A DNA stretch of 64,000 nucleotides from Alphaproteobacteria bacterium (GTDB lineage: Bacteria > Pseudomonadota > Alphaproteobacteria > CBDBCS01). Positions 1-64,000 of the stretch are shown one piece after another. Made by a program: the position numbers and the translations under genes. The first letter of the stretch is position 1. Each line of letters begins with the position of its first letter. The stretch is from assembly GCA_965203415.1 (NCBI GenBank), contig CBDBCS010000006.1, forward strand, positions 67,942 through 131,941. The letters are read 5' to 3'. The notes beneath the pieces are model-generated. The model was given only the letters and a program-made list of their open reading frames with translations. It was not told where the DNA came from and did not search any database.

Positions 1-1110
1 ATTCACAGCGGCGAGGAGCTCGTTCCAGGTCTCGGGGGCCTGGTCGGCTAGCAGGAGAACTGCTAGACGCTCGGGGGTGAGTATCTCTTGGGCGGCGGTT
101 TTCTCCTCCTCGGGGGTCATGGTCGGAGATGGCTCGACTTGCCGGGGCGTCGGTGGACGTTCTTTTTCTCTTTTTTCCTGTTCCCCAGCTTGCTCCATTT
201 GGTTAGCGTCCGCTACGTACGTTTTTTTTTGCTTCAATTGCTCTTTTCTATGTGTCGGACGTTTACGTCCGCCTAGGAGGACGTTTTTGCTCGTCTTTTG
301 GCCTGCCGAGGTCGTCTCGGAGGCAGGTGCTGATGGGGTCTCCCCCGGGGTTTCCTGTGGGACCCGAGGTGGAAAAAGGGAGGGCTGCCAGAGAGCTTGG
401 GTCTCCTGGGTCAGAGCATGGAGCTCTTGGAAGACACGCTTGGCTTCTTCCAGGCTTGTGAGGCTCTTGGTCGGGGGCAGGGTCTCACAGCGCGCCTGGA
501 GAGCCGACACCTGGTCGGCGAGGGAAGACGGCGTGGTTGTCTCCTGGCCTGCCAGGTCGCCCCGGAGGCGGCGACGAAGAGCCCCTATCCGAGCCTTCAG
601 TTGCTTCAAGACCAGATACGTGCTCTGTTGGGTCTCCCATTGGGTCTTCCAGGTGTCGTAGAGCGCGCTCAGGGGCGCCAGGTTCACCCCATAGGCCTCG
701 AGGATCTTGCCCGTCGTTTTATCTCGGATCCCCCAGCGGCGGTGATTGGCAGAGTCCTGGTGCGTGAGGAAGCCTTTGGCGATGAGGCTTGTCTCTAGAC
801 GGTTGACCTGGCGCGCCGAGACCCCCAGACTGTCCGCGAGGCGCTGGACGGACCACCACACAATGGGGGCCCCGTCGCTCCAGTCTCGCTCCTGGGTCTT
901 GTCGACCAGGAAAAAGAGATAAGTCCGCTCTGCCCGGGTGAGTCCCAATCCCTGGGCTCCCAGATTGAGGAGACGCAGAATTTCGAATCGACGCGTTGGT
1001 CTGGGGTTTTGCGCGAAATTTCGGGCAATTTCCAGCATATTTTGATGCTGGAGGGTGTGAACACGGCCTCCGGAGCAGGCCGTAGCAGGGGATTTGTGCG
1101 AGTTATCCAT
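1..1110 (-). CDS. repC: RepC-family (repABC/plasmid-type) replication initiator, N-terminal 370 codons; ORF runs off the left window edge
   Basis: Absent from the ORF track because no stop lies inside the window. Own translation from ATG (complement of 1108-1110): MDNSHKSPATACSGGRVHTLQHQNMLEIARNFAQNPRPTRRFEILRLLNLGAQGLGLTRAERTYLFFLVDKTQERDWSDGAPIVWWSVQRLADSLGVSARQVNRLETSLIAKGFLTHQDSANHRRWGIRDKTTGKILEAYGVNLAPLSALYD..., open to position 1. This is collinear with the RepC core as I recall it (IVFPSN..L......G....TLRRHL..LV.AGLI.RRDSPNGKRY..RD..GEI..AFGFDLSPL). A GGA-type RBS lies 5-7 nt upstream. Confidence 0.6.
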   Translation of the reverse strand, partial: MDNSHKSPATACSGGRVHTLQHQNMLEIARNFAQNPRPTRRFEILRLLNLGAQGLGLTRAERTYLFFLVDKTQERDWSDGAPIVWWSVQRLADSLGVSARQVNRLETSLIAKGFLTHQDSANHRRWGIRDKTTGKILEAYGVNLAPLSALYDTWKTQWETQQSTYLVLKQLKARIGALRRRLRGDLAGQETTTPSSLADQVSALQARCETLPPTKSLTSLEEAKRVFQELHALTQETQALWQPSLFPPRVPQETPGETPSAPASETTSAGQKTSKNVLLGGRKRPTHRKEQLKQKKTYVADANQMEQAGEQEKREKERPPTPRQVEPSPTMTPEEEKTAAQEILTPERLAVLLLADQAPETWNELLAAVN

Positions 1111-1216
1111 AATTCCTTTCTGGAATTACGGCTTACGAGCTTGCTTGATGTTCTCCGTTGGGTGTCAAGCCGTGGGTTTTGGGACGAAAAAAGTTTCTTT
1201 TTTTCGGTTTATTCCC

Positions 1217-1245
1217 TTGACAGGGCACAGCTCGTATGGTAGACA
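1217..1245 (+). promoter_or_regulatory. sigma70-like promoter (TTGACA-17 bp-TAGACA) driving the short RNA candidate
   Basis: TTGACA at 1217-1222, an exact 17-nt spacer, TAGACA at 1240-1245. It points away from repC into the repC upstream region. Confidence 0.45.
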
Positions 1246-1251
1246 GAAACA

Positions 1252-1308
1252 AGCTAGGTTTTTGCCTTACACAGAGCGACCCGGGATAGCCGTCCTGGGT
1301 CGCTTTTT
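1252..1308 (+). ncRNA. candidate ~57-nt antisense (ctRNA-like) small RNA upstream of and opposite to repC
   Basis: Bounded by the promoter at 1217-1245 and the terminator at 1276-1308. No ORF. Its position and orientation match the counter-transcribed RNA of repABC replicons. The 5' end is only predicted. Confidence 0.4.
1276..1308 (+). terminator. intrinsic terminator
   Basis: 11-bp stem GCGACCCGGGA / TCCTGGGTCGC (one G-U pair), 6-nt loop TAGCCG, followed by TTTTT (1304-1308). Confidence 0.7.
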
Positions 1309-1427
1309 CACTTTTTGGGAAAAAATTATAAAAGATAGACTCTCAGCCGATAATTCTCCTTGAATCCCGCTGAAAGTTCTTGTACAAGGCCGGCTGACTT
1401 AGCCGGGATCCTCCAAGTGGTTCTGTG

Positions 1428-1511
1428 CGGAGAGTGTGGGACTCGAACCCACGCTACCCTATCGGGTAGACGGATTAGCAATCCGCTGCATTACCGCTCT
1501 GCCAACTCTCC
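1428..1511 (-). tRNA. tRNA-Ser (anticodon GCU), class II with long variable arm
   Basis: Reverse complement GGAGAGTTGGCAGAGCGGTAATGCAGCGGATTGCTAATCCGTCTACCCGATAGGGTAGCGTGGGTTCGAGTCCCACACTCTCCG. It has a 7-bp acceptor stem, anticodon loop TTGCTAA, variable-arm hairpin CTACCC-GATA-GGGTAG, T-arm GTGGG-TTCGAGT-CCCAC and discriminator G. CCA is not encoded. Confidence 0.93.
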
Positions 1512-1722
1512 TCGCCGCAGCGCACAGAGGGACACCCTACAACGAAGAGGACTCTGAGGTCAAGAAAAAAACCGAGGTGTTTTTTTCCGCCCATTGTCCG
1601 CCCACTTCTCAGCCCATTTGTCCGCCCGTGGCTTGGAGATGGCCCGGAAGCGTCCCGGGCGTGGCGTCTCCCGGGCTTGTTCCCCCGGGGTTTCCCTGCC
1701 GGAGCCAAAGCTTTGGAAAAGC

Positions 1723-1751
1723 TTGCATAGGGGTGGCACTTATCGTAAGAG
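1723..1751 (+). promoter_or_regulatory. putative promoter TTGCAT-17-TAAGAG preceded by AAAGCTTTGGAAAAGCTT
   Basis: Same AAAGCTTTG(G/A)AAAAGCTTGCAT module as upstream of gyrA. Lies about 110 nt upstream of the OMP start. Confidence 0.3.
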
Positions 1752-1862
1752 ATACCTCCACGCCCTGCCCCGCGGCTCTCTAGGCGTCTTCGTGCGTCTT
1801 AGAGGCCTCCGAGGAAAGAGGCGTTTTTTTTGAATCAATTCCAGATAAGGGAAGGAAATTTT

Positions 1863-2592
1863 ATGACTATTTCGGCATTTTTTCTGAATCGGCGTTTTTC
1901 AGACCAGAGTCTTTTGCAGACTCTCTTGCGCGGCCTCCTCGGAGGGGGGGTCTTTCTTTTGGTGTCGTCCGTCTTTTTCCTCGGGGTCGGGGGAGGCACG
2001 TCTGCTTTCGCGCAGTGGGAAGGGACGAAGAAGCATTATCTGGGGGGGGGGGTTGGCTTTTCTTTCTATCGTAGGGGAGGGGACTGCCGAAGCGGATGCG
2101 GGTACTCAGACAGCTTCGAGTTCAGGCGAAATTGAAAATGATGGCGTAGGGCTCAATCTATCTTATATTTATGCTGTAAATGAGAGCTTCTGGATTGCTC
2201 CGAGTCTTTCCTCAGTATTCTTGGAGGAAGGCGACGACGGGGGCGAGGTATACCACTCATCTCTGGACATGCATGCCCTTTATAAGACGCAAAGTCCGTT
2301 TTTTATCGGGGGAGGTCTGAGCTTTGTTTCCTACGAAGAAGAAGCGGTCGATAATAATACTGTATCTTGGGACGAAGATGCGATTGAAGTAAGTGGCGTT
2401 GCCCCCAGTCTCCGCCTCGGGGTTCTTTTCGACTTCTCCTCGGGAGCCCTGATGCTAGATTACGTCTTCCGTGGAGAGGTAAGTGAGGAATTTACGGTCA
2501 CTGCTATGATAAACAATAGGGAAATACCGATCGATGGCGAGATGTCTTTTGTCTCTTCTCAACTTTCTGTGAACTATCTCTTTAAATTCTGA
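1863..2592 (+). pseudogene. outer-membrane beta-barrel protein (OMP_b-brl/OmpW-like) interrupted by a G11 homopolymer
   Basis: ORF 1830..2135 carries a signal peptide (MTISAFF...LLVSSVFFLGVGGGTSAFA/QWEG). ORF 2053..2592 carries alternating beta-strand sequence ending ...QLSVNYLFKF with the C-terminal Phe typical of OMPs. The two frames meet at the G11 tract 2042-2052; G10 would fuse them. Confidence 0.6.
2042..2052 (+). repeat. poly-G tract (G11) inside the OMP coding sequence
   Basis: Read directly: t-ggggggggggg-ttggc. Confidence 0.9.
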
Positions 2593-2686
2593 CTCGCCGC
2601 GCCCCGAGAGCGACGTCTCGCGGGCGCGTCTCGGAGCGGGACGCCTCCCGGGGCCCCCCGGACCGAAATAAAAGCTTTGAAAAAGC

Positions 2687-2715
2687 TTGCATCGAGAGGC
2701 CAGTTTTTGTAGGAT
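2687..2715 (+). promoter_or_regulatory. putative gyrA promoter TTGCAT-17-TAGGAT with upstream AAAGCTTTGAAAAAGCTT
   Basis: Hexamers with an exact 17-nt spacer, about 125 nt upstream of the gyrA ATG. Confidence 0.35.
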
Positions 2716-2841
2716 TGCCTCCGCCCCCGTGTGTCTTCTAGGCTTCTTTTTGTAAGTTTTTTGGAGCTCTGAGGCGCGCGGGGGCGCGTGTGCCGGGCCT
2801 TTCCCTCTGGTCCCGGTTTTTTTTAGAGCCTCTTGAAGCGC

Positions 2842-5805
2842 ATGTCTATCGAAACGACTCAAGGAATCATTCGCCCGGTCTCCATCGAGGGCGAAATGAA
2901 GCGCTCGTACCTCGATTACGCCATGAGCGTCATCATTGCTCGGGCGCTGCCCGACGTCCGAGACGGGCTCAAGCCGGTGCATCGGCGGATTCTCCATGCG
3001 ATGCACGAGAACAGTTATTTCTCGACGCGGCCCTATCGCAAATCGGCTCGGATTGTCGGGGAGGTGATGGGGAAGTATCACCCACACGGCGACTCGGCCA
3101 TTTACGAGGCCCTCGTGCGCATGGCACAGGTTTTCTCCATGCGAGTCCCCCTCATTGATGGGCAGGGGAATTTTGGTTCTATGGACGGCGATAAGGCAGC
3201 CGCCATGCGGTATACGGAATCGAGACTCCAGAAAATCGCCGAGACGCTCCTGCAGGATATCGGGCACGAGACGGTCTCTTTCAAGCCCAATTACGATGAA
3301 TCCGAGCAGGAACCCGTTGTTTTACCGGCGACTTTCCCGAATTTACTCGCCAATGGGGCGAACGGCATCGCGGTCGGGATGGCGACCAACATTCCGCCGC
3401 ATAATCTAGGCGAGCTCTTGAGTGCCTGTATTCACCTGACACTGAACCCCGAGGCCACGCTCGCCGAGGTGAATCAGATCATCCCAGGGCCCGATTTTCC
3501 CACAGGCGGCATTATTCTAGGCCGGTCTGGCATCCAAGACGCCTATAAAGTGGGGCGCGGGTCTATTGTGGTACGCGCCCGCACGGCGTTCGAAACGGTC
3601 AATCATCGCGACGCCATCATCGTCACAGAGCTCCCTTATCAGGTCAATAAGGCTCGAACCATAGAACGCATCGCCGCGATGGTGCGCGATAAACAAATGG
3701 AGGGCATCACAGATATACGCGACGAGTCCGACCGACACGGCGTTCGGGTGGTGTTTGAACTCAAAAAAGAGGCCAGCTGTGAGGTCGTAGAGGCTCAATT
3801 GTTTCATTCGACCCCGCTCCAGACCAGTTTCAGTGCGAATGTTCTGGCTCTGGACGAAGACGGAAAGCCGACCCATTACGATCTGCTCAAATATCTGCGA
3901 GCCTTTTTGCGTTTTCGCGAAGAGGTCCTTTCAAAGCGGACCTTTTATTTACTCCAGAAAGCTCGGGTTCGGGCGCATGAATTATTGGGGCTCTTGTGTG
4001 CGGTGCGTCATCTGGACCGCGTCATAGAGCTCATTCGTCGTTCGACCTCGCCTCGCGAGGCGCGGGAGGCTCTATGTTCTCAGACGTGGGAGGCGGGTTT
4101 TATGGCGGCTTATATTCGTCTCATTGACGACCCGTCTTTTTCCGAAGAGGCCCCCGCTTATCGCTTATCGGAGGCCCAAGCGGTTGCGATTTTGGATTTG
4201 CGGCTCCATCGGCTCACGGCTTTGGAGCGCGACAAAATCACCCAAGAGTTCGACCAGCTGGCCGAGACCATTCGGCACTATCAAAGGATTCTCGCGGACC
4301 GAGACTTTCGTCTAGAGCTGATGCGCCAGGAGTTTCAAGACCTCTCGGACCGTTTTGCGACGCCTCGGCGGACGGAAATCCAAGAAGCCGGTGCCGAAAC
4401 CGACATAGAGGACCTCATCGAGCCGCAAGATGTCGTGGTGGTGGTCACGCGGAATGCCTATATTAAGCGCGTCCCGCTCTCGGAGTTCCGCTCGCAGCGG
4501 CGGGGCGGTCGAGGGCGCAGCGGCACCACGACGCGTGACGACGATGTTGTCGCGAATCTCTTTGTGGCGAACACGCATAGTCTATTGCTTGTTTTCACCG
4601 ACCGAGGGCAGGTGTATTCTTTGAAAGTCTGGCGTTTGCCTCAGGGGACTCGGGCTTCGCGAGGCCGGGCGCTTGTCAATTGTTTGCCTCTGGAGCCGGG
4701 AGAAACTGTCTGGACGCTTCTACCTGTCCCGGCCGACGCTCTCGAGACCCCTTATTCGATTGTCATGGCGACCAGTTTCGGGTCTGTCCGGCGCAACACG
4801 CTGGATCTTTTCACCAATCTGAGAAAAAATGGCAAGATCGCCATTCAGCTCAAAGAAGAAGAGCGGCTGGTCGGCGTAGAGCTCTGTACGGAGGCGCATG
4901 ATATTCTGTTATGTTCGGCTCAGGGGCGAGCGGTTCGTTTCTCGCTTGCCTCGTTGCGGATTTTTCAGAGCACGCGCTCGGCGGGCGTCGGCGGCATCCG
5001 GCTTGCCTCGGGCGACCGGCTTGTTTCGCTGTGCGTTCTGAACCGGAGTTCTCAAGACACAGAAACGCGACACAGTTATCTGCGATTTGCGGCTCTTTCG
5101 CGACGCCAGGAGGCCTTTGAGGCGGCGACGGCCGAGGCGGCCGAGGCAGAAACCGAGGCAGAAACCGAGGCGGCTGTGTCCTCTGCGGAAGGATTTCCGA
5201 CGCCGGCGCCGGCGGACGACGAGGAGGAATCGGAGGAAGCCCCGGTCTCTTTAGGCGACGGGCCTCTCAAGCCGGAAGAATACGAAGAACTCCAGGCGGG
5301 ACGGGAAAAAGAGCTTTTCCGCCAGCTCGAACAAGAGGAGGAATGGCTTCTCACGATTGCCGAGAACGGTTTTGGGAAGCGGACGTCCTCTTATGAATAC
5401 AGGCACTGTCAGCGTTATGCCAAGGGCGTCAAAGCCATGAACGTAGATGGAACTTCTCTTTTGACGGCGTTTCCGGTCTCGGACCGGGATCATATTATGA
5501 TGATAACGGACGCTGGGCAGACCATACGTGTGCCTGTTGCGGGCATCCGACCGGCGGGGCGCGTGACAAGAGGCGTGCGTCTCTTCCGCACGGCCGAGAA
5601 AGAGCGTCTCATTTCCGTCGCCCGCGTCGAGGCCGCCATGGCCGCCGAAGAAACGGCGGACGCGACCGAGGCGGAAGCAACGGCGGAAACGGCGGCGGAA
5701 ACGGCGGAGACGAACCCAGCAGGCCCAGGCCAGCCGACAGCCCCCGCAGAGGCACACAGAGAAGCCGTCGCCTCCATCGAAGAAACGGAAGAAACGACAC
5801 GGTGA
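2842..5805 (+). CDS. gyrA: DNA gyrase subunit A
   Basis: ORF 2833..5805. Motifs: [57 protein letters not shown] (active-site Tyr region AAMRYTE). ATG at 2842 preferred over TTG at 2833. Acidic/Ala-rich insertion in the CTD and an acidic tail. Confidence 0.97.
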
Positions 5806-5833
5806 CACGGTTTTTTTCGGGGCGCGCGGTCTG

Positions 5834-6364
5834 ATGCAGAGCAGCTCTAGAGCGGCTTTATACCCGGGGACGTTTGATCCTATCACCAACGGGCATGTAG
5901 ATCTGATTTCTCGGGCGGTGATTTTTTTCGACCGTCTTTACATAGGCGTGGCGCAAAATAGTGAGAAGAGTCCTCTTTTTTCGGCGGACCAGCGGGTTGG
6001 ACTTGTGGAGGCGGCCCTCCAGGAGCGTTTAGCGGCCTCGGCTTCGTCCCGGGTCGAGATTGTCTCTTTCGGAGGCTTATTGACGCATTTAGCGCGCTCT
6101 TTGAATGTCCGGGTCATTCTGCGAGGGCTTCGAGCCGTCAGCGATTTTGAGTACGAATTTCAAATGGCGAGCATGAACGCTGTTTTGGACCCGTCTCTCG
6201 AGACCGTCTTCCTGATGGCGGGCGAGCGGTCTCATTTTGTCTCGTCGCGTTTGGTTAAAGAGATTGCGGCTTTAGGCGGTGACATCACGCCTTTTGTACC
6301 GGCCTGCGTCGCGACAGCTATGACACATAAGACTTTGAAGAAGGCTGTAGAGAGAAGAGACTAG
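5834..6364 (+). CDS. coaD: phosphopantetheine adenylyltransferase
   Basis: ALYPGTFDPITNGHVDLISRA (T/HxGH nucleotidyltransferase motif). Length 176 aa. Confidence 0.93.
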   Translation: MQSSSRAALYPGTFDPITNGHVDLISRAVIFFDRLYIGVAQNSEKSPLFSADQRVGLVEAALQERLAASASSRVEIVSFGGLLTHLARSLNVRVILRGLRAVSDFEYEFQMASMNAVLDPSLETVFLMAGERSHFVSSRLVKEIAALGGDITPFVPACVATAMTHKTLKKAVERRD

Positions 6365-6436
6365 AAAAAGAGTGGCATGATTGATGCTTTCTCCAATTTG
6401 TGAAAAGAAATAACCAGAAATAACCAGAAATAACCC

Positions 6437-6871
6437 ATGGCGAGTTCTCTATCCCTCTTGCGCGATGCCTCTGACAAGCTCCAGTGGCTTGCTGCGCGCC
6501 AGGCTGTCGTCGGGCAGAACATTGCCAATGTCGACACCCCTGACTATCAGGCTCGGGACCTGAAGCCGCTCCGCTTCCGGGACGTCCTGGATGAGACCCG
6601 CAGCTCGGGCGGGCCTAGGGACGTCGCTCGAGGCGTCGCCCGGGGGTTGGCGCGAACGCACACGGGGCATTTGGACGCCCGAGGCCCCGCGCGGGGGCCT
6701 TACCGAAGTACTCGGACGCCGGATTTCCTCGAAGAGACGCTCTCTGGGAACAACGTCAATTTGCAGGAAAACCTCGTCAAACTGGCGAGCATAGAGGCCG
6801 AATATGGCCTTGCGACGAATCTGATGTCGCGCTATCACTCGATGATTTTGCAGGCGACCCGAGCCCGTTAG
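6437..6871 (+). CDS. flgB: flagellar basal-body rod protein FlgB
   Basis: RQAVVGQNIANVDTPDYQARDL rod-protein N-terminal motif. Gene order flgB-flgC-fliE. Confidence 0.9.
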   Translation: MASSLSLLRDASDKLQWLAARQAVVGQNIANVDTPDYQARDLKPLRFRDVLDETRSSGGPRDVARGVARGLARTHTGHLDARGPARGPYRSTRTPDFLEETLSGNNVNLQENLVKLASIEAEYGLATNLMSRYHSMILQATRAR

Positions 6872-6965
6872 GGCGTTCGGCTTTCAGACACAGACCTAGC
6901 CTAAAGCCTTAAGACACCCTTATTTAGAAACCCTTAGACACCTTTTCCAGAGAACACATTCTACT

Positions 6966-7382
6966 ATGGACCCTTTACAGCAAGCTTTTTTCATAGGCGC
7001 GGCGGGCATGACGGCTCAAGTTGCGCGTCTCCGCACGGTTGCGCAGAATATCGCGAACGCCAACACGACCGGCCTGACGCCGGACTCAGAGCCCTATCGG
7101 CGCAAAACCATTCATTTTCACAATGTCTTGGACCGGACTCTAGGGACACAGACCGTTCAAGTTCGGGCAATTCGCGAGGACCCCTCCCCTTTTCGTCTCC
7201 AATATGAGCCTGGCCACCCGGCCGCGGACGAGCGCGGTTACGTCCGCTATCCCAATGTGGTCGCCCTCATAGAGATGAACGATTATCGCCAGGCCTCCCG
7301 CAGTTACGAGGCGAGCTTGAATGCTTTGCGCCAGACGCGCCAGCTTGCGCGCCAGACGGTCGACTTGTTGCGCTCGCAATAG
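6966..7382 (+). CDS. flgC: flagellar basal-body rod protein FlgC
   Basis: GMTAQVARLRTVAQNIANANTT...YVRYPNV...EMNDYRQASRSYEASLNAL, typical FlgC. Confidence 0.92.
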   Translation: MDPLQQAFFIGAAGMTAQVARLRTVAQNIANANTTGLTPDSEPYRRKTIHFHNVLDRTLGTQTVQVRAIREDPSPFRLQYEPGHPAADERGYVRYPNVVALIEMNDYRQASRSYEASLNALRQTRQLARQTVDLLRSQ

Positions 7383-7448
7383 GGCTTTTGTTGTTTTTTT
7401 GTCTTGTTTTATTTTGTTTCGTTTTGTATAGCGTGAAAGGAGTTCGTC

Positions 7449-7784
7449 GTGGCACGTGATATTCTTGAGACCAGTGCGCTTTCTCCGGATCTTTCGGGTC
7501 TTGCCGGAGTTTATTCGGGGGCAGCGGCGCGTCCGCCTGGCGAAGCGGCCGCTCTCGCGAGCACCCCGGGCTCGTTTCTAGAGACCGTTCAAACGCTTTC
7601 CAAACAGGCCATTGAAGCGAATGCCTCCGCCGAGACGCTTGCGCAGCAGGCTCTGCGCGGCGAGGCCGACCTCACCGAGGTCATCCCCGCCGTCCTGGAG
7701 GCCGAAAGGCAATTGAGTGCCGTCGTCGCCTTCCGAGACAGAATCGTCCAAGCCTATCAGCAAATCAGCCAAATGCCGATCTGA
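7449..7784 (+). CDS. fliE: flagellar hook-basal body complex protein FliE
   Basis: C-terminus AVVAFRDRIVQAYQQISQMPI is FliE-like. GTG start. Follows flgC. Confidence 0.85.
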   Translation: MARDILETSALSPDLSGLAGVYSGAAARPPGEAAALASTPGSFLETVQTLSKQAIEANASAETLAQQALRGEADLTEVIPAVLEAERQLSAVVAFRDRIVQAYQQISQMPI

Positions 7785-7818
7785 CCGATCTGACGCCCAT
7801 TTATTGAGTAGCGTCGGC

Positions 7819-9018
7819 TTATTGGTCGAAACGGAGCTCTCGGAGCATCGCGATCGCCTGGCGGTGTCTCGCGAAGACCGCCACCAGCGGCGTCGAGTCC
7901 TGAGGATACCGCCCGAAGCCTTTCACCACGTCCGAGGGTTCACTATCGGTGGTCACGGGGTATTCGTGGTTCACCTCTGAAAAAAAGGCTTGGGCCTCTG
8001 GGGCGAGCAGAAAGCGGATCAAAGCCAGAGCCGCCTCGGGCTTAGAGCTCGCCTTGGTCATAGCGATGCCGGATATATTGACGTGGACGGGGTCTGGGAA
8101 GACGAGGCGCACGGCTTCGGCCCAGGCTCGTTGCTCGGCGTCCTCGAGCATGCGGCCGTAATAATAGGAATTCCCGATTGCCACATCGCACTCGCCCTGC
8201 CAGACGGCTTTGACCTGAGCTCGGTCATTGCCCTGAGGCCGCCGGGCGAGGTTCGCTTTCAGGCCTGCCATCCATTGGCGAGCTTTCTCGTCCCCCAGAT
8301 GCTCTATCATGAAGGCAAAAAGCGAGATATTATAGGGGTGCATGCCTTTCCGCATGCAGATTTTACCGCGCCAGGCGGGGTCCGCCAGGGCCTCATAGCT
8401 GGCAAGAGCCCCCTGAGGAACACGCTCCTTCGAGAGAAATAAAACGCGCATCCGCTTCGTCAGAGGAACCCAGTGCCGGTCCGGGTCTCGGAGAAAAGCG
8501 TCCAAACGCTCGAAAAGCGCGTCGGGGGGGATAGAGGCGACCAGATCCCTTTCGACCGCCAGCTCGAGATGGGCATGGCTGGAGGTCAAAATCAGGTCCG
8601 CAGGCGAGCGTTCGCCTTCGATGGCGATGCGCTCTAAGAGACCGGTCTCGCCATAGAGCAGTTTGACCTCCACCCCCGTTTGAGCCGTGAAACTATCCAA
8701 AACGGGCTCAATCAGATGGGGTTGCCGAAAGGAATAGAGGACAAGGCTCTGAGCCAGCCCCAGGCTGTTCCACCCCAGCCCTGCCCCCAGCACCACGGCG
8801 CTCAACAGACTCGGCCGACTCAGCAGGCTCTGCCTGAAGGCCGCCGCCGGCCGAGGTCTAAACTGAAACCCAGAGCCTCCCAAGCCGCGCCAGACCCCAG
8901 AGACCCAGGAGACCCAGACCCTCAGAGCCGAAAAACCCCGAGAGCCAGAGGCTCGAGAGCCGGAGGCTCGAGAGCCAGAGGCCTGACAGCCTGAAATATG
9001 GCGGCACAATCTTCTCAT
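7819..9018 (-). CDS. Fe(3+) ABC transporter periplasmic substrate-binding protein (FbpA/AfuA/FutA family); start uncertain
   Basis: LVLYSFRQPHLIEPVLDSFTAQTGVEVKLLYGETGLLERIAIEGERSPADLILTS... N-terminal region contains a 15-nt x3 repeat (ASGSRASGSRASGSR). No permease or ATPase gene adjacent. Confidence 0.8.
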   Translation of the reverse strand: MRRLCRHISGCQASGSRASGSRASGSRGFSALRVWVSWVSGVWRGLGGSGFQFRPRPAAAFRQSLLSRPSLLSAVVLGAGLGWNSLGLAQSLVLYSFRQPHLIEPVLDSFTAQTGVEVKLLYGETGLLERIAIEGERSPADLILTSSHAHLELAVERDLVASIPPDALFERLDAFLRDPDRHWVPLTKRMRVLFLSKERVPQGALASYEALADPAWRGKICMRKGMHPYNISLFAFMIEHLGDEKARQWMAGLKANLARRPQGNDRAQVKAVWQGECDVAIGNSYYYGRMLEDAEQRAWAEAVRLVFPDPVHVNISGIAMTKASSKPEAALALIRFLLAPEAQAFFSEVNHEYPVTTDSEPSDVVKGFGRYPQDSTPLVAVFARHRQAIAMLRELRFDQ

Positions 9019-9337
9019 TTTCTTTCCCGCCCGGCAATAAAGAACAGGCCCGGGATGCTATCAGGGTCCTACCAGGGTCCTACCAGAGAAAAAAACACGC
9101 GTCAAGCCTCTTTTTCAAAAACCCTACTCTGTTTCCCGAGGCTCTCCCTCTGCGCGCTTTTTTCCGCCGCATAGAGCCCATCGACATCGTTCAGAAACCA
9201 TGTCGGAAAGCCTTGACGTCCTTCTGTGCCGCGTGCTAGGGTCGCCCCGGGGCTGTACTTGAGGCTAGGCTCAGTGCGGACGCAGCTCAGCAGCAAATAG
9301 AACGGGAATAACGCGAGTTTAACGGGAGTAGAACTGG

Positions 9338-10537
9338 ATGTCCCCACGTCTTTTTCAAGAAATTTTGTCGCGTCATTTAGTATCGGACCGGCTCGGTTTT
9401 GTAGTGGACGGGCAGATGCTGGAGGCAGGCCCCCCTGAGACCGGCCATCGCGTCGTCCTCGAAGTCCACCGCAAGCGTCTTTTCGGACGCATTTTACGCC
9501 ACGGGAGTCTGGGACTCGCCGAGGCTTATATGGATGGCGACTATACAATCCAAGAGGGCCATTTATACCTTTTTCTGGAAATTTTGCTGCGCAATCGGCT
9601 TCATCGAGGTCGAAACTTTCCGTGGAGGAGCCACGCCACCGTTCGCTTTTTCATTGCTTGGCAGCGTCTCAGAGAGGCGGCGGCGGGCAAGACGCGAAAC
9701 GTGCGCCATCATTATGACATCGGGAATGACCTGTTCGAGCTTTTTCTAGACAAGTCCCTGACCTATTCCTGTGGCTATGCGCACACCCCCCAAGATGATA
9801 TAGAGACGCTTCAACGCCAAAAAATGGCGCGGATTTGTCGTAAATTACGCCTGAAAGAAGACGAGTCCCTCGTGGATCTTGGCTGCGGCTTTGGCGGTCT
9901 GCTGATCTATGCCGCCAAGACCTACAAAATCACCGGGGTCGGGGCAACGCTGAGTCGCAATCAGGCCGAGAAAGCTCAGCAACGCGTGTTCGAGGCCGGG
10001 TTAGCCGAGAAAATCAAAATTCACGTGGCCGACTATGGGGCCATTGAGGGAAAATTTGATAAATTTGCCAATGTCGGCGTGATGGAGCACATTCCCGATT
10101 CAGAATACAGACATTTTTTCCAACGGGCTCGGGCCTTACTGAAACCCGAGGGGCTTGGCCTTTTGCACACGATTTGCCTCAATCGCAAGCCGCAAGCCGG
10201 GGGCGACCGCGATCTTTTCCTCCAGAAATACATTTTTCCCGGCTATAGTCTGCCGACTCTCTCTGGCATCGCCGGCCATCTAGAGGCCCTCTATATGCCC
10301 ATTCTGGATGTCGAGAACATCGTGCGTCATTATACGCTCACGCTTCTGCGGTGGCACGAGGGCTTCCAGGCGCGCCAGCACGAGTTGGACCCTCAAAAAT
10401 ACGACGACAGGTTCAAGCGCATGTGGAGCTTCTATTTACTAGCCTGCGCAGCCGGCATGAAGCTGGCGGACTTGGCGGTCCTGCAAGTTCTTTTCAACAC
10501 GGATTGTCGGGCCGAGATGCCTCTTCACCGGATCTGA
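9338..10537 (+). CDS. cfa: cyclopropane-fatty-acyl-phospholipid synthase
   Basis: HYDIGNDLFELFLDKSLTYSCGY, SAM motif VDLGCGFGGL, 399 aa. Confidence 0.9.
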   Translation: MSPRLFQEILSRHLVSDRLGFVVDGQMLEAGPPETGHRVVLEVHRKRLFGRILRHGSLGLAEAYMDGDYTIQEGHLYLFLEILLRNRLHRGRNFPWRSHATVRFFIAWQRLREAAAGKTRNVRHHYDIGNDLFELFLDKSLTYSCGYAHTPQDDIETLQRQKMARICRKLRLKEDESLVDLGCGFGGLLIYAAKTYKITGVGATLSRNQAEKAQQRVFEAGLAEKIKIHVADYGAIEGKFDKFANVGVMEHIPDSEYRHFFQRARALLKPEGLGLLHTICLNRKPQAGGDRDLFLQKYIFPGYSLPTLSGIAGHLEALYMPILDVENIVRHYTLTLLRWHEGFQARQHELDPQKYDDRFKRMWSFYLLACAAGMKLADLAVLQVLFNTDCRAEMPLHRI

Positions 10538-10565
10538 GGTCCATGTCAGGATAGGTTTTAGAGCG

Positions 10566-12083
10566 ATGGTCGGTACGTTACGTTTTCCCGAAGAGCCCTT
10601 TGACGTTGTCGTCGTCGGAGCCGGCAATGCCGCCTTATGTGCGGCTTTGGCGGCTCGAGAAGCGGGGGCGGCCTCGGTGGTGGTGCTGGAGCGTGCTCCT
10701 GAAACGCATAACGGTGGCAATAGTCGTTTCACCGCCGGGGCTTTCCGGTGCGTCTATGACGGCGTAGCGGATATTCGCGCGCTCTGTCCCGATTTGAGTG
10801 CAGGGCAACTCGCCACAACGGACTTCGGGGCCTATCGAGAGGCGGATTTTTTCCACGATATGGCCCGCATCACGCAGTTTCGGACGGACCCGGCCTTGAC
10901 CGAGACGCTGGTTACGCAGTCTCGCCCGACGCTGCGCTGGATGCGAGCCCTCGGGATTCGCTTCATGCCGATTTATGGTCGGCAGGCCTTCCGAACCGAG
11001 GACGGACGCTTCCAATTCTGGGGCGGCCTCACCATAGAGGCCTGGGGCGGCGGCCCCGGGCTGGTCGACCGAGAATTGGAACTCGCCCGGGACGCCGGCA
11101 TCCAGATCGTCTTTGAGGCCCGCGCCCGGGAGCTTCTCTTTGATGGCGAGGGCGTCTCGGGGGTACGGCTGCGGGACGGCACGCTGTGCCGGGGGCGGAC
11201 GGTTATTCTAGCCTGCGGCGGCTTCGAGGCCAATAGTGCTTGGCGCGCCCGGTATCTAGGCCCGGCTTGGGATCTCGCCAAGGTCCGGGGGACCTATTGT
11301 AATACGGGCGACGGTCTAGCGATGGCTCTGGCGATCGGAGCGGCCCCCTATGGCCATTGGTCTGGCTGTCACGCGGTGGGGTGGGACTATAACGCCCCAG
11401 AATTCGGCGACCTCGCCATCGGCGACGGCTTTCAGAAGCACTCGTATCCCTGGGGCATTATGGTCAATGCCGAGGGACGGCGCTTCGTCGATGAAGGGGC
11501 CGACTTCCGAAACTACACGTATGCGAAATACGGGCGTCAAATTCTGGCGCAACCCGGTCAATTCGCCTGGCAAATTTTTGACCAGCGCGTCCGCGGTCTT
11601 TTGCGCGACGAGTACCGCACGCCCAAGGTCTCGAAAGTCACGGCCGACAGCCTGCCAGAGCTCGCTTCTAAACTAGAGGGCGTTCAAGCCGAGCCCTTTT
11701 TACAGGAACTAGAGGCCTATAATCGGGCAGTCGACACGGGCCGTCCCTTCAAACCGACCGTTTTGGACGGCAGAGCGACCCACGGTCTGAAAGTCCCGAA
11801 GTCTAATTGGGCCAATCCTCTTGACACGCCGCCGTTCGAGGCTTATCACGTGGGGTGCGGCATCACCTTCACTTTTGGCGGTTTGCGCATCAACCCAGAG
11901 ACCAGCCAGGTGATAGACAGCGACCTAGAGCCTATCTCGGGCCTCTATGCTGCCGGAGAAATCGTCGGCGGTCTCTTTTATATGAATTATCCGGGCGGGA
12001 CTGGTTTGATGTCGGGGTCTGTTTTCGGCCGGCAGGCCGGCATTCACGCCGCGAAAGAAGCCTCCAGACAGGCGAGAAAATAG
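10566..12083 (+). CDS. FAD-dependent oxidoreductase, TcuA / fumarate-reductase-flavoprotein-like
   Basis: FDVVVVGAGNAALCAALAAREAGA...GGNSRFTAGAFR N-terminus and C-terminal GLYAAGEIVGG FAD motif. Confidence 0.75.
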   Translation: MVGTLRFPEEPFDVVVVGAGNAALCAALAAREAGAASVVVLERAPETHNGGNSRFTAGAFRCVYDGVADIRALCPDLSAGQLATTDFGAYREADFFHDMARITQFRTDPALTETLVTQSRPTLRWMRALGIRFMPIYGRQAFRTEDGRFQFWGGLTIEAWGGGPGLVDRELELARDAGIQIVFEARARELLFDGEGVSGVRLRDGTLCRGRTVILACGGFEANSAWRARYLGPAWDLAKVRGTYCNTGDGLAMALAIGAAPYGHWSGCHAVGWDYNAPEFGDLAIGDGFQKHSYPWGIMVNAEGRRFVDEGADFRNYTYAKYGRQILAQPGQFAWQIFDQRVRGLLRDEYRTPKVSKVTADSLPELASKLEGVQAEPFLQELEAYNRAVDTGRPFKPTVLDGRATHGLKVPKSNWANPLDTPPFEAYHVGCGITFTFGGLRINPETSQVIDSDLEPISGLYAAGEIVGGLFYMNYPGGTGLMSGSVFGRQAGIHAAKEASRQARK

Positions 12084-13210
12084 TCCAGTTCCGCCGCGTT
12101 ATTCCGCGGCCCCAGGCTCACGCGGAGCATCCGGCGCGCGGCCGTGGCGTCATAGCCGCACGCTCGTAGCGTCGGAGAACCCCGAAGAGCCCCCGAAGCA
12201 CAGGCCGTCCCGCTAGAGACGGCGATGCCTGCCAGATCTAGCCGCACCAGAAGAGCCTGCACATCCGGAACGGCTCGAGCGTCCTGGAACAGCAGGCACG
12301 TACTATTGCTCAGACGCGGGACATGCTGGCCGATGACTTGAATGCCGGGCGGTAATTTTTTTTCCAGCTCGTCGCGGAGCTCCTGCGTTCCACGCCAGTC
12401 ATACGGGTTTTGAGTCGCAAGCCCCAGACTATGGATTGCCAGAACGTTTTCGGTACCGGGTCTGTAAGCGTTCTCCTGCCCGCCGCCGTAAAGCAGAGGC
12501 TTTATATGGAAGGCGCCTGTCCGCCAGACCAGGCCTCCGACGCCCGGCAGAGCCCCGATTTTATGGCCCGAGAAACTCAGTAAATCCCACGGGATATCGG
12601 CGAGGGGCTCATCCGCTTTGCCGCCGAAAGCCTGCGTCGCATCACAATGCAGCCAGACCGGAAAAGAGGCTTTGTCCAGCGTGGCCCGAATCTCGGAAAG
12701 CGGCTGGAGAACGCCTGTCTCGCTATTGGCAAGCTGGATCGAGACAAGACACGGCGTCGAATCCGAGGCCAGAAGAACCGCAAGCTCTGAAAGAAGCACG
12801 CGGCCATCTGAATCCGTAGGCACAGAAACACAGGCGAGACCTCGCGCCGCGCCATAGACTCGGGCGGCCTCCAGAACAGAGGGATGCTCTGTCGCGGCAA
12901 CCAGAAAACGCAAGCCGGCAGCACAGGCGGCGGAACCGCCGCTCGAGCCCGACGTCTCGAAGCCTGAGAATAGCAAGTTGTGCGCCTCGGTTGCGCTGCT
13001 TGTCCAGACGAGCTCATCTGCCTGCAGGTCCTGTTTGAGCCACGCTCGCACCTGTTCGAGACGCGCGCGCTGTTTCTGGCCCGGCCGGTGCACCGAAGAG
13101 CCATTCCCTAAAAAAGAGTCCGCCTCCAGCGTATGGAGCAATGCGACGACCTCCTCCGTCAGCGGAGCCGTCGCGTTCCAGTCAAAATACACAAGCGGAG
13201 AACTCAACAT
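12044..13210 (-). CDS. cysteine desulfurase (class V aminotransferase, NifS/IscS-like)
   Basis: ORF 12044..13315. Start moved to ATG at 13210 (MLSSPLVYFDWNATAP...), the start conserved in all repeat copies. PLP-Lys motif SFSGHKIGALPGVGGL and catalytic Cys loop SSGTACASG. Confidence 0.88.
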   Translation of the reverse strand: MLSSPLVYFDWNATAPLTEEVVALLHTLEADSFLGNGSSVHRPGQKQRARLEQVRAWLKQDLQADELVWTSSATEAHNLLFSGFETSGSSGGSAACAAGLRFLVAATEHPSVLEAARVYGAARGLACVSVPTDSDGRVLLSELAVLLASDSTPCLVSIQLANSETGVLQPLSEIRATLDKASFPVWLHCDATQAFGGKADEPLADIPWDLLSFSGHKIGALPGVGGLVWRTGAFHIKPLLYGGGQENAYRPGTENVLAIHSLGLATQNPYDWRGTQELRDELEKKLPPGIQVIGQHVPRLSNSTCLLFQDARAVPDVQALLVRLDLAGIAVSSGTACASGALRGSPTLRACGYDATAARRMLRVSLGPRNNAAELDYFLACLEASFAA

Positions 13211-13286
13211 CCGTCTTCCATGAAAACCCCGGATAACAAACTGGGGCGCATGCCGTGAGGACCCGCGCCTCGGGCAGTTTCTCGAG

Positions 13287-13315
13287 CAGTTAGGCCGGAG
13301 GAAACTCGGCGTCAA
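13287..13315 (-). promoter_or_regulatory. putative desulfurase promoter TTGACG-17-TAACTG (minus strand)
   Basis: Reverse complement agaTTGACGccgagtttcctccggccTAACTGctc. Sits back-to-back with the plus-strand promoter at 13344. Confidence 0.35.
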
Positions 13316-13597
13316 TCTAGCACGAATTTTTATTTTCCGCCTCTTGACGAGACGCCTTTAACGCGATAGGCTCCTTTTTGCGTGCCGCCTCTCCCGTCTC
13401 CCGTCGGGGCAGGAGGAAGGCGTCGGGAAAACATACCGGGAAAACATACCGGGAGAACACACCGGGCTAGGGCCAAAATAGGAGCCAGAGTCACAAGACC
13501 GTGGTGAAAGCATCGTGAAGCTGAAGAGCCGTGGGCCGTACACGCGTCTCGCTCCGGGGACGCGGTGCACCCGTTGAGACCGATCAGCCTGTGCACT

Positions 13598-13858
13598 CGA
13601 CGTCTCGAAGCCTGAAAAGAGCAAGTTGTGAGCCTCGGTTGCGCTGCTTGTCCAGACGAGCTCATCTGCCTGCAGGTCCTGTTTGAGCCACGCTCGCACC
13701 TGTTCGAGACGCGCGCGCTGTTTCTGGCCTGGCCGGTGCACCGAAGAGCCATTCCCTAAAAAAGAGTCCGCCTCCAGCGTATGGAGAAACGCGATGACCT
13801 CCTCCGTCAGCGGAGCCGTCGCATTCCAGTCAAAATACACAAGCGGAGGACTCAACAT
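13598..13858 (-). pseudogene. truncated 5' copy of the cysteine desulfurase gene (87 codons)
   Basis: Part of ORF 13358..13972: MLSPPLVYFDWNATAPLTEEVIAFLHTLEADSFLGNGSSVHRPGQKQRARLEQVRAWLKQDLQADELVWTSSATEAHNLLFSGFETS, then unrelated sequence. Confidence 0.85.
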
Positions 13859-14838
13859 CCGTCTTCCGTGAGAACCCGGAAAAACGCTGGCCTGGTTGAA
13901 AAAGCGCACATAAAGTCTTAAAGCTTGAGGGCTCGGGCGAACGGATGCGCCCTCACACGGAGAGACCCCCATGCATGCCGTGCTCGGGCGCGCCTTCCGT
14001 GAGGATTCCCACCCGGGTCGTCCCCGGGGCCTCTCGGGCCTCCCGGGCGGTCCGGAAAGAGCCCCGGCAGTCCGGCAGCCACGAGTCTATAGCTGGCATA
14101 CCCGTGTTCTCGATGGGTTCTTTTTTCGTGATGTAACCGCGACTGGGGGTCGGCGTACCGTACCAGATTGGGAGGCGAGACGGACAACTTCGTGCCGCCT
14201 CTTTCCCTACACCTGCTGTGCCGGCAGGGGGAGTATGGGGCTATAAAAGGCACGCTTGTAGAGCCTCCATGGGCTTTCCGGGTCATCATAGCGGTTCAAG
14301 GACACAAAAACAAGCGGTCGACCCAAGCTTCGAAAGCTGTACCCAAGCTTTTAAAGCCTTGCGAAAGTCGTGTTTGTACATATATAGATCGTCGCTCTTG
14401 GTAAACAGCGAAAAAAGACGGCACCCGTGGCGAAGCATGGCCTCATCAGCGGCCTCTTTTCGAGGGCCGCCACCACAGCCTCGGCCGTCGGCTGCCAGCG
14501 GGTCCAAAACTCGGCAACATTGGCGATCGACTGGAGCCTGGCAAGGGCTCCGAGCCTCTTGTTTTCTGCAGTCTGGGCAAAATATTGGAACACAGGGTAG
14601 GTTTCTTGCGCAAGCGTCGGCGGCAGCCGTTCTTCAGCACGCATCTTCTAGCCTCGTCGCCCAGCCCTTTTTCACGCGCCTTGGACGTTGTGAGAGAAAG
14701 CCTCGGCGTTCATGTTGAGCATGCTAGCACAAAACAAGACCGTGGTGAAAGCACCGTGAAGATGAAGAGCCGTGGGCCTTACACGCGTCTCGCTCCGGGG
14801 ACGCGGTGCACCCGTTGAGACCGGTCAGCCTGTGCACT

Positions 14839-15099
14839 CGACGTCTCGAAGCCTGAAAATAGTAAGTTGTGAGCCTCGGTTGCGCTGCTTGTCCAGACGA
14901 GCTCATCTGCCTGCAGGTCCTGTTTGAGCCACACTCGCACCTCTTCGAGACGCGCGCGCTGTTTCTGGCCCGGCCTGTGCACCGAAGAGCCATTCTCTAA
15001 AAAAGAGTCCGCCTCCAGTGTACGGAGCAACGCGACGACCTCCTCCGTCAGAGGAGCCGTCGCATTCCAGTCAAAATAAACAAGCGGAGCACTCAACAT
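14839..15099 (-). pseudogene. truncated 5' copy of the cysteine desulfurase gene (87 codons)
   Basis: ORF 14779..15099 starts MLSAPLVYFDWNATAPLTEEVVALLRTLEADSFLENGSS... and diverges after ...FSGFETS. Confidence 0.85.
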
Positions 15100-15460
15100 C
15101 CGTCTTCCGTGAAAACCCGGAGAATAAACTGGGGGCGCATGCCGCGAGGACCCGAGCCTCGGGCGGTTCTTCGGGAAGTTAGGCCGGAGGCGGCTCGGCG
15201 TCAGTTTAGCATGAATTTTTATTTTCTGCCTCTTGACGAGACACCTTTAACGCGATAGGCTCCCTTTTGCGTGCCGCCTCTCCCGTCTCCCGTCGGGGCA
15301 GGAGGAAGGCGTCGGGAGAACACACCGGGCTAGGGCCAAAATAGGAGCCAGAGTCACAAGACCGTGGTGAAAACATCGTGAAGCTCAAGAGCCGTGGGCC
15401 GTACACGCGTCTCGCTCCGGGAACGCGGTGCACCCGTTGAGACCGGTCAGCCTGTGCACT

Positions 15461-15721
15461 CGACGTCTCGAAGCATGAAAATAGTAAGTTGTGAGCCTCG
15501 GTTGCGCTGCTTGTCCAGACGAGCTCATCTGCCTGCAGGTCCTGTTTGAGCCACGCTCGCACCTGTTCGAGACGCGCGCGCTGTTTCTGGCCCGGCCTGT
15601 GCACCGAAGAGCCATTCTCTAAAAAAGAGTCCGCCTCCAGTGTACGGAGCAACGCGACGACCTCCTCCGTCAGAGGAGCCGTCGCATTCCAGTCAAAATA
15701 AACAAGCGGAGCACTCAACAT
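15461..15721 (-). pseudogene. truncated 5' copy of the cysteine desulfurase gene (87 codons)
   Basis: ORF 15206..15721, same N-terminal 87 residues, then read-through into repeat sequence. Confidence 0.85.
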
Positions 15722-15854
15722 CCATCTTCCATGAGAACCCCGGATAACAAACTGGGGCGCATGCCGCGAGGACCCGAGCCTCGGGCGGTTCTTCGGGAAG
15801 TTAGGCCGGAGGCGGCTCGGCGTCAGTTTAGCATGAATTTTTATTTTCTGCCTC

Positions 15855-15883
15855 TTGACAAGACGCTTCTAACACGATAGGCT
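15855..15883 (+). promoter_or_regulatory. putative acyl-CoA ligase promoter TTGACA-17-TAGGCT (gene-proximal copy)
   Basis: Copies with TTGACG occur at 13344-13372 and 15233-15261 in the upstream repeat units. Confidence 0.4.
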
Positions 15884-16029
15884 CCCTTTTGCGTGCCGCC
15901 TCTCCCGTCGGGGCGGGAGGCAGGCACCGGAAACACACCGGGGAAACACACTGGGGAAACACACCGGAAACACACACCGGGCTAGGGCCAAAACAGGAGC
16001 CAGCGTAACAAGACCGTGATAGAAGCACC

Positions 16030-17910
16030 GTGAAGCTCAAGAGCCGTGGGCCGTACACGCGTCTCGCTGTCGAGACGGCGGAGTCTCTGCCGGGCCTTTT
16101 TTTCACCCAGGCGACGCTTTTAGCGGATAGGCCTCTGTTTTACGCCTGGAAAGGGCCGGAGGCTTCGCGCGAGGCGGCCGCCTCGACCGCCTGGGTCTCG
16201 ACGAGCTGGCGGGACGCGGCGCGCAAAGTCCTGCATCTGGCGGCCCTGTTCCAGAGTCGCGGGCTTCAACCAGGTGCCCGAGTCTGTCTTTTAGCCGAAA
16301 ATTGCCCCGAATGGGGGATTGCTCATTTAGCCATTATGACGGCGGGCGGTTTATCGGTACCGCTCTATACGACGAACACGCCCGAGTCCCATCGGCATAT
16401 TATATCGGACAGCGGGGCTCGAGTTGCGGTTATCTCGGCGAGTCTGCTTGTTCCGTCTCTTCTTGAAACACTTGCGGGGCATCTGGATTGGATCCTGGTT
16501 CTGGGACCAGAGCAGGCCTCCGCCGCTAGCCGGCAAAAGAGCACCTCTCTGCCGCTTATTTTCCGCAATCTGGCGGAGGAAACCGACCCGCCCGAACCGC
16601 CGGCGGAACAGCGGCGCCATTTTATGAAAACCCTGTCGGATGTCAATAGAGACGATACGGCTGTTCTGATTTATACCTCTGGCACGTCGGGGGAGCCTCG
16701 GGGCGTCATGCTCAGCCACGAGAATATCTTATCCAATATGCGGTCGGCTTTGCCGATTTTACGGAGCCTCCGAGGCTTTGACATCGGCAGCGAGCGTTTT
16801 TTGTCTTTTTTGCCTCTCAGTCACGCCTATGAGCACATGGCGGGTTTTTTTCTACCGCTCGCCATCGGCGCGCGGGTCTGGTACTGTCCTGCCCTAGAGT
16901 ACCTGATAGAGCTCATTCCTCAGGTTCGTCCGACGATTATGACGGCCGTCCCGCGTCTTTATGAGATTTTATACGACCGCATCCACCGGAATCTGGCGAA
17001 GAGCTCGCCGCGTCAACGCCGTCTGTTCGAGGCAACCCGGGCGGTGGGGCATAAACGCCTTCATGGACAGAGCCTCTCTTTGGGAGACTTCTTGTTCGAC
17101 AAGAGCCTAGGCTCTGTCGTTCGGCGCAAGGTGGCACGGCGGTTTGGCGGAGAATTGCGAGGCTTTATCAGCGGTGGGGCGCCTCTTCACCCTGTTATCG
17201 GCGATTTTTTCCTGAGCATGGGGGTTTTGATACTCCAGGGCTATGGCCTGACCGAGACGTCGCCGGTTGTCTCGGTCAATCTTCCTCAGAACCCGTTGAG
17301 TGCGACCGTCGGGCCGCCTCTGGCGGGCACGGAGGTGAAAATCGCCTCGGACGGCGAAATTCTGGTCCGAGGCCCCTGCGTCATGAAAGGCTATTGGGGA
17401 CAGAGCGACGCGACCCAACGCGTCCTCTTGCCGGAGGGTTGGCTGGCGACGGGCGATTGCGGCGTTTTGACACCGGAGGGGCATCTCCAAATCATTGACC
17501 GCAAGAAGGATATTTTTGTCACGTCGGGAGGCGATACGATCGCGCCTCAAAAAATGGAGGGGCTGTTGAATCTGCAGCCCGAAATCGCCCAGGCTCTGGT
17601 TGTAGGCGATGGACGGGCGCATCTTGGGGCTCTTATTTATGGAGCCGACGATGACAATGACACCGGCGACACTGGCGACACCGGCAATGACACCGGTGCC
17701 AGCCCATCCGTCAAGGAAAAACGGGCGCGCATCGCCCGAGCCCTCGAGCGCGTCAATGCAGAGCTCGCCCCTGCAGAGCGTCTCCGGCGGTTCCACGTGC
17801 TGGAAGAGGCCTTTTCTATCGAGAACGGTCTTTTGACACCGTCTCTTAAACCCCGGCGCGCTCGTATTGTCGCGCGCTATCGCGCCGAGATCGAGGCTCT
17901 ATACACCTAA
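16030..17910 (+). CDS. long-chain fatty-acid--CoA ligase (AMP-dependent synthetase/ligase)
   Basis: AMP-binding motif LIYTSGTSGEPRGVMLSH, plus GYGLTETS and TGDCGVLTPEGHLQIIDRKKD. GTG start. In-frame DTGDTGDTGNDTG repeat insertion near the C-terminus. Confidence 0.88.
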   Translation: MKLKSRGPYTRLAVETAESLPGLFFTQATLLADRPLFYAWKGPEASREAAASTAWVSTSWRDAARKVLHLAALFQSRGLQPGARVCLLAENCPEWGIAHLAIMTAGGLSVPLYTTNTPESHRHIISDSGARVAVISASLLVPSLLETLAGHLDWILVLGPEQASAASRQKSTSLPLIFRNLAEETDPPEPPAEQRRHFMKTLSDVNRDDTAVLIYTSGTSGEPRGVMLSHENILSNMRSALPILRSLRGFDIGSERFLSFLPLSHAYEHMAGFFLPLAIGARVWYCPALEYLIELIPQVRPTIMTAVPRLYEILYDRIHRNLAKSSPRQRRLFEATRAVGHKRLHGQSLSLGDFLFDKSLGSVVRRKVARRFGGELRGFISGGAPLHPVIGDFFLSMGVLILQGYGLTETSPVVSVNLPQNPLSATVGPPLAGTEVKIASDGEILVRGPCVMKGYWGQSDATQRVLLPEGWLATGDCGVLTPEGHLQIIDRKKDIFVTSGGDTIAPQKMEGLLNLQPEIAQALVVGDGRAHLGALIYGADDDNDTGDTGDTGNDTGASPSVKEKRARIARALERVNAELAPAERLRRFHVLEEAFSIENGLLTPSLKPRRARIVARYRAEIEALYT

Positions 17911-17984
17911 CGGGAAACCTAACGGGCTCGAGAGACGGCGAATTGCGTGCCTCGCCCGGTGTTTTTTGTGTTTTTTCTGTATGT

Positions 17985-18085
17985 GTATAAAGGTATGTGT
18001 ATAAGTGTATGTTTATACAAGCGTATGTGTATAAGTGTGTGTTTATAAATGTATGTTTATAGAAGTGTATGTGTGTAAGTGTATC
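17985..18085. repeat. degenerate AT-rich GTATGTGTATAAR-type short tandem repeats
   Basis: gtatgtgtataaaggtatgtgtataagtgtatgtttatacaagcgtatgtgtataagtgtgtgtttataaatgtatgtttatagaagtgtatgtgtgtaagtgtat. Confidence 0.8.
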
Positions 18086-18088
18086 TAG

Positions 18089-18379
18089 ATGGAGAACGCC
18101 ATGACCTCAAAAAACGAGACGCCCAACAAAAAAACCCCCAAGACACCCAAGGAGAAACAAGACGCCTTAGAGGCCGAGGCTCGGAACACGCTCGCCCGCA
18201 TGGAACGCGAGAGCGACATGTTCGGCGGCCGGAACACTGGTTTTTTTCTTTTCAGAACACGCGAGGGTGTCTCGAAGCGCATGCGTCTCGCCATTGGGAT
18301 TGCCAGAGTTCTGGTGTTCGGAGGGGCTCTTCTTTATCTTATATCCCTTTTGGCGAGCGGCAGCGGCGGGGCGAGCTAG
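18089..18379 (+). CDS. hypothetical small protein with basic N-terminus and one C-terminal TM helix
   Basis: ORF 18089..18379 (...MRLAIGIARVLVFGGALLYLISLLASGSGGAS). No family recognised. Coding status uncertain. Confidence 0.3.
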   Translation: MENAMTSKNETPNKKTPKTPKEKQDALEAEARNTLARMERESDMFGGRNTGFFLFRTREGVSKRMRLAIGIARVLVFGGALLYLISLLASGSGGAS

Positions 18380-18680
18380 CCCAGAGCCGCAGCCGGAACC
18401 GGACTTTCCGACCGAACCCCGCCGGTCGGTGGGGCTGGACTGCCGGTGCCGGATCACCGGTGCCGGATCTCGAACCTTCGGGCGGGGCCTTTCCGGTTGG
18501 CGGGCGGGAGCAGCGGCGGGGCGAACTAGACCCGGGGGCCTTTCGACCGGGCCCGTCGGGCTGAACCGCCGACCGAACCGACCGGACCCCCCTGGCAGGT
18601 GCCGGATCACCGGTGCCGGACTGCCGGGGCCGGATCTGTAATCTCCGGGTTTACCCTTCGGGCCAGGCCTTTTTCCGGAT
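18355..18680. repeat. ~150-bp x2 diverged tandem duplication starting with the last codons + stop of ORF 18089..18379
   Basis: cagcggcggggcgagctag at 18361 and cagcggcggggcgaactag at 18511. Both units contain gccggtgccggatcaccggtgccgga. Confidence 0.7.
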
Positions 18681-18760
18681 TCGGGGTGCCGTGCCCCCCT
18701 GGTGGAGACTTTTTCTGAGAGCCTTTTGAGGATTGCGGAATCCAAAAAAGGACAAGAGTC

Positions 18761-19597
18761 TCACTTAAATTTTGCGACCATATCCTTGATGCCTGGAATT
18801 GTTTCCAGCTGATAGGCGTAACTGGGATGAAAATTCATCCCCAGAGCCTGCCTAGAGGCTCCTCCGAGAATCGTAAAATAATACATCTCGAAGCCTGGAG
18901 CGGCGACACAGGGGTGATAGCCTGACTCTATCACGAAAGAGGACCCACTTTTGACGTGGAAGACTTGGCCGAATTCCTCTTTTTCGCGCTGCAAAAATTG
19001 AGCTCCAAAGCCATTCTCGGGTCGGAAGCGGAAGTGGTAGGCTTCATCGTGGTGTGTCTCGCCTGGCGGGGCGTCTGTGTCGTGTTTATGTGGCGGAAAG
19101 CCCGACCATCCCCCTGCCCCCACCGTAAAGAGTTCACTCACGAGCAATCTTCCGACTTTGTCGCGTTGTTTTTGTCCGATGATGTGCTTAATTTTGCGGT
19201 GTGTTTTGGTCTCGTCCGAGCCATACTGGACGTGGTCGAGGTCTTTCCGCCTCACGTGGAAGGGTGTCAGCGTTTTTTCATAGCGCGCTCCTGCGATGAA
19301 GGTCTCGCAGGCCTGTCGAGCCGTCAATCGGGCCTCGGTGCCTGTGGGCACGTAGACGCCCTCGGGGTCGTCCTCCCAGAGGCCCGCCCGGCGCGAGAGC
19401 TCGGCGGTGAACCCGCCTTCGAGGCAGATCTCCAGAGCCCCGACAGACGGCACGACGACGCTCTCATAGGCGGGCAGGCGATAGGTAAACACTTCGCCGG
19501 GGGCCAGTTTCACGAGATTGAAATAGACTCGAGGCACCGAAGCGTGGTCCTCGGCGATGATGGGCATGTTGCGATTGTCATAGGGGGGAATGTGCAT
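18761..19597 (-). CDS. iolB: 5-deoxy-glucuronate isomerase
   Basis: KduI/IolB-like: LLVSELFTVGAGGWSGFPPHKHDTD...ETHHDEAYHFRF...GYHPCVAAPGFEMYYF. ATG at 19597 has a GGAGA RBS 8 nt upstream and is preferred over GTG at 19624. Confidence 0.85.
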   Translation of the reverse strand: MHIPPYDNRNMPIIAEDHASVPRVYFNLVKLAPGEVFTYRLPAYESVVVPSVGALEICLEGGFTAELSRRAGLWEDDPEGVYVPTGTEARLTARQACETFIAGARYEKTLTPFHVRRKDLDHVQYGSDETKTHRKIKHIIGQKQRDKVGRLLVSELFTVGAGGWSGFPPHKHDTDAPPGETHHDEAYHFRFRPENGFGAQFLQREKEEFGQVFHVKSGSSFVIESGYHPCVAAPGFEMYYFTILGGASRQALGMNFHPSYAYQLETIPGIKDMVAKFK

Positions 19598-19801
19598 TGG
19601 ATTATTCTCCTTCCAAAAAAGCACCCGAGAAGACCTGACGGGAAAATGTCCCGGGCATCACGCAAAAAGGGCTTGATTATCTTTTACATAAATTGTAGAG
19701 GGTTCGTCAAGTCTTCGGGGACTGTAAAAGACCGCCTCCCGGGGAAAAAACAAGGCAGGCCGAGGACGGGGAAAAAGTCAGGAGGAGATTCGGACTCTTC
19801 T

Positions 19802-19829
19802 CAAGCAAGCAAGCAAGCAAACAAGCAAG
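19802..19829. repeat. (CAAG)n tetranucleotide microsatellite in the iolB / dehydrogenase divergent intergenic region
   Basis: caagcaagcaagcaagcaaacaagcaag, 24 nt upstream of the ATG at 19853. Confidence 0.85.
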
Positions 19830-19852
19830 AAAGGACTCTAGTCGGGTAGATA

Positions 19853-21007
19853 ATGGAATCATCCAGAAAACAGAAGCTCCGTCTCGGACTGGTCGGAGCC
19901 GGCTACATGGGCAAGGCCCACAGCTTCGGCTACAAGGTTGCCAACACGGTTTTTGATTTACCGCTCGAATTGGTCTGCGAGCTCCTCGCCACCTCCACCG
20001 TGGAGGGCGCGGCTCAAAAGGCGGCCGAGCTGGGGTGGAAGCGTTCGACGGGGTCCTGGCGCGATCTTTTGTCGGACCCAGAGGTAGACGCTGTGAATCT
20101 TTCGGTTCCGCCGCATTTACATGCTCAGATGGCTCTGGCGTGTCTGGCGGCCGGCAAGCATGTTTTCTGTGAAAAACCCATGTGTCTGAGCCTCGAGGAG
20201 GCCCGCCAAATGGCCGAAATGGCTGCCACGGCCGCCAGACGGACGGGTCTGGTGACGATGATGGGCTTCAATTATATCAAGCACCCTGCCTCGCAATTGG
20301 TCCGACAGATGATCGCTCAGGGCGAGATAGGCGACATCATCCAATATCATGGGACGCATGTCGAGGATTTTTTCCACGACCCTGCTATACCGGCGGGTTG
20401 GAAAACGCGGCAGAGCGTCTCGGGGCGTTATGGGACGCTTCTGGATTTAGGGTCTCATATGCTTAATTGTGCTTTGGGGCTCGTCGGCCCCATGGAGGCG
20501 GTGATGGCGGACATCCATACGTATTACAAAGAGCGTCCTGCCCCGGCTGGCGGCGGGACCGAGAGGGTAGAAACAGATGATTTCGGCCAAATTCTAGTCC
20601 GGTTCGCCAATGGAGCCTCGGGGACGCTCCACTACAGCCGGCTTGCGGCGGGGCGCAAGATGGGCTATGCTTACGAGATCATCGGCACGCGTGGTTCTCT
20701 CCGCTTCGATCAGACCCGCATGGGCGAGGTACTCTACTATCGTTCGGACGGGCCGCGAGCCAGACAGGGGTATCAGCAGATTTTACTGGGCCCCGAGCAT
20801 CCCGATTATCGTCCTTTTCTTCTCAGTGCGGGCCACGGCATCGGCTATAATGAGATGATGGCCATCCAGGCACGCGAATTCACCCAGGCCATTCACACGG
20901 GCGTCTCGCCTTGGCCCAGTTTCCAGGACGGCTTGACGGTGATGGAGGTCACCGAAGCTATCAAACGCTCCTTTGAGGAAAAAACATGGCAAACGCTTCC
21001 CCAATAA
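19853..21007 (+). CDS. Gfo/Idh/MocA-family oxidoreductase (inositol dehydrogenase-like)
   Basis: N-terminal Rossmann LRLGLVGAGYMGKAH and the EKP motif VFCEKPMCLS. Confidence 0.8.
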   Translation: MESSRKQKLRLGLVGAGYMGKAHSFGYKVANTVFDLPLELVCELLATSTVEGAAQKAAELGWKRSTGSWRDLLSDPEVDAVNLSVPPHLHAQMALACLAAGKHVFCEKPMCLSLEEARQMAEMAATAARRTGLVTMMGFNYIKHPASQLVRQMIAQGEIGDIIQYHGTHVEDFFHDPAIPAGWKTRQSVSGRYGTLLDLGSHMLNCALGLVGPMEAVMADIHTYYKERPAPAGGGTERVETDDFGQILVRFANGASGTLHYSRLAAGRKMGYAYEIIGTRGSLRFDQTRMGEVLYYRSDGPRARQGYQQILLGPEHPDYRPFLLSAGHGIGYNEMMAIQAREFTQAIHTGVSPWPSFQDGLTVMEVTEAIKRSFEEKTWQTLPQ

Positions 21008-21066
21008 ACGCGCCTGGGCGTGCTTCGTCTGATGTGTCTTCGTCCCCGGGTCTATCTATAGGGGCG

Positions 21067-22269
21067 ATGGCCTCGAGAGCGGGTCGGTCTTATCCGATTC
21101 GCTGGGGGCTGATAGGTGGCGGACGAGACAGCCAGATCGGTTCGGCGCATCGGATTGGGGCTCAAATGGATGGTCATTTTGTCCTCCGAGCGGGCGCTTT
21201 TGACATAGACGCGGCGCGAAATCAGGCTTTTGGGGCGGAATTGGGCTTGCCGCCAGAGCGCGTCTATGACGACTGGGAAACCATGCTCGAACAGGAGGCG
21301 CAACGCCCGGACGGCATAGAGCTTCTCACGATTGCGACGCCGAACCGGATGCATTATCCTGTTGCGGTCAAGGCGGTGTCGCTAGGTTTCGGCGTTTTTT
21401 GTGAGAAGCCTCTGACGCTGACGCTGCAGGAGGCCTGGCATCTGCGAGACCTTGTTGCTCAAAAAAAGGCTTTATTTGGCGTTAATTTCAGTTATCTCGG
21501 CTATCCGCACATCGAGCAGCTCCGCCAGATGGTGCTGGCGGGCACTTTCGGAGCCATTCGCCTGGTTGTCATGGAGTTCTCGCACGGTCACCACACGACG
21601 GATTTGGGGCCGGACGGGGCGGAGAATCCTCGCATTCGTTGGCGTTATGATCCCCTCGAGGCCGGCCCGAGCGGCATTCTAGCCGATTGTGGGACGCATC
21701 CTCTTTACCTGGCGCGCTATATTCTTGGGAGTCCCTGTCAAGCTGTCCTGGCGGATTTTGTTTCGGTGGTGCCTTCTCGCCGGATCGAGGACGATGCTTT
21801 TTTAGCTCTGCGTTTTGCCAATGGGGCGGTTGGGCGTCTATGGACGAGCTCTGTGGCTTTGGGTCAGACGCATGGGCTTTCCATCCGCTTATTCGGCGAA
21901 AAAGCTGGGGCGGTGTGGTCTCAGGAGCACGGAAATCAGCTTGCGGTGACGTATCCTCACGGGCGGACGGAGATCTTTGAGCGCGGGGCGTCTTATCTTC
22001 ACGCGCTGGCTCAGGCCAATTCGCGCGTCACGGTGGGACAGATGGAGGGCTTTCTCGCGTCCGAAGCCAATATCTATCGCGAATTAGCCCAGAGCTTTAT
22101 CCAAGGCAGCCCGACCTCTGCCCTGCCCTCTATTGAGGCGGGGGTCGAGATGAGCGAAATCGTCGAGGCCGCTGTCCAATCGGCGGGAGCGGGCGGGCAG
22201 TGGCGGACGCTCCCGCTGGACCCGGCTCTCATGGAGGCAGAGCAGACGGCGGCGGCAAAGGAGGTGTAA
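21067..22269 (+). CDS. Gfo/Idh/MocA-family oxidoreductase; start 21067 preferred over 20986
   Basis: IRWGLIGGGRDSQIGSAH and VFCEKPLTLT. Confidence 0.75.
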   Translation: MASRAGRSYPIRWGLIGGGRDSQIGSAHRIGAQMDGHFVLRAGAFDIDAARNQAFGAELGLPPERVYDDWETMLEQEAQRPDGIELLTIATPNRMHYPVAVKAVSLGFGVFCEKPLTLTLQEAWHLRDLVAQKKALFGVNFSYLGYPHIEQLRQMVLAGTFGAIRLVVMEFSHGHHTTDLGPDGAENPRIRWRYDPLEAGPSGILADCGTHPLYLARYILGSPCQAVLADFVSVVPSRRIEDDAFLALRFANGAVGRLWTSSVALGQTHGLSIRLFGEKAGAVWSQEHGNQLAVTYPHGRTEIFERGASYLHALAQANSRVTVGQMEGFLASEANIYRELAQSFIQGSPTSALPSIEAGVEMSEIVEAAVQSAGAGGQWRTLPLDPALMEAEQTAAAKEV

Positions 22270-22534
22270 AATTGGGGAGGGAGCTCGTGTTTTTCGCCTG
22301 ATTTTCTCAAAAACGTACCGTTAAGGCGAGGTATTTTTAGGATTTTCTCAAGTTACGCATGGAGATTTTTTGAAGAAAAGTGAAAAATCGGTAGGCAAAA
22401 AAGAATGAACTAGAAAGACGCACCGGGAGGAAAGATATCAGAACCCAACGGTTTTGCCCTGGGGCCCGGGTGGTCTGCCCTGGGTTTGTCCCGGGTAGCC
22501 GCCATTCAGGCGTTTCAAGAGGCCCATCTCCCGG

Positions 22535-22720
22535 GTGGTCTGCCCGGGTGGTCTGCCGCGGGGGTCGCCTGCCACGGGAGTCGCCTGCCACGGGGCTCGC
22601 CTGCCACGAGAGTCGCCTGCCGCGGGGGTCGCCTGCCACGAGAGTCGCCTGCCACGAGAGTCGCCTGCCACGAGAGTCGCCTACCACGGGGATTGCCTGC
22701 CACGGGGGTCGCCTGCCACG
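22535..22720. repeat. 16-nt tandem repeat (GTCGCCTGCCACGNGA)n, about 10 units
   Basis: cacgagagtcgcctgc reiterated. The ORF-track peptides show the expected 16-aa periodicity on both strands. Confidence 0.9.
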
Positions 22721-24625
22721 CCTCCGACGAGAACAGAAAAAACACCTCGGCCCTATCGGCCCACTCCTTAATCTGTACCGAGGTTGTGTCCTGGGTCCGT
22801 CCGGACCCGCCACTGCCGAGAACAGAAAAAAACAGCTTGGCCCCATCTATCGCCCATGCCTTAGTCTGTACCGAGCTTGTGTCCCGGGTCTGCCCTGAGT
22901 CCGTCCGGACCCGCCACTGCCGAGAACAGAAAAAAACAGCTTGGCCCCATCTATCGGCCATGCCTTAGTCTGCACCGAGGTTGTGTCCCGGGTCCGTCCT
23001 GACCCCCCTCCGACGGGAACAGAAAAAACAGCTTGGCCCTATCTATCGGCCCTTCCTGAATCTATACCGGGTCTGTGTCCTGGGTTTGGCCTGACCCGCC
23101 TCCGCCGCCGAGAGCAGGAAAAACAGCTTGGCCCCATCTATCGGCCATGCCTTAGTCTGCACCGAGGTTGTGTCCCGGGTCCGTCCTGACCCCCCTCCGA
23201 CGAGAACAGGAAAAACAGCTTGGCCCCATCTATCGGCCATGCCTTAGTCTGTCCCGGGGTTGTGTCCCGGGTCTGTCCTGAGTCCGTCCGGACCACCTCC
23301 GACGAGAACAGAAAAAACAGCTTGGCCCCATCTATCGGCCATGCCTTAATTGGCCCCATCTATCGGCCATGCCTTAATCTGTACCGAGGTTGTGTCCCGG
23401 GTCTGTCCTGAGTCCGTCCTGCCCCGCCTCCGACGAGAACAGGAAAAAACAGCTTGGCCCCATCTATCGGCCATGCCTTAATTGGCCCCATCTATCGGCC
23501 ATGCCTTAATCTGTACCGAGGTTGTGTCCCGGGTCTGTCCTGGGTCCGTCCTGCCCCACCTCCGACGAGAACAGAAAAAACCCCTCGGCCCCATCTATCA
23601 GCCATGCCTTAGTCTGTACCGAGGTTATGTGCCGGGTCTGTCCTGAGTCCGTCCTGCCCCGCCTCCGACGAGAACAGGAAAAACGCCTCGGCCCTATCGG
23701 CCATGCCTTAGTCTGTACCGAGGTTGTGTTCCGGGTCTGTCCTGAGTCCGTCCGGACCACCTCCGACGAGAACAGAAAAAACCCCTCGGCCCCATCTATC
23801 GGCCATGCCTTAGTCTGTCCCGGGGTTGTGTCCCGGGTCTGCCCTGAGTCCGTCCTGCCCCGCCTCCGACGAGAACAGAAAAAACGCCTCGGCCTTATCT
23901 ATCGGCCATGCCTTAGTCTGTACCGAGGTTGTGTCCCGGGTCTGTCCTGGGTCCGTCCTGCCCCACCTCCGACGAGAACAGAAAAAAACAGCTTGGCCCC
24001 ATCTATCAGCCATGCCTTAATCTGTACCGAGGTTGTGTCCCGGGTCCGTCCTGCCCCGCCGCCGACGAGAACAGAAAACAGCACCTCGGCCCCATCTATC
24101 GGCCATGCCTTAATCTGTCCTGGGTTTGTGTACCGGGTCTGTCTTATCCTGCCTCCTCCGACGAGAACAGAAACAGCACCTCGGCCCCATCTATCGGCCA
24201 TGCCTTAGTCTGTACCGAGGTTGTGTCCCGGGTCTGTCCTGGGTCCGTCCGGACCCGCCACTGCCGAGAACAGGAAAAACGCCTCGGCCCCATCTATCGG
24301 CCATGCCTTAATCTGTACCGAGGTTGTGTCCCGGGTCTGTCCTGAGTCCGTCCGGACCCGCCACTGCCGAGAACAGGAAAAACGCCTCGGCCCCATCTAT
24401 CGGCCATGCCTTAATCTGTACCGAGGTTGTGTCCCGGATCCGTCCTGAGTCCGTCCTGCCCCGCCTCCGACGAGAACAGAAACAGCACCTCGGCCCCATC
24501 TATCGGCCATGCCTTAGTCTGTCCCGGGGTTGTGTCCCGGGTCTGCCCTGAGTCCGTCCTGCCCCGCCTCCGACGAGAACAGGAAAAACGCCTCGGCCTT
24601 ATCTATCGGCGGCCTCTATCGGCGG
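22721..24625. repeat. array of about 19-20 units of a ~103-bp tandem repeat (93-133 bp); each unit is hairpin + U-tract on the minus strand
   Basis: Motif ggccccatctatcggccatgcc recurs at about 22839, 22941, 23034, 23129, 23221, 23323, 23456, 23588, 23690, 23789, 23890, 23995, 24088, 24183, 24287, 24390, 24493. ORF-track starts at 24221/24324/24427/24530 give an exact 103-bp period. Confidence 0.93.
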
Positions 24626-24661
24626 TCTTCTCTTCGCCCCCTTTTTTTCGGCGGCTGTTTC

Positions 24662-25801
24662 TTACTTTTTGGCGCGCCTGTTCGAGGGAGACGCAAGCGA
24701 TTTGTCCTCATGTTCCGGCGTTTTCCCGGTGTCCCCGGTTTCCTCGAGCAACAAGCGCGCTTGGGCCTCGGCGGCGAGCGAGTCCAGAAGCACGTCTAAC
24801 CCCCCCTGCATCACTTTGTCGAGGTCGTGCAGCGTCAGATGGATTCGATGGTCGGTGACGCGACTCTGGGGAAAATTATAGGTCCGGATACGTTCGGACC
24901 GGTCGCCCGTTCCGATTTGAGACCGCCGCTCCGCCGAGCGTTGGCGCGTTTGTTCGTGCCTCTTTTTATCGAAAAGACGAGCCTGAAGGACGCGCATCGC
25001 TTTCTCGCGATTTTTGTGCTGTGATTTTTCGTCCTGACACTGCACGATGATTCCGCTCGGCAGGTGAGACACACGCACGGCACTATCGGTGGTGTTGACG
25101 TGCTGGCCGCCTGCGCCTTGCGCGCGAAAGGTATCGATGCGCAGGTCTTTTTCATCGATCGAGACGTCTATCGAGGTCGCCTCTGGGAGGATAGCGACCG
25201 TCGCCGTGGATGTATGAATCCGGCCGCCGGACTCGGTTTCTGGGATGCGTTGGACTCGATGGACGCCCGACTCAAATTTGAGTCTTCCATAGACTCCCTC
25301 GCCTTTGACGCTCAATTGGAGTTCTCGGCATCCGCCGATTTCGGTCTCAGAGAGGGCTAAAATCTGGGTGCGCCATTTTTTAATATCGCAATACCGCTGA
25401 TACATGCGAAACAGGTCCATCGCAAAGAGAGCCGCCTCATCACCGCCGGCGGCGGTGCGTATCTCCAGAATGACGTCCCGAGCGTCCACCTCGTCGCGAG
25501 GCAAAAGCAGCGTTTTAATCGTCCCCTCCAATTGTTCGAGCTGGCTGGAAAGAGTGGCGACCTCCTGTTCGGCGAGTTGGCGCAATTCGGGGTCGGCTTC
25601 TCGGGCCAAAACCAGAGCCTGGGCTTGCTCTTGGTCTAATTGACGGTATTGGTTTATCACCCGAGCCAGAGGCTCCAGCGTGGCGAGGGCTTTGTTTTTT
25701 TCAACCAAAGCCGGCACGGAAAGCTCGCCTGCGGCGAGCTCGCCCTGTAGATTCGCATAGGTCTGGGCGATGCTGTCCAATTTGTCGCGCCATTTCTGCA
25801 T
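24662..25801 (-). CDS. prfA: peptide chain release factor 1
   Basis: GGQ motif RAQGAGGQHVNTTDSAVRVSHLPSG and RIHTSTATVAILPE. ATG at 25801 overlaps the hisS stop by 1 nt (TGATG). Confidence 0.95.
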   Translation of the reverse strand: MQKWRDKLDSIAQTYANLQGELAAGELSVPALVEKNKALATLEPLARVINQYRQLDQEQAQALVLAREADPELRQLAEQEVATLSSQLEQLEGTIKTLLLPRDEVDARDVILEIRTAAGGDEAALFAMDLFRMYQRYCDIKKWRTQILALSETEIGGCRELQLSVKGEGVYGRLKFESGVHRVQRIPETESGGRIHTSTATVAILPEATSIDVSIDEKDLRIDTFRAQGAGGQHVNTTDSAVRVSHLPSGIIVQCQDEKSQHKNREKAMRVLQARLFDKKRHEQTRQRSAERRSQIGTGDRSERIRTYNFPQSRVTDHRIHLTLHDLDKVMQGGLDVLLDSLAAEAQARLLLEETGDTGKTPEHEDKSLASPSNRRAKK

Positions 25802-27189
25802 CACGAGCCCCCCGACGACACAGGACGGAGGCAGGCTCCATAGTGCTGGCGCAAATACGCGCAGAGTCCGTCTCGAGCGACCGTTTCCTGGGTCCCGGTG
25901 TCCAGATTTTTGACCGTTATCTCAGTTATCTCGGTCTGCTGCCCGTCGTCCCAGAGCAAAAGCACCGCGCGCGTCGGCGGCGCGGCGGCTCGGCGCAGGT
26001 TTTTTTTCAGGCTCCCCTCGGTGAGGACCAGGCGTAGGGCGAAGCCCGCCCGGCGGAGTTCCTCGGCCAATTGGGTCGCCTGGGCATATTGAGACACGCT
26101 AAAAGCGTTTGGGTCGTCCTCCGTCACCGGTGTTTTTTCGGCCGGCGTCTTTCGAGCCGACACGATGGCGAGCATGGCTTGTTCTTGTTCTTGCGCCTGC
26201 CTCTGGGCGAGCAGCACGAGTCTCTCGAGGCCAGCGGCCCAGCCTCGGCATGGAAAGGCAAAATGGCGCGCTTTTTCGCCTCCGATGAGTTCCAACAGGC
26301 CCGTGTAAAACCCTCCTGCGAGCACGGTCGAGGGCCCGCCTAATTCGGAAGCTTCTGAGGCGACAAATTCAAAGACGACGTGGCTGTAATAGTCCAGGCC
26401 TCGGACGAGCCTCGGGTCCAAACGATAGGGCACGCCGCACGCCGTCAGAGCCTCACAGATCTGTTCCAGATAAAGATTAGCCTGGGGCGTAAAATAAGAG
26501 GCCCGCCCGGGCGCATCGGCCAGAATCTCTTGGTCTTCCGGGGCCTTGGAGTCCAGAATACGCAGCGGGTTCGTGGCAAGCCGCCGGCGCGAGTCCGGAC
26601 TCAAGGCGTGGGCTTTGCTCGAGAAATACTCGAGGACGGCTTTTTTCCAATTGTCGCGTGAGAGCTCGTCCCCCAAGCTGTTGAGCGTCAATTCAGCCCG
26701 AATACCCAGCGTTTCTAGCAGGGTTCGGGCACATAGAAGGACCTCTAGGTCGGGTTCCAAGCCCGTGCTATTGAGGAACTCCACGCCGATTTGATGAAAC
26801 TGGCGTTGGCGTCCTTTTTGCGGGCGTTCATAGCGGAACATGGGGCCGGCGTAGAAGTATTTTTGGTCTTTTTGCCCCATCAAGCCCTCAGAGACGACCA
26901 TACGCAGGATCGAGGCGGTATTCTCGGGCCTCAGGACGAGCTGCTGTTGGTTTTTATCCGGGAATTCATACATTTCCTTGGCGATGATGTCAGAGGCAAG
27001 GCCAAGAGAACGCCGAAACAGAGCCGCCGTCTCCACAAGAGGCGTTTCCACCTCGGCATAGCCGTACCCGAGCAGATGGTGGCGCGCATGAGCCAGGAGG
27101 CTCTGCCGTTGACGGCAGGCCAGCGGCAGCACATCCGGCATGCCGCGGACTCGCCCTATCGATTCGGCAAAGGGGGGAGAGGACGTCAC
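25801..27189 (-). CDS. hisS: histidine--tRNA ligase
   Basis: RGMPDVLP, EVETPLVE, LRPENTASILRMV, FRYERPQKGRQRQFHQ (class II motifs). Confidence 0.95.
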   Translation of the reverse strand: MTSSPPFAESIGRVRGMPDVLPLACRQRQSLLAHARHHLLGYGYAEVETPLVETAALFRRSLGLASDIIAKEMYEFPDKNQQQLVLRPENTASILRMVVSEGLMGQKDQKYFYAGPMFRYERPQKGRQRQFHQIGVEFLNSTGLEPDLEVLLCARTLLETLGIRAELTLNSLGDELSRDNWKKAVLEYFSSKAHALSPDSRRRLATNPLRILDSKAPEDQEILADAPGRASYFTPQANLYLEQICEALTACGVPYRLDPRLVRGLDYYSHVVFEFVASEASELGGPSTVLAGGFYTGLLELIGGEKARHFAFPCRGWAAGLERLVLLAQRQAQEQEQAMLAIVSARKTPAEKTPVTEDDPNAFSVSQYAQATQLAEELRRAGFALRLVLTEGSLKKNLRRAAAPPTRAVLLLWDDGQQTEITEITVKNLDTGTQETVARDGLCAYLRQHYGACLRPVSSGGS

Positions 27190-27272
27190 AAATTGGGGCT
27201 CGGTCCGACCGGTTCGAGAGGGCCCCGAAGCGCGTTCCCGAGAGAAGCGTTTTCTCTCGAGTTCGGCCTGGT

Positions 27273-27554
27273 TTAGTTTGGCCAGTACTCCCGCAGCAGG
27301 TTCTTCAGAAAAAACAGAAGTAACAAAACGACAACGGGGGCGATGTCAAAAGGACCCAGAGACGGAAGAAAACGCCGCACCGGACGCAAGGTCAGCTCGG
27401 ACAGCTGGCTGGAGAAACGATAGAGAAAGTCTACAACAGGCTGATATCGATTGAGAATCGAGAATTGGATCAACAGACTCAGGACGACATACAGGAAAAT
27501 AATCCAGCTATAGAGGTCTAGCAGGGTTATCAGGAGTAGATAAAGCGAATACAC
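27273..27554 (-). CDS. YggT-family membrane protein
   Basis: 93 aa, two TM segments. LRPVRRFLPSLGPFDIAPVVVLLLL is typical of YggT. GTG start. Confidence 0.8.
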   Translation of the reverse strand: MYSLYLLLITLLDLYSWIIFLYVVLSLLIQFSILNRYQPVVDFLYRFSSQLSELTLRPVRRFLPSLGPFDIAPVVVLLLLFFLKNLLREYWPN

Positions 27555-27581
27555 GGTTCTCGGGGGGTCTCGGAGGGGGGT

Positions 27582-27610
27582 TGTCTAGCACAATCTCGAA
27601 AGCGTGTCAA
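27582..27610 (-). promoter_or_regulatory. putative yggT promoter TTGACA-17-TAGACA (minus strand), preceded by AAAGCTTGGAAGCTT
   Basis: Reverse complement ccAAAGCTTGGAAGCTTGACAcgctttcgagattgtgcTAGACAa. Confidence 0.4.
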
Positions 27611-27844
27611 GCTTCCAAGCTTTGGCCGGACGGAAGAGCCATACGAACATCTAATATACATCTAATATATAGAGGCTTGGCCTCGGGGCCTTCGGGGCTC
27701 GGTGCCAGAGCACAATCCAGAACACCATATTTAATTTGCAAGAATTTGCAAATTATTATTTGGAGAATTTCGGAGAGAAAGAAAAAGCGAGAACCCCGAA
27801 CGAACCCCAGACGAGCCCCAGCAGCATCGCCCCGGGCTCCTCGG

Positions 27845-28900
27845 CATGCCATAAAAATGCCACGAACAGGAGGCGTCCTCTGAGGAACTCTGTGTCATCG
27901 GGCTTCTCTGGATGGATGGAGCGTCTCTTTTTTGGACGCGTTTGGACGCGTTTAGACACGAATAGACACGAATAGACACAAACGGGCGGGCTCGATTCTC
28001 GACATTCTTTTTTGGAACCCTTTGATAGGCCGTCTCGGGGCACGCAAGAGAAAACCATCTCAAATCGGCGTAGACCAGCGTAAGCCCCGGCATAATTCCG
28101 GCATAATCCTGGCATAATCCCGGGATTAACCTCGGGAAACGGCACAAGAGTCTCATCCTGGAAACCCTGGAAACCCCCGACGATAACGCCACAAAAACGC
28201 CAGAGAAGCGGCGGAACAACGCACCAATAACCATAGCACGAACATACCACAAGCTCAGGAGGCGTCCTCTGAGGAACTCTGTGTCATCGGGCTTCTCTGG
28301 ATAGATGGAGCGTCTCTTTTTTGGACGCGTTTAGACATACATAGACACGAATAGACACAAACGGGCGGGCTCGATTCTCGACATTCTTTTTTGGAACCCT
28401 TTGATAGGCCGTCTCGGGGCACGCAAGAGAAAACATCTCAAATCGGCGTAAGCCAGCGTAGGCCCGGCATAATTCCGGCATCATCCCGGCATAATCCCGG
28501 GATTAATCTCGAGAAACGGCACAAGAGTCTCATCCTGGAAACCCTGGAAACCCCCGACGATAACGCCATAAAAACGCCAGAGAAGCGGCGGGACAACGCA
28601 CCAATAACCATAGCACGAACATACCACAAGCACAGGAGGCGTCCTCTGAGGAACTCTGTGTCATCGGGCTTCTCTGGATGGAGGAAGCGTCTCTTTTTTG
28701 GACGCGTTAGACATACATAGACACGAATAGACACAAACGGGCGGGCTCGATTCTCGACATTCTTTTTTGGAACTCTTTGTTCGGCCGTCTCGGGGCACGC
28801 AAGAGAAAACCATCTCAAGTCGGCGTAGGCCAGCGTAGGCCCCGCATAATTCCGGCATCATCCCGGCATTAATCTCGGGAAACGGTACAAGAGTCTCATC
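27845..28900. repeat. ~380-bp non-coding tandem repeat, about 2.8 copies
   Basis: caggaggcgtcctctgaggaactctgtgtcatcgggcttctctggat at 27867, 28256 and 28633 (periods 389 and 377). Internal micro-repeats ggcataatNcc and agacacgaat. Confidence 0.9.
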
Positions 28901-28934
28901 CTGCCCCCCTAGAATCCCAGACGATTCTGTGTTC

Positions 28935-29100
28935 TTTCTCTTGTCCTGCCTCTTCTTTGCCTCACCCCTTCTTTGCCTCGCCCCGCCTTGCCGCTGCCCT
29001 ATTTCGCCTCTGCTGCTTGCCCGACTCGCCCCTTTTTGCTGTGCCTCGCGCCGCCTTGCCGCTGCCCTATTTCGCCTCTATTGCTTGCCTGCCTCACCCT
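28935..29100. repeat. 68-bp x2 CT-rich direct repeat
   Basis: ccgccttgccgctgccctatttcgcctct(g/a)(c/t)tgcttgcc at 28983 and 29051. Confidence 0.8.
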
Positions 29101-29512
29101 TATCTCGTCTATAGTTCCGTCCATATCTGGGTCTATGCCTCTAAAGAGGGGGCGTCGGACGCCTTTCTCTCCCGCTCTCTCCCGCTGTTTTGGACACGAG
29201 CCCTCTGGTTTAGCCTCTCCCGGCCTTTTTTTGTTTTGCATGAGTCCTGTTTTGTGCTAGTTTCCTTCTGTGGCGGTTATACGCTCGCGTTCGGGGCATG
29301 GGCGTGCATGCAATTATATAGTGTAATTATATAGTGTATGTATGCTGGTGCCCTAGACGGAGGTTGCGGAGCGGGGCTTGTATCCGAGTCCGACTCTTTT
29401 TGTCTTGGACGTCTGACGGAGGCTTTAAGGACTTTTCTGTCCTTTTTCATCGTGTCCCGCGTTTTTTTATTGCCCTTTTTTGTTTGTTCTGTTTTAGATT
29501 AAGAGGTTTTCT

Positions 29513-30826
29513 ATGCGTTATCGTGCCAATGATCTCTCCAGTCACTGGATACCCTTCACGAGCAATCGTGATTTCAAAGCGAATCCCCGTCTCATAGCCA
29601 AGGCCGAGGGCGTGTGGTACTATGACGCCGCCGGTCGGAAGCTTTTGGATGGTTCGTCGGGTCTTTTTAACGTTCCGCTAGGACACGGGCGTCAGGATAT
29701 TGCAGACGCGGTTCGCAATCAGCTTCTGGAGAGCGATTATGTACCCTCTTTTCAGTTGGGTCATCCGGCGTCGTTTGATTTTGCGGAATTGCTCACCCAC
29801 CATCTTGGCGCGCCGTTCGGGCAGGTTTTCTTCACGAATTCGGGGTCTGAAGCCATTGACACGGCCATCAAGATTGTCCAGGCCTATCATCGGGCCCGCG
29901 GCGAAGGCCACCGCGTGCGTCTGGTCTCGCGGGAAAGAGCCTATCACGGCGTCAATATCGGGGGCACCTCTTTATCCGGCATGGTGCGCAACCGAGAGAC
30001 GTTTTCGATGGTTCTCCCCCATGTTTCGCTCATACGCAACACGGTTCAGCCGGATCGCCCTTTCGTCTGGGGGCAAGACCCAGAGGGTGGCGTCGAATTG
30101 GCGAATGATCTGGAACGCCTCGTCCAGACCTATGGCGGCGGGACCATCGCCGCCTGTTTCGTGGAGCCCGTCGCGGGGTCTACGGGCGTTCTGGTGCCGC
30201 CTCGGGGCTATCTGGAGCGCCTCCGAGAGATTTGCACGGCCAACGGCATTCTCCTCATTTTCGACGAGGTCATTTGTGGGTTCGGTCGTTTAGGTTCGGC
30301 TTTTGGGATGAACGCCTTTGGCGTGGAGCCCGATATCGTGACCATGGCGAAGGCTCTGACGAACGGGTGCGTGCCCATGGGAGCCGTCGGCGTCCAGAGC
30401 CATATCTATGAAACGGTGACACAAGCGGCTCCCGAACGCGTTATCGAGTTTTTCCACGGTTACACGTATTCGGCGCATCCGGTGGCCTGTGCGGCGGGTT
30501 TAACGGCTCTGACGGTGTATGAGAGGGATAATCTCTATGAGCGGGCGGCGGCTCTTTCGCCCGATTTCGCCGCGGGCGTCCAGTCTCTCCGAGACATCCC
30601 CGTCGTCAAGGATATCCGAGGCATGGGCTTACTCGCGGGGGTCGAGGTCGAACCCGACGGGGCTCCGGGAGCCCGAGGCACCCAGTTACAAAAGGACCTC
30701 TTTAAGGCGGGACTCGTGGTGAAAGTCACGGGCGATGTTGCGATTCTTTCCCCACCCTTCGTCGCAACTCCCGAGCAGATCGACCACATGATCGAGGTCT
30801 TGGCTGGTGTTCTCAAAAAGATTTGA
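29513..30826 (+). CDS. class-III omega-amino acid:pyruvate aminotransferase (candidate taurine:pyruvate aminotransferase by context)
   Basis: HWIPFTSNRDFKANPRLIAKAEGVWYYDAAGRKLLDGSSGLFNVPLGHGR, FDEVICGFGRLG, PLP-Lys DIVTMAKALTNG. Lies immediately upstream of tauABC. Confidence 0.88.
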   Translation: MRYRANDLSSHWIPFTSNRDFKANPRLIAKAEGVWYYDAAGRKLLDGSSGLFNVPLGHGRQDIADAVRNQLLESDYVPSFQLGHPASFDFAELLTHHLGAPFGQVFFTNSGSEAIDTAIKIVQAYHRARGEGHRVRLVSRERAYHGVNIGGTSLSGMVRNRETFSMVLPHVSLIRNTVQPDRPFVWGQDPEGGVELANDLERLVQTYGGGTIAACFVEPVAGSTGVLVPPRGYLERLREICTANGILLIFDEVICGFGRLGSAFGMNAFGVEPDIVTMAKALTNGCVPMGAVGVQSHIYETVTQAAPERVIEFFHGYTYSAHPVACAAGLTALTVYERDNLYERAAALSPDFAAGVQSLRDIPVVKDIRGMGLLAGVEVEPDGAPGARGTQLQKDLFKAGLVVKVTGDVAILSPPFVATPEQIDHMIEVLAGVLKKI

Positions 30827-30856
30827 TCTTTTTTGAGAATTTTCGGGATTTTTTAC

Positions 30857-30885
30857 TTGACAGGGGGCCGCGAGGTCGCTATCAA
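30857..30885 (+). promoter_or_regulatory. putative tauABC promoter TTGACA-17-TATCAA
   Basis: acTTGACAgggggccgcgaggtcgcTATCAAgggg. About 195-nt leader to the tauA ATG. Confidence 0.4.
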
Positions 30886-31082
30886 GGGGTTTGTTCCTCT
30901 GTGCGTATCCAGACTGAAGCCCCGGAAAGCCGGCGCGAGAGTCTGGAGGGCGGATGAAACGAGGCGAGGTTCGGAATTGTGGGCCTCCTCGGTTGGTGGG
31001 GTGCGGCCGGTGTGTGACCTTGCGTCGTGCCGGTTGGTGCTTCAAATTATAGATAAGATTTTTGAGAGGAAGGATTTCAAAA

Positions 31083-32150
31083 ATGATGACACGTTTTTTT
31101 TCCGCAGTTTCTGCTTTCGGGAGGTCTGGAGTCAAGTCTACAGGCTTTTCCATTTTGTTTGCGGCCCTGGTTTTGTCGGGGCTGGTGGTGCGTCTGGGAC
31201 ATGCTCAGGACGTCACGGTTGGCTATCAGGGAATCCTCAACCCCTGGAAGGTCGCCATCGAAGACGGCAAGTTCGAGAAGATGACAGGGAAATCCATTAA
31301 ATGGGTTAAGTTCGCCTCTGGGGCGGATGTTATCACGGCCATGGCTGCCGGGGAGCTCCACATTGCCGTGGCCGGCTCCAGCCCCATCGCTGCCGGCGTG
31401 AGTCAAGGCGTCCCCATGGTGCTCTTCTGGATTCTTGAGGACATCAATGACGCCGAAGCTCTGGTCGTCCATCATGACTCCGGCATTCAAGCCCCGCAGG
31501 ATCTCAAAGGCAAACGCATTGGGGTTCCTTTTGTTTCCACAACGCATTTTCACGCGCTTTTTGCGCTGGAACAATTCGGCCTGAGTGCCGGCACGGACCC
31601 CGAAGAGGTCTCGCTGCTCAATCTCGAACCTCCCGAGATCAGGGCGGCCTGGGAGCGCGGGGATCTGGACGGGGCTTTCATTTGGGACCCTGTTCTAGGA
31701 AGCATCAAAGAGAACGGGAATGTTCTCATCACCTCGGGCACTTTGTCCAGCTGGGGCAAGGCCACTTTCGACGGCATGGTCGTTGATAAGCCGTTTGCCG
31801 ATGAGAATCCGGACTTTATGGCAGATTTCGTCCGGACGATTGCGGAAGAAGACGCCTATTATCGCGAGAATCCGAAAGAGTACGGTCCGACAAGCGACCG
31901 AGCCAAGAAAATTGCGAAATGGGGTGGGGGTTCCGCTGACCAGGTCGCAGGTGTTCTGGCTCTTTATTCCTTCCCCACGCTTAGTCAGCAGGCATCGTCG
32001 ACTTGGCTCGGTGGTGGTGCTGAAGGGGGCGCGGCCCGTGCTCTACGCTTCACCGCTGAGTTTTTGAGAGGCGAAGGCCGGATTTCGTCGCTTTTGGACG
32101 ACTACGGTACCGCTGTCACGGATGCTTTTGTGATAGCGGCGCAGAAGTAA
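31083..32150 (+). CDS. tauA: taurine ABC transporter substrate-binding protein
   Basis: Collinear with E. coli TauA as I recall it: GKRIGVPFVSTTHFHALFALEQFG, NLEPPEIRAAWERGDLDGAFIWDP, C-terminal DYGTAVTDAFV. ATG at 31083 has an RBS and gives a signal peptide. Confidence 0.9.
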   Translation: MMTRFFSAVSAFGRSGVKSTGFSILFAALVLSGLVVRLGHAQDVTVGYQGILNPWKVAIEDGKFEKMTGKSIKWVKFASGADVITAMAAGELHIAVAGSSPIAAGVSQGVPMVLFWILEDINDAEALVVHHDSGIQAPQDLKGKRIGVPFVSTTHFHALFALEQFGLSAGTDPEEVSLLNLEPPEIRAAWERGDLDGAFIWDPVLGSIKENGNVLITSGTLSSWGKATFDGMVVDKPFADENPDFMADFVRTIAEEDAYYRENPKEYGPTSDRAKKIAKWGGGSADQVAGVLALYSFPTLSQQASSTWLGGGAEGGAARALRFTAEFLRGEGRISSLLDDYGTAVTDAFVIAAQK

Positions 32151-32525
32151 CACACCCGTAGCACACCGGGGTTCGCGGACGGATGGGGATTATGGGGATG
32201 GTGGTATGGGGGGATGCACTTGCAGAGTGTGTGCCCTCCCTCTGGGCTTCCCCTGTCGTCCTCTCCGTCCGCGGACTTGAGCGGTCCTTCTTTGCTTTGT
32301 CTTTGAGGAGGCGGGCTGTGTGGTGGCGGCTCCGTTCCTTCTTGTGTCCTCGTGCGTCTTTTTTTCCTTGTTCCCTTTTTTAGTCTTTCCTCTCTCGTTT
32401 GCCGCTAAGGTTCCCTTCCCGGTGGTTCCGGGCAAACGAGAAGCGACGGTTGCCCCCGCGTGCCGGCCGTGTGGACGGCACAACGGGGGACTCGGGGAGC
32501 CTGGAAACACGGTGCTGTTGAACTG

Positions 32526-33332
32526 ATGTCGCATCTGGAAGTCAGAGACGTTTCTGTACGCTACCCGACTCGGGACGGCGGGACGATAAAGGCTCTGGAA
32601 CGAGTCGATCTAGATCTTCGTGAGGGCGATTTTGTTGTCGCTCTAGGAGCTTCCGGCTGCGGAAAAACGACTTTACTGAATTTACTCGGCGGTTTCATAC
32701 GACCGAGTGAGGGGGTCGTTAAGCTCAACGACCGCTCTATCGATGGGCCCGGCGCCGATCGAGGGGTTGTTTTTCAAAAGCACGCCCTATTGCCTTGGTT
32801 GAATGTTCGCGAAAATGTTTGCTTTGGTCTCAAATTACGAGGCCTCTCCAAAAAAGAACGTTATGAAAAGGCTGAACAAGCTCTGAAATTGGTTGAGCTC
32901 AAGGGGTTCGAGGATCATTTTATTTACGAATTATCCGGCGGCATGCAGCAGCGAGTTGGCCTTGCCCGAGCTCTCACATCAGACCCCGAAATTTTATTGA
33001 TGGACGAACCATTGGGGGCCTTGGATGCTCTGACGCGTGAGAATATGCAGGAACTCATCCTCAAGGTTTGGTCCGAGACCCATAAGATGATTTTTTTCAT
33101 CACGCACTCTGTGGAGGAGGCTCTGTTTATGGCGACGCGTTTGGTGGTGATGTCGCCGCGTCCCGGGCGTGTGAGCTATCAATGGGATTTAGACTTCTCC
33201 CGGCGCTTCCTTGAAAACAAGGAATCTGCGCGCGTCATTAAATCCAGTTCCCGTTTTGTCCGGAAACGCGAGGAGGTCTTGAAGATCATTTATGGCGATG
33301 AAAAAGAAGCCGCCAATAGAGCTATCCCATGA
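32526..33332 (+). CDS. tauB: taurine ABC transporter ATP-binding protein
   Basis: Walker A GASGCGKTTLLNL, signature LSGGMQQRVGLARAL, Walker B LLMDEP. Start MSHLEVRDVSVRY at 32526 preferred over 32460. Confidence 0.92.
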   Translation: MSHLEVRDVSVRYPTRDGGTIKALERVDLDLREGDFVVALGASGCGKTTLLNLLGGFIRPSEGVVKLNDRSIDGPGADRGVVFQKHALLPWLNVRENVCFGLKLRGLSKKERYEKAEQALKLVELKGFEDHFIYELSGGMQQRVGLARALTSDPEILLMDEPLGALDALTRENMQELILKVWSETHKMIFFITHSVEEALFMATRLVVMSPRPGRVSYQWDLDFSRRFLENKESARVIKSSSRFVRKREEVLKIIYGDEKEAANRAIP

Positions 33333-33574
33333 GCACCGATTTCGGACGATTGCCTAACCGCGGGCCGTGCTCTATCTAGGGCTCTGTGGGTGGGCTGGTC
33401 GTGATGTTCCTATGGGTCTTCCAATCGCTCAGCCGGACCGAGCCCTGAGGATCTGGACTTGAGGAGGGCGGCCGCTCGGCGAGCATCTGCTCGCCGGGGG
33501 CTAGCCCTTCTGCTTAAGCTTTGCGAACCGGGTGGCCGGAGAACCGATTGAGGAACAGTGAGGGTGGTATGAGA

Positions 33575-33935
33575 GCAATCGTCATGAATATCGCGACGAT
33601 GGAGGCATTGGGAACCTCATGAGTCGGAATAGAAATAACCGGGGAGGTTTATTCTTCTTTTTTACGCATCTGTTCGCGAGGTTTCGAGCGGCGCGTCTTT
33701 TGCTTTTTTCCAAAAGCACCTCTGTCAAACCCAGCGACCCTTATGGCAAGCCGGGATATCATCAAGAACATCTCGACTACGGAGGCACTGGTGGGCCCAT
33801 GAGCCGGAATAAAAAGAACGGGGGAAGTTTGTTCTCCTTTTTTGCGAATTTGTTCGCAAGGTTGCAAGGAGGGAGCTTTATGTTTCTTTTCAAAAGCTCC
33901 GCTGTCAAGCCCGGTGAGCTTTATGGCAAACCAGG
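33575..33935. repeat. 180-bp x2 tandem duplication spanning RBS + start + first ~45 codons of tauC
   Basis: atcgtcatgaatatcgcgacgatGGAGGcattgggaacctcATGagtcgg versus atatcatcaagaacatctcgactacGGAGGcactggtgggcccATGagccgg. ATGs at 33619 and 33799. Confidence 0.85.
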
Positions 33936-34701
33936 GGCTGGCAAATCGTGGCATATTAGTATTGTCTCGGCGGTCTTGTTGCTTCTTTTATGGTTTTTAG
34001 CCACCAATTTGGGGTGGGTTAAGCCTCTTTTTCTACCCTCACCGCAGGCGGTTAGCGAGACGTTTACCCGTCTTCTGACCGAGGAGTATTCGGGTGGAAC
34101 GCTTCTGGAGCATACGAGACAGTCCTTATTTCGTATTTTCACGGCTTTTTTTCTAGCGGCGGCGACGGCGATTCCTCTAGGGCTGGCGATGGGGGTGAAT
34201 CGTTTTATGAGGGGCACTTTTGACCCTCCTCTAGAGTTTTACCGTCCTCTACCGCCTTTGGCTTATTTACCTCTGACCATTTTGTGGCTAGGCATTGGCG
34301 AGGAGCAAAAAATCACCTTGATTTTTCTAGCGATGTTTGCGCCCATCGCGATTTCGGCTCGGGCGGGGGTTCGGTCTGTCTCTCTGGAGCAGATCCACGC
34401 CGCCTATTCTCTTGGAGCCACGCGTCGGCAGATCAATCGGCACGTTGTTTTGATGTCCGCCCTGCCTGAGGTCCTCACGGGCTTACGCATTGGCATTGGG
34501 TTTGGTTGGACGACTCTGGTCGCAGCTGAGATTGCCGCTGCCGAGAAGGGGTTAGGGCATATGATTTTGGACGCTTCTGCATTCTTGGCCTCGGATATTG
34601 TCGTGATGGGGATTATACTGATTGGCCTCATTGCTTTCTCTTTTGATCTGTTCATGCGTTTCGTGGAGCGCCTTTTGGTTCCTTGGAAGGGGCGCGCTTA
34701 G
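33619..34701 (+). CDS. tauC: taurine ABC transporter permease; carries an in-frame 60-codon 5' duplication (alternative start 33799)
   Basis: BPD permease core ...ALPEVLTGLRIGIGFGWTTLVAAEIAAAEKGLG. The N-terminus MSRNRNNRGGLFFFFTHLFARF... is repeated as MSRNKKNGGSLFSFFANLFARL... 180 nt later. Confidence 0.88.
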   Translation: MSRNRNNRGGLFFFFTHLFARFRAARLLLFSKSTSVKPSDPYGKPGYHQEHLDYGGTGGPMSRNKKNGGSLFSFFANLFARLQGGSFMFLFKSSAVKPGELYGKPGAGKSWHISIVSAVLLLLLWFLATNLGWVKPLFLPSPQAVSETFTRLLTEEYSGGTLLEHTRQSLFRIFTAFFLAAATAIPLGLAMGVNRFMRGTFDPPLEFYRPLPPLAYLPLTILWLGIGEEQKITLIFLAMFAPIAISARAGVRSVSLEQIHAAYSLGATRRQINRHVVLMSALPEVLTGLRIGIGFGWTTLVAAEIAAAEKGLGHMILDASAFLASDIVVMGIILIGLIAFSFDLFMRFVERLLVPWKGRA

Positions 34702-35089
34702 CCTTTTTCCCCGCTCCCCGCTGTGGGGGGGGGTGAGGTCCCTCCTGGGTGTCCCGGGTGTTTCCGGTGTTTCTCCCCTGGCGGCAGGGTGTCCTTGGCG
34801 TCCGGGGCGGCCTAGGTCTCGGGACTCGGGGGGAGAAGCGGCGTGCCGTACACGGGCCCTGGGCGGCGGCCAGGCTTTCAGGAAAACAGAGCCCCGCCCT
34901 GCCTTCTATCGTACCCTATCGTATCCTGTCGCCTGTATCGGGGAGCGTCCGTCTCTGAGGTCGCCGCACTCCCGCCGGCCTGGAGTTTCCGGGAATTGCC
35001 GCTCCCGTGCCGTGCGCGTCTCGGGAGCCTCGCCTTCTGCCTATTCTGCCGCTTCGTTCCCTCGCCGTGCTTCTGGCCTGCGGCTTGGA

Positions 35090-37834
35090 TTACGGGTTTG
35101 ATTTTTGAGCCTCGACGGCTTGTTCGATCGTCTGTCGGATGCGTTCTAAAGCCACAGAGAGGCCTTCCACGGCGGGGCCACCGCCTTGAGCGAACGTGTC
35201 CTGGCCGCCGCCCGAACCTCTAATCGCGGAAATGCCGACTTTCAGCAGAGCCTTCGCCGAGAACCTATCTGTCAGGTCTGCCGACACAGCGACCATTAAA
35301 ATCGCTTTATTTTCAAAACGAGTCGCAAAGACAAAGACGGCTTTGCGTTTTTTGGTGCGGAAATCGTCAAAGAAGGCTCGGAGGTCGCCGGGGGCGGTCT
35401 CGACCTGGCATGTGTGGTAGGTAATCGGGCCGAATTGTCTGCCTTTCACAGCCCGGAGCAGCACGTTTTGCTTCTGATTCATCGTCAGAGCCTGAACTTG
35501 CGTATAGTAATCGCGGCGTTCCGCTAAGAGCTGTTGCAAACGCGCCACCAAATCCTTGGGCGCACACCGAAGAAGAGCCGTCGCGTCCTCTAGGATGGCC
35601 TCCTTTTTTTGCGTATAGGCCACGGCTTCGGCGCCCGTGACGGCCGTGAGTCGACGAATGCCAGCCGCAATAGAGGTCTCCTCTATGAGTCGAAAGGCCC
35701 CGATTTCGCCCGTCGCCTGCACGTGCGTGCCGCCGCAAAGCTCCACGGATTCCACGGGAGCGGCGGCGGAGGCGGCCTCTTCCGGGGGCACCGGTAGATC
35801 CGGGGGCGCCATACGCACGACCCGCACCTGGGCGTCATAGGTCTCGCCGAGCAGCGCCATCGCCCCGTACGCCAGAGCCGCCTCGCGCGCCATGAGCCGC
35901 GTTGTCACGGGCCAATTGGCGGCGATGGCGGCGTTGACCCGTGCCTCCAGAGCCCGCAACTCGGAAGAGCTTATTTTCTGAGGGTGAGAGATATCAAAAC
36001 GAAAACGCCCCGCCTCCACGAGCGACCCTTTTTGCGTGATATGGGGCCCCAATTCTGCGTGTAGAGCCGCATTGAGTAAGTGGGTCGCCGAGTGACTGGC
36101 TCGGAGTTTCTTGCGCCGAATCGCGTCTATCGTCAAGGTTGCCCGAGCCTGCGTCCGCAAAATCCCTGTCTCGAGGACGCCCTGGTGGGCAAAGAGGTCC
36201 TTCTGCCGCCGGCGGGTATTGGTCACTCGGAAGCGAGCCTCGGGGGTTATGATAAAGCCGTGGTCGCCCTCCTGCCCCCCGGCTTCGGCGTAAAAAGGCG
36301 TTTGATTCGTCAGAATTTCCACGTTCTCGACGGTTTTTCCCCCGGCATTGCCGGGATTTCCGGGATTTTCGGGCCCTTCCAGGGTCTCGCAAGGCTGCTG
36401 GTCCTGAAGCAGAGCCAAAATCAAACCTTCGGCCTGTTCGGCCTCATAGCCGAGAAACACCGTTGCGCCATATTTCTGCCGGAGGTCGAACCAGACTGGA
36501 GCCTCGGCCGAAGAGGCGATTTCGCCGCTGCCGGTCCAGTGTTCGCGCGATTTTTCGCGTTGGTTCTTCATGGCGGCCTCGAAGCCCGCTTCGTCCAAAC
36601 GGAGATGGCGTTCTCGCAGAATATCGGCGGTCAGGTCCAGCGGAAAGCCATAGGTATCGTAAAGCGTGAAAGCGACCTCTCCGGACAAAACGCCCTGAGA
36701 CGGAAGACCTTGGATCGCGCGGTCTAGAAGCCCCAGGCCTCGGTCGAGCGTTTTAAGGAAGCGTTGTTCCTCGTTTTTGATGGTTTCCTCGACCAGGGCG
36801 CGCGCCCGGACGAGCTCGGTGAAGTGTGCGCCCATCAGCTCGCCGAGACCCCGCACGAGACGCCATAGAAAGGGTTCTCGGATTCCCAAAAGATGCACGT
36901 GCCGCAGGGCTCTGCGCAAAATACGACGCAGCACATAGCCGCGTCCTTCTTTATCGGGCAGGACGCCTTCCGCAATGAGAAAACAGATCGTCCTGAGATG
37001 GTCTGCGATAATCCGGTAGCTGGGTAAGGTGGCGGGCGACGGCGTCTGCCCCGCCAAGGCTGCGATTTGGTCGATGAGGTGCTGGAATAAATCGATCTCA
37101 AAATTATTGTGTTTGCCTTGCAGAACGGCACAGAGTCGCTCCAGGCCCATGCCGGTGTCGATGGAGAGCTGCGAAAGAGGCTCCATCGTGCCCGTTTCCC
37201 CTTTCTGGAATTGCATAAAAACGAGATTCCAGATTTCGATAAAGCGATCGCCGTCTTGTTCTGGCGAACCGGGGGGGCCGCCTGCTACGGTTGGGCCGTG
37301 GTCATAATAGAGCTCTGTGCAAGGGCCGCAGGGGCCGACATCGCCCATTTGCCAGAAATTATCACTTGTCCGGATCCGAATGATTCGGTCGTCGCCGAAT
37401 CCTGCGCAGCGGTGCCAGGCCTCGGCGGCCTGGGTGTCGTTGTAATAGACGGTGGCCAAGAGGCGCTCTTGGGGGAGCCCCAGTTCTTTTGTGACAAAAT
37501 GCCACGCCAGCTCGACCGCGTTTTCCTTGGAGAGGGCGCCAAAGGCAAAATTGCCCAGCATTTCGAAAAAAGTGTGGTGACGAGCCGTATAACCGACATT
37601 GTCTAGGTCATTGTGTTTCCCGCCGGCTCGAACACATTTCTGAGAACTCACGGCCTTTTGGTAAGGGCGGCGTTCCAATCCCAGCAGGGCGTTTTTGAAC
37701 TGCACCATGCCCGAATTCACAAAGAGAAGACTCGGGTCGTTGCGCGGAACGAGCGGCGAAGAAGAGACCTCTTGGTGGCCGTTGGCCACAAAATAGTCTA
37801 GAAAGGCTCTACGAATGTCTACTAGGTTTGTCAT
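35090..37834 (-). CDS. alaS: alanine--tRNA ligase
   Basis: 914 aa. FLDYFVANGHQEVSSSPLVPRNDPSLLFVNSGMVQFK, HHTFFEMLGNF, editing-domain HSATHLL...CGGTHV. Confidence 0.97.
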   Translation of the reverse strand: MTNLVDIRRAFLDYFVANGHQEVSSSPLVPRNDPSLLFVNSGMVQFKNALLGLERRPYQKAVSSQKCVRAGGKHNDLDNVGYTARHHTFFEMLGNFAFGALSKENAVELAWHFVTKELGLPQERLLATVYYNDTQAAEAWHRCAGFGDDRIIRIRTSDNFWQMGDVGPCGPCTELYYDHGPTVAGGPPGSPEQDGDRFIEIWNLVFMQFQKGETGTMEPLSQLSIDTGMGLERLCAVLQGKHNNFEIDLFQHLIDQIAALAGQTPSPATLPSYRIIADHLRTICFLIAEGVLPDKEGRGYVLRRILRRALRHVHLLGIREPFLWRLVRGLGELMGAHFTELVRARALVEETIKNEEQRFLKTLDRGLGLLDRAIQGLPSQGVLSGEVAFTLYDTYGFPLDLTADILRERHLRLDEAGFEAAMKNQREKSREHWTGSGEIASSAEAPVWFDLRQKYGATVFLGYEAEQAEGLILALLQDQQPCETLEGPENPGNPGNAGGKTVENVEILTNQTPFYAEAGGQEGDHGFIITPEARFRVTNTRRRQKDLFAHQGVLETGILRTQARATLTIDAIRRKKLRASHSATHLLNAALHAELGPHITQKGSLVEAGRFRFDISHPQKISSSELRALEARVNAAIAANWPVTTRLMAREAALAYGAMALLGETYDAQVRVVRMAPPDLPVPPEEAASAAAPVESVELCGGTHVQATGEIGAFRLIEETSIAAGIRRLTAVTGAEAVAYTQKKEAILEDATALLRCAPKDLVARLQQLLAERRDYYTQVQALTMNQKQNVLLRAVKGRQFGPITYHTCQVETAPGDLRAFFDDFRTKKRKAVFVFATRFENKAILMVAVSADLTDRFSAKALLKVGISAIRGSGGGQDTFAQGGGPAVEGLSVALERIRQTIEQAVEAQKSNP

Positions 37835-38166
37835 CGTGCGGCCACCCTAACATAATTCTCTGGCGTAATCCTCTGGAAAAGACAAGAAGAGAGGCAAACA
37901 CGCAGAACACGACCGCGAGCCTCACACACCCTTCGCAGCAAATCTATAGCGTTTTCTGAAAATTATCCAAACAGGACGCACAACACGCACACATACACCG
38001 GGCACCGCCGGGGATTTTGGGCTCGCGCCCTCGCACGCTTTTCCCCCCAAAGTGGCCCCGGGACGGAACCAGCGTTTTATGGCTGGCTTATGGCGGAGGC
38101 CTCTCTAGGCCTGGCTGGCGGCGGGGCTTGTCCTCCTCGGCGAGCCCTGATCTGCTTCCAGGAGGG

Positions 38167-38598
38167 TCAGGCGTTCTCGACGGTGAGCCGCCCGTTTATA
38201 TCCTCGACCCCACCGGCGGGTGCCGTTCCCTCGAGCGTTGCCAATTGAGGCGCAAGTCCGCCTTCATTTGCGGGAATCGTCCGCACGATCTCGCCTTCTG
38301 GGTCGACGTACTCCAGGATGATGCTACGCGTTCCTTCGTCGAAACGCAAGCGAATTTCGCCGTTATCCGAGAAAGCGGCCAAGGCGGCTTCAGCCGCTTG
38401 GCGTTCGAATTGTTCGGCCTCCTGGGGAGAAGCTCCTCCATCCGGCGTCACCTCTCTGGGCTCGACGAAAGCTGTCACGACTTGGTCCGAGCGCAAATCG
38501 GGACTCGCACCGGGGGCCGCCGCAGGCACCAGAGGCCCGGCTACGGCTTCGGAACCCGGGGGGGCGAAAACATTAGGATTAAAACTGACCTCGGCCAT
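38167..38598 (-). CDS. FlaG-like flagellar protein
   Basis: IRLRFDEGTRSIILEYVDPEGEIVRTIPANE resembles the FlaG-family core. ATG at 38598 has an AGGAGG RBS and is preferred over 38685. Confidence 0.55.
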   Translation of the reverse strand: MAEVSFNPNVFAPPGSEAVAGPLVPAAAPGASPDLRSDQVVTAFVEPREVTPDGGASPQEAEQFERQAAEAALAAFSDNGEIRLRFDEGTRSIILEYVDPEGEIVRTIPANEGGLAPQLATLEGTAPAGGVEDINGRLTVENA

Positions 38599-38753
38599 AA
38601 GATCCTCCTTGAACTTGAAACAGAGACGGGCAGACGGCAAAACCAAACGGCAGGCCAGACAGCCCGGATCTCCTGAGTCTGACACATTATCAAAACGGTG
38701 TCAAGGCCTCGCGAGGTTTTATAAGACCGTTTCGGGCAAAAATCAAACAAAAA

Positions 38754-40160
38754 TCAAAAAAGGACGCCAGGGTTGAGAATGCCGTCCGGATCAAAAAGAG
38801 CCTTCAAACGCCGCATACAGGCCAAAGTGACAGGCGTATGAAAACGACCCAGAGCGGGCACCAAAAAGCGTCCGATGCCGTGCTCGGCACTGATGGTTCC
38901 GCCGTGAGCGACTGCCATCTGCTGGACGAGCGCCTGGATCTCGGACGCTTGGTGCTCCCAGGCTTTCGGAGACAGCTGCGCCCCGTTCGGACAGGCGACC
39001 GAATAATGGAGACTGCCGTCGCCTAAATGGCCGAAAGGGAGGCTCAAACAATCCGGGAAAAGCCTCGAGAGCTCAGATTCCAGCGTTTCGACGAAGCCAG
39101 GCAGGCGCGAGAGAGGCACGGCGATATCATTCTTGACGAGCTTCCCAAAATGGCCGGCGGCCTCGGGCGTAAGCGTGCGCAGACGCCAAAAAGTTTCTTT
39201 TTGGCGTTCGCTCTGAGCAAACCAGGCGTTCAGCAGTTTGTCGTCGTGGCGTCCGAGCTCATCCTGCCACAATTCGGCCAGAGGCAGTGTCGGATGATTC
39301 GTCGTCAGCTCTGCCAGCAGCCACCAGGCGGGAGCGGAGTCCAGCTGTAGATTCAAGCCTCCGGCTTGGACGGCGGTGCGAGCCAGAGGCCCTGATAGGA
39401 CCTCAAAAGCCGAGAGAAAGTCCTCGAAAAGAGCCCGCCAGCTGCAAAAGAGCTCCAAAGCATGCGCGAGCGAAGCAACGCCCAACAGACAGAGAACCGA
39501 TTGCTGAGGACGGCGATAGAGCTTCAAATGAGCGGCGGTCAAAATCGCCAGCGTGCCCTCGCTTCCGACCAAGAGGGGTGTCAAGGCATACCCGGCGTTA
39601 TTTTTGGGCAGCACGACGCGCTCTTTATAGATTTCGCCGGTGCCTAAGACGGCCTCCACGCCCCAGACGAGGGCCCGAGCCATGCCGTATCGAACGACAT
39701 GGATGCCCCCTGCATTGGTCGACAAAAGCCCGCCGAGCGTCGCCTGATCCTGACTTCCGAACTCCAGGGGGAAGTGGAGATGGTGCGTCTCGGCGAGGGC
39801 CCGGGCTTCGGCGAGGGTCATGCCTGCCTCTACGGTCATGGTCTGGCTCTGGGCGTCGAGGGCTCGGAGGCGTTTCATGCGCTCCAGGGTCAGTAAAATC
39901 GGCTCCGGCCCTTCTGCAGAGCCCCTGCAAGGCGTCGAGCCCCCCACGAGGCCGGTGTTGCCGCCCTGTATCTGCAGAGGCGTACGTGTTTCCCGACAAT
40001 AGCGGCAAATAGTTGCGACGTCCTCGGTCGTCCCCGGGAGCAGATGGAACCGGCACGCGCCCTCGAGGCGTTTGCGCCAGTCGGTCAAACGAGGCTGCGT
40101 TTGGTCCGGCGAGGCGAGCTCGGTATCCGAAAGACGGGCGCGCAACGCTTCCAGAGTCAC
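38754..40160 (-). CDS. FAD-linked oxidase (GlcD / D-2-hydroxyacid dehydrogenase family)
   Basis: 468 aa. FAD-binding PCMH region LLPGTTEDVATICRYCRETRTPLQIQGGNTGLVGGSTP, C-terminal GGTISAEHGIG...FDPDGILNPGV. GTG start. Confidence 0.85.
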   Translation of the reverse strand: MTLEALRARLSDTELASPDQTQPRLTDWRKRLEGACRFHLLPGTTEDVATICRYCRETRTPLQIQGGNTGLVGGSTPCRGSAEGPEPILLTLERMKRLRALDAQSQTMTVEAGMTLAEARALAETHHLHFPLEFGSQDQATLGGLLSTNAGGIHVVRYGMARALVWGVEAVLGTGEIYKERVVLPKNNAGYALTPLLVGSEGTLAILTAAHLKLYRRPQQSVLCLLGVASLAHALELFCSWRALFEDFLSAFEVLSGPLARTAVQAGGLNLQLDSAPAWWLLAELTTNHPTLPLAELWQDELGRHDDKLLNAWFAQSERQKETFWRLRTLTPEAAGHFGKLVKNDIAVPLSRLPGFVETLESELSRLFPDCLSLPFGHLGDGSLHYSVACPNGAQLSPKAWEHQASEIQALVQQMAVAHGGTISAEHGIGRFLVPALGRFHTPVTLACMRRLKALFDPDGILNPGVLF

Positions 40161-40800
40161 GATGACACAATCAACAGCAGGGGCACAGCAGAGTCACAGC
40201 AAGACCACCGCCTGATGGTGACGGGCAGACTCGAGGGCCATTCTACAGAGGCAATGCGCCAGTCGGTCAAACGAGGCTGCGTTTGGTCCGGCGAGGCAAG
40301 CTCGGTGTCTGAAAGACGGGCGCGCAACGCTTCCAGAGTCACGATGACACACTCAACAGCAGGGGCACAGCAGAGTCACAGCAAGACCACCGCCTGATGG
40401 TGACGGGCAGACTCGAGGGCCATTCTACAGAGGCAATGCGCCAGTCGGTCAAACGAGGCTGCGTTTGGTCCGGCGAGGCAAGCTCGGTGTCTGAAAGACG
40501 GGCGCGCAACGCTTCCAGAGTCACGATGACACACTCAACAGCAGGGGCACAGCAGAGTCACAGCAAGATCGCCACCTGATAGTGACGGGCGGACTCGGGG
40601 GCCATTCTACAGAGGCAATGCGCCAGTCGGTCAAACGAGGCTGCATTTGGTCCGGCGAGGCGAGCTCGATGTCCGAAAGACGGGCGCGCAACGCTTCCAG
40701 AGTCACGATGACACAATCAACAGCAGGGGCACAGCAGAGTCACAGCAAGACCGCCACCTGATAGTGACGGGCGGACTCGGGGGCCATTCTACAGAGGCAA
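40073..40800. repeat. 182-bp x4 tandem array = first 28 codons of the FAD-oxidase gene + ~95 nt upstream
   Basis: ORFs 40157..40342, 40339..40524 and 40521..40706 all begin MTLEALRARLSD(T/I)ELASPDQ(T/M)QPRLTDWR. Exact 182-nt register. Confidence 0.92.
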
Positions 40801-40928
40801 AAGGAGGCGGAAAGGCGGAAAAAACGATGCACATGGTTCTCGACCGGACGGGACCGGGACTCTTCAAAAAAAACAGACCTGCCTCCCGGAATGATTCCGG
40901 AAATGACCCCGGGAACACTCTCCTGCAC

Positions 40929-42512
40929 GATGCCTAGACCGACCCTTGGGCGAGGTCTCGCCTTCCGGCGGCACTTCCGCGGAGCGACCGCCCCCCCTAG
41001 AGGAAGCCTCCGCCTTTCGCCCCGGAATCATCCGGGACCGTGCCTCGGCCCCCCGGTGCCCCGCCCTCCCCAGCCGGCGGCACGACGAAGCGTAACGACG
41101 CACCATAGAGGGCGAAAAAGACAGAACCAGCACCCAGGATAAGCCGGAATAAACCGGGCCAACCCGGCTCAGGAGAACGCTTCTTTTCCACACTCAAGGG
41201 CTTCTTCTACGGGCGTTTTCTCATTCTCAGCTTGTGCCTCCGACAGTGATAACGATGCCTAGACCGACCCCCTTGGGCGAGGTCTCGCCTTCCGGCGGCA
41301 CTTCCGCCGAGCGGCCTGCTCCCCCTAGAGGAAGCCTCCGGCTTTCGCCCCGGAATCATCCGGGACCATGCCTCGGCCCCCCGGTGCACCGCACCCCAGG
41401 CGGCACGACGAAGCGTAACGACGCACCATAGAGGGCGAAAAAGACAGAACCAGCACCCAGGATAAGCCGGAATAAACCGGGCCAACCCGGCTCAGGAGAA
41501 CGCTTCTTTTCCACACTCAAGGGCTTCTCTACGGGCGTTTTCTCATTCTCAGCTTGTGCCTCCGACAGTGATAACGATGCCTAGACCGACCCTCTTGGGC
41601 GAGGTCTCGCCTTCCAGCGGCACTTCCGCCGAGCGGCCTGTTCCCCCTAGAGGAAGCCTCCGTCTTTCGCCCCGGAATCATCCGGGACCGTGCCTCGGCC
41701 CCCCGGTGCACCGCCCTCCCCAGCCGGCGGCACGACGAAGCGTAACGACGCACCCTAAAGGGCGAAAAAGACAGAACCAGCACCCAGAATAAGCCGGAAT
41801 AAACCGGGCCAACCCGGCTCAGGAGAACGCTTCTTTTCCACACTCAAGGGCTTCTCTACGGGCGTTTTCTCATTCTCAGCTTGTGCCTCCGACAGTGATA
41901 ACGATGCCTAGACCGACCCTCTTGGGCGAGGTCTCGCCTTCCGGCGGCACTTCCGCCGAGCGGCCTGCTTCCCCTAGAGGAAGCCTCGGTACCTCGGTGC
42001 CCCGCCCTCCCCAGCCGGCGGCACGACGAAGCGTAACGACGCACCATAAAGGGCGAAAAAGACAGAGCCAGCACCCGGGATAAGCCGGAATAAACCGGGC
42101 CAACCCGGCTCAGGAGAACGCTTCTTTTCCACACTCAAGGGCTTCTTCTACGGGCGTTTTCTCATTCTCAGCTTGTGCCTCCGACAGTGATAACGATGCC
42201 TAGACCGACCCTCTTGGGCGAGGTCTCGCCTTCCGGCGGCACTTCCGCCGAGCGGCCTGCTCCCCCTAGAGGAAGCCTCCGCCTTTCACCCCGGAATCAT
42301 CCGGGACCGTGCCTCGGCCCCCCGGTGCCCCGCCCTCCCCAGCCGGCGGCACGACGAAGCGTAACGACGCACCATAGAGGGCGAAAAAGACAGAGCCAGC
42401 ACCCAGGATAAGCCGGAATAAACCGGGCCAACCCGGCTGAGAACGCTTCTTTTCCACAATCAAGGGCTTCTCTACGGGCGTTTTGTCAGCTTGTGCCTCC
42501 GACAGTGATAGC
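40929..42512. repeat. ~325-bp x5 tandem array beginning with the last 7 codons + stop of tldD
   Basis: gatgcctagaccgaccc at 40929, 41254, 41576, 41903, 42195 (periods 325/322/327/292). tcagcttgtgcctccgacagtgata (stop + ITVGGTS) heads each unit and the real tldD end at 42486. Confidence 0.9.
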
Positions 42513-43922
42513 GTCGATTCGAACGGTCGGTTGCCCGACGCCGACGGGGACGCCTTGGCCGTTTTTGCCGCATGTCCCCATGCCGCCGTCAAGCGCAAAA
42601 TCCGTCCCAACCATAGAGACCTTGGTCATCACATCCGGGCCGTTCCCGATCAGAGTCGCACCTTTGACGGGGTGCGTGACTCGGCCGTTCTCGATTTGAT
42701 AGGCCTCTGTGCAGGTGAAAACGAAATTCCCGTTCGTGATATCCACCTGGCCGCCTCCGAAGGAGACGGCATAGAGCCCCTTGGAAACCGAGCCGATAAT
42801 CTCGCTAGGGTCGTGGGCGCCGGGCGTCATGAAGGTGTTCGTCATACGAGGCATGGGGGCGTGGCAAAAGGATTCTCGCCGGCCGTTCCCCGTAGGAGCC
42901 ATCTTCATCAGCCGCGCATTCTGGCGGTCCTGCATATAGGCCTTGAGGACCCCATCCTGGATGAGGACCGTCCTGCCGGTTGGGGTTCCCTCGTCGTCGA
43001 CGCTCAAAGAGCCGCGTCGGTGCTCCAGCGTCCCGTCATCCACGACGGTCACCGCCGAAGAGGCGACTTTTTCCCCAAGCTGCCCCGAGAAAAGAGACAG
43101 ACTCTTGCGATTAAAGTCCCCCTCCAGCCCGTGCCCCACGGCTTCATGGAGCAAAATCCCTGGCCACCCGGGGCCCAGCACGACGGGCATCTCGCCGGCG
43201 GGGGCCGGCCGGGCTTCGAGATTGACCTCGGCCTGGCGCAGAGCCTCCGAGGCGATGGTCTTCCAGTTTTCTTCCTCCAGGAAGCGATGATAGGGTTCTC
43301 GGCCGCCGCAGCTCATGCTGCCTTCCTCGCGTCGGCCGTCCTTGCTCGCAATGACCGAGACCGACAGACTCACGAGGGGACGGATGTCCGCTACCCGAAA
43401 CTGATCCGGACGGAGAATCTGGACCGCTCGCCACGAGCCCGCCAGCCGAATCGTCACCTGCTGGACACTGGAAGAGCGGCTCCGGACAAAAGCGTCTATC
43501 TTCGACAATAAGGCGATTTTATGCTCTTTCGACAAATCCATGAGCGGATCGTCGGGCCGATAGACGGCTCGGTTGGTCCGAGCGGGCATCGCCGCCGAGG
43601 TTTGCGTCCAGCCGTCGCCGACCGTTTTGACGGCCTGGCCGCTCTTCTGGAGAGCCTGAGGCGTCAGAGCCCCCGAATAGGCATACCCGGTCCGCTCGCC
43701 GAAAACGCCGCGGAGGCCGAAACCCTCGGTGAGCGTGTCGCCCGCATCTTGCAGCCGGCCTTCGGTCCAGGTGAAAAATTCGCTGCGACCGTATTCCAGA
43801 TAGAGCTCGCCATCGTCGGCGCGGTGCAAATGCGTCCCGAGGCTTTTGAAGATCTGACTTTCGTCCAGCTCGCCGTGGCGGAAGAAAATAGCGTCAGTTT
43901 GGTGAATGAGTTCCGTTTGCAT
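42486..43922 (-). CDS. tldD: metalloprotease TldD
   Basis: 478 aa. HEAVGHGLEGDFNRK zinc motif. C-terminal ...QPTVRIDAITVGGTS. Confidence 0.93.
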   Translation of the reverse strand: MQTELIHQTDAIFFRHGELDESQIFKSLGTHLHRADDGELYLEYGRSEFFTWTEGRLQDAGDTLTEGFGLRGVFGERTGYAYSGALTPQALQKSGQAVKTVGDGWTQTSAAMPARTNRAVYRPDDPLMDLSKEHKIALLSKIDAFVRSRSSSVQQVTIRLAGSWRAVQILRPDQFRVADIRPLVSLSVSVIASKDGRREEGSMSCGGREPYHRFLEEENWKTIASEALRQAEVNLEARPAPAGEMPVVLGPGWPGILLHEAVGHGLEGDFNRKSLSLFSGQLGEKVASSAVTVVDDGTLEHRRGSLSVDDEGTPTGRTVLIQDGVLKAYMQDRQNARLMKMAPTGNGRRESFCHAPMPRMTNTFMTPGAHDPSEIIGSVSKGLYAVSFGGGQVDITNGNFVFTCTEAYQIENGRVTHPVKGATLIGNGPDVMTKVSMVGTDFALDGGMGTCGKNGQGVPVGVGQPTVRIDAITVGGTS

Positions 43923-44116
43923 TCTGTTTGCATCCTGTTTGCATCTTGGGGGGCTCTTTTCGGTTCTATAGAGCGAACTCTAGCACCCTAGCAGCGAAAA
44001 GGCAAAAGCACAAGAGGCACCCTCCTCGAAAAAACAGGAAAAACAGGAAAAAACACGGACAGCCCCCCAGGCGGCCTCAGGCGGCCCCCGCTTCGTCCGG
44101 AGGGGGGCAGGTTTCT

Positions 44117-45103
44117 CTATCCTATTCCCGGGCCGCTTCCTAGGTCTTCGATCAGGTCCTCCAGCGTGAACAGGCCGTGATGTGAGCCTCGCTGGCGCGA
44201 GGCCTGATGCAGCCATAGAGCCGCATGAATAGCCCCATCGGCAAAAACGGCTCTGTCATAGGCGCGGTGGGTGAAAACGAGCTCCTGGCGAGCTTGCATG
44301 AAATGAACCGTGTGTTCCCCGACCAGTTCGCCGCCTCGGACGGCACTATAGGCGACCGGCCCCACGGGCCGCGACGTCCTCTCTTTGGAGCCGGCGGTCT
44401 CGCCGAGACCACCGAGACCACCGAGACCACCCGGGGCGTGGTAAAGCGGGGGCGTCTCCGGCGAGAGGGCCTCGAGGGCCTCTGGTGCCGAGAAGGCCGG
44501 CGGCGGCTCCTGCCGCCGGACGGCGGCAGCGGCTTCGGTGCGAGCCCGGAGAATCGCCTCGCCCAGGGCAAGAGCCGTCCCCGAAGGGGCATCCTGCTTA
44601 TGGCGATGGTGTCTCTCGACGATTTCCACGTCCGAGTGAAACGTCCCATAAAAATGCGTTTCAAAAGCCGCGAGAGCCGCGACATAGCGTTGTAAAAGCA
44701 ACATCTCGACGGAAAAATTTCGGGCGTGGAGGATCGGAATACGCGCCGACGCTCGCTTGAGTTCTCGAAAATGCGCCGGCTGGAGCCCCGTCGTCCCCAA
44801 AACAAGAGGCGCCGCGTGGGACTCACAATAGATCAGGGTCTCTGACAGGGCCTCTGGCAGGGTGAAATCCAGCATGACGCAGTTGTCTCGGGCGGCTTCG
44901 TCCTTATCGGGCCCCGGGTCGGACATCGGATCGAACATCGGATCGGACCCCGGCCAAAGCTCCCAGGTCTCACCATCGGGCGGGGCTTCGGGGAGACAGC
45001 GCGTGAAGGCCACAAAAGCCCGCGCCTGAGCCCGAAGCCGTGCTCGGAGCATCGTCCCCATACGGCCTCGGGCCCCTCGGACCAGAAAAAGAGGCTCACC
45101 CAT
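44117..45103 (-). CDS. dapB: 4-hydroxy-tetrahydrodipicolinate reductase
   Basis: VEIVERHHRHKQDAPSGTALALGEAI catalytic motif. Carries lineage-specific insertions including GGLGGLGGLG from a 9-nt x3 repeat. Confidence 0.88.
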   Translation of the reverse strand: MGEPLFLVRGARGRMGTMLRARLRAQARAFVAFTRCLPEAPPDGETWELWPGSDPMFDPMSDPGPDKDEAARDNCVMLDFTLPEALSETLIYCESHAAPLVLGTTGLQPAHFRELKRASARIPILHARNFSVEMLLLQRYVAALAAFETHFYGTFHSDVEIVERHHRHKQDAPSGTALALGEAILRARTEAAAAVRRQEPPPAFSAPEALEALSPETPPLYHAPGGLGGLGGLGETAGSKERTSRPVGPVAYSAVRGGELVGEHTVHFMQARQELVFTHRAYDRAVFADGAIHAALWLHQASRQRGSHHGLFTLEDLIEDLGSGPGIG

Positions 45104-45121
45104 GCGATTTATCCCTGCGCT

Positions 45122-46270
45122 TCACCCTTGAGGCCCCCCGTCTGGCAGCAGTTCTGCGGCGGCGAATTGAGCGACCAGCCTCTGGTCGGTGAGTTTCGTA
45201 TAGTGCTGTGTCGTTCGCAGGCTCGAATGGCCCAGCAATTCTTGGATAGTCCGTAGGTCGCCGCCGCGCTCCAGGAGATGCGTCGCGAAACTATGGCGCA
45301 GCGCGTGGGGCGTCAGCGTCTCGGGCATCCCGAGCTGACGGCGCAGCGTCCGCAGAGCCGCTTGAGCCACGCCTGCCTGAAGTCGTGCCCCCTTTTTGCC
45401 CAAAAAGAGCGGCCCTCGCGGCCGACAGGGATACGGACAAAGGTCTCGATAGGCGTAAATGAGCGCGTTCAAAACAGGCAAAACAGGGACAGAACGCGTT
45501 TTTTGGCCCTTCCCATGAACACGGAGCAACGCCGGAGAAGCCGGCAATTCCGGTGATTCCGGGGGCCCTGGTTGGGCCTCCCGTGCCTCCATCCAGGGGC
45601 CGCAATTCAGCCCCAGGGCCTCGCCGATGCGGAGTCCCGTCCCATAGAGAAAATAAAACAACGCATAATCCCGATATCGGAGCCATGGTTCCGTCTGTTC
45701 CGTCGCCTGCGGCGGCCCGTTTTCGAGCTGTTCTCGCATTCTGCCGAAAACCTGGTCGAGCTGACGCACCGTCGCCGGGCGCGGGGCTAAAGCCGCCTTC
45801 CGAGCAGTCCGAACCGCGTCGAGCGTCCCAGAAGTCAGAGCTCCATGTTTTTCGCAAAAACGCCAGAAACTCCGCAGAGCCGACATAGAGCGCGCAATAG
45901 AACGCGGATTATGTCTTTTATGCCACTTAAATTCGGCCAAACCGGCTCGAAAGTCCGAAACGCGGAGAGCCTGAAGAGACGCAAAAGAGAGGCACATCGC
46001 CCCGGTACTTTCGGGGCCCTCGGGGCTGGTGTGCCGTTTCTGTCGGCCGCCACCGCCACGGCCCCCGCCACCGGCGGCAGGCGGACCGGACGCAAGCAAG
46101 CTCAGGAAAAAACCCAGCCAGTTGAGAATGTCATTCGCATAAGCCCTCTGCGTGTGGAGGCTGAAGCCGTGCACCCAAGCGAGTTCGCTCAACCAGGTGC
46201 GCAGCATGGCTCGGAGGGCGGGCTCCAGCGGGAGCTCTGCGATTCTGCGCTCAAGAACGGTCGTAGGCAC
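45122..46270 (-). CDS. xerC: tyrosine recombinase XerC/XerD type (xerC by DUF484 synteny); GTG start at 46270 proposed
   Basis: LHTQRAYANDI N-terminal SAM-like domain. Catalytic LTPHALRHSFATHLLERGGDLRTIQELLGHSSLRTTQHYT. The upstream part of ORF 45122..46591 overlaps the DUF484 gene and looks non-coding. Confidence 0.85.
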   Translation of the reverse strand: MPTTVLERRIAELPLEPALRAMLRTWLSELAWVHGFSLHTQRAYANDILNWLGFFLSLLASGPPAAGGGGRGGGGRQKRHTSPEGPESTGAMCLSFASLQALRVSDFRAGLAEFKWHKRHNPRSIARSMSALRSFWRFCEKHGALTSGTLDAVRTARKAALAPRPATVRQLDQVFGRMREQLENGPPQATEQTEPWLRYRDYALFYFLYGTGLRIGEALGLNCGPWMEAREAQPGPPESPELPASPALLRVHGKGQKTRSVPVLPVLNALIYAYRDLCPYPCRPRGPLFLGKKGARLQAGVAQAALRTLRRQLGMPETLTPHALRHSFATHLLERGGDLRTIQELLGHSSLRTTQHYTKLTDQRLVAQFAAAELLPDGGPQG

Positions 46271-47198
46271 GCCGCCGCCACCCGACCGGGTCCAAAGAGA
46301 CGAATCGAACGAAATAATCCAGAAAACTGGTGAATTGACCTGGAAAAAAGGCTTTTTTAGACCGACTCCCGAAAACGAGGGCACTGGGGGGAACAGAGGC
46401 CTCGGCGGAGACGGCGGCAGCGGCGGGGTTATCCGGCGTCTCTGCCCCGAGACGAGCCCCAAGACGGGCATAGCACCAAGACCCCATGTGCATGGTCTGG
46501 TCGGCGAAGATCTCCCAGGAGGGCCCGTGGCGATTTTCTGTAACGATGCGTTGGTCGGGGTTCGGGAACAGAGCCGCCACGTGGCCCGCATAGAGATAGC
46601 GCACCCGCCTCTCGAGGGGCTGGTCCGAGCACGCCAAGGCTTCGTGCTCTATGACGAGGGCCATATAGTCCACGCCCAACAGCTGAGGGGCGGTCTGACG
46701 CATCCATGCGTCGGCGGCCTCGGGCGAATCGAGCTGGGACCACGCCAGACTCGCCTCATAGAGCCTGAGAAACGTCGATTCGTTTGTTTTCTGGACGGCG
46801 AGAGCCAATTTCAAAGTGTCCTCTGACTCAAAGAGTTGTTTTTTCAGAACGCGCACCTGGAGGTCTCGGATATCTCGGACCTTGGGTGTGTTCTCGGCGG
46901 GGCGCGTCCGGGGCTGTAGCAATTGTTCAAAGGCCTGGGGGTCTTTTTGGAAAACATCCGGATGCGCTCGAAACCAAGCCACGACTTGAGCCACATCCAG
47001 CGAGACGCCGGCGCCTTTTTCTTCCTCGAAATCCCGAGATTCGCCTGGTTCCGCTCTCGGTTCCATCGAAGAAGCCTCGGACGCCTCGCCACCCGGTTCT
47101 CCGTCCGGAGCGTTCGCCGGGGTGTTCGCCGGGGGGTTCGCCGGGGGGTTAGAAAGAGGCGAAGGCAACACAATAAGCCGAGTCATCTTATCAATCAT
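46251..47198 (-). CDS. DUF484-family protein (YigA-like)
   Basis: VVAWFRAHPDVFQKDPQAFEQLL... followed by a GAF-like region. Canonical position upstream of xerC. N-terminus has PPANPPANTPANAP from a 15-nt x3 repeat. Confidence 0.7.
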   Translation of the reverse strand: MIDKMTRLIVLPSPLSNPPANPPANTPANAPDGEPGGEASEASSMEPRAEPGESRDFEEEKGAGVSLDVAQVVAWFRAHPDVFQKDPQAFEQLLQPRTRPAENTPKVRDIRDLQVRVLKKQLFESEDTLKLALAVQKTNESTFLRLYEASLAWSQLDSPEAADAWMRQTAPQLLGVDYMALVIEHEALACSDQPLERRVRYLYAGHVAALFPNPDQRIVTENRHGPSWEIFADQTMHMGSWCYARLGARLGAETPDNPAAAAVSAEASVPPSALVFGSRSKKAFFPGQFTSFLDYFVRFVSLDPVGWRRRAYDRS

Positions 47199-47454
47199 TC
47201 CTCAAGAAAGCACGTAAAAACGCACACAGACAGCCCACATGCAGGTCTCCGGGCAGACAAGTCTCGTCGGTCGGCCGACAGCACGGAAAAGCACAGAAAG
47301 CAAACAGAAAGCAAAAACAACGCCAAAACGACATTTCCGTAGCGTATCTGTTGAGAACATGGACCTTGACGATGCCCCTGTAAAAAGCTACCGTGCGAGG
47401 GCGGGGGGATACTTTTGCAGGCTACTCCCAAAAAGAGAGGACAATACGAAAACC

Positions 47455-47883
47455 ATGGAACAGCGATTGAGCGTGATCACCTTGGGCGTGACGGACCTGA
47501 AGCAGTCCAGAGCCTTCTATGAAAAACTGGGCTGGAAAGTGGCTACAGAGGAACAAGCCGACTCTATCGTCGCCTTTAATTTACAGAGTTTTGTCCTGGC
47601 TCTTTACCCGTTCAAGGGATTTTCAGAAGAGCTCGGCTTATCGGTCACCAGGACCTGGCCTCCCAGCTTCACCCTAGCCTATAATGTGGACTCCGAGGAA
47701 AGAGTCAACCAGGTCCTCCAAGAGGCAGAACAGATTGGAGCTTCCATCCTCAAGCGGCCTCAGAAGGTGTTTTGGGGCGGCTATTCCGGCTATTTTGCGG
47801 ATCCGGACGGCTATTCGTGGGAGGTGGCCTTTAATCCTTTCGCGAAACTCGGCGAGGACGGAACATTCCGATGGACGCCGTAA
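47455..47883 (+). CDS. VOC / glyoxalase-bleomycin-resistance family protein, copy 1
   Basis: MEQRLSVITLGVTDLKQSRAFYEKLGW...FADPDGYSWEVAFNP, typical VOC fold motifs. ATG at 47455. Confidence 0.8.
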   Translation: MEQRLSVITLGVTDLKQSRAFYEKLGWKVATEEQADSIVAFNLQSFVLALYPFKGFSEELGLSVTRTWPPSFTLAYNVDSEERVNQVLQEAEQIGASILKRPQKVFWGGYSGYFADPDGYSWEVAFNPFAKLGEDGTFRWTP

Positions 47884-47933
47884 CAGCCGTTGCGAGCAGA
47901 ATACGCCCCAAAAGAGAGGAAAATACGAAAAGC

Positions 47934-48359
47934 ATGGAACAGCGATTGAGCGTGATCACCTTAGGGGTGACGGACCTGAAACGGTCCAGAGCCTTCTACG
48001 AAAAACTGGGGTGGAAAGTGGCCACAGAGGAACAAGCCGACTCTATTGTCGCCTTTAATTTGCATGGGTTTGTGCTGGCTCTTTATCCGCTCGAGGGCTT
48101 TGCGGAAGAGGTCGGGCAGCCGGTCAGCCGAGTCTCCCCCAGCCTCCTGCTAGCCTATAGCGTTGCCTCCGAGGCAAAAGTCGACCAGCTCCTCCAAGAG
48201 GCGGAACAGATTGGAGCCACCATCGTCAAGCGGCCTCAGAAGATGTTTTGGGGCGGCTATTCGGGCTGTTTTTCCGACCCGGACGGCTATTTGTGGGAGG
48301 TGGACTTTAATCCCTTCGCGAAACTCGGCGAGGACGGAACGTTCCGATGGATGTCGTAA
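47934..48359 (+). CDS. VOC / glyoxalase family protein, copy 2 (tandem paralog)
   Basis: MEQRLSVITLGVTDLKRSRAFYEKLGW...FSDPDGYLWEVDFNP. The upstream 20 nt is also duplicated. Confidence 0.8.
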   Translation: MEQRLSVITLGVTDLKRSRAFYEKLGWKVATEEQADSIVAFNLHGFVLALYPLEGFAEEVGQPVSRVSPSLLLAYSVASEAKVDQLLQEAEQIGATIVKRPQKMFWGGYSGCFSDPDGYLWEVDFNPFAKLGEDGTFRWMS

Positions 48360-48362
48360 CGA

Positions 48363-49100
48363 ATGTTTCTGATAACGGGGGCGCGAGGGCAACTCGGTAG
48401 CAGGCTTGCGAATCACCTCCTCGCGGCGGGCTATGAGCTCTGTCTCGTGGTGCGGTCTGAGGGACTTGCCCGCCAGCGTTTCGAGGCAGAGTTGCGGGAG
48501 CGTTTCCCTCGGGCTCGGTTTTCGTGCTGGGCGGGGCACCTCCCAGAGGCCCTGCCTCATCTATGGAGACATCTGTGTCGCCATCACGCTTCCTGGCGAG
48601 GCGTCGTCCATGGTGCCTCTATTTTCCGGCCAGACCGACCTGAATCGATTCGACCCGAGGCTCTCTGGGCGAATCTGGCGATTCATCTAGAGACCCCCAT
48701 TTTGCTGACACAGGCTCTGCGAGCCTTCTGCCTTGCGCGCGCGGCTGGAGATCTCCCTGGGGACCCCTCCGGGCGCGTTGTTTTCCTGTTAGATGCGAAA
48801 TTATTGAATTTAAATGCGAATTTTGCGTCTTATAGTCTCTCGAAATTGGCTTTAGCGGGCTTTCACGATATGGTGACTCAGGCTTTTCGGGATGTTCTTG
48901 GCAGTTATGCGTTGTATCCGGGGGTTTTCGCGCCGAATCGACGCCAGAGTCCGGCGTCTTTCCGGCGTCTTGCGCATTGGACGGCGAGCGGACAATGCGT
49001 CGAGCTCCACGATCTGGTTCGCACCATAGAGCTCTGTCTGACAGGAGCCATCCCCGCCGGCACGAGTCTCCCTTTCGATGCGGGGTGGCGCCTGATGTGA
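48363..49100 (+). CDS. short-chain dehydrogenase/reductase (possibly pteridine/dihydromonapterin reductase-like by folB linkage)
   Basis: ITGARGQLG cofactor motif and YSLSK catalytic motif. Stop overlaps the folB ATG (TGATG). Confidence 0.75.
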   Translation: MFLITGARGQLGSRLANHLLAAGYELCLVVRSEGLARQRFEAELRERFPRARFSCWAGHLPEALPHLWRHLCRHHASWRGVVHGASIFRPDRPESIRPEALWANLAIHLETPILLTQALRAFCLARAAGDLPGDPSGRVVFLLDAKLLNLNANFASYSLSKLALAGFHDMVTQAFRDVLGSYALYPGVFAPNRRQSPASFRRLAHWTASGQCVELHDLVRTIELCLTGAIPAGTSLPFDAGWRLM

Positions 49101-49489
49101 TGGGCGGCTCCGACGACGCCATCGCCGTGACCATGACGATAGAGGGCCTCCAGCTTGAGGCTCGAATCGGCGTGTATTCTCACGAAAAACGGGCACCCCA
49201 GCCTCTGATTCTGGACGTCGAGCTAGAGCTCTCGCCGCGGCTTCTAGCGGGGGCGAAAACGGACTGCCTCGAGGGCGTTCTAGACTATGACCGGGTCGGC
49301 CGCCTCCTGCGTTCGACCGTGCAGAGCGGTTCTTTCGACCTGCAGGAGACGCTATGTCTCGCCCTCCTGGAGCGTCTCTTGGCACTGGACGGCGTCCTGA
49401 GTGCCCGTGTCAAAACGTCCAAGCCGGTGGCGTGGCCCGATGCTCGAGCGGTCAGCTTGTGTCTTTTCAAACGCAAGAGTCCCAAGTAG
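49100..49489 (+). CDS. folB: dihydroneopterin aldolase
   Basis: IEGLQLEARIGVYSHEKRAPQPLILDVELE...DYDRV is typical FolB. ATG at 49100 preferred over the longer ORF 48977. Confidence 0.8.
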   Translation: MGGSDDAIAVTMTIEGLQLEARIGVYSHEKRAPQPLILDVELELSPRLLAGAKTDCLEGVLDYDRVGRLLRSTVQSGSFDLQETLCLALLERLLALDGVLSARVKTSKPVAWPDARAVSLCLFKRKSPK

Positions 49490-49532
49490 AGTCCCCGCCT
49501 CCCCGCAGAGTCTCTCCTGGCCCGGGCGGGTT

Positions 49533-50594
49533 TTATCGGAACAAGACGGGGTCTTGCCCGCCGCCGATATCGGCATAGAGCCCCGCGACATAGGGTTCAT
49601 AGCCGTTATAGAGCTGTGTCGGCACTTTTTCCTCTTCGCCCAGGAGGCGTTCGGCCGCCTGAGACCAGCGCGGATGGGGCACGTCGGGATTGACGTTTGC
49701 CCAGAATCCGTACTCTCTGGAGAGGGTTTTCTGCCAAAAGCTCACGGGCTGTTCGTCGGTGAAGTGGATTCGGACGATAGATTTGATCGATTTGAACCCG
49801 TATTTCCAGGGCACAACGAGGCGTATGGGGGCGCCATTCTGCTTGCGGAGCGGGTGGCCGTAGCTCCCGGTCGCCAGAAAAGTGAGTTCATTGGCGGCCT
49901 CCTGGAGCGTCAAGCCCTCCTGATAGGGCCACGGGTACCAGATCGCCGACAAGCCTGGCATCACGGACCAGCTATCGGTTTGGGTCTCGAAGGCGACGAA
50001 GCGAGCCTCGGGCTTGGGTTCGGCGAGCTCCAAAAGCCTAGAGAACGGCACGCCATCCCAAGGGAGCGTCATCGCCCAGGCCTCCACGCACCGGTGTCTA
50101 TATATACGTTGCTCCATATGGGCGGCGAGGTGCTTTTGAAAAAGATCCTCGAAGGTGTACGTCCGCGGCTGGCGAACGAGTCCGTCGATAGCGATCTCCC
50201 ACCCCGCCAGCTCGAGTTTCTGGGCGGGCCCGGCGATATTTTTACTTGTCCCAAATTCGTAGAAATTACAATAACTTGCGGCCCATTCCTCGTCCGTCAG
50301 GGGGCGGTTGCCTTGATAGGCTTGGTTTCTCTGCGGCGGGTAGGCCTCGCAGAAGGGTTCGCAGGGGACGAGGCCTCGGACGGGGTCGTCGTCGGGAGCA
50401 GCTCTCCCTTGTGCCCAGAGCCTCGCGGGGGTCAGGCCCGGAGCCAACCCGGCTGTTGCGGCTGCTGTCGCCACGGCTGCCAGGCCTGTTTTCTGCGCAA
50501 AACCTCGGACGAAATCCCGGCGGCCAAGAGCCACGGACTCGGGCGTTACCCTACTTTCTGGGAGCTCCCAGCCTTTTTTTTTCTGTAAAAGCAT
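49533..50594 (-). CDS. msrP: protein-methionine-sulfoxide reductase catalytic subunit MsrP (YedY)
   Basis: Tat signal RRDFVRGFAQKTGLAAVATAAA. Molybdopterin oxidoreductase core RHRCVEAWAMTLPWDGVPF...GAPIRLVVPWKYGFKSIKSI. No msrQ adjacent. Confidence 0.9.
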   Translation of the reverse strand: MLLQKKKGWELPESRVTPESVALGRRDFVRGFAQKTGLAAVATAAATAGLAPGLTPARLWAQGRAAPDDDPVRGLVPCEPFCEAYPPQRNQAYQGNRPLTDEEWAASYCNFYEFGTSKNIAGPAQKLELAGWEIAIDGLVRQPRTYTFEDLFQKHLAAHMEQRIYRHRCVEAWAMTLPWDGVPFSRLLELAEPKPEARFVAFETQTDSWSVMPGLSAIWYPWPYQEGLTLQEAANELTFLATGSYGHPLRKQNGAPIRLVVPWKYGFKSIKSIVRIHFTDEQPVSFWQKTLSREYGFWANVNPDVPHPRWSQAAERLLGEEEKVPTQLYNGYEPYVAGLYADIGGGQDPVLFR

Positions 50595-51173
50595 AGATTA
50601 TGTTCTCTATTTTTCTCGGCTTGCGGCCCGGCTTCGCGCAGAATCGCCGACCTGCGGGCCACGGTAGCATGAATTATAACACATATATCATGGAATATCA
50701 TAGAGACCATACGATAAATCTTGTCGCAAGCCGGCTCACGAGCCCGTCGAGAACCATGGCGTGAATTTCGGGAAATTGCGGAACATGCGGGATACGGCCG
50801 AGACCTATAGAGACCTATTAGAGACCTATGTTTAGGGGAGGCTCGGTGTAACACGCCTTTGTAATTATATAGTAACGAAATTGTGACGAACACCAAAGAG
50901 GAGGCTCAAGAGGCTCACTCGGACAAACAAGAGGGGGGAGTCCTGCACAATAACGGCCCCAACGAGCCGGCCTCGGGCGTCTCGAATTGCACGATTTCCC
51001 TTACATTTTAGCCTTCATTTTGTTCTTTCGCTGTCGTTGTGCCGTCTTGTCGCCGTCCTTGAGCCGTCCTTGAGCTGTTCTTGGCGCTATCGTTTTGCTG
51101 GTGTGATTTGGTATCTTTATGTTTTTTCGGAAAAATTTTCGTCGTGTAATTCTTTTTTAGTTCTTTTTACCTC

Positions 51174-51202
51174 TTGACATATGGCGTTTGTGTTTGTATA
51201 AC
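51174..51202 (+). promoter_or_regulatory. near-consensus sigma70 promoter TTGACA-17-TATAAC upstream of giant adhesin 1
   Basis: cctcTTGACAtatggcgtttgtgtttgTATAACttcc in an AT-rich region. Confidence 0.55.
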
Positions 51203-51286
51203 TTCCCTAGTTTCTAATCGGGAGCACGTCCCCGCGGGGTTTTTTGTGCCCTCCAATTTTTTCGCAAGTGAAGGGATATTAAGGTT

Positions 51287-52711
51287 ATGAAAATTCTTTC
51301 TGGAGCTTCTAGCAGCAGCCATCAGAGTCGTTTTCGCACATCTGGGTCCGGCGTTTCGGCCGGCGGTTTTCTGGTTGATTCTCTTCGGGGCTCCGGTTGG
51401 AGCTCTGAGGACATCGGCGTGCCGGGACTAGAGCGTCTCGCGATGCGGCGCCGGGCCGGATTTCACCGGGCGGGCCTCGTCGGCACGAGCTCGCTGTTCC
51501 TCGTTCTGGCTGCCTGCGGCGGGAGCAGTGGCGGCGGCGGCGGCGGCGGCACCACGACGGACACGATGTCGATGACGGACACGATGTCGATGACGGAGAC
51601 GATGTCGATGACGACGTCTGTGCCGGACGGGACGATGACGATGACGGAGACGATGTCGATGACGACGTCCATGCCGGACGGGACGACGACGGTGACGGAC
51701 ACGTCGACGGACGGCATGCCGACGACCACGACGGTTAGCGTCTCAGAGAACATCCCGGGCGAAGATGCGGCGACGGTTCGTTCGGCTTACGACGGGACCC
51801 ACGTTTATTTCACGCTGGGCTTCCTGAGCGGATATGACAATCTCGACGGGGCGGCTCTGGAGGCTTTCAACGGGGAAATCCTAGCCACTCAGGCTTATCC
51901 GGCGGATGGGATGTTTGAAATCGGAGACTATTTGGTTCTGACGCTCACACCGGACGAGGGCTTGAACGACGTCCCCGTTTATGTGCTTATCGACGGCACC
52001 GTGGTTACGGCGGTCGATTCGGGTGTTGCGGTTTCCGAGTTGCTCCTGGTTCCCATCAGCTACACGATCGACAATATCGGGCCCGATTCGTCGGCGGAGT
52101 CTTTTTCGTTCTCGTCCTCGTCTACGACGGAGATTTTGAACAGAAATTCGCACTCTTTGGGCGTCATAACGCTGACTTTTGACGATTCGATAGACCAAGA
52201 CAGCCTCACGGCCCGAGATTTCATCGTGACCAACGGAGGCGAGATCGAGAAAATCGAACACGCCGACAATGTCGTGGAGGTCTCGGTCCGGGCTGCGAAT
52301 CGCTCGCCCTTGCACAATCTGACGGTTTTCTTCTCAGAGGCGGCCGAGTTCACAGACACCCAGGGTAACGCCGCCGATCCTCGATTCGGAGGCACCCAGC
52401 TGGGCGTTTTCCGCGCCGATACGCTGCCGCCGGAGCTCGTGTACGACGGTGCGAATGCCGAAAACACAGCCCTGACGAATCTGAAGATTGCGACTTTCGA
52501 AGCTTCGAAGGGCAACATACTGACGAATCAGTTAGAAATACCGACAGCAATAACGAATACCGATGCGAACAGGATATACCACACCGTTCCTCTGGACGGC
52601 TTTTTTCGGATAATCCGGACAATGCGTCCATTTCCTTCAAACTGTTCCATCCCGACGACGACGCTGGGACTCTGGGCATCTCTGGCGATGGCGTCGACTC
52701 GCTCCGTCTGA
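51287..52711 (+). CDS. giant Ig-like/FG-GAP lipoprotein adhesin 1, N-terminal segment (frame lost at T6 run 52601-52606)
   Basis: Lipobox LFLVLAAC/GGSSGG after a ~70-aa N-extension. 18-nt repeats encode MSMT(D/E)T. Ig-like modules (..ITLTFDDSIDQDSLTARDFIVTNG...TDTQGNAADP...FRADTLPPEL). Confidence 0.8.
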   Translation: MKILSGASSSSHQSRFRTSGSGVSAGGFLVDSLRGSGWSSEDIGVPGLERLAMRRRAGFHRAGLVGTSSLFLVLAACGGSSGGGGGGGTTTDTMSMTDTMSMTETMSMTTSVPDGTMTMTETMSMTTSMPDGTTTVTDTSTDGMPTTTTVSVSENIPGEDAATVRSAYDGTHVYFTLGFLSGYDNLDGAALEAFNGEILATQAYPADGMFEIGDYLVLTLTPDEGLNDVPVYVLIDGTVVTAVDSGVAVSELLLVPISYTIDNIGPDSSAESFSFSSSSTTEILNRNSHSLGVITLTFDDSIDQDSLTARDFIVTNGGEIEKIEHADNVVEVSVRAANRSPLHNLTVFFSEAAEFTDTQGNAADPRFGGTQLGVFRADTLPPELVYDGANAENTALTNLKIATFEASKGNILTNQLEIPTAITNTDANRIYHTVPLDGFFRIIRTMRPFPSNCSIPTTTLGLWASLAMASTRSV

Positions 52712-52725
52712 ACGGCGGTGCTGGT

Positions 52726-55700
52726 GTGAATCTCGGCACGAACGATTCGGGGGAAACTTCTCTGGTTGTGGTCTGGTATGGCACAGGGTATGCCGCCATG
52801 CTCTCGGATACTTTTGTCCTCGGAGCCCTAGACACGGCTGGCAATATCTACGCCCACCAGGTCGTGGTTCACAGAGGTCTTAACGCTCGAATCACGGACC
52901 ATACGCAGGAGGGGGGCACTATCGTCTATACCTTGGATTATTCCGGTTCCTCGGCCATCCCAGCCACGTCTTTCACGTCCTCGATTGGCACCGTGACCGG
53001 GGTTGCTCTTACTGCCGATGCTGCCGGGACAACAATGGTTACGGGGGGGGGCATGGTGTTTGTCACCGTCACCGTCTCAGAGGAGCACGAGGGCGAATTT
53101 GCCTATCTTCGCTCGATAGGTGGGACCTCGCCGTTTCATTTCCCAGAGTATCGCCATTACTACGACAATGTCGGCCCCAAGTACGAAAATCTAGAAGTAG
53201 AGATCGCCGGCGTCCCAGAGGGGCGCGTCGTCACGGTATCCGATGTCGCCGAATTTGTGGTGGTGACGCTAGACTTCACGGACGGCCCTCTGGGCGGAAC
53301 CTATGTGAGTCACGAGGATTTTGTCGTTGTTTCGGGCGCGTCGAGATTCGCTCTAGACGGGGCGGCTCCTGTGAGCGGTGATTTCAATGCTCTTCAACTC
53401 CTCGAGGCGCGGGCCCTAGGCGACCACAACACCTGGGCTGTCACCGTTGCCGCTCGAGGCGGCGACGGCGTCCGCAGCCAAGTCTTTTTCTCGCCCTATG
53501 ACGAAGCTAACCCGCACTTTGAGGACACGTCCGGCAACCCTTCGGACGGGAATTTCGGCGACAAGCTCATCGCAGAGTTCTACGTCGACACCGCCCCTCC
53601 TATCGTGATGAATGAAATTCCCAATCAGATCATCGTAACGGCGGATGACACCGAGACCGATGCGGTCGAGGTCGTCGTCAGGCGAGGTCAGCTTGCCTTT
53701 GACCCCATCGCCTTAGCGGGACATTTCTCGAACATTCCGGGGTCTAACCCGGCCATGTTGCAGCCGGACCTCATCGACACGTTCGAGGCGAGTGCAACAG
53801 GCGACCCTCTGTTGGACCAGCTTCGCTTCCGCAAAGTCGGTGACGCAGAGACGCTCTATTTCGAAGCCGACCTCGCGAGCGACGTCATCTATGGGATTGC
53901 CACGGTCACCATCACGGCGACCGACGGAGCGGGCCACACGGTTACGGACGCCTTCCTCGTGACACGCGAGGAGGACCCCACAGCCGACCCAACCCCGATC
54001 GAGTTCCTTTCGGCTGCGAAACAGGCTCTGCCTCTTCGAATCGGTCAGGACGAGGGTTATGTTGTGCTCGCCTTCAGCAAGGGCTTGTCGGACTATTCCG
54101 AAAGCGGCATGGATTCGGACCTTGTGGACGCGAGCGATTTCGACGTGACGGCGATGGGAGACGCCATGGGAGACATGGTCGCACTTTCCGTAGAGTCCTA
54201 TGGCGTAGGGTCCGAGCGTGTATCGCTCAAGCTCGTCGCAGATGAGGGCACGGACCACACGGTTTACACCCTGGCATTTGCGAGCGACGCCGCTTTCACG
54301 GGCGAAAATGAGGTTGCCGCAATGCTCCCAACGGACGGGACGGTCATTGAGTTCACCGTAGACACCCAGGCTCCGGTAGCGGCGACAACGGGGACGGGCG
54401 CGCTTGCGGACCAGACCATGGCGGGCTCGACCGATCTTTCCAATGCCTTCACGGATGGAGGCATGCTGACCTACCGCGTAACAGATGAGAACGAAGGCCC
54501 CTATGATGCGAGTATCAGCGGGACGAATCTTGTTCTCACGGCCCGCACGGAGGTCTCTACAGCCTCGAACCCTCCGGCTGTCATGGGCATCGAGCAAATC
54601 ACGGTGACGGCTTTTGACGAGGTCGGCAACGCCACTCGAACCACCATCAGTGCTCAGAATTCCAGTGGTGCCCTAACGGGCACGATTGGGGACGTGTTTC
54701 TCACGGACCCTGAGCGCGGGACTGGGACTTATTTTGCCTCGCATGAGGTCACTTTGAGCGAGACCTTCACAGGTGGAACGAACTATACATTCTTCGTAGG
54801 CGAATCCGATGGAATGGGTTCTGTTACGGCCATGCAGTCCTATAGTGGCGCGGTCCGCGAGCAGGCAGACGTCGTCCGAGCAAGCGTTTCGGGCAATACA
54901 TTGCGCCTAGACGCCATAGCGGGAGCCGGTATCGGCGTAGAAGCTGTCACGGTAACCGCCGTCGATAGTACTGGCAAGGTCGGCACCGCGGAATTCTTTG
55001 TGCATCTGCCGGGTGTTGAACTCAAAGAGGAACTGACCCCGTTCGAAGTGGTCGAGGGTGCCATGGCCACGTATACCCTCGAGGACGGCACGACAAAGGC
55101 TTTCTGGGGAGCTTATGACGCATACGTCAAAACAGGCGACACGGCCCCCGATTCTCTTTCCTTGAGATTTTATGCGGTGGGAAGCGAGCCTCCTGTTGAT
55201 GCATCAGGCCCGCCTGCTTTCGCCGATACGGGTGGGTCTGTGAATACGAGGGCTCCAGACCTTACGCCTGCAGATACCGAGTTGGATTTAACAGCTCCGC
55301 AGGTTTTCGGGGATACCGTCTATACGATTCGGATTGAGGCCACCACATCAGGAGGGACAAACACGGCGGGCATGGGATATAGTTCTATGTCCAGGGATGA
55401 GGTCCAGGTTCTCGTGACGGACTCGGGCACGGTTGATATCGCTGAGGCCGCCACGCTAACCACGACGGTCTATGATGTGGACGATGCGGGCACGATGGGT
55501 GCCCGAGAGGCCACCTTGGACCTGGCAACCTTATTCGACTTTGCCACGGGCGACCAAGGCGGTATCACGCCCACGCCTCAGCATTTCAGCATCGATTACT
55601 ATATCGAGGCGGCGGGCGAACAGGTCTCTGAGACCACGCGTGTCTCTATCCCAGACGATGGTATGGTCGAGGTGCACTTGAGAGGGGCTCTAGACAACGT

Positions 55701-58113
55701 AGCCGCGGAGCACATCCTGAACAACGATGCGTTCACGCTCGTGGCCGAGGCGCGTTTCGCCTATGGCAATGACGTCGTCCTGAATAGTGTCACGCTCACC
55801 AGCAGCGAGCACAATGCCCGGACCGAGATCTACAACAACTCTTTTGTCGACAGCGACGATAATGACTTTCTGGGCGGCTTTGGGTTCGACATCCATAGAG
55901 GCGGCGACAGCCCCACGAAGCTTCAGGGGCAATCCATTGCTCGAGTCGGCGACTATAATGACGATGGATTCGACGATTTTGTCTTCGTCAACCGAGCCGG
56001 CAAGATCTCCGTCGTTCGAGGCGGGCGCGAGTCCTGGTCCGTCCGAGAACTCCCCAACAGCCCGACGTATGAAACCTTGCCGAGCTACACCAATATAGCG
56101 GGAGGCGACTTCAACGGCGACGGCTTTGGCGATGTGCTCGCCTCGCAGAATGCTAATTTCAATCAGCTTGTCGTCCGGCCCGGCCGAGCCGACGGAACAA
56201 GCGGCCCTGATGATTACGAGCTCAACACGCACAATAATAGCGGGTCTGCCGCCGTCGCCGTGATCGGAGACATCAATGGCGACGGGATTGTAGACACGGC
56301 CATCTCGTATCGCAATTGGGACACGGTAGCCTTCGCCTATAGCAATCCAGCCCGCGGCGGGAGAACGGATATCTATGAGAAAGGCACGACGGGGAATCGT
56401 CAAATCAATGATTTCGGCATACGCGAGTATCCGAATGAGCACGGCGAGGATGGGATCGAAACCGTCAGGGCACCTTCTAACGCTTTTTACACCTTCCTGG
56501 GACTCGCCGGGGCGGAGGGCGTGCCAACCGTGTATTTCGGAGATTTACCCGAATCGAATGCGTATGCCAAAGACGCGGGGTCTGTCTTTTACCACGCCTC
56601 CATCAGCAAGAGCGGCGCGTCTGTCAGTGGCATCGGCGACATCAATGGCGATGGCATAGACGATTTCGCAATCGGCACGCCTGGGCGCGACGCCAATAGC
56701 TCTGCGAGTGCTCGAGACGCGGGCGCCGTGTTCGTGATTTACGGCATGAACTCGAACAAGCACGGGATTGATGATGCCGGCCGGACGTGGCAACGAGATG
56801 ACTCCGACTCGATTGAGCCCGTCATCGCCTCCAGTTATAACGAGAACGATCTCCGCGAGGCGACCCAGGGTTTCTTGATTCACTCGGGTTCGGGGCGGCG
56901 CGAAGAGCACTTTGGTGCGGTCGTAGATGCCGCCGGGGACTTCAACGGCGACGGCTATCAGGATATCGTGATCGGCAATGACGATGCGAATAACGCTGCC
57001 AAGCGAGTCGTGGTTTTCTTCGGGCGGTCTGGTCATACGGGACGCTCTTATGACGCCGCCGACCAGCTAGAGATCGTCTCGACCAGCCAGGGCTTTGGCA
57101 AATCCGTCAGCGGTATCGGCGATTTCAACGGCGACGGCTTTGACGATATCCTCGTCGGCGACACCACCAGCGGCGGCGGCGGCGGAGCCTATATCTTCTT
57201 CGGTCAGGACGAAACCCGAGCCAATCTGGAAGGAGCTCTATGGGATCTCGGTGCGACGGGAGACGATAGCATTACGAATGATCCGACTCGGATGCTCAAA
57301 TTGTCTACGGGCATTTCCGGAACGGACGACACCGCGGCGATGGCTGCCAACGTTCACCACTTCGGGAACACGGTCGAGGGGATTGGCGACTTCAATGGCG
57401 ACGGCTTGGACGATTTATCCTATGGCGATGGTCGGGGCAATGTCCGCGTTATCTGGGGGAACAAGCACTTTGGCCAGCCGGCTAATTCGGACCAGAGCGG
57501 CGACCCTTATAACTCTGCGGACGCCATTGACCATATTTCCGACCCCATTGGGCGCGGCGATGTCGTCTATGCGGGCGCGGGCGGTGACACGCTTTACCTC
57601 AACTCGAACCGAGCCCAGCGTATAGATGGAGGCTCGGGCGTTGACACGCTCGTCATCGGGCGGGGCGTCGAGCTGGATCTGACGCAGGCCACCGACTCTG
57701 GTTCGCTGGGACGCGACGATGTCCGCGACATCGAGAAACTCAAGTTCTATGCCAACTCTGGGAGTGTGGTGAAGCTGGACAAGTTCTCGCTGTACGATTT
57801 GACGGCGACTTCGTCTCATGTCGATATCGATGTTGCTGCCGGCGAGACCATCACCGGACGTTTCCTGACTGTAGAACGGGAGGGTAATATCACCCACGAC
57901 AGAACGGCGATGGGTTCCGAAGAGCTCCAGCTTTTGGACTCTCATTTCTACAAAGAAGAGAAAGACAATGGCGACGTGTACTACATCCGGACGGCCTTGG
58001 GCCTAGGGAGCTCCAATGGCTACAACGAGTTTGTCGGCATATGGGCACCCGACGCCGAGGACGCTGCGGGTGAAGACAATAGCGTGTTCGTTCAAGAGGT
58101 CGCCTATTTGTAG
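52726..58113 (+). CDS. giant adhesin 1, C-terminal segment (reading frame is open upstream to at least 52441)
   Basis: Ig-like modules ending FYVDTAPP / FTVDTQAP. Seven GD(F/Y/I)NGDG(F/I/Y/L)xD FG-GAP repeats (about 55900-57450). RTX-like GAGGDTLYLNSNRAQRIDGGSGVDTLVIG (about 57540-57660). Confidence 0.85.
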   Translation: MNLGTNDSGETSLVVVWYGTGYAAMLSDTFVLGALDTAGNIYAHQVVVHRGLNARITDHTQEGGTIVYTLDYSGSSAIPATSFTSSIGTVTGVALTADAAGTTMVTGGGMVFVTVTVSEEHEGEFAYLRSIGGTSPFHFPEYRHYYDNVGPKYENLEVEIAGVPEGRVVTVSDVAEFVVVTLDFTDGPLGGTYVSHEDFVVVSGASRFALDGAAPVSGDFNALQLLEARALGDHNTWAVTVAARGGDGVRSQVFFSPYDEANPHFEDTSGNPSDGNFGDKLIAEFYVDTAPPIVMNEIPNQIIVTADDTETDAVEVVVRRGQLAFDPIALAGHFSNIPGSNPAMLQPDLIDTFEASATGDPLLDQLRFRKVGDAETLYFEADLASDVIYGIATVTITATDGAGHTVTDAFLVTREEDPTADPTPIEFLSAAKQALPLRIGQDEGYVVLAFSKGLSDYSESGMDSDLVDASDFDVTAMGDAMGDMVALSVESYGVGSERVSLKLVADEGTDHTVYTLAFASDAAFTGENEVAAMLPTDGTVIEFTVDTQAPVAATTGTGALADQTMAGSTDLSNAFTDGGMLTYRVTDENEGPYDASISGTNLVLTARTEVSTASNPPAVMGIEQITVTAFDEVGNATRTTISAQNSSGALTGTIGDVFLTDPERGTGTYFASHEVTLSETFTGGTNYTFFVGESDGMGSVTAMQSYSGAVREQADVVRASVSGNTLRLDAIAGAGIGVEAVTVTAVDSTGKVGTAEFFVHLPGVELKEELTPFEVVEGAMATYTLEDGTTKAFWGAYDAYVKTGDTAPDSLSLRFYAVGSEPPVDASGPPAFADTGGSVNTRAPDLTPADTELDLTAPQVFGDTVYTIRIEATTSGGTNTAGMGYSSMSRDEVQVLVTDSGTVDIAEAATLTTTVYDVDDAGTMGAREATLDLATLFDFATGDQGGITPTPQHFSIDYYIEAAGEQVSETTRVSIPDDGMVEVHLRGALDNVAAEHILNNDAFTLVAEARFAYGNDVVLNSVTLTSSEHNARTEIYNNSFVDSDDNDFLGGFGFDIHRGGDSPTKLQGQSIARVGDYNDDGFDDFVFVNRAGKISVVRGGRESWSVRELPNSPTYETLPSYTNIAGGDFNGDGFGDVLASQNANFNQLVVRPGRADGTSGPDDYELNTHNNSGSAAVAVIGDINGDGIVDTAISYRNWDTVAFAYSNPARGGRTDIYEKGTTGNRQINDFGIREYPNEHGEDGIETVRAPSNAFYTFLGLAGAEGVPTVYFGDLPESNAYAKDAGSVFYHASISKSGASVSGIGDINGDGIDDFAIGTPGRDANSSASARDAGAVFVIYGMNSNKHGIDDAGRTWQRDDSDSIEPVIASSYNENDLREATQGFLIHSGSGRREEHFGAVVDAAGDFNGDGYQDIVIGNDDANNAAKRVVVFFGRSGHTGRSYDAADQLEIVSTSQGFGKSVSGIGDFNGDGFDDILVGDTTSGGGGGAYIFFGQDETRANLEGALWDLGATGDDSITNDPTRMLKLSTGISGTDDTAAMAANVHHFGNTVEGIGDFNGDGLDDLSYGDGRGNVRVIWGNKHFGQPANSDQSGDPYNSADAIDHISDPIGRGDVVYAGAGGDTLYLNSNRAQRIDGGSGVDTLVIGRGVELDLTQATDSGSLGRDDVRDIEKLKFYANSGSVVKLDKFSLYDLTATSSHVDIDVAAGETITGRFLTVEREGNITHDRTAMGSEELQLLDSHFYKEEKDNGDVYYIRTALGLGSSNGYNEFVGIWAPDAEDAAGEDNSVFVQEVAYL

Positions 58114-58712
58114 ACGCCTGTCCCCGTCCATCTGAGCCGCCTCTATGCGTGGCGGCTGTGCCTCGGCGGCGTGAGGCGGCGGCGGTGAGTCGCACCTTGG
58201 TCGCTGGGGACGCCTCGAGACGCCCTCCTGCGGTGCGCCCTGTGCCTGCGCCTTGGCCGGGCCTCGCCTTAACCAGAGCTGCTGTTTAGGCTGTTTGCAT
58301 AGAGCGGCGTTCTTCTCAGGAGGGCTGCTCCTCCGGCCGGGCCGGGGAGGCTAGCGGCCGCCCGTCGAGAGCTTGACTCTTTCCGACCTTTTCCGACTTG
58401 AGAGGAACGAGGACAATGGCGTAGTCGTTCAGGAAGGCGCCTATTTGTGGACGAGTGCCTGCCTGTGCTGCCTCTATGCGTGGCGGCTGTGCCTCGGCGG
58501 CGGGACGGCGGCGGCGGTGAGTCGCACCTAGGTCGCTGGGACGTGCCCTGCGGTGCGCCCTGGCCTCGCCTTAACCCGAGCTGCTGTTTAGGCTGTTTGA
58601 ATAGAGCGGCGTTCTTCTCAGGAGGGCTGCTCCCCCGGCCGGGCCGGGGAGGCTAGAGGCCGCCCGTCGAGGACTTGACTCTTTCCGACCTTTTCCGACT
58701 TGAGGGGAACAC
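58075..58712. repeat. ~337-bp x2 tandem duplication starting with the last ~13 codons + stop of giant adhesin 1
   Basis: gacaatagcgtgttcgttcaagaggtcgcctatttgtag (58075) versus gacaatggcgtagtcgttcaggaaggcgcctatttgtgg (58412). Both units end ctttccgaccttttccgacttgag(a/g)ggaac. Confidence 0.88.
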
Positions 58713-59140
58713 GCCCGAGCTCTGAGGGGCCCGGGGAATTTGCCTCTGGGGGATTTGTCTTGCGGAGGCCGTTTAGCGGTCCGCCGCGTACGGTCGGGGT
58801 CTCGGGCGGGGGCGGGCTAGGTGCATTTTGGAAATTTGCCTGGAGATTTGGGGCCTTGCCCCGCCCTCTGTCCTTCGGCGTCTCTGCCCTTCGGTGCCGC
58901 TGCTTCTTCCCGTGTGTCGGGTTGTCGTGTGTCGGCTCTTGAGGCCCTATCGCCCTTGCGTAGGGCTCCTTCCTTCGGGCGGGGGTCGAGCGAGTTCGGG
59001 CGGGGGTCGGGCGAGTGGCGGCGTATTTCTCTCTTTTCTCTTGTTTCTTCGGTTTTGCTCTAGTTGTGTTCTAGTTTCGTTCTCTTTCGGGATTGCGGTT
59101 TTTTTTTAATCACGTTTCACTTTCGCGTGTACTTGCGTGC

Positions 59141-59169
59141 TTGACAGAGCCGTAACGAAGGGCTAGATT
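59141..59169 (+). promoter_or_regulatory. sigma70-like promoter TTGACA-17-TAGATT upstream of giant adhesin 2
   Basis: gcTTGACAgagccgtaacgaagggcTAGATTccc. Confidence 0.5.
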
Positions 59170-59378
59170 CCCTGCGAAGGCCGTTTAGCGGCCGCCGTGC
59201 TCGAGCCGGATCTCGGGCGAGGTCGGGTGTGGCATGTTTTTAGTTATGGTGTGTGGCCCGTGAGCGTGGTCTCGTCCCGGGTTTCAGAACCGCATAGTTT
59301 CGCGCTTTCTGTCGTGGAGCTTGGGGTTTTTCCGATTTTTTTGGTTTTAGCATTTCTTACGGAGGAATGGTGAGAAAG

Positions 59379-62300
59379 ATGACGAAATCGTTTTTTAATT
59401 TGCCTGTTTCGGATTGGAGTTCTGACCGGAGTGCCGATTGGAGTTCTGGCCGGAGTGCCGATTGGGGTTCGCAGTCTCGTTTGTTTTTTAGCTCGGCTGG
59501 GGGTCGTTTGGCTGGATTTTTCGGGAACGTGCCTCGGAGCAGGGCTTCTGGCCTGCTCGGAACGAGTTCGTTATGGCTCGTTCTAGCCTCCTGCGGCGGC
59601 GGTGGCGGTGGCGGCGGGGGCGGCGGCGGCACGACGACGGACACAATGACGACGACGGACGGCGACGGCGGCATGATGACGATGACGACGCCGGACGGCA
59701 GCATGACGACACCCCTGCCGCCGACGATGACGACGACGGACGGCATGACGGACGAGCCGACACCCGAGCCCACGACGACGACGGTGTCCGAGACCGTCAC
59801 CATCCCGGGCGAGGACGCGGCTCTGGCGCGTTCGTCTTATGATGGAACGAATGTGTATTTCACGCTCGTTTTCTTCAGCGATTACGATGGCTTGGCAAGA
59901 GACCACTTCGTCGTCGCCGAAGGCGGAGAGTTGTCTCCGACGCAAGTTGTGCCCGAGAGCGTGGAAGCTGGAGACTATCTGACGCTCACGGTCCAGGCGG
60001 ACTCGGGTTTGAACGACGAGTTGGTGGTTGTGACCATCCGGGAAGACGCCACCATCGAAGAAACACCTGGCCAAGCCCCGCTGAGCGAATTACGCTTGGT
60101 TCCGTTGATTCACACGGTTGACAATGTCGGGCCCGGCATCGAGGCAAGTCGTTTTGCGATTTCCCAGAGTTCCGACCCTCTCAATATAGAGAACCCCTAT
60201 GGCACGGTGACGCTGACTTTTGACGACACCATTGATATGGAGAGTCTCTCGTCGCAAGATTTCCGGCTGACGAATGGGGCGGGCATCGCCTCGGTGGAAC
60301 GCGGCGGCGACCACGAGATTCTCGTCGAAGTCACCGCCGCCGCCGGGAGTATTCTGCATAGTCTGACGCTCTTTTTCGACGCCGCCGCGGACTTCGAGGA
60401 CGACGCCGGGAACCCCGCGCACCCAGGTTTCCCCGGGACGCAGTTGGGGGTCTTCACGGCCGATACTCGAGCCCCTCGTCTGGTGGACCATACGGTCACA
60501 GTGGCCAGCGGTGGAACGGCCCCGACGGCCCTGATGGGGCCTGTCGATTCGGCCATGGATTTGATAGAGGCGACAACTTCCACAGATGATGACGGGAACA
60601 CGCTTTATACGCTTTCGTTAGCTCAGACGATTTCTCTGGGGATTGCGTCGGGCAATCTCGCGACAAACACAGGGACCCTGGAAGCGTTGGAAGCCGCAAA
60701 AATACAGGCGACGATTGCTCTGACGCCTTATTTCGAGGACGAGGGCACCCTTGATTTTTTCCTTATCGCGCCTACGTCCGAGGACCGGACACGATATCGG
60801 GTAATCTATGAAGAAGGTGAAGACGGACTCGAGGCCGTGAAAGCCTTGGACCTGGGGTCGTTTCAGAACAGCGATGGGGGGGTTTTGTCTCAGAATGTGA
60901 GCCTGACGATTGTCGAGACGGATGCCATGGGCATGGCACTTGCGGGTGGACCTCTATTGGAGGTGCAGCTTGGGCCGCGCACCTCAAACGAGTTTCCCGA
61001 TTTCACGATTCCCTTCACGCTTGTGGCTCAGGACGAGGTCGGCAACCGCTATGAGCACGTCATCGCAGTCGTCCGAGGCGGGGGCGATACCTATGGTCTC
61101 GAATTCAACCGGAGCACGGCGACCATCGATGGGATGGAAGTTGACACGCTCGAGTATTTCATGACCTTCTCGGATCTTTTTTCGACGGGGAATTTGAGGA
61201 ACGCGGATTTCGTATTCTCGCATGGGTCGGTTCATAACATCTCGAAGACAGGTTTGGATCAGCAAGGGGGGGTCATACCTGTCATTGCAGGAGACACGCT
61301 GACCGTCACCGTCGTCCCGCGTGAGGGCATTGAGGGCGATCTCGTCAGCCTGTCGGGGGCATCGAACTCGTTTGTCCCATTCAACCGCAATTTTTACGAC
61401 AATGTGGGGCTAAAATACGAGAATCTCCGCATTGACATTTCGGACTCGCCTGGGCTGTCGTACACGGTGACCGACGTCACAGAGAGCTTCCTCGTAACGC
61501 TAGATTTCACCGACGGGCCCGTGGCGTTTGACTCTATAGACTATAACGACTTCCAGATTCTAGACCAAAATGGCATGGTCCTCAACAATGGCGAGGGACT
61601 CTTGGTTGTCGGCTTCAACAAAGGCGGCCCGAATCGGGTTTTGGCGACCGTTGTGGCGGTGGAGGGGTCTCAAGAGGTTGAGACATATCGCCTTGCTTTT
61701 GCCCCTCGGGACGAACTCTTTGAGGACGATTACGGGAATGTGTCGGACGCCGCTTTCAGAGGCAAACCGATTGCGCAGGTTTTCATAGACACGCTAGGCC
61801 CGGTTGTTGCCCTCCCGATTCCCAATCAGATCGTCCGGACGGAGAACGTCGCCGACGACCCCGCAACCCCAGACGAGAACGAAGCACGCGCACGCGTCGA
61901 GGCGGGTCAGCTTGCCTTTGACGGTCTTGTCCTAGACAGCTATTTTGGACCTACGGTCATGGGGAGCGACCCCGCCATCACGCGAGATGCCACGTTCACC
62001 TTCAGCTGGCACGGCGACCCGTTTTTGGAAAATCCTCGAATTTCAAAGACGAGCGACGGCCAATCGGTTTTTCTCGTGGACCTGAAGGACGAGAACGTCA
62101 ATGGCGTGGTGACGGTCACCGTCACGGCGACCGACCAGGCGGGGCATTCTGTGACCGATGTGTTTCTGGTGACGCGCGACGAGCAAGATCTGGACACCAC
62201 GCCGCCCGAGTTGGTCGCGGCGTCTCTAGAGGAATTCCCGATTAATGAAGCCGCCCCCCAGGGTTTCATTGTTCTGACTTTCAACGACGCTCTAGCGTCG

Positions 62301-64000
62301 TATGATGATCCCGATGCAGACGAGGCGTCTTTGTTAGACGACGGCGACCTAGAGATCGCCGTTGCCACAGCTGTTACCACAACTGTAGACGACACAGGGA
62401 TGACGGTGACTGCGGAAGACGGGGCGATGACGGATTCGATTTCTCTCGAGGTCCAGGCCTATGGGGCGAATTCCGAGCGCGTCTCTGTTTTGATTACGGA
62501 CGACGGCAGTCGGGATTATTCGGTTTACACGCTCCGTTTTGTAGATGGCTCGGCGGAAGGCACGATGGCGGCGATGTTTCAGGACGATGCGGCAGAGTCG
62601 GGTCTCGACACGGCCGCCCCCAATGAGTTCGTTGTCCCCGATGATCCGACGATTCTCACGTTTACCATAGACACCCAAGCCCCGACCGTTGCGATGGCGA
62701 TTGCGGACCAGACTCTATCGTCGGCCTCGGTAACCATAGACCTGGCGGCGGCCTTTACAGACGGCGACCCAGAGCTGTCCTTCCGAGTCACCGATGAAAA
62801 CGGCGGCCCCGCCACGGCGAGCATCCAGGGTTCGGTCCTGACCCTGACGCGGGCCGTGGCGATAGGAATTGAGGAGGTCACCGTCACGGCTTTCGATAGG
62901 GCTGGCAATTCGGTGACGAGCTCCTTTGACGTGAGCCGAACCGGCATGGGAGACGCGCCGATGCTGGCGACTCTGGGCATTCCGGACCAGACGCTTGTGG
63001 ACGGGTCTTTGGTCACCCTCGATCTTGCCGATTATTTTACGCTCAGCGGGGCGGCGAACGCCCTCGAGTACCGCATCAGCGAGGGCGGCGGTGTTTTACA
63101 GTCCGACGGGAGCCATGCGCTCGATGTGGTGCGAGCGGGTGTGGGCGGTTCGCGATTGACGCTCCAGCGTCTGGACGGGCTGCCTCTGGGCGACGAGGTC
63201 ATCACCGTCACAGCCATCAGCGGCTCTTCCGGCAAGGCTGCCACCGGTGAGTTCACCGTGACGGCTCTGGGGATCAGTCTCAAGGACCAGTTGGACAACC
63301 AAACTGTCCAGGAGGCCATGACTTTAGCCTATTCAGGGCTGGACGACGCGATGCCTGGCACGATGGTGGCGCTGCTGAACGAGTTCGAGGTGAATATCCC
63401 GGCCATGCTGATCGTCGACACGACGGCGGACCTGAAGGCGGATGGTAGTAACGAATTCAAGGTCACCTACACGGCGAGTGCCTCTGACCTGAATGGGGAT
63501 CCTCTGGTTCACGATAATGGCAGCAGCTACCTGGCTGTCTCGAGCATGGGGGTGCTTTCTTTTGTGGATGCGGCGGGCATGGCAACCACGGCCCCGGCGG
63601 TTTTTGGCGATTCGACCATTCCTGTGACCATCACCGCGGGCTGGGAGGGCACTTTCGGGGCTGTCTCGACCTCGGACGCCGGTTGGACCGGCGGCATGGC
63701 GGTAGACGGCCAGGTGACGGGCGAGTTCAATCTCTTGATCGAGGACACGTCCGGCATGGCCCCCGTTGCGGCGAGTACCATGACGTTTGGGCCCTATTCG
63801 GTAGACCTGGATGCGACGGGGATGTTCGGCGGCCCGCAGGCGACGTTGGACCTCAGCGATCTCTTCACGCTGGGAGGCGTCGGCACGACCCAGACCTCGG
63901 ACATTCTCGGGCTCGGGATGATTTCCGAGAACCACTTTGAGATCTCGTATGTCGTGTCGGTCCAGGAGGATGGCGTCCGTCGTGACCTCACGGGGCCGCA
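59379..64000 (+). CDS. giant Ig-like lipoprotein adhesin 2 (paralog of 51287-58113), 5' part; ORF runs off the right edge
   Basis: Not in the ORF track (no stop in window). Own translation of frame 0 from 59367 through about 62220, plus the last ~100 nt, found no stop. The track lists no plus-strand ORF from 59367, which it would if a stop existed. MTKSFFNLPVSDWSS...LLGTSSLWLVLASC/GGGGGG lipobox. Collinear with adhesin 1 (FYDNVGLKYENL, LDFTDGP, IPNQIV, VTVTATDQAGHSVTDVFLVTRDE). ATG at 59379 has GGAGG 13 nt upstream. Alternative starts: 59367 (ATG) and 59529 (GTG). Confidence 0.8.
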   Translation, partial: MTKSFFNLPVSDWSSDRSADWSSGRSADWGSQSRLFFSSAGGRLAGFFGNVPRSRASGLLGTSSLWLVLASCGGGGGGGGGGGGTTTDTMTTTDGDGGMMTMTTPDGSMTTPLPPTMTTTDGMTDEPTPEPTTTTVSETVTIPGEDAALARSSYDGTNVYFTLVFFSDYDGLARDHFVVAEGGELSPTQVVPESVEAGDYLTLTVQADSGLNDELVVVTIREDATIEETPGQAPLSELRLVPLIHTVDNVGPGIEASRFAISQSSDPLNIENPYGTVTLTFDDTIDMESLSSQDFRLTNGAGIASVERGGDHEILVEVTAAAGSILHSLTLFFDAAADFEDDAGNPAHPGFPGTQLGVFTADTRAPRLVDHTVTVASGGTAPTALMGPVDSAMDLIEATTSTDDDGNTLYTLSLAQTISLGIASGNLATNTGTLEALEAAKIQATIALTPYFEDEGTLDFFLIAPTSEDRTRYRVIYEEGEDGLEAVKALDLGSFQNSDGGVLSQNVSLTIVETDAMGMALAGGPLLEVQLGPRTSNEFPDFTIPFTLVAQDEVGNRYEHVIAVVRGGGDTYGLEFNRSTATIDGMEVDTLEYFMTFSDLFSTGNLRNADFVFSHGSVHNISKTGLDQQGGVIPVIAGDTLTVTVVPREGIEGDLVSLSGASNSFVPFNRNFYDNVGLKYENLRIDISDSPGLSYTVTDVTESFLVTLDFTDGPVAFDSIDYNDFQILDQNGMVLNNGEGLLVVGFNKGGPNRVLATVVAVEGSQEVETYRLAFAPRDELFEDDYGNVSDAAFRGKPIAQVFIDTLGPVVALPIPNQIVRTENVADDPATPDENEARARVEAGQLAFDGLVLDSYFGPTVMGSDPAITRDATFTFSWHGDPFLENPRISKTSDGQSVFLVDLKDENVNGVVTVTVTATDQAGHSVTDVFLVTRDEQDLDTTPPELVAASLEEFPINEAAPQGFIVLTFNDALASYDDPDADEASLLDDGDLEIAVATAVTTTVDDTGMTVTAEDGAMTDSISLEVQAYGANSERVSVLITDDGSRDYSVYTLRFVDGSAEGTMAAMFQDDAAESGLDTAAPNEFVVPDDPTILTFTIDTQAPTVAMAIADQTLSSASVTIDLAAAFTDGDPELSFRVTDENGGPATASIQGSVLTLTRAVAIGIEEVTVTAFDRAGNSVTSSFDVSRTGMGDAPMLATLGIPDQTLVDGSLVTLDLADYFTLSGAANALEYRISEGGGVLQSDGSHALDVVRAGVGGSRLTLQRLDGLPLGDEVITVTAISGSSGKAATGEFTVTALGISLKDQLDNQTVQEAMTLAYSGLDDAMPGTMVALLNEFEVNIPAMLIVDTTADLKADGSNEFKVTYTASASDLNGDPLVHDNGSSYLAVSSMGVLSFVDAAGMATTAPAVFGDSTIPVTITAGWEGTFGAVSTSDAGWTGGMAVDGQVTGEFNLLIEDTSGMAPVAASTMTFGPYSVDLDATGMFGGPQATLDLSDLFTLGGVGTTQTSDILGLGMISENHFEISYVVSVQEDGVRRDLTGP

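Follow-up and report, generated by a model that had tools for sequence, protein, structure and literature searches.

A probable hypervariable intergenic minisatellite grown from the native spacer between convergent Gfo/Idh/MocA and prfA genes in an alphaproteobacterium

In a 64,000-nt stretch of an alphaproteobacterial contig (hereafter the window), a head-to-tail repeat array was found by TRF at 22724-24610, in the gap between two convergent genes. Taken together, our analyses favor the view that this array is probably a hypervariable intergenic minisatellite (VNTR) that grew from the native spacer between the two genes. The left neighbor encodes a Gfo/Idh/MocA oxidoreductase (20986-22269, plus strand; Pfam PF01408, PF22725 and PF02894) and is syntenic in two related loci, L001 and L010. 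The right neighbor is prfA, encoding peptide chain release factor 1 (24662-25804, minus strand; Pfam PCRF and RF-1 domains), with hisS upstream of it (25801-27189, minus strand). Both the flanking genes and the location of the array agree with an original prediction made from this DNA, which described about 20 repeats, each resembling an intrinsic terminator facing the hisS-prfA operon. The prfA protein of the window is identical to P0122, which is encoded on a 1.79-Mb NCBI/ENA contig.

By TRF and by parsing with the anchor GAGAACAG, the array was resolved into 18 full units (22729-24574, no strand assigned) and one truncated unit. The full units are 89-132 nt long with a modal length of 103 nt, nine of them measuring exactly 103 nt. 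Each unit starts with GAGAACAG, an A-run, a CCTCGG or GCTTGG arm and GGCC-N9-GGCC, and continues with CCTTARTCTGTA, a CCGAGG arm, three to four GTYYGTCC sub-repeats of ~12 nt and CCGCCTCCGAC. A 25-nt core of the unit has 17 copies in the array, against 0 expected from shuffles, and no copy outside the array across the 64-kb window. The units, 18 full and one truncated, are direct repeats in a noncoding location, as is typical of minisatellites. They do not fill the whole gap, as had been supposed: the array covers 1.9 kb of the 2392 bp between the two stop codons, and the left 460 bp consist of a unique flank, a 13-bp repeat and a 16-bp repeat.

Several other kinds of repeat or locus were considered and rejected. 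No unique spacers lie between the repeats, as had been predicted, the entire 103-nt period being repeated, and a CRISPR array, in which repeats alternate with spacers, was ruled out. ORFs inside the repeats (for example, 23522-24208 on the plus strand and 22337-22846 on the minus strand) have no Pfam match; since the period varies and is not divisible by three, no reading frame is kept and a protein-coding repeat was rejected. A replication origin or terminus was also ruled out, because there is no GC-skew switch at the locus.

The variation among units is organized in blocks. Units 7 and 8 each contain an exact 28-nt internal duplication, at 23322-23378 (TRF period 28, 2.0 copies, 100% match) and 23454-23510 (TRF), respectively; the two internal re-duplications had thus been correctly noticed, though their length had been put at 29 nt. 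As the duplications in the two units are identical, units 7 and 8 represent a recent block duplication, and TRF detected a 132-bp period with 3.0 copies and 94% match at 23220-23611. Higher-order periods of 132, 206 and 395 bp are present in the window and one of 431 bp in L001. The left arm and the unit tail had both been described as alternating between two forms. In fact, the GCTTGG arm occurs in eight units that are clustered (units 2-8 plus unit 13), and the tail has at least four variants arranged in runs (variant 1, n = 4; variant 2, n = 7; hybrids, 2 + 2; odd, n = 3). The two GGCC blocks, ATCTG and GAGAAC...A-run are invariant in all 36 units compared from the window and L001.

Elements of the native spacer can still be recognized on both sides of the array. 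The Gfo side carries a unique, "leader-like" flank (22270-22450), which is single-copy in the window and conserved in the relatives, with 70-80% identity to L001 and L010, about the neutral level; a longer version of this flank is incorporated into the repeat of both relatives. Short-period repeats were identified by TRF at 22530-22720, namely CCCGGGTGGTCTG (13 bp, 2.8 copies) and CTGCCACGGGAGTCGC (16 bp, 10.5 copies). Both are related to the ~11-12-nt GTCTGTCC sub-repeat inside each unit, and their equivalents in L001 are 11-bp and 27-bp versions (TRF). On the prfA side, the truncated 19th unit (24575-24644) lies within a native segment (24575-24661) that shows 80-90% identity in all three loci and consists of a hairpin flanked by A-rich and U-rich arms (fold z = -1.4). 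The terminator scan found a terminator-like site within it on the plus strand (24621-24648), in which GGCGGTCTTCTCTTCGCC is followed by CCCTTTTTTT with T7, and from its modeled fold this native element probably served as a bidirectional terminator. Alignment showed that the first ~36 nt of the short units are common to this segment, which is the probable seed of the array.

We compared the locus in three genomes (the window, L001 and L010), two of which come from one sample; the genes of the L001 and L010 contigs are ~92% identical to those of the window. Arrays are present at the same locus in all three and are differently built. The gap of L001 (2394 bp) contains ~21 units of 75-90 nt and three long units of 195-226 nt, the long units having three internal copies of the Gfo-side flank segment. 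In L010, where the homologous stop codons are 732 bp apart and a probable frameshift lies at the 3' end of prfA, the gap contains 1.9 copies of a 202-nt unit and the single native terminal element, with no short units. The structure of the array differs between close relatives at one locus, as is typical of a VNTR. Furthermore, alignment of the long unit, the short unit and the terminal element revealed the short unit to be chimeric, one part of it matching the native prfA-proximal sequence and the other the Gfo-side flank.

Between the window and L001, the consensus units agree at 61 of 76 positions (80%), equal to the identity at fourfold-degenerate sites (79-83% between the window and L001; 76-83% across the three loci), indicating that the units have diverged at the neutral level. 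Units are 85-87% identical within an array and 75% identical between arrays. Together with the neutral-level divergence, this points to concerted evolution without extra constraint, with variants in blocks, as is also found in VNTRs.

The original prediction had left it open whether the unit is dispersed or unique. A profile HMM of the unit, with which nhmmer recovered every unit, found matches confined to the Gfo-prfA gap when 114 kb of lineage sequence was searched (the window, 64 kb, plus four contigs totaling 50 kb). REP/BIME elements are scattered over a genome in many copies, and where they form clusters their orientation alternates. Like them, the units described here contain a palindrome, lie at gene 3' ends between convergent genes and are clustered, as REP/BIME elements sometimes are; unlike them, they are strictly head-to-tail and occupy one locus, and a dispersed REP-like element is ruled out for these 114 kb. 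A strict unit pattern had no match in GTDB genome contigs, and blastn with four units (395 bp) had none in plasmids and phages. In JGI metagenome contigs, a two-block pattern gave seven single matches, all of which were unrelated coding-like sequence and due to chance. In the GTDB prfA protein scan, the nearest relative was no closer than 57% identity, so that no additional arrays came from it, and an exact look-up with the window's prfA gave no record.

A terminator in every unit is not what we observed. The minus-strand pattern CCTCGG-N24-32-CCGAGG-N1-3-TTTTT is present in 6 of the 18 full units, which keep the 6-bp stem followed by T5-7. The GCTTGG arm places a C·A mismatch in the minus-strand stem, and C·A mismatches break this stem in 11/18 units of the window and 12/18 units of L001. 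The 5-bp stem core is intact on the minus strand in 7/18 window units and 6/18 L001 units, and on the plus strand in 18/18 and 13/18, respectively, the plus-strand core being kept (31/36 units) through G·U pairs. T-runs of at least five are found in 15/18 units, the A/T-run being just 3-4 nt in units 14, 15 and 18, and the minus strand of the array has 16 runs of at least five T's. The 6-bp stem closes a ~30-nt loop and is not a compact hairpin, and a simple terminator scan (loop 3-8) matched 1 of 19 units. Elsewhere in the window, the scan gave a modest enrichment (34 sites versus 25.4±5.5 expected, and 28 versus 18.4±3.8), the clearest sites being compact hairpins with 3-8-nt loops. Single-unit folds on both strands were no better than those of shuffles (z = -0.06 to -1.0 in the window and +0.07 to +1.1 in L001), and the minus-strand values (window, -0.85 to -0.99; L001, +0.74 to +1.09) revealed no unusual stability. 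Moreover, the inner GGCC pair, which had been drawn as nested in the outer stem, uses the same two G's as that stem, so the two cannot both form, and the minus-strand stem positions mutate without compensation, an outcome that the original prediction had itself named as refuting it. Of the terminator facing prfA, the motif in one third of the units thus stands, whereas stem, T-run, fold stability and covariation do not support it. As in intrinsic (Rho-independent, including bidirectional) terminators, the native element and one third of the units show, on the sense strand of prfA, a GC-rich stem with a T-run after it and, as in bidirectional ones, an A-rich stretch on the other side of the stem; unlike in them, the stem has 6 bp with a ~30-nt loop, is broken in most units and is no more stable than shuffles, and three units have lost the T-run. 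The hairpin-plus-T-run of one third of the units most likely descends from the native prfA-proximal segment. The "array of 20 terminators" is thereby removed from the candidates for new regulatory devices, and the case illustrates how a minisatellite can take over the appearance of a terminator from its seed. The doubt, voiced with the original prediction, that some 20 terminators would be needed, and its mention of a recombination hotspot as an alternative, pointed in the right direction.

These results also bear on how far the array might be functional. It is unlikely that the array is a functional terminator stack or insulator, in which weak terminators in series would act against minus-strand read-through from hisS-prfA and possibly plus-strand read-through from the Gfo operon, thereby preventing convergent transcriptional collision. 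The six intact stems, the 16 minus-strand T-runs, a native element adjoining prfA that resembles a bidirectional terminator, and the expanded spacer kept at the locus in all three relatives are in keeping with such a role; the stems broken by C·A mismatches, the T-runs lost in three units, a loop unlike those of the compact terminator-like hairpins elsewhere in the window, fold energies that do not exceed shuffles, the absence of short units from L010 and the neutral level of divergence argue against it. Some observations would fit selection of a less specific kind, and these weigh against a purely neutral minisatellite: repeats are expanded in the same gap of all three relatives, where a long or repetitive spacer could be selected, several blocks are invariant in all 36 units, the plus-strand core stem is kept in 31 of them through G·U pairs, and equal consensus divergence is compatible with selection on the length, bending or hairpin density of the whole array. 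On such a reading, which we consider quite improbable, the repeated independent expansion in three relatives would be non-neutral, and selection would keep a long buffer with many hairpins and A-tracts that is transcribed from the plus strand. Such a buffer would take up or end colliding transcription, or it would titrate a protein that binds RNA or DNA; if true, the array would exemplify how tandem repeats are used throughout the genome of a deep-branching, GC-rich alphaproteobacterium, in which they make up 11-24% of the DNA sampled, more than in the record holder Ehrlichia ruminantium. An assembly artefact, that is, a repeat collapsed or inflated by long-read assembly, is hardly credible. 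The contig names suggest long-read metagenome assemblies, in which the exact copy number of such arrays can be mis-called, and the probable frameshift in L010 prfA would agree with this; however, repeats occur in the same gap of three independent contigs, the units are heterogeneous with ordered variants, unlike a collapsed consensus, and the 1.9-kb array is shorter than typical long reads.

There is very little likelihood that the units form a structured RNA array on the plus strand or are tandem small-RNA genes. In that case each unit would encode one hairpin module, its transcription would start on the Gfo side or at a promoter in every unit, and the RNA would regulate other genes or act as a protein sponge. 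The plus strand has the better core pairing (18/18 and 13/18 units, versus 7 and 6 on the minus strand), its stem pairs occur in the states U-A, U-G and C-G and never C-A, and the terminator-like hairpin with T7 at 24621-24648 closes the array on this strand. Yet only ~3 mutational events underlie the strand asymmetry, for which the probability of a chance origin is consequently ~1 in 8. In the outer stem, paired cells were no more frequent than in column shuffles (101/500 shuffles did as well) and its covariation score was marginal (23/500 shuffles); compensatory evolution of the outer stem was accordingly rejected, as the U-A/U-G/C-G series is real but comprises few events and fails the shuffle control. 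RNAalifold retained 3-4 invariant GGCC/GGCC pairs alone, without covariation and without the outer stem, and the 3' stem arm of L001 is part of a sub-repeat introduced by an indel. In addition, plus-strand folds are unremarkable (z = -0.06 to -0.43 in the window), Rfam gave no match to the unit, whether at the gathering threshold or with E<=1, no sigma-70-like promoter was found on either strand of 21800-25200, a consensus that alphaproteobacterial promoters may escape, and the unit differs among close relatives (103 nt, 76-79 nt or absent). Tandem sRNA arrays such as cyanobacterial NsiR1 consist of ~100-bp direct repeats with a terminator-like hairpin ending each unit. By comparison, the present array has terminator features in just one third of its units, no per-unit match to the sigma-70 consensus (with the same reservation for alphaproteobacterial promoters), no conserved fold, and a unit architecture that is not kept between close relatives. 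The chance is similarly slim that a DNA-binding protein is recruited many times to a protein-binding or nucleoid-organizing array, for which the putative sites would be the phased ~11-12-nt GTCTGTCC sub-repeats, the invariant TCGGCC pair or the A-tracts. Each unit contains 3-4 sub-repeats spaced at ~11-12 nt, this sub-repeat also builds the 11-, 13-, 16- and 27-bp edge arrays at all loci, and GGCC...GGCC is invariant in 36/36 units; the GTCTGTCC direct sub-repeats are reminiscent of the direct-repeat sites of OmpR/PhoB-type regulators. On the other hand, neither a cognate protein nor a match to the motif is known, the number and spacing of sub-repeats vary freely across units and genomes, the site lies between two gene ends with no promoter there to regulate, divergence is neutral, and slippage yields short-period repeats anyway.

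We therefore prefer the hypervariable minisatellite and infer the following course of duplication. The ancestral spacer would have comprised the unique Gfo-side flank, a few ~11-nt GTCTGTCC sub-repeats and the prfA-adjoining hairpin with its A-rich and U-rich arms. An illegitimate or slipped-strand duplication may have fused the first ~36 nt of the element on the prfA side (GAGAACAGGAAAAACGCCTCGGCC..ATCTATCGGC) with the tail of the flank on the Gfo side (CCTTAATCTG..CCGGGTCTGTCC..CCGCCKCCGAC), giving a unit of ~76 nt. Unequal recombination or replication slippage would then have multiplied single units and multi-unit blocks, and the same processes would have homogenized the units within each genome, while the unit itself was presumably altered by sub-repeat gain and by duplication of 28 nt. 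Some units would owe their terminator-like look to the seed, and this look would now be decaying. The array is probably fast-evolving, neutral and without sequence-specific function; at most, some units may contribute weak, redundant termination or help to space the convergent operons. With both parental flanks and three descendant arrays readable, the locus offers a clean worked example of the birth of a bacterial minisatellite.

The closest counterparts are VNTR-105 and VNTR-141 of Wolbachia, which lie in intergenic regions, contain hairpins and internal short repeats in periods of 105-141 bp, include deletion variants, vary in copy number between strains, and have been ascribed to hairpin-promoted slippage and concerted evolution (PMC3287509). 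The present array likewise lies between genes of an alphaproteobacterial host, has a comparable period with a hairpin and short direct repeats in each period, includes indel-variant periods, and differs in copy number or structure between close relatives. It differs from the Wolbachia VNTRs in its higher copy number (18-21 versus at most ~7), its lower within-array unit identity (85% versus 98-99%), its GC-rich genome, a unit architecture that differs between relatives, and a unit traceable to the native flanks of two convergent genes. The array would allow strains of this uncultivated lineage to be told apart at high resolution.

The tandem-repeat content of the lineage may carry more weight than the array itself. 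Tandem repeats cover 10.8% of the window, 12-24% of four other contigs of the lineage and 0.29% of 71 control loci, so that every lineage contig has 11-24% tandem repeats, duplicated gene ends included, and the coding density of the window is at most ~75%. Ehrlichia ruminantium, reported as the bacterium richest in tandem repeats, has 6.3% of them, with active expansion and contraction in noncoding regions, intergenic regions swollen by repeats with periods of ~100-150 bp, and a coding density of ~64% (PMC10710844). The low coding density is shared with the window, in which tandem repeats are more abundant (10.8% versus 6.3% with identical TRF settings). E. ruminantium belongs to the Rickettsiales, is AT-rich and lives as an obligate intracellular bacterium, whereas the lineage described here has 58% GC and GyrA and RF1 proteins that are just 50-58% identical to those of any other alphaproteobacterium. 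If the whole 1.79-Mb contig resembles the sampled 114 kb, the lineage would surpass E. ruminantium in tandem repeats, and a repeat-rich genome style would then not be confined to AT-rich obligate intracellular bacteria. Elsewhere in the window, tandem arrays consist of duplicated gene ends, and the tandem repeats of the lineage include in-frame repeats in the tail of prfA.

The Gfo/Idh/MocA gene, which ends at 22269 on the plus strand, and the prfA (RF1; 24662-25804) and hisS (25801-27189) genes on the minus strand, neighbours that agree with the original description, enclose a gap of 2392 bp between Gfo and prfA. The repeat array had been described as filling this whole gap; it accounts for 1.9 kb. 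The leftmost 460 bp of the gap contain a unique Gfo-side flank (22270-22450) and, at 22530-22720, short-period repeats with periods of 13 bp (2.8 copies) and 16 bp (10.5 copies). Tandem Repeats Finder (TRF) reported a single array (22724-24610), whose nested periods are 92, 103, 132, 206 and 395 bp. Parsed on an invariant anchor, GAGAACAG, the array comprises 18 full units (22729-24574) of 89-132 nt, nine of them 103 nt long, and a truncated 19th unit (24575-24644) running into the 3′ flank of prfA. A 25-nt core is present in 17 copies in the window, all of them in the array, and in none of 100 shuffles.

On the plus strand, each unit leads from GAGAACAG through an A-run of 3-7 to a 5′ arm, CCTCGG or GCTTGG, followed by GGCC-N9-GGCC, ATGCCTTARTCTGTA and the 3′ arm CCGAGG. 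Since the first GG of GGCC-N9-GGCC is part of the 5′ arm, the "inner" and "outer" hairpins are mutually exclusive. The 3′ part of the unit contains three to four direct sub-repeats of ~12 nt (GTTGTGTCCCGG, GTCTGTCCTGA, GTCCGTCCTGCC), which were missing from the original prediction, and then CCGCCTCCGAC. The variants had been said to alternate, but the GCTTGG arm is distributed blockwise, being confined to units 2-8 and 13, and the unit tail, with at least four forms, is arranged in runs. Furthermore, an exact 28-nt internal duplication is common to units 7 and 8. Such variant blocks and higher-order periods are the expected product of unequal exchange involving single units and multi-unit blocks.

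According to the original prediction, every unit looks like an intrinsic terminator facing hisS-prfA. This applies to roughly a third of them and not to the remainder: the pattern CCTCGG-N24-32-CCGAGG-N1-3-T5 was found on the minus strand in 6 of the 18 full units. The eight units with GCTTGG have CCAAGC as their 3′ arm on the minus strand, giving a C·A mismatch mid-stem, units 6, 11 and 18 (CCGGGG) have a further C·A mismatch, and the T-run is down to 3-4 in units 14, 15 and 18. Stem positions on the minus strand do mutate without compensation, an outcome that the prediction itself had named as speaking against it. Among 36 units from the window and one relative, five core pairs are intact in 13 on the minus strand versus 31 on the plus strand, and 75.0% versus 85.2% of cells are paired; the plus-strand stem survives because the same changes yield G·U pairs there, and the asymmetry traces to about three mutational events. 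A column-shuffle control was not convincingly beaten on either strand (plus strand: 101 of 500 shuffles paired as well, and 23 of 500 matched the covariation score). RNAalifold gave zero covariation on both strands, retaining the invariant GGCC/GGCC pairs alone, and the units folded no better than dinucleotide shuffles (z between -0.06 and -1.0 for the window, between +0.07 and +1.1 for the relative). A simple terminator scan detected one array unit; its matches elsewhere in the window were modestly above shuffles (34 vs 25.4±5.5 and 28 vs 18.4±3.8), the clearest being compact hairpins with 3-8-nt loops. No Rfam match was obtained for the array, even at E ≤ 1.

A protein identical to the window RF1 is encoded on a 1.79-Mb NCBI/ENA contig. 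The 90% cluster of RF1 is otherwise made up of only two proteins, each from ENA assembly ERZ25068803, and identity drops to 57-58% for the next relatives beyond it. For GyrA (gyrA, 2842-5802), no other protein exceeds 55% identity, and all best matches are in Alphaproteobacteria. Overall, GyrA and RF1 share only 50-58% identity with their best matches outside the lineage, and the closest RF1 matches are mostly alphaproteobacterial. The source lineage is therefore a deep-branching, poorly sampled one within this class.

The synteny hisS-prfA → gap ← Gfo-Gfo-KduI is kept in L001 and L010, contigs of two relatives whose genes are ~92% identical to those of the window, with 76-83% identity at fourfold-degenerate sites. 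In L001, the 2394-bp gap holds ~21 short units of 75-90 nt, without one or two of the window's sub-repeats, interrupted by three long units of 195-226 nt that each carry a copy of the Gfo-side flank. The L010 gap, 732 bp between homologous stop codons, consists of 1.9 copies of a 202-nt long unit plus one native terminal element, the prfA-proximal segment corresponding to 24575-24661 in the window; short units are absent from it altogether. Two adjacent Gfo/Idh/MocA genes of L010 (11388-13771) are called as one 726-aa fusion that stops ~200 nt short of the homologous stop codon, owing to a genuine rearrangement or else to an indel error in long reads. In this lineage, RF1 also has a low-complexity C-terminal extension of ~25-55 aa past the usual end, which is lengthened in the relatives by in-frame 9-bp (KPG-type) repeats (window 24662-24740; L001 1970-2036; L010 10532-10707). 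The L010 tail is seemingly frameshifted, the called ORF overrunning the homologous stop by 55 nt.

When the long unit, the short unit and the terminal element were aligned, GAGAACAGGAAAA(A/G)CG was common to all. The next stretch of the short units is as in the native prfA-proximal sequence (CCTCGGCC..ATCTATCGGC), and their end resembles that of the long flank-derived unit (CTTAATCTG..CCGGGTCTGTCC..CCGCCKCCGAC). This two-part match marks the short unit as a chimera of both native flanks, which appears to have arisen at a duplication junction between them. The native prfA-proximal segment is 80-90% identical across all three loci and folds into a hairpin with an A/G-rich 5′ arm paired to a U-rich 3′ arm (z = -1.4); it includes a plus-strand terminator-like hairpin with T7 (24621-24648). 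Judged from these features, it is plausibly a bidirectional terminator, and the A-run/T-run and half of the stem in every unit seem to derive from it.

Between the window and L001, the unit consensus sequences agree at 61 of 76 aligned positions (80% identity), matching the fourfold-site identity of the same two genomes (79-83%), with 70-80% in the unique flank, and mean unit identity is 85-87% within arrays versus 75% between arrays. Together, these values point to concerted evolution with no extra constraint detectable on the unit sequence. A profile HMM built from 36 units (window and L001) had matches in the window, L001 and L010 solely within this gap, with no match in the rest of these three, in two other contigs from the lineage (L091 and L092) or in 80 prfA loci from other bacteria. 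This search revealed no dispersed copies in the lineage contigs sampled, and a dispersed REP-like element was rejected because the unit is found at one locus only in the contigs searched. Unit pattern scans of GTDB genomes (a species set without the source genome) and JGI metagenomes, and blastn of the units against plasmid and phage sequences, yielded no match above chance level. A CRISPR array was rejected on its tested criteria, unique spacers being absent.

We consider the array to be most likely a hypervariable intergenic minisatellite grown from a native-spacer seed. The seed would have come from an illegitimate duplication that spanned the native spacer and terminator separating the convergent gene pair, slippage and unequal recombination would then have amplified, remodelled and homogenised the array, and the terminator-like features of its units would be inherited from the seed and decaying. 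The closest known cases are Wolbachia VNTR-105 and VNTR-141, intergenic repeats with periods of 105-141 bp, hairpins, internal short repeats and deletion variants, whose copy number differs between strains and which have been ascribed to slippage and concerted evolution (PMC3287509). The noncoding repeats of E. ruminantium, which actively expand and contract, are also close (PMC3287509, PMC10710844). The array agrees with every VNTR criterion that is testable and belongs to this already known class of minisatellites/VNTRs.

The competing explanations draw, as a group, on the expansion of the same gap in all three relatives, the invariance of some unit blocks and the survival of the stem on the plus strand. 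That the units act as a functional terminator stack or insulator is unlikely, the array having failed the tested criteria of an intrinsic terminator. It likewise failed those of a curated or covarying RNA, and a plus-strand structured RNA array or a set of tandem sRNA genes is very doubtful. We give slightly less credence to a protein-binding array on phased sub-repeats of ~11-12 nt, set beside a unit sequence free of detectable extra constraint, and an assembly artefact is highly improbable.

With TRF settings as in the Wolbachia study (2,7,7, minimum score 50, maximum period 500), tandem repeats cover 10.8% of the window (7.5% minus the focal array), 24% of L001, 17.9% of L010, 21.6% of L091 and 12.4% of L092, compared with 0.29% of 71 control loci from other bacteria and a published record of 6.3% in E. 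ruminantium (PMC3287509, PMC10710844). Repeat richness in this lineage may be exceptional; ORFs of at least 100 aa take up at most ~75% of the window. Repeats occur throughout the sampled contigs, so that the focal array exemplifies a habit seen across the sampled genome. This load is a by-product more notable than the array itself.

The 2.3-kb gap between the glcD-like gene and tldD is occupied by two arrays that duplicate gene ends: that of a 182-bp unit (40073-40800; 4 copies, 97% match) contains copies of the glcD-like 5′ end, and that of a 327-bp unit (40927 to ~42480; at least 3.3 copies) contains copies of the tldD 3′ end. An orthologous 338-bp unit (4.5 copies) lies downstream of tldD in L091 (5515-7027). 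Arrays that differ in each relative also lie in the divergent gap separating the hisS side from an aminotransferase gene (window 27866-28880 and 28952-29078), namely a 377-bp unit in 2.7 copies in the window, 63-bp and 26-bp (15.5 copies) units in L010 (5488-7345), and 66-bp and 43-bp (34 copies) units in L092 (1218-3077). An AT-rich 14-bp repeat, TGTATGTGTATAAG (17978-18084; 7.4 copies), stands out in the otherwise GC-rich genome and recurs in L001 (8844-8878) and L010 (17337-17371), in both lying beyond the KduI/Gfo gene cluster; this repeat may represent a regulatory or binding site. L010 also has a 165-bp unit in 11.6 copies over 1.9 kb (15194-17073), where the called ORFs are all small and without Pfam match. 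In the window, a 479-bp tandem duplication (47431-48360; 2 copies, 85% match) across ORFs 47239-47883 and 47871-48359 looks like a tandemly duplicated small gene, and the corresponding end of L091 carries a glyoxalase-family gene.

Follow-up and report, generated by a model that had tools for sequence, protein, structure and literature searches.

A chain of overlapping short open reading frames at the start of an alphaproteobacterial oxidase gene, probably a by-product of minisatellite-type tandem duplication

An intact gene for an FAD-linked oxidoreductase and its upstream neighbor tldD lie on the minus strand of the window (the whole stretch of 64,000 nucleotides that was analyzed), and two tandem arrays stand between them. 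The features of the locus, numbered by window position, are as follows:

38754-40160, minus strand: FAD-linked oxidoreductase gene of the GlcD family, intact, 468 aa, GTG start (PF01565 and PF02913)
40073-40800, minus strand: tandem array of 4.0 × 182 bp (TRF, repeat family D2 and unit alignment)
40073-40254, minus strand: unit D, which belongs to the real gene (start 40160)
40255-40436, minus strand: unit C, a stub (start 40342)
40437-40618, minus strand: unit B, a stub (start 40524)
40619-40800, minus strand: unit A, the distal stub (start 40706)
40157-40342, minus strand: stub ORF C, 61 codons, its TGA overlapping the real GTG (GTGA at 40160-40157)
40339-40524, minus strand: stub ORF B, 61 codons, GTGA overlap with ORF C at 40342-40339
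40521-40706, minus strand: stub ORF A, 61 codons, GTGA overlap with ORF B at 40524-40521
40703-40918, minus strand: open frame of 71 codons that begins in unique upstream sequence and ends on the GTGA of unit A (40706-40703)
40927-42512, minus strand: neighboring array of about five units of 292-328 bp (TRF; repeat families D1, D4 and D5)
42486-43922, minus strand: tldD, 478 aa (PF19289, PF19290 and PF01523), upstream neighbor of the oxidase gene

TRF assigned to the array at 40073-40800 a period of 182, 4.0 copies and 97% matches with no indels. In each unit, 94 upstream nt precede 88 coding nt counted from the GTG, or 29 codons (MTLEALRARLSDTELASPDQTQPRLTDWR) and one base, and GTGACTCTGG is present at all of the array starts (40706, 40524, 40342 and 40160). 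An earlier note on this DNA had given the unit as 182 bp made of ~95 nt plus 28 codons; the length holds, and the composition is corrected here. The ORF coordinates and peptides in that note agree with the ORF listing, and the reiterated start regions, the change of frame at each junction and the GTGA stop/start overlaps that it described were all recovered by TRF and in the ORF listing. The 4-nt overlap occurs at all four junctions, with the final stub overlapping gene 38754-40160. Searches of the stub ORFs against Pfam and NCBIfam returned no match, and ORF 40703-40918 had no match in Pfam. No inverted repeats were detected at the array, and the 182-bp unit has no further occurrence elsewhere in the genome. 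The head-to-tail arrangement, the high identity and the lack of mobile-element features are those of a minisatellite (VNTR). Within each unit, the 9-nt word GTGACTCTG occurs twice, at the start codon (40160-40152) and 37 nt upstream of it (40197-40189), and the upstream copy opens an 8-codon frame (MTLLCPCC) that is followed by a stop.

As judged from its sequence, the product of gene 38754-40160 is probably a D-2-hydroxyacid dehydrogenase. Its nearest solved relatives are 3pm9 (Rhodopseudomonas) and human D2HGDH (6lpn, D-2-hydroxyglutarate dehydrogenase), with alignment over residues 15-466, and its score falls under the NCBIfam cut-offs for GlcD. Homologs align with the oxidase from residues 1-15 on and have in common an L..L...DWR..y.G pattern, which indicates that the 29 codons copied in the array do encode the N-terminus and makes the GTG a credible start. 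Among 31 related genomes, the genome contigs and the metagenome contigs, the best oxidase homologs are only 34-42% identical, and no nucleotide-level relative of the locus was found in the same set. Exact-protein look-ups with the oxidase, one stub ORF and TldD retrieved no other assembly, and a search of RNA runs found none that contains the oxidase gene. Directly downstream of the oxidase gene lies a 172-aa ORF (38167-38685, minus strand) with no Pfam match at E ≤ 0.001.

The spacer between tldD and the oxidase gene measures 2,325 nt, and the two arrays fill all of it but ~126 nt (40801-40926). Every unit of the array at 40927-42512 opens with the last codons and the stop of tldD, and the last D5 copy (42483-42513) sits on the tldD stop. 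One unit of this 327-bp array is ~30 nt shorter. In the only same-order relative available (genome G001, locus L178 on contig C7), tldD and the oxidase gene are also neighbors on one strand, ~110 nt apart, and the 182-bp leader array is absent. This synteny was found in none of 176 more distant loci. The difference between ~110 nt in the relative and 2,325 nt here indicates that tandem duplication of the two gene ends has enlarged the spacer about twenty-fold, working from either side. The relative's 4.9-kb contig carries five separate tandem arrays (seven TRF rows, three of which describe one array), which points to a repeat habit common at the level of the order. Also recorded in locus L178 were a 7-bp × 10 microsatellite within the tldD-oxidase spacer (1331-1440), an in-frame 36-bp × 2.9 repeat (DRGDRCDRGDQS) inside the oxidase gene (386-495) and a 149-bp × 2.2 repeat over the 5′ end of ORF 3022-4200 (3991-4312).

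Across the genome that contains the window, 189 TRF rows with a period of at least 60 merged into 102 loci, which make up 4.1% of the 2.47-Mb assembly. By crude gene calls, 46 of the arrays are intergenic, 36 lie inside genes, ~14 straddle a 5′ end and ~8 a 3′ end. When one breakpoint of a tandem duplication falls inside a gene and the other lies beyond it, an intact copy stays at the edge of the array, so arrays at gene ends are what neutral growth with subsequent purifying selection should produce. A start codon and its N-terminal codons are duplicated in no fewer than five further loci:

C6:338876-339922: start-duplicating array of 274 bp × 3.8, with stubs of a 219-aa gene
C6:848841-849669: start-duplicating array of 410 bp × 2.0
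C4:208095-208491: start-duplicating array
C6:802216-803589: start-duplicating array
C6:1678742-1679642: start-duplicating array

None of these five loci shows coupling: their stubs stop either 21-206 nt short of the next start or 50-59 nt beyond it. At C6:338876-339922, the GTG has become GGG in two of the three stub starts, and the stub frames overrun the next start by 50-59 nt.

In Ehrlichia ruminantium, tandem repeats of non-coding regions actively expand and contract (PMC10710844, citing Collins 2005 and Frutos 2006). The likeness lies in a small alphaproteobacterial genome with many head-to-tail, long-period arrays that are mostly non-coding and inflate spacers. The present lineage differs from E. 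ruminantium in being unrelated, uncultured and of ~58% G+C, and its unit includes a gene start, which results in chained ORFs. Copy-number change between strains is here only hinted at by contig depth and composition.

The chain of ORFs follows from simple arithmetic. Chaining requires that the period plus one be divisible by three, and 182 + 1 = 183 (182 = 2 mod 3). The GTGA overlaps are present because the gene starts GTG-A, the period of 182 is 2 mod 3 and the 94 upstream nt contain no in-frame stop. Genome-wide, the stop-free fraction of 32-codon windows is 0.50, and ORF 40703-40918 shows that the chain frame has no stop in the unique upstream sequence either. Multiplying the chance of a period of 2 mod 3 (one in three) by that of ~31 stop-free codons gives a chance of about one in six that any duplication including a GTGA start would form such a chain. 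The array at C6:848841-849669 is a natural control for this argument, as its start is also GTGA and its period 2 mod 3, but its frame is closed and its stub stops 206 nt before the next start. The ORF chain is no more than chance would give; by this reckoning, the oxidase chain would be one case in a dozen in which the arithmetic is exact. The locus is a gene-end-anchored minisatellite of a known kind with an arithmetically forced ORF relay.

The substitutions among the units were examined in the stub-ORF frame. The four units differ at 12 sites (11 transitions), and the inter-unit difference is 2-4%. Of the 12 changes, 4-5 are synonymous, compared to 27-36% expected (P = 0.4-0.7), so that the purifying selection looked for as a mark of a leader was not found in the stub ORFs. 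Exchanges in the read-through tail are P/S, P/L and W/R, and, compared with the real N-terminus, stub A has the changes T13I and T21M. These substitutions fit neutrality in what is a small sample. Stubs B and C differ from the real N-terminus by three changes, all of them synonymous, which is too few sites to weigh.

The longest perfect run at lag 182 (40171-40386 = 40353-40568) indicates that the newest duplication copied a 182-bp piece that begins and ends within the upstream segment and does not match the ORF register. Units A and B have five variants in common in the 5′ part of the upstream segment, where C and D carry the alternatives, and A and D have three in common (gattg, TCG and CTC) versus B and C. 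The units are mosaics. The latest event acted on a three-unit array whose members were already 3-4% different, and growth was stepwise, staggered and, as in minisatellites, probably recombinational. At the original breakpoints the join is blunt (TTGCCTC...CTGGCGCA). Breakpoint microhomology was considered and rejected, as the GCCTC found close to either end is shifted by one base, which leaves the junction blunt. The array is not brand new; it has persisted, as a useful element also would.

Taken together, we consider it probable that the chain is an arithmetic by-product of minisatellite-type tandem duplication in a repeat-rich genome. The array would have grown from the oxidase's native 5′ region by replication slippage or unequal recombination, with breakpoints after codon 29 and 94 nt upstream of the start. 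Given this placement, each added unit would be a copy of the promoter region plus a stub inserted upstream, and the last unit would stay joined to the intact gene, leaving the gene undamaged. A stub that ends exactly on the next start would spare translation of the gene, which may explain the persistence of the array, and a selected function would not be required. The stubs are probably translatable if transcribed: sharing the 94 nt upstream and 88 nt downstream of the real start, the stub starts should initiate equally well on any transcript that includes them. Ribosomes on a stub would stop on the next GUG, which would keep them from running through the real start in another frame and from lengthening the protein, and would make this array unusually harmless; re-initiation would be possible there, and translation of the stubs with possible re-initiation is a reasonable expectation if the array is transcribed. 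The locus offers a clean natural example in which a start-straddling duplication gives rise to decoy starts, small ORFs and a new junction with the gene unharmed, and it illustrates that regulatory-looking geometry can come from arithmetic alone. With its small uncultured genome and ~4% long-period arrays, many of them at gene ends, the lineage is a useful system for the birth of ORFs and promoters by duplication.

The repeat junctions also assemble promoter-like sequences:

40240-40270, minus strand: TTGACC-N19-TAGAAT, promoter-like, a consensus match only
40422-40452, minus strand: recurrence of the same promoter-like site
40604-40634, minus strand: recurrence of the same promoter-like site

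At each junction site, codons 24-26 of the upstream stub supply the −35, and the upstream sequence of the unit itself supplies the −10. In unit A the TAGAAT is present and the −35 is absent, and the ancestral arrangement has no junction promoter-like site. These three sites are 10-of-12 matches and the only sigma-70-like ones on the gene strand in 40100-41000, in a lineage whose promoter rules may differ. Terminator-like sites were no more frequent than in shuffles. An alternative that we regard as unlikely is that the array acts as an amplifier built of tandem promoters, in which the junctions would give units B, C and D a −35, the duplication would have been kept for raised or restored oxidase transcription after spacer inflation and the GTGA relay would only prevent interference. 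Beyond the exclusive occurrence of the three sites and the missing −35 in unit A, such a role would suit the relative's gene order, in which the oxidase gene ~110 nt behind tldD may be co-transcribed, while five copies of the tldD tail intervene here, and it would suit units that persisted long enough to diverge by 2-4%. However, a 19-nt spacer is poor for sigma-70, a stricter scan with spacers of 16-18 nt found nothing, the sigma-70 consensus may not be that of this uncultured lineage and an explanation of this sort is not required for many of the genome's other arrays. A junction-born promoter is possible, to judge from the hexamers, as a live but minor option. Promoter creation or capture at a tandem-duplication junction is reportedly what happened in the rnk-citT duplication of Lenski's Cit+ E. 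coli, in work attributed to Blount and colleagues in 2012. The present array would resemble that case in that a new junction sets a −35-like hexamer before an existing −10-like hexamer, here at every repeat junction. It differs in that the element comes from the gene's own coding sequence instead of a neighboring promoter and has a 19-nt spacer.

The earlier note had read the chain as a relay of translationally coupled leader ORFs that feeds into the real gene. If such a relay were selected, ribosomes would load on the distal stubs, re-initiate at each GUGA and boost or regulate translation of the oxidase, whose start lacks a Shine-Dalgarno sequence. The exact 4-nt overlaps at all four junctions would suit such a relay, but they are forced by the arithmetic. 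Likewise, no core Shine-Dalgarno sequence (GGAG, GAGG or AGGA) occurs within 20 nt upstream of the oxidase GTG, although this is not special in a genome in which such cores are found at only 29% of crude gene starts versus a 15% background. The 4-nt overlap is the normal coupling geometry in this genome (75 of 1083 same-strand neighbor pairs), and overlap of stop and start is a well-documented means of coupling translation in bacterial operons and leader uORFs, as in the iraD leader (PMC5574718) and IS91 orf121-tnpA (PMC13181058). The oxidase locus has in common with these systems the identical 4-nt overlap and a downstream start without an obvious Shine-Dalgarno sequence. In the known systems a conserved gene or leader lies upstream; the oxidase locus has stubs that duplicate the downstream gene, show no selection and are absent in the nearest relative. 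No stalling motif, alternative RNA structure or known leader family was found. Folding of one leader and of two units was no better than that of shuffles (z +0.52 and +1.73), and an Rfam search (E up to 1, 37800-42600) gave only a chance-level M23 match at 41663-41713, outside the array. With the arithmetic, the neutral divergence of the stub peptides, the out-of-register latest duplication, the lack of structured RNA, the leaderless same-order relative and the uncoupled other loci all pointing away from it, a selected relay is unsupported, and we hold it to be quite improbable. We give similarly little credence to a combination of both ideas, in which the array would be an adaptive, self-made expression module that supplies three extra junction promoters and a lossless translational relay to a gene that lost co-transcription with tldD. 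Were a junction promoter or the relay active, the locus would represent a simple route from slippage to altered expression.

The locus was found in contigs of four separate samples (X1-X4) from one study. Contigs cross the unit-to-unit junction in all four, including a single 212-nt contig in X4 that goes back 182, and the depth of the repeat contigs relative to the flanking gene was 2.7 in X1, 3.0 in X4, 1.8 in X2 and ~1.2 in X3. The recurrence of the junction together with the raised depth argues that the array is not an assembly artefact. Mean depth of 2.7-3.0× fits 2 to 4 copies of the words kept on the main path; short-read contigs cannot count units. Over unit positions 1-134, the main path keeps unit type b in X1 and X4 and type d in X2 and X3, in contigs that drop minor branches, and in X2 a minor contig connects the left flank with a type-2 unit. 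Position 40170 is C in all four samples and A in the window, and the unit-A variants (40669 and 40716) occur in none of the four samples' contigs, which drop minor branches. Because of these dropped branches, the differences between samples reflect composition and are not a reliable unit count, and missing variants are not proof of absence. An assembly artefact or strain chimera, with a true locus of fewer or homogeneous units, would account for the single version of positions 1-134 in each run, the C at 40170 and the absent unit-A variants, but a 182-bp junction in every sample and repeat contigs at 1.2-3.0× flank depth speak against it, and we regard it as highly improbable. In X3, the flank on the gene side has about three times the depth of the upstream flank (130 versus 41), and a second strain in that sample probably shares the gene without the upstream sequence.
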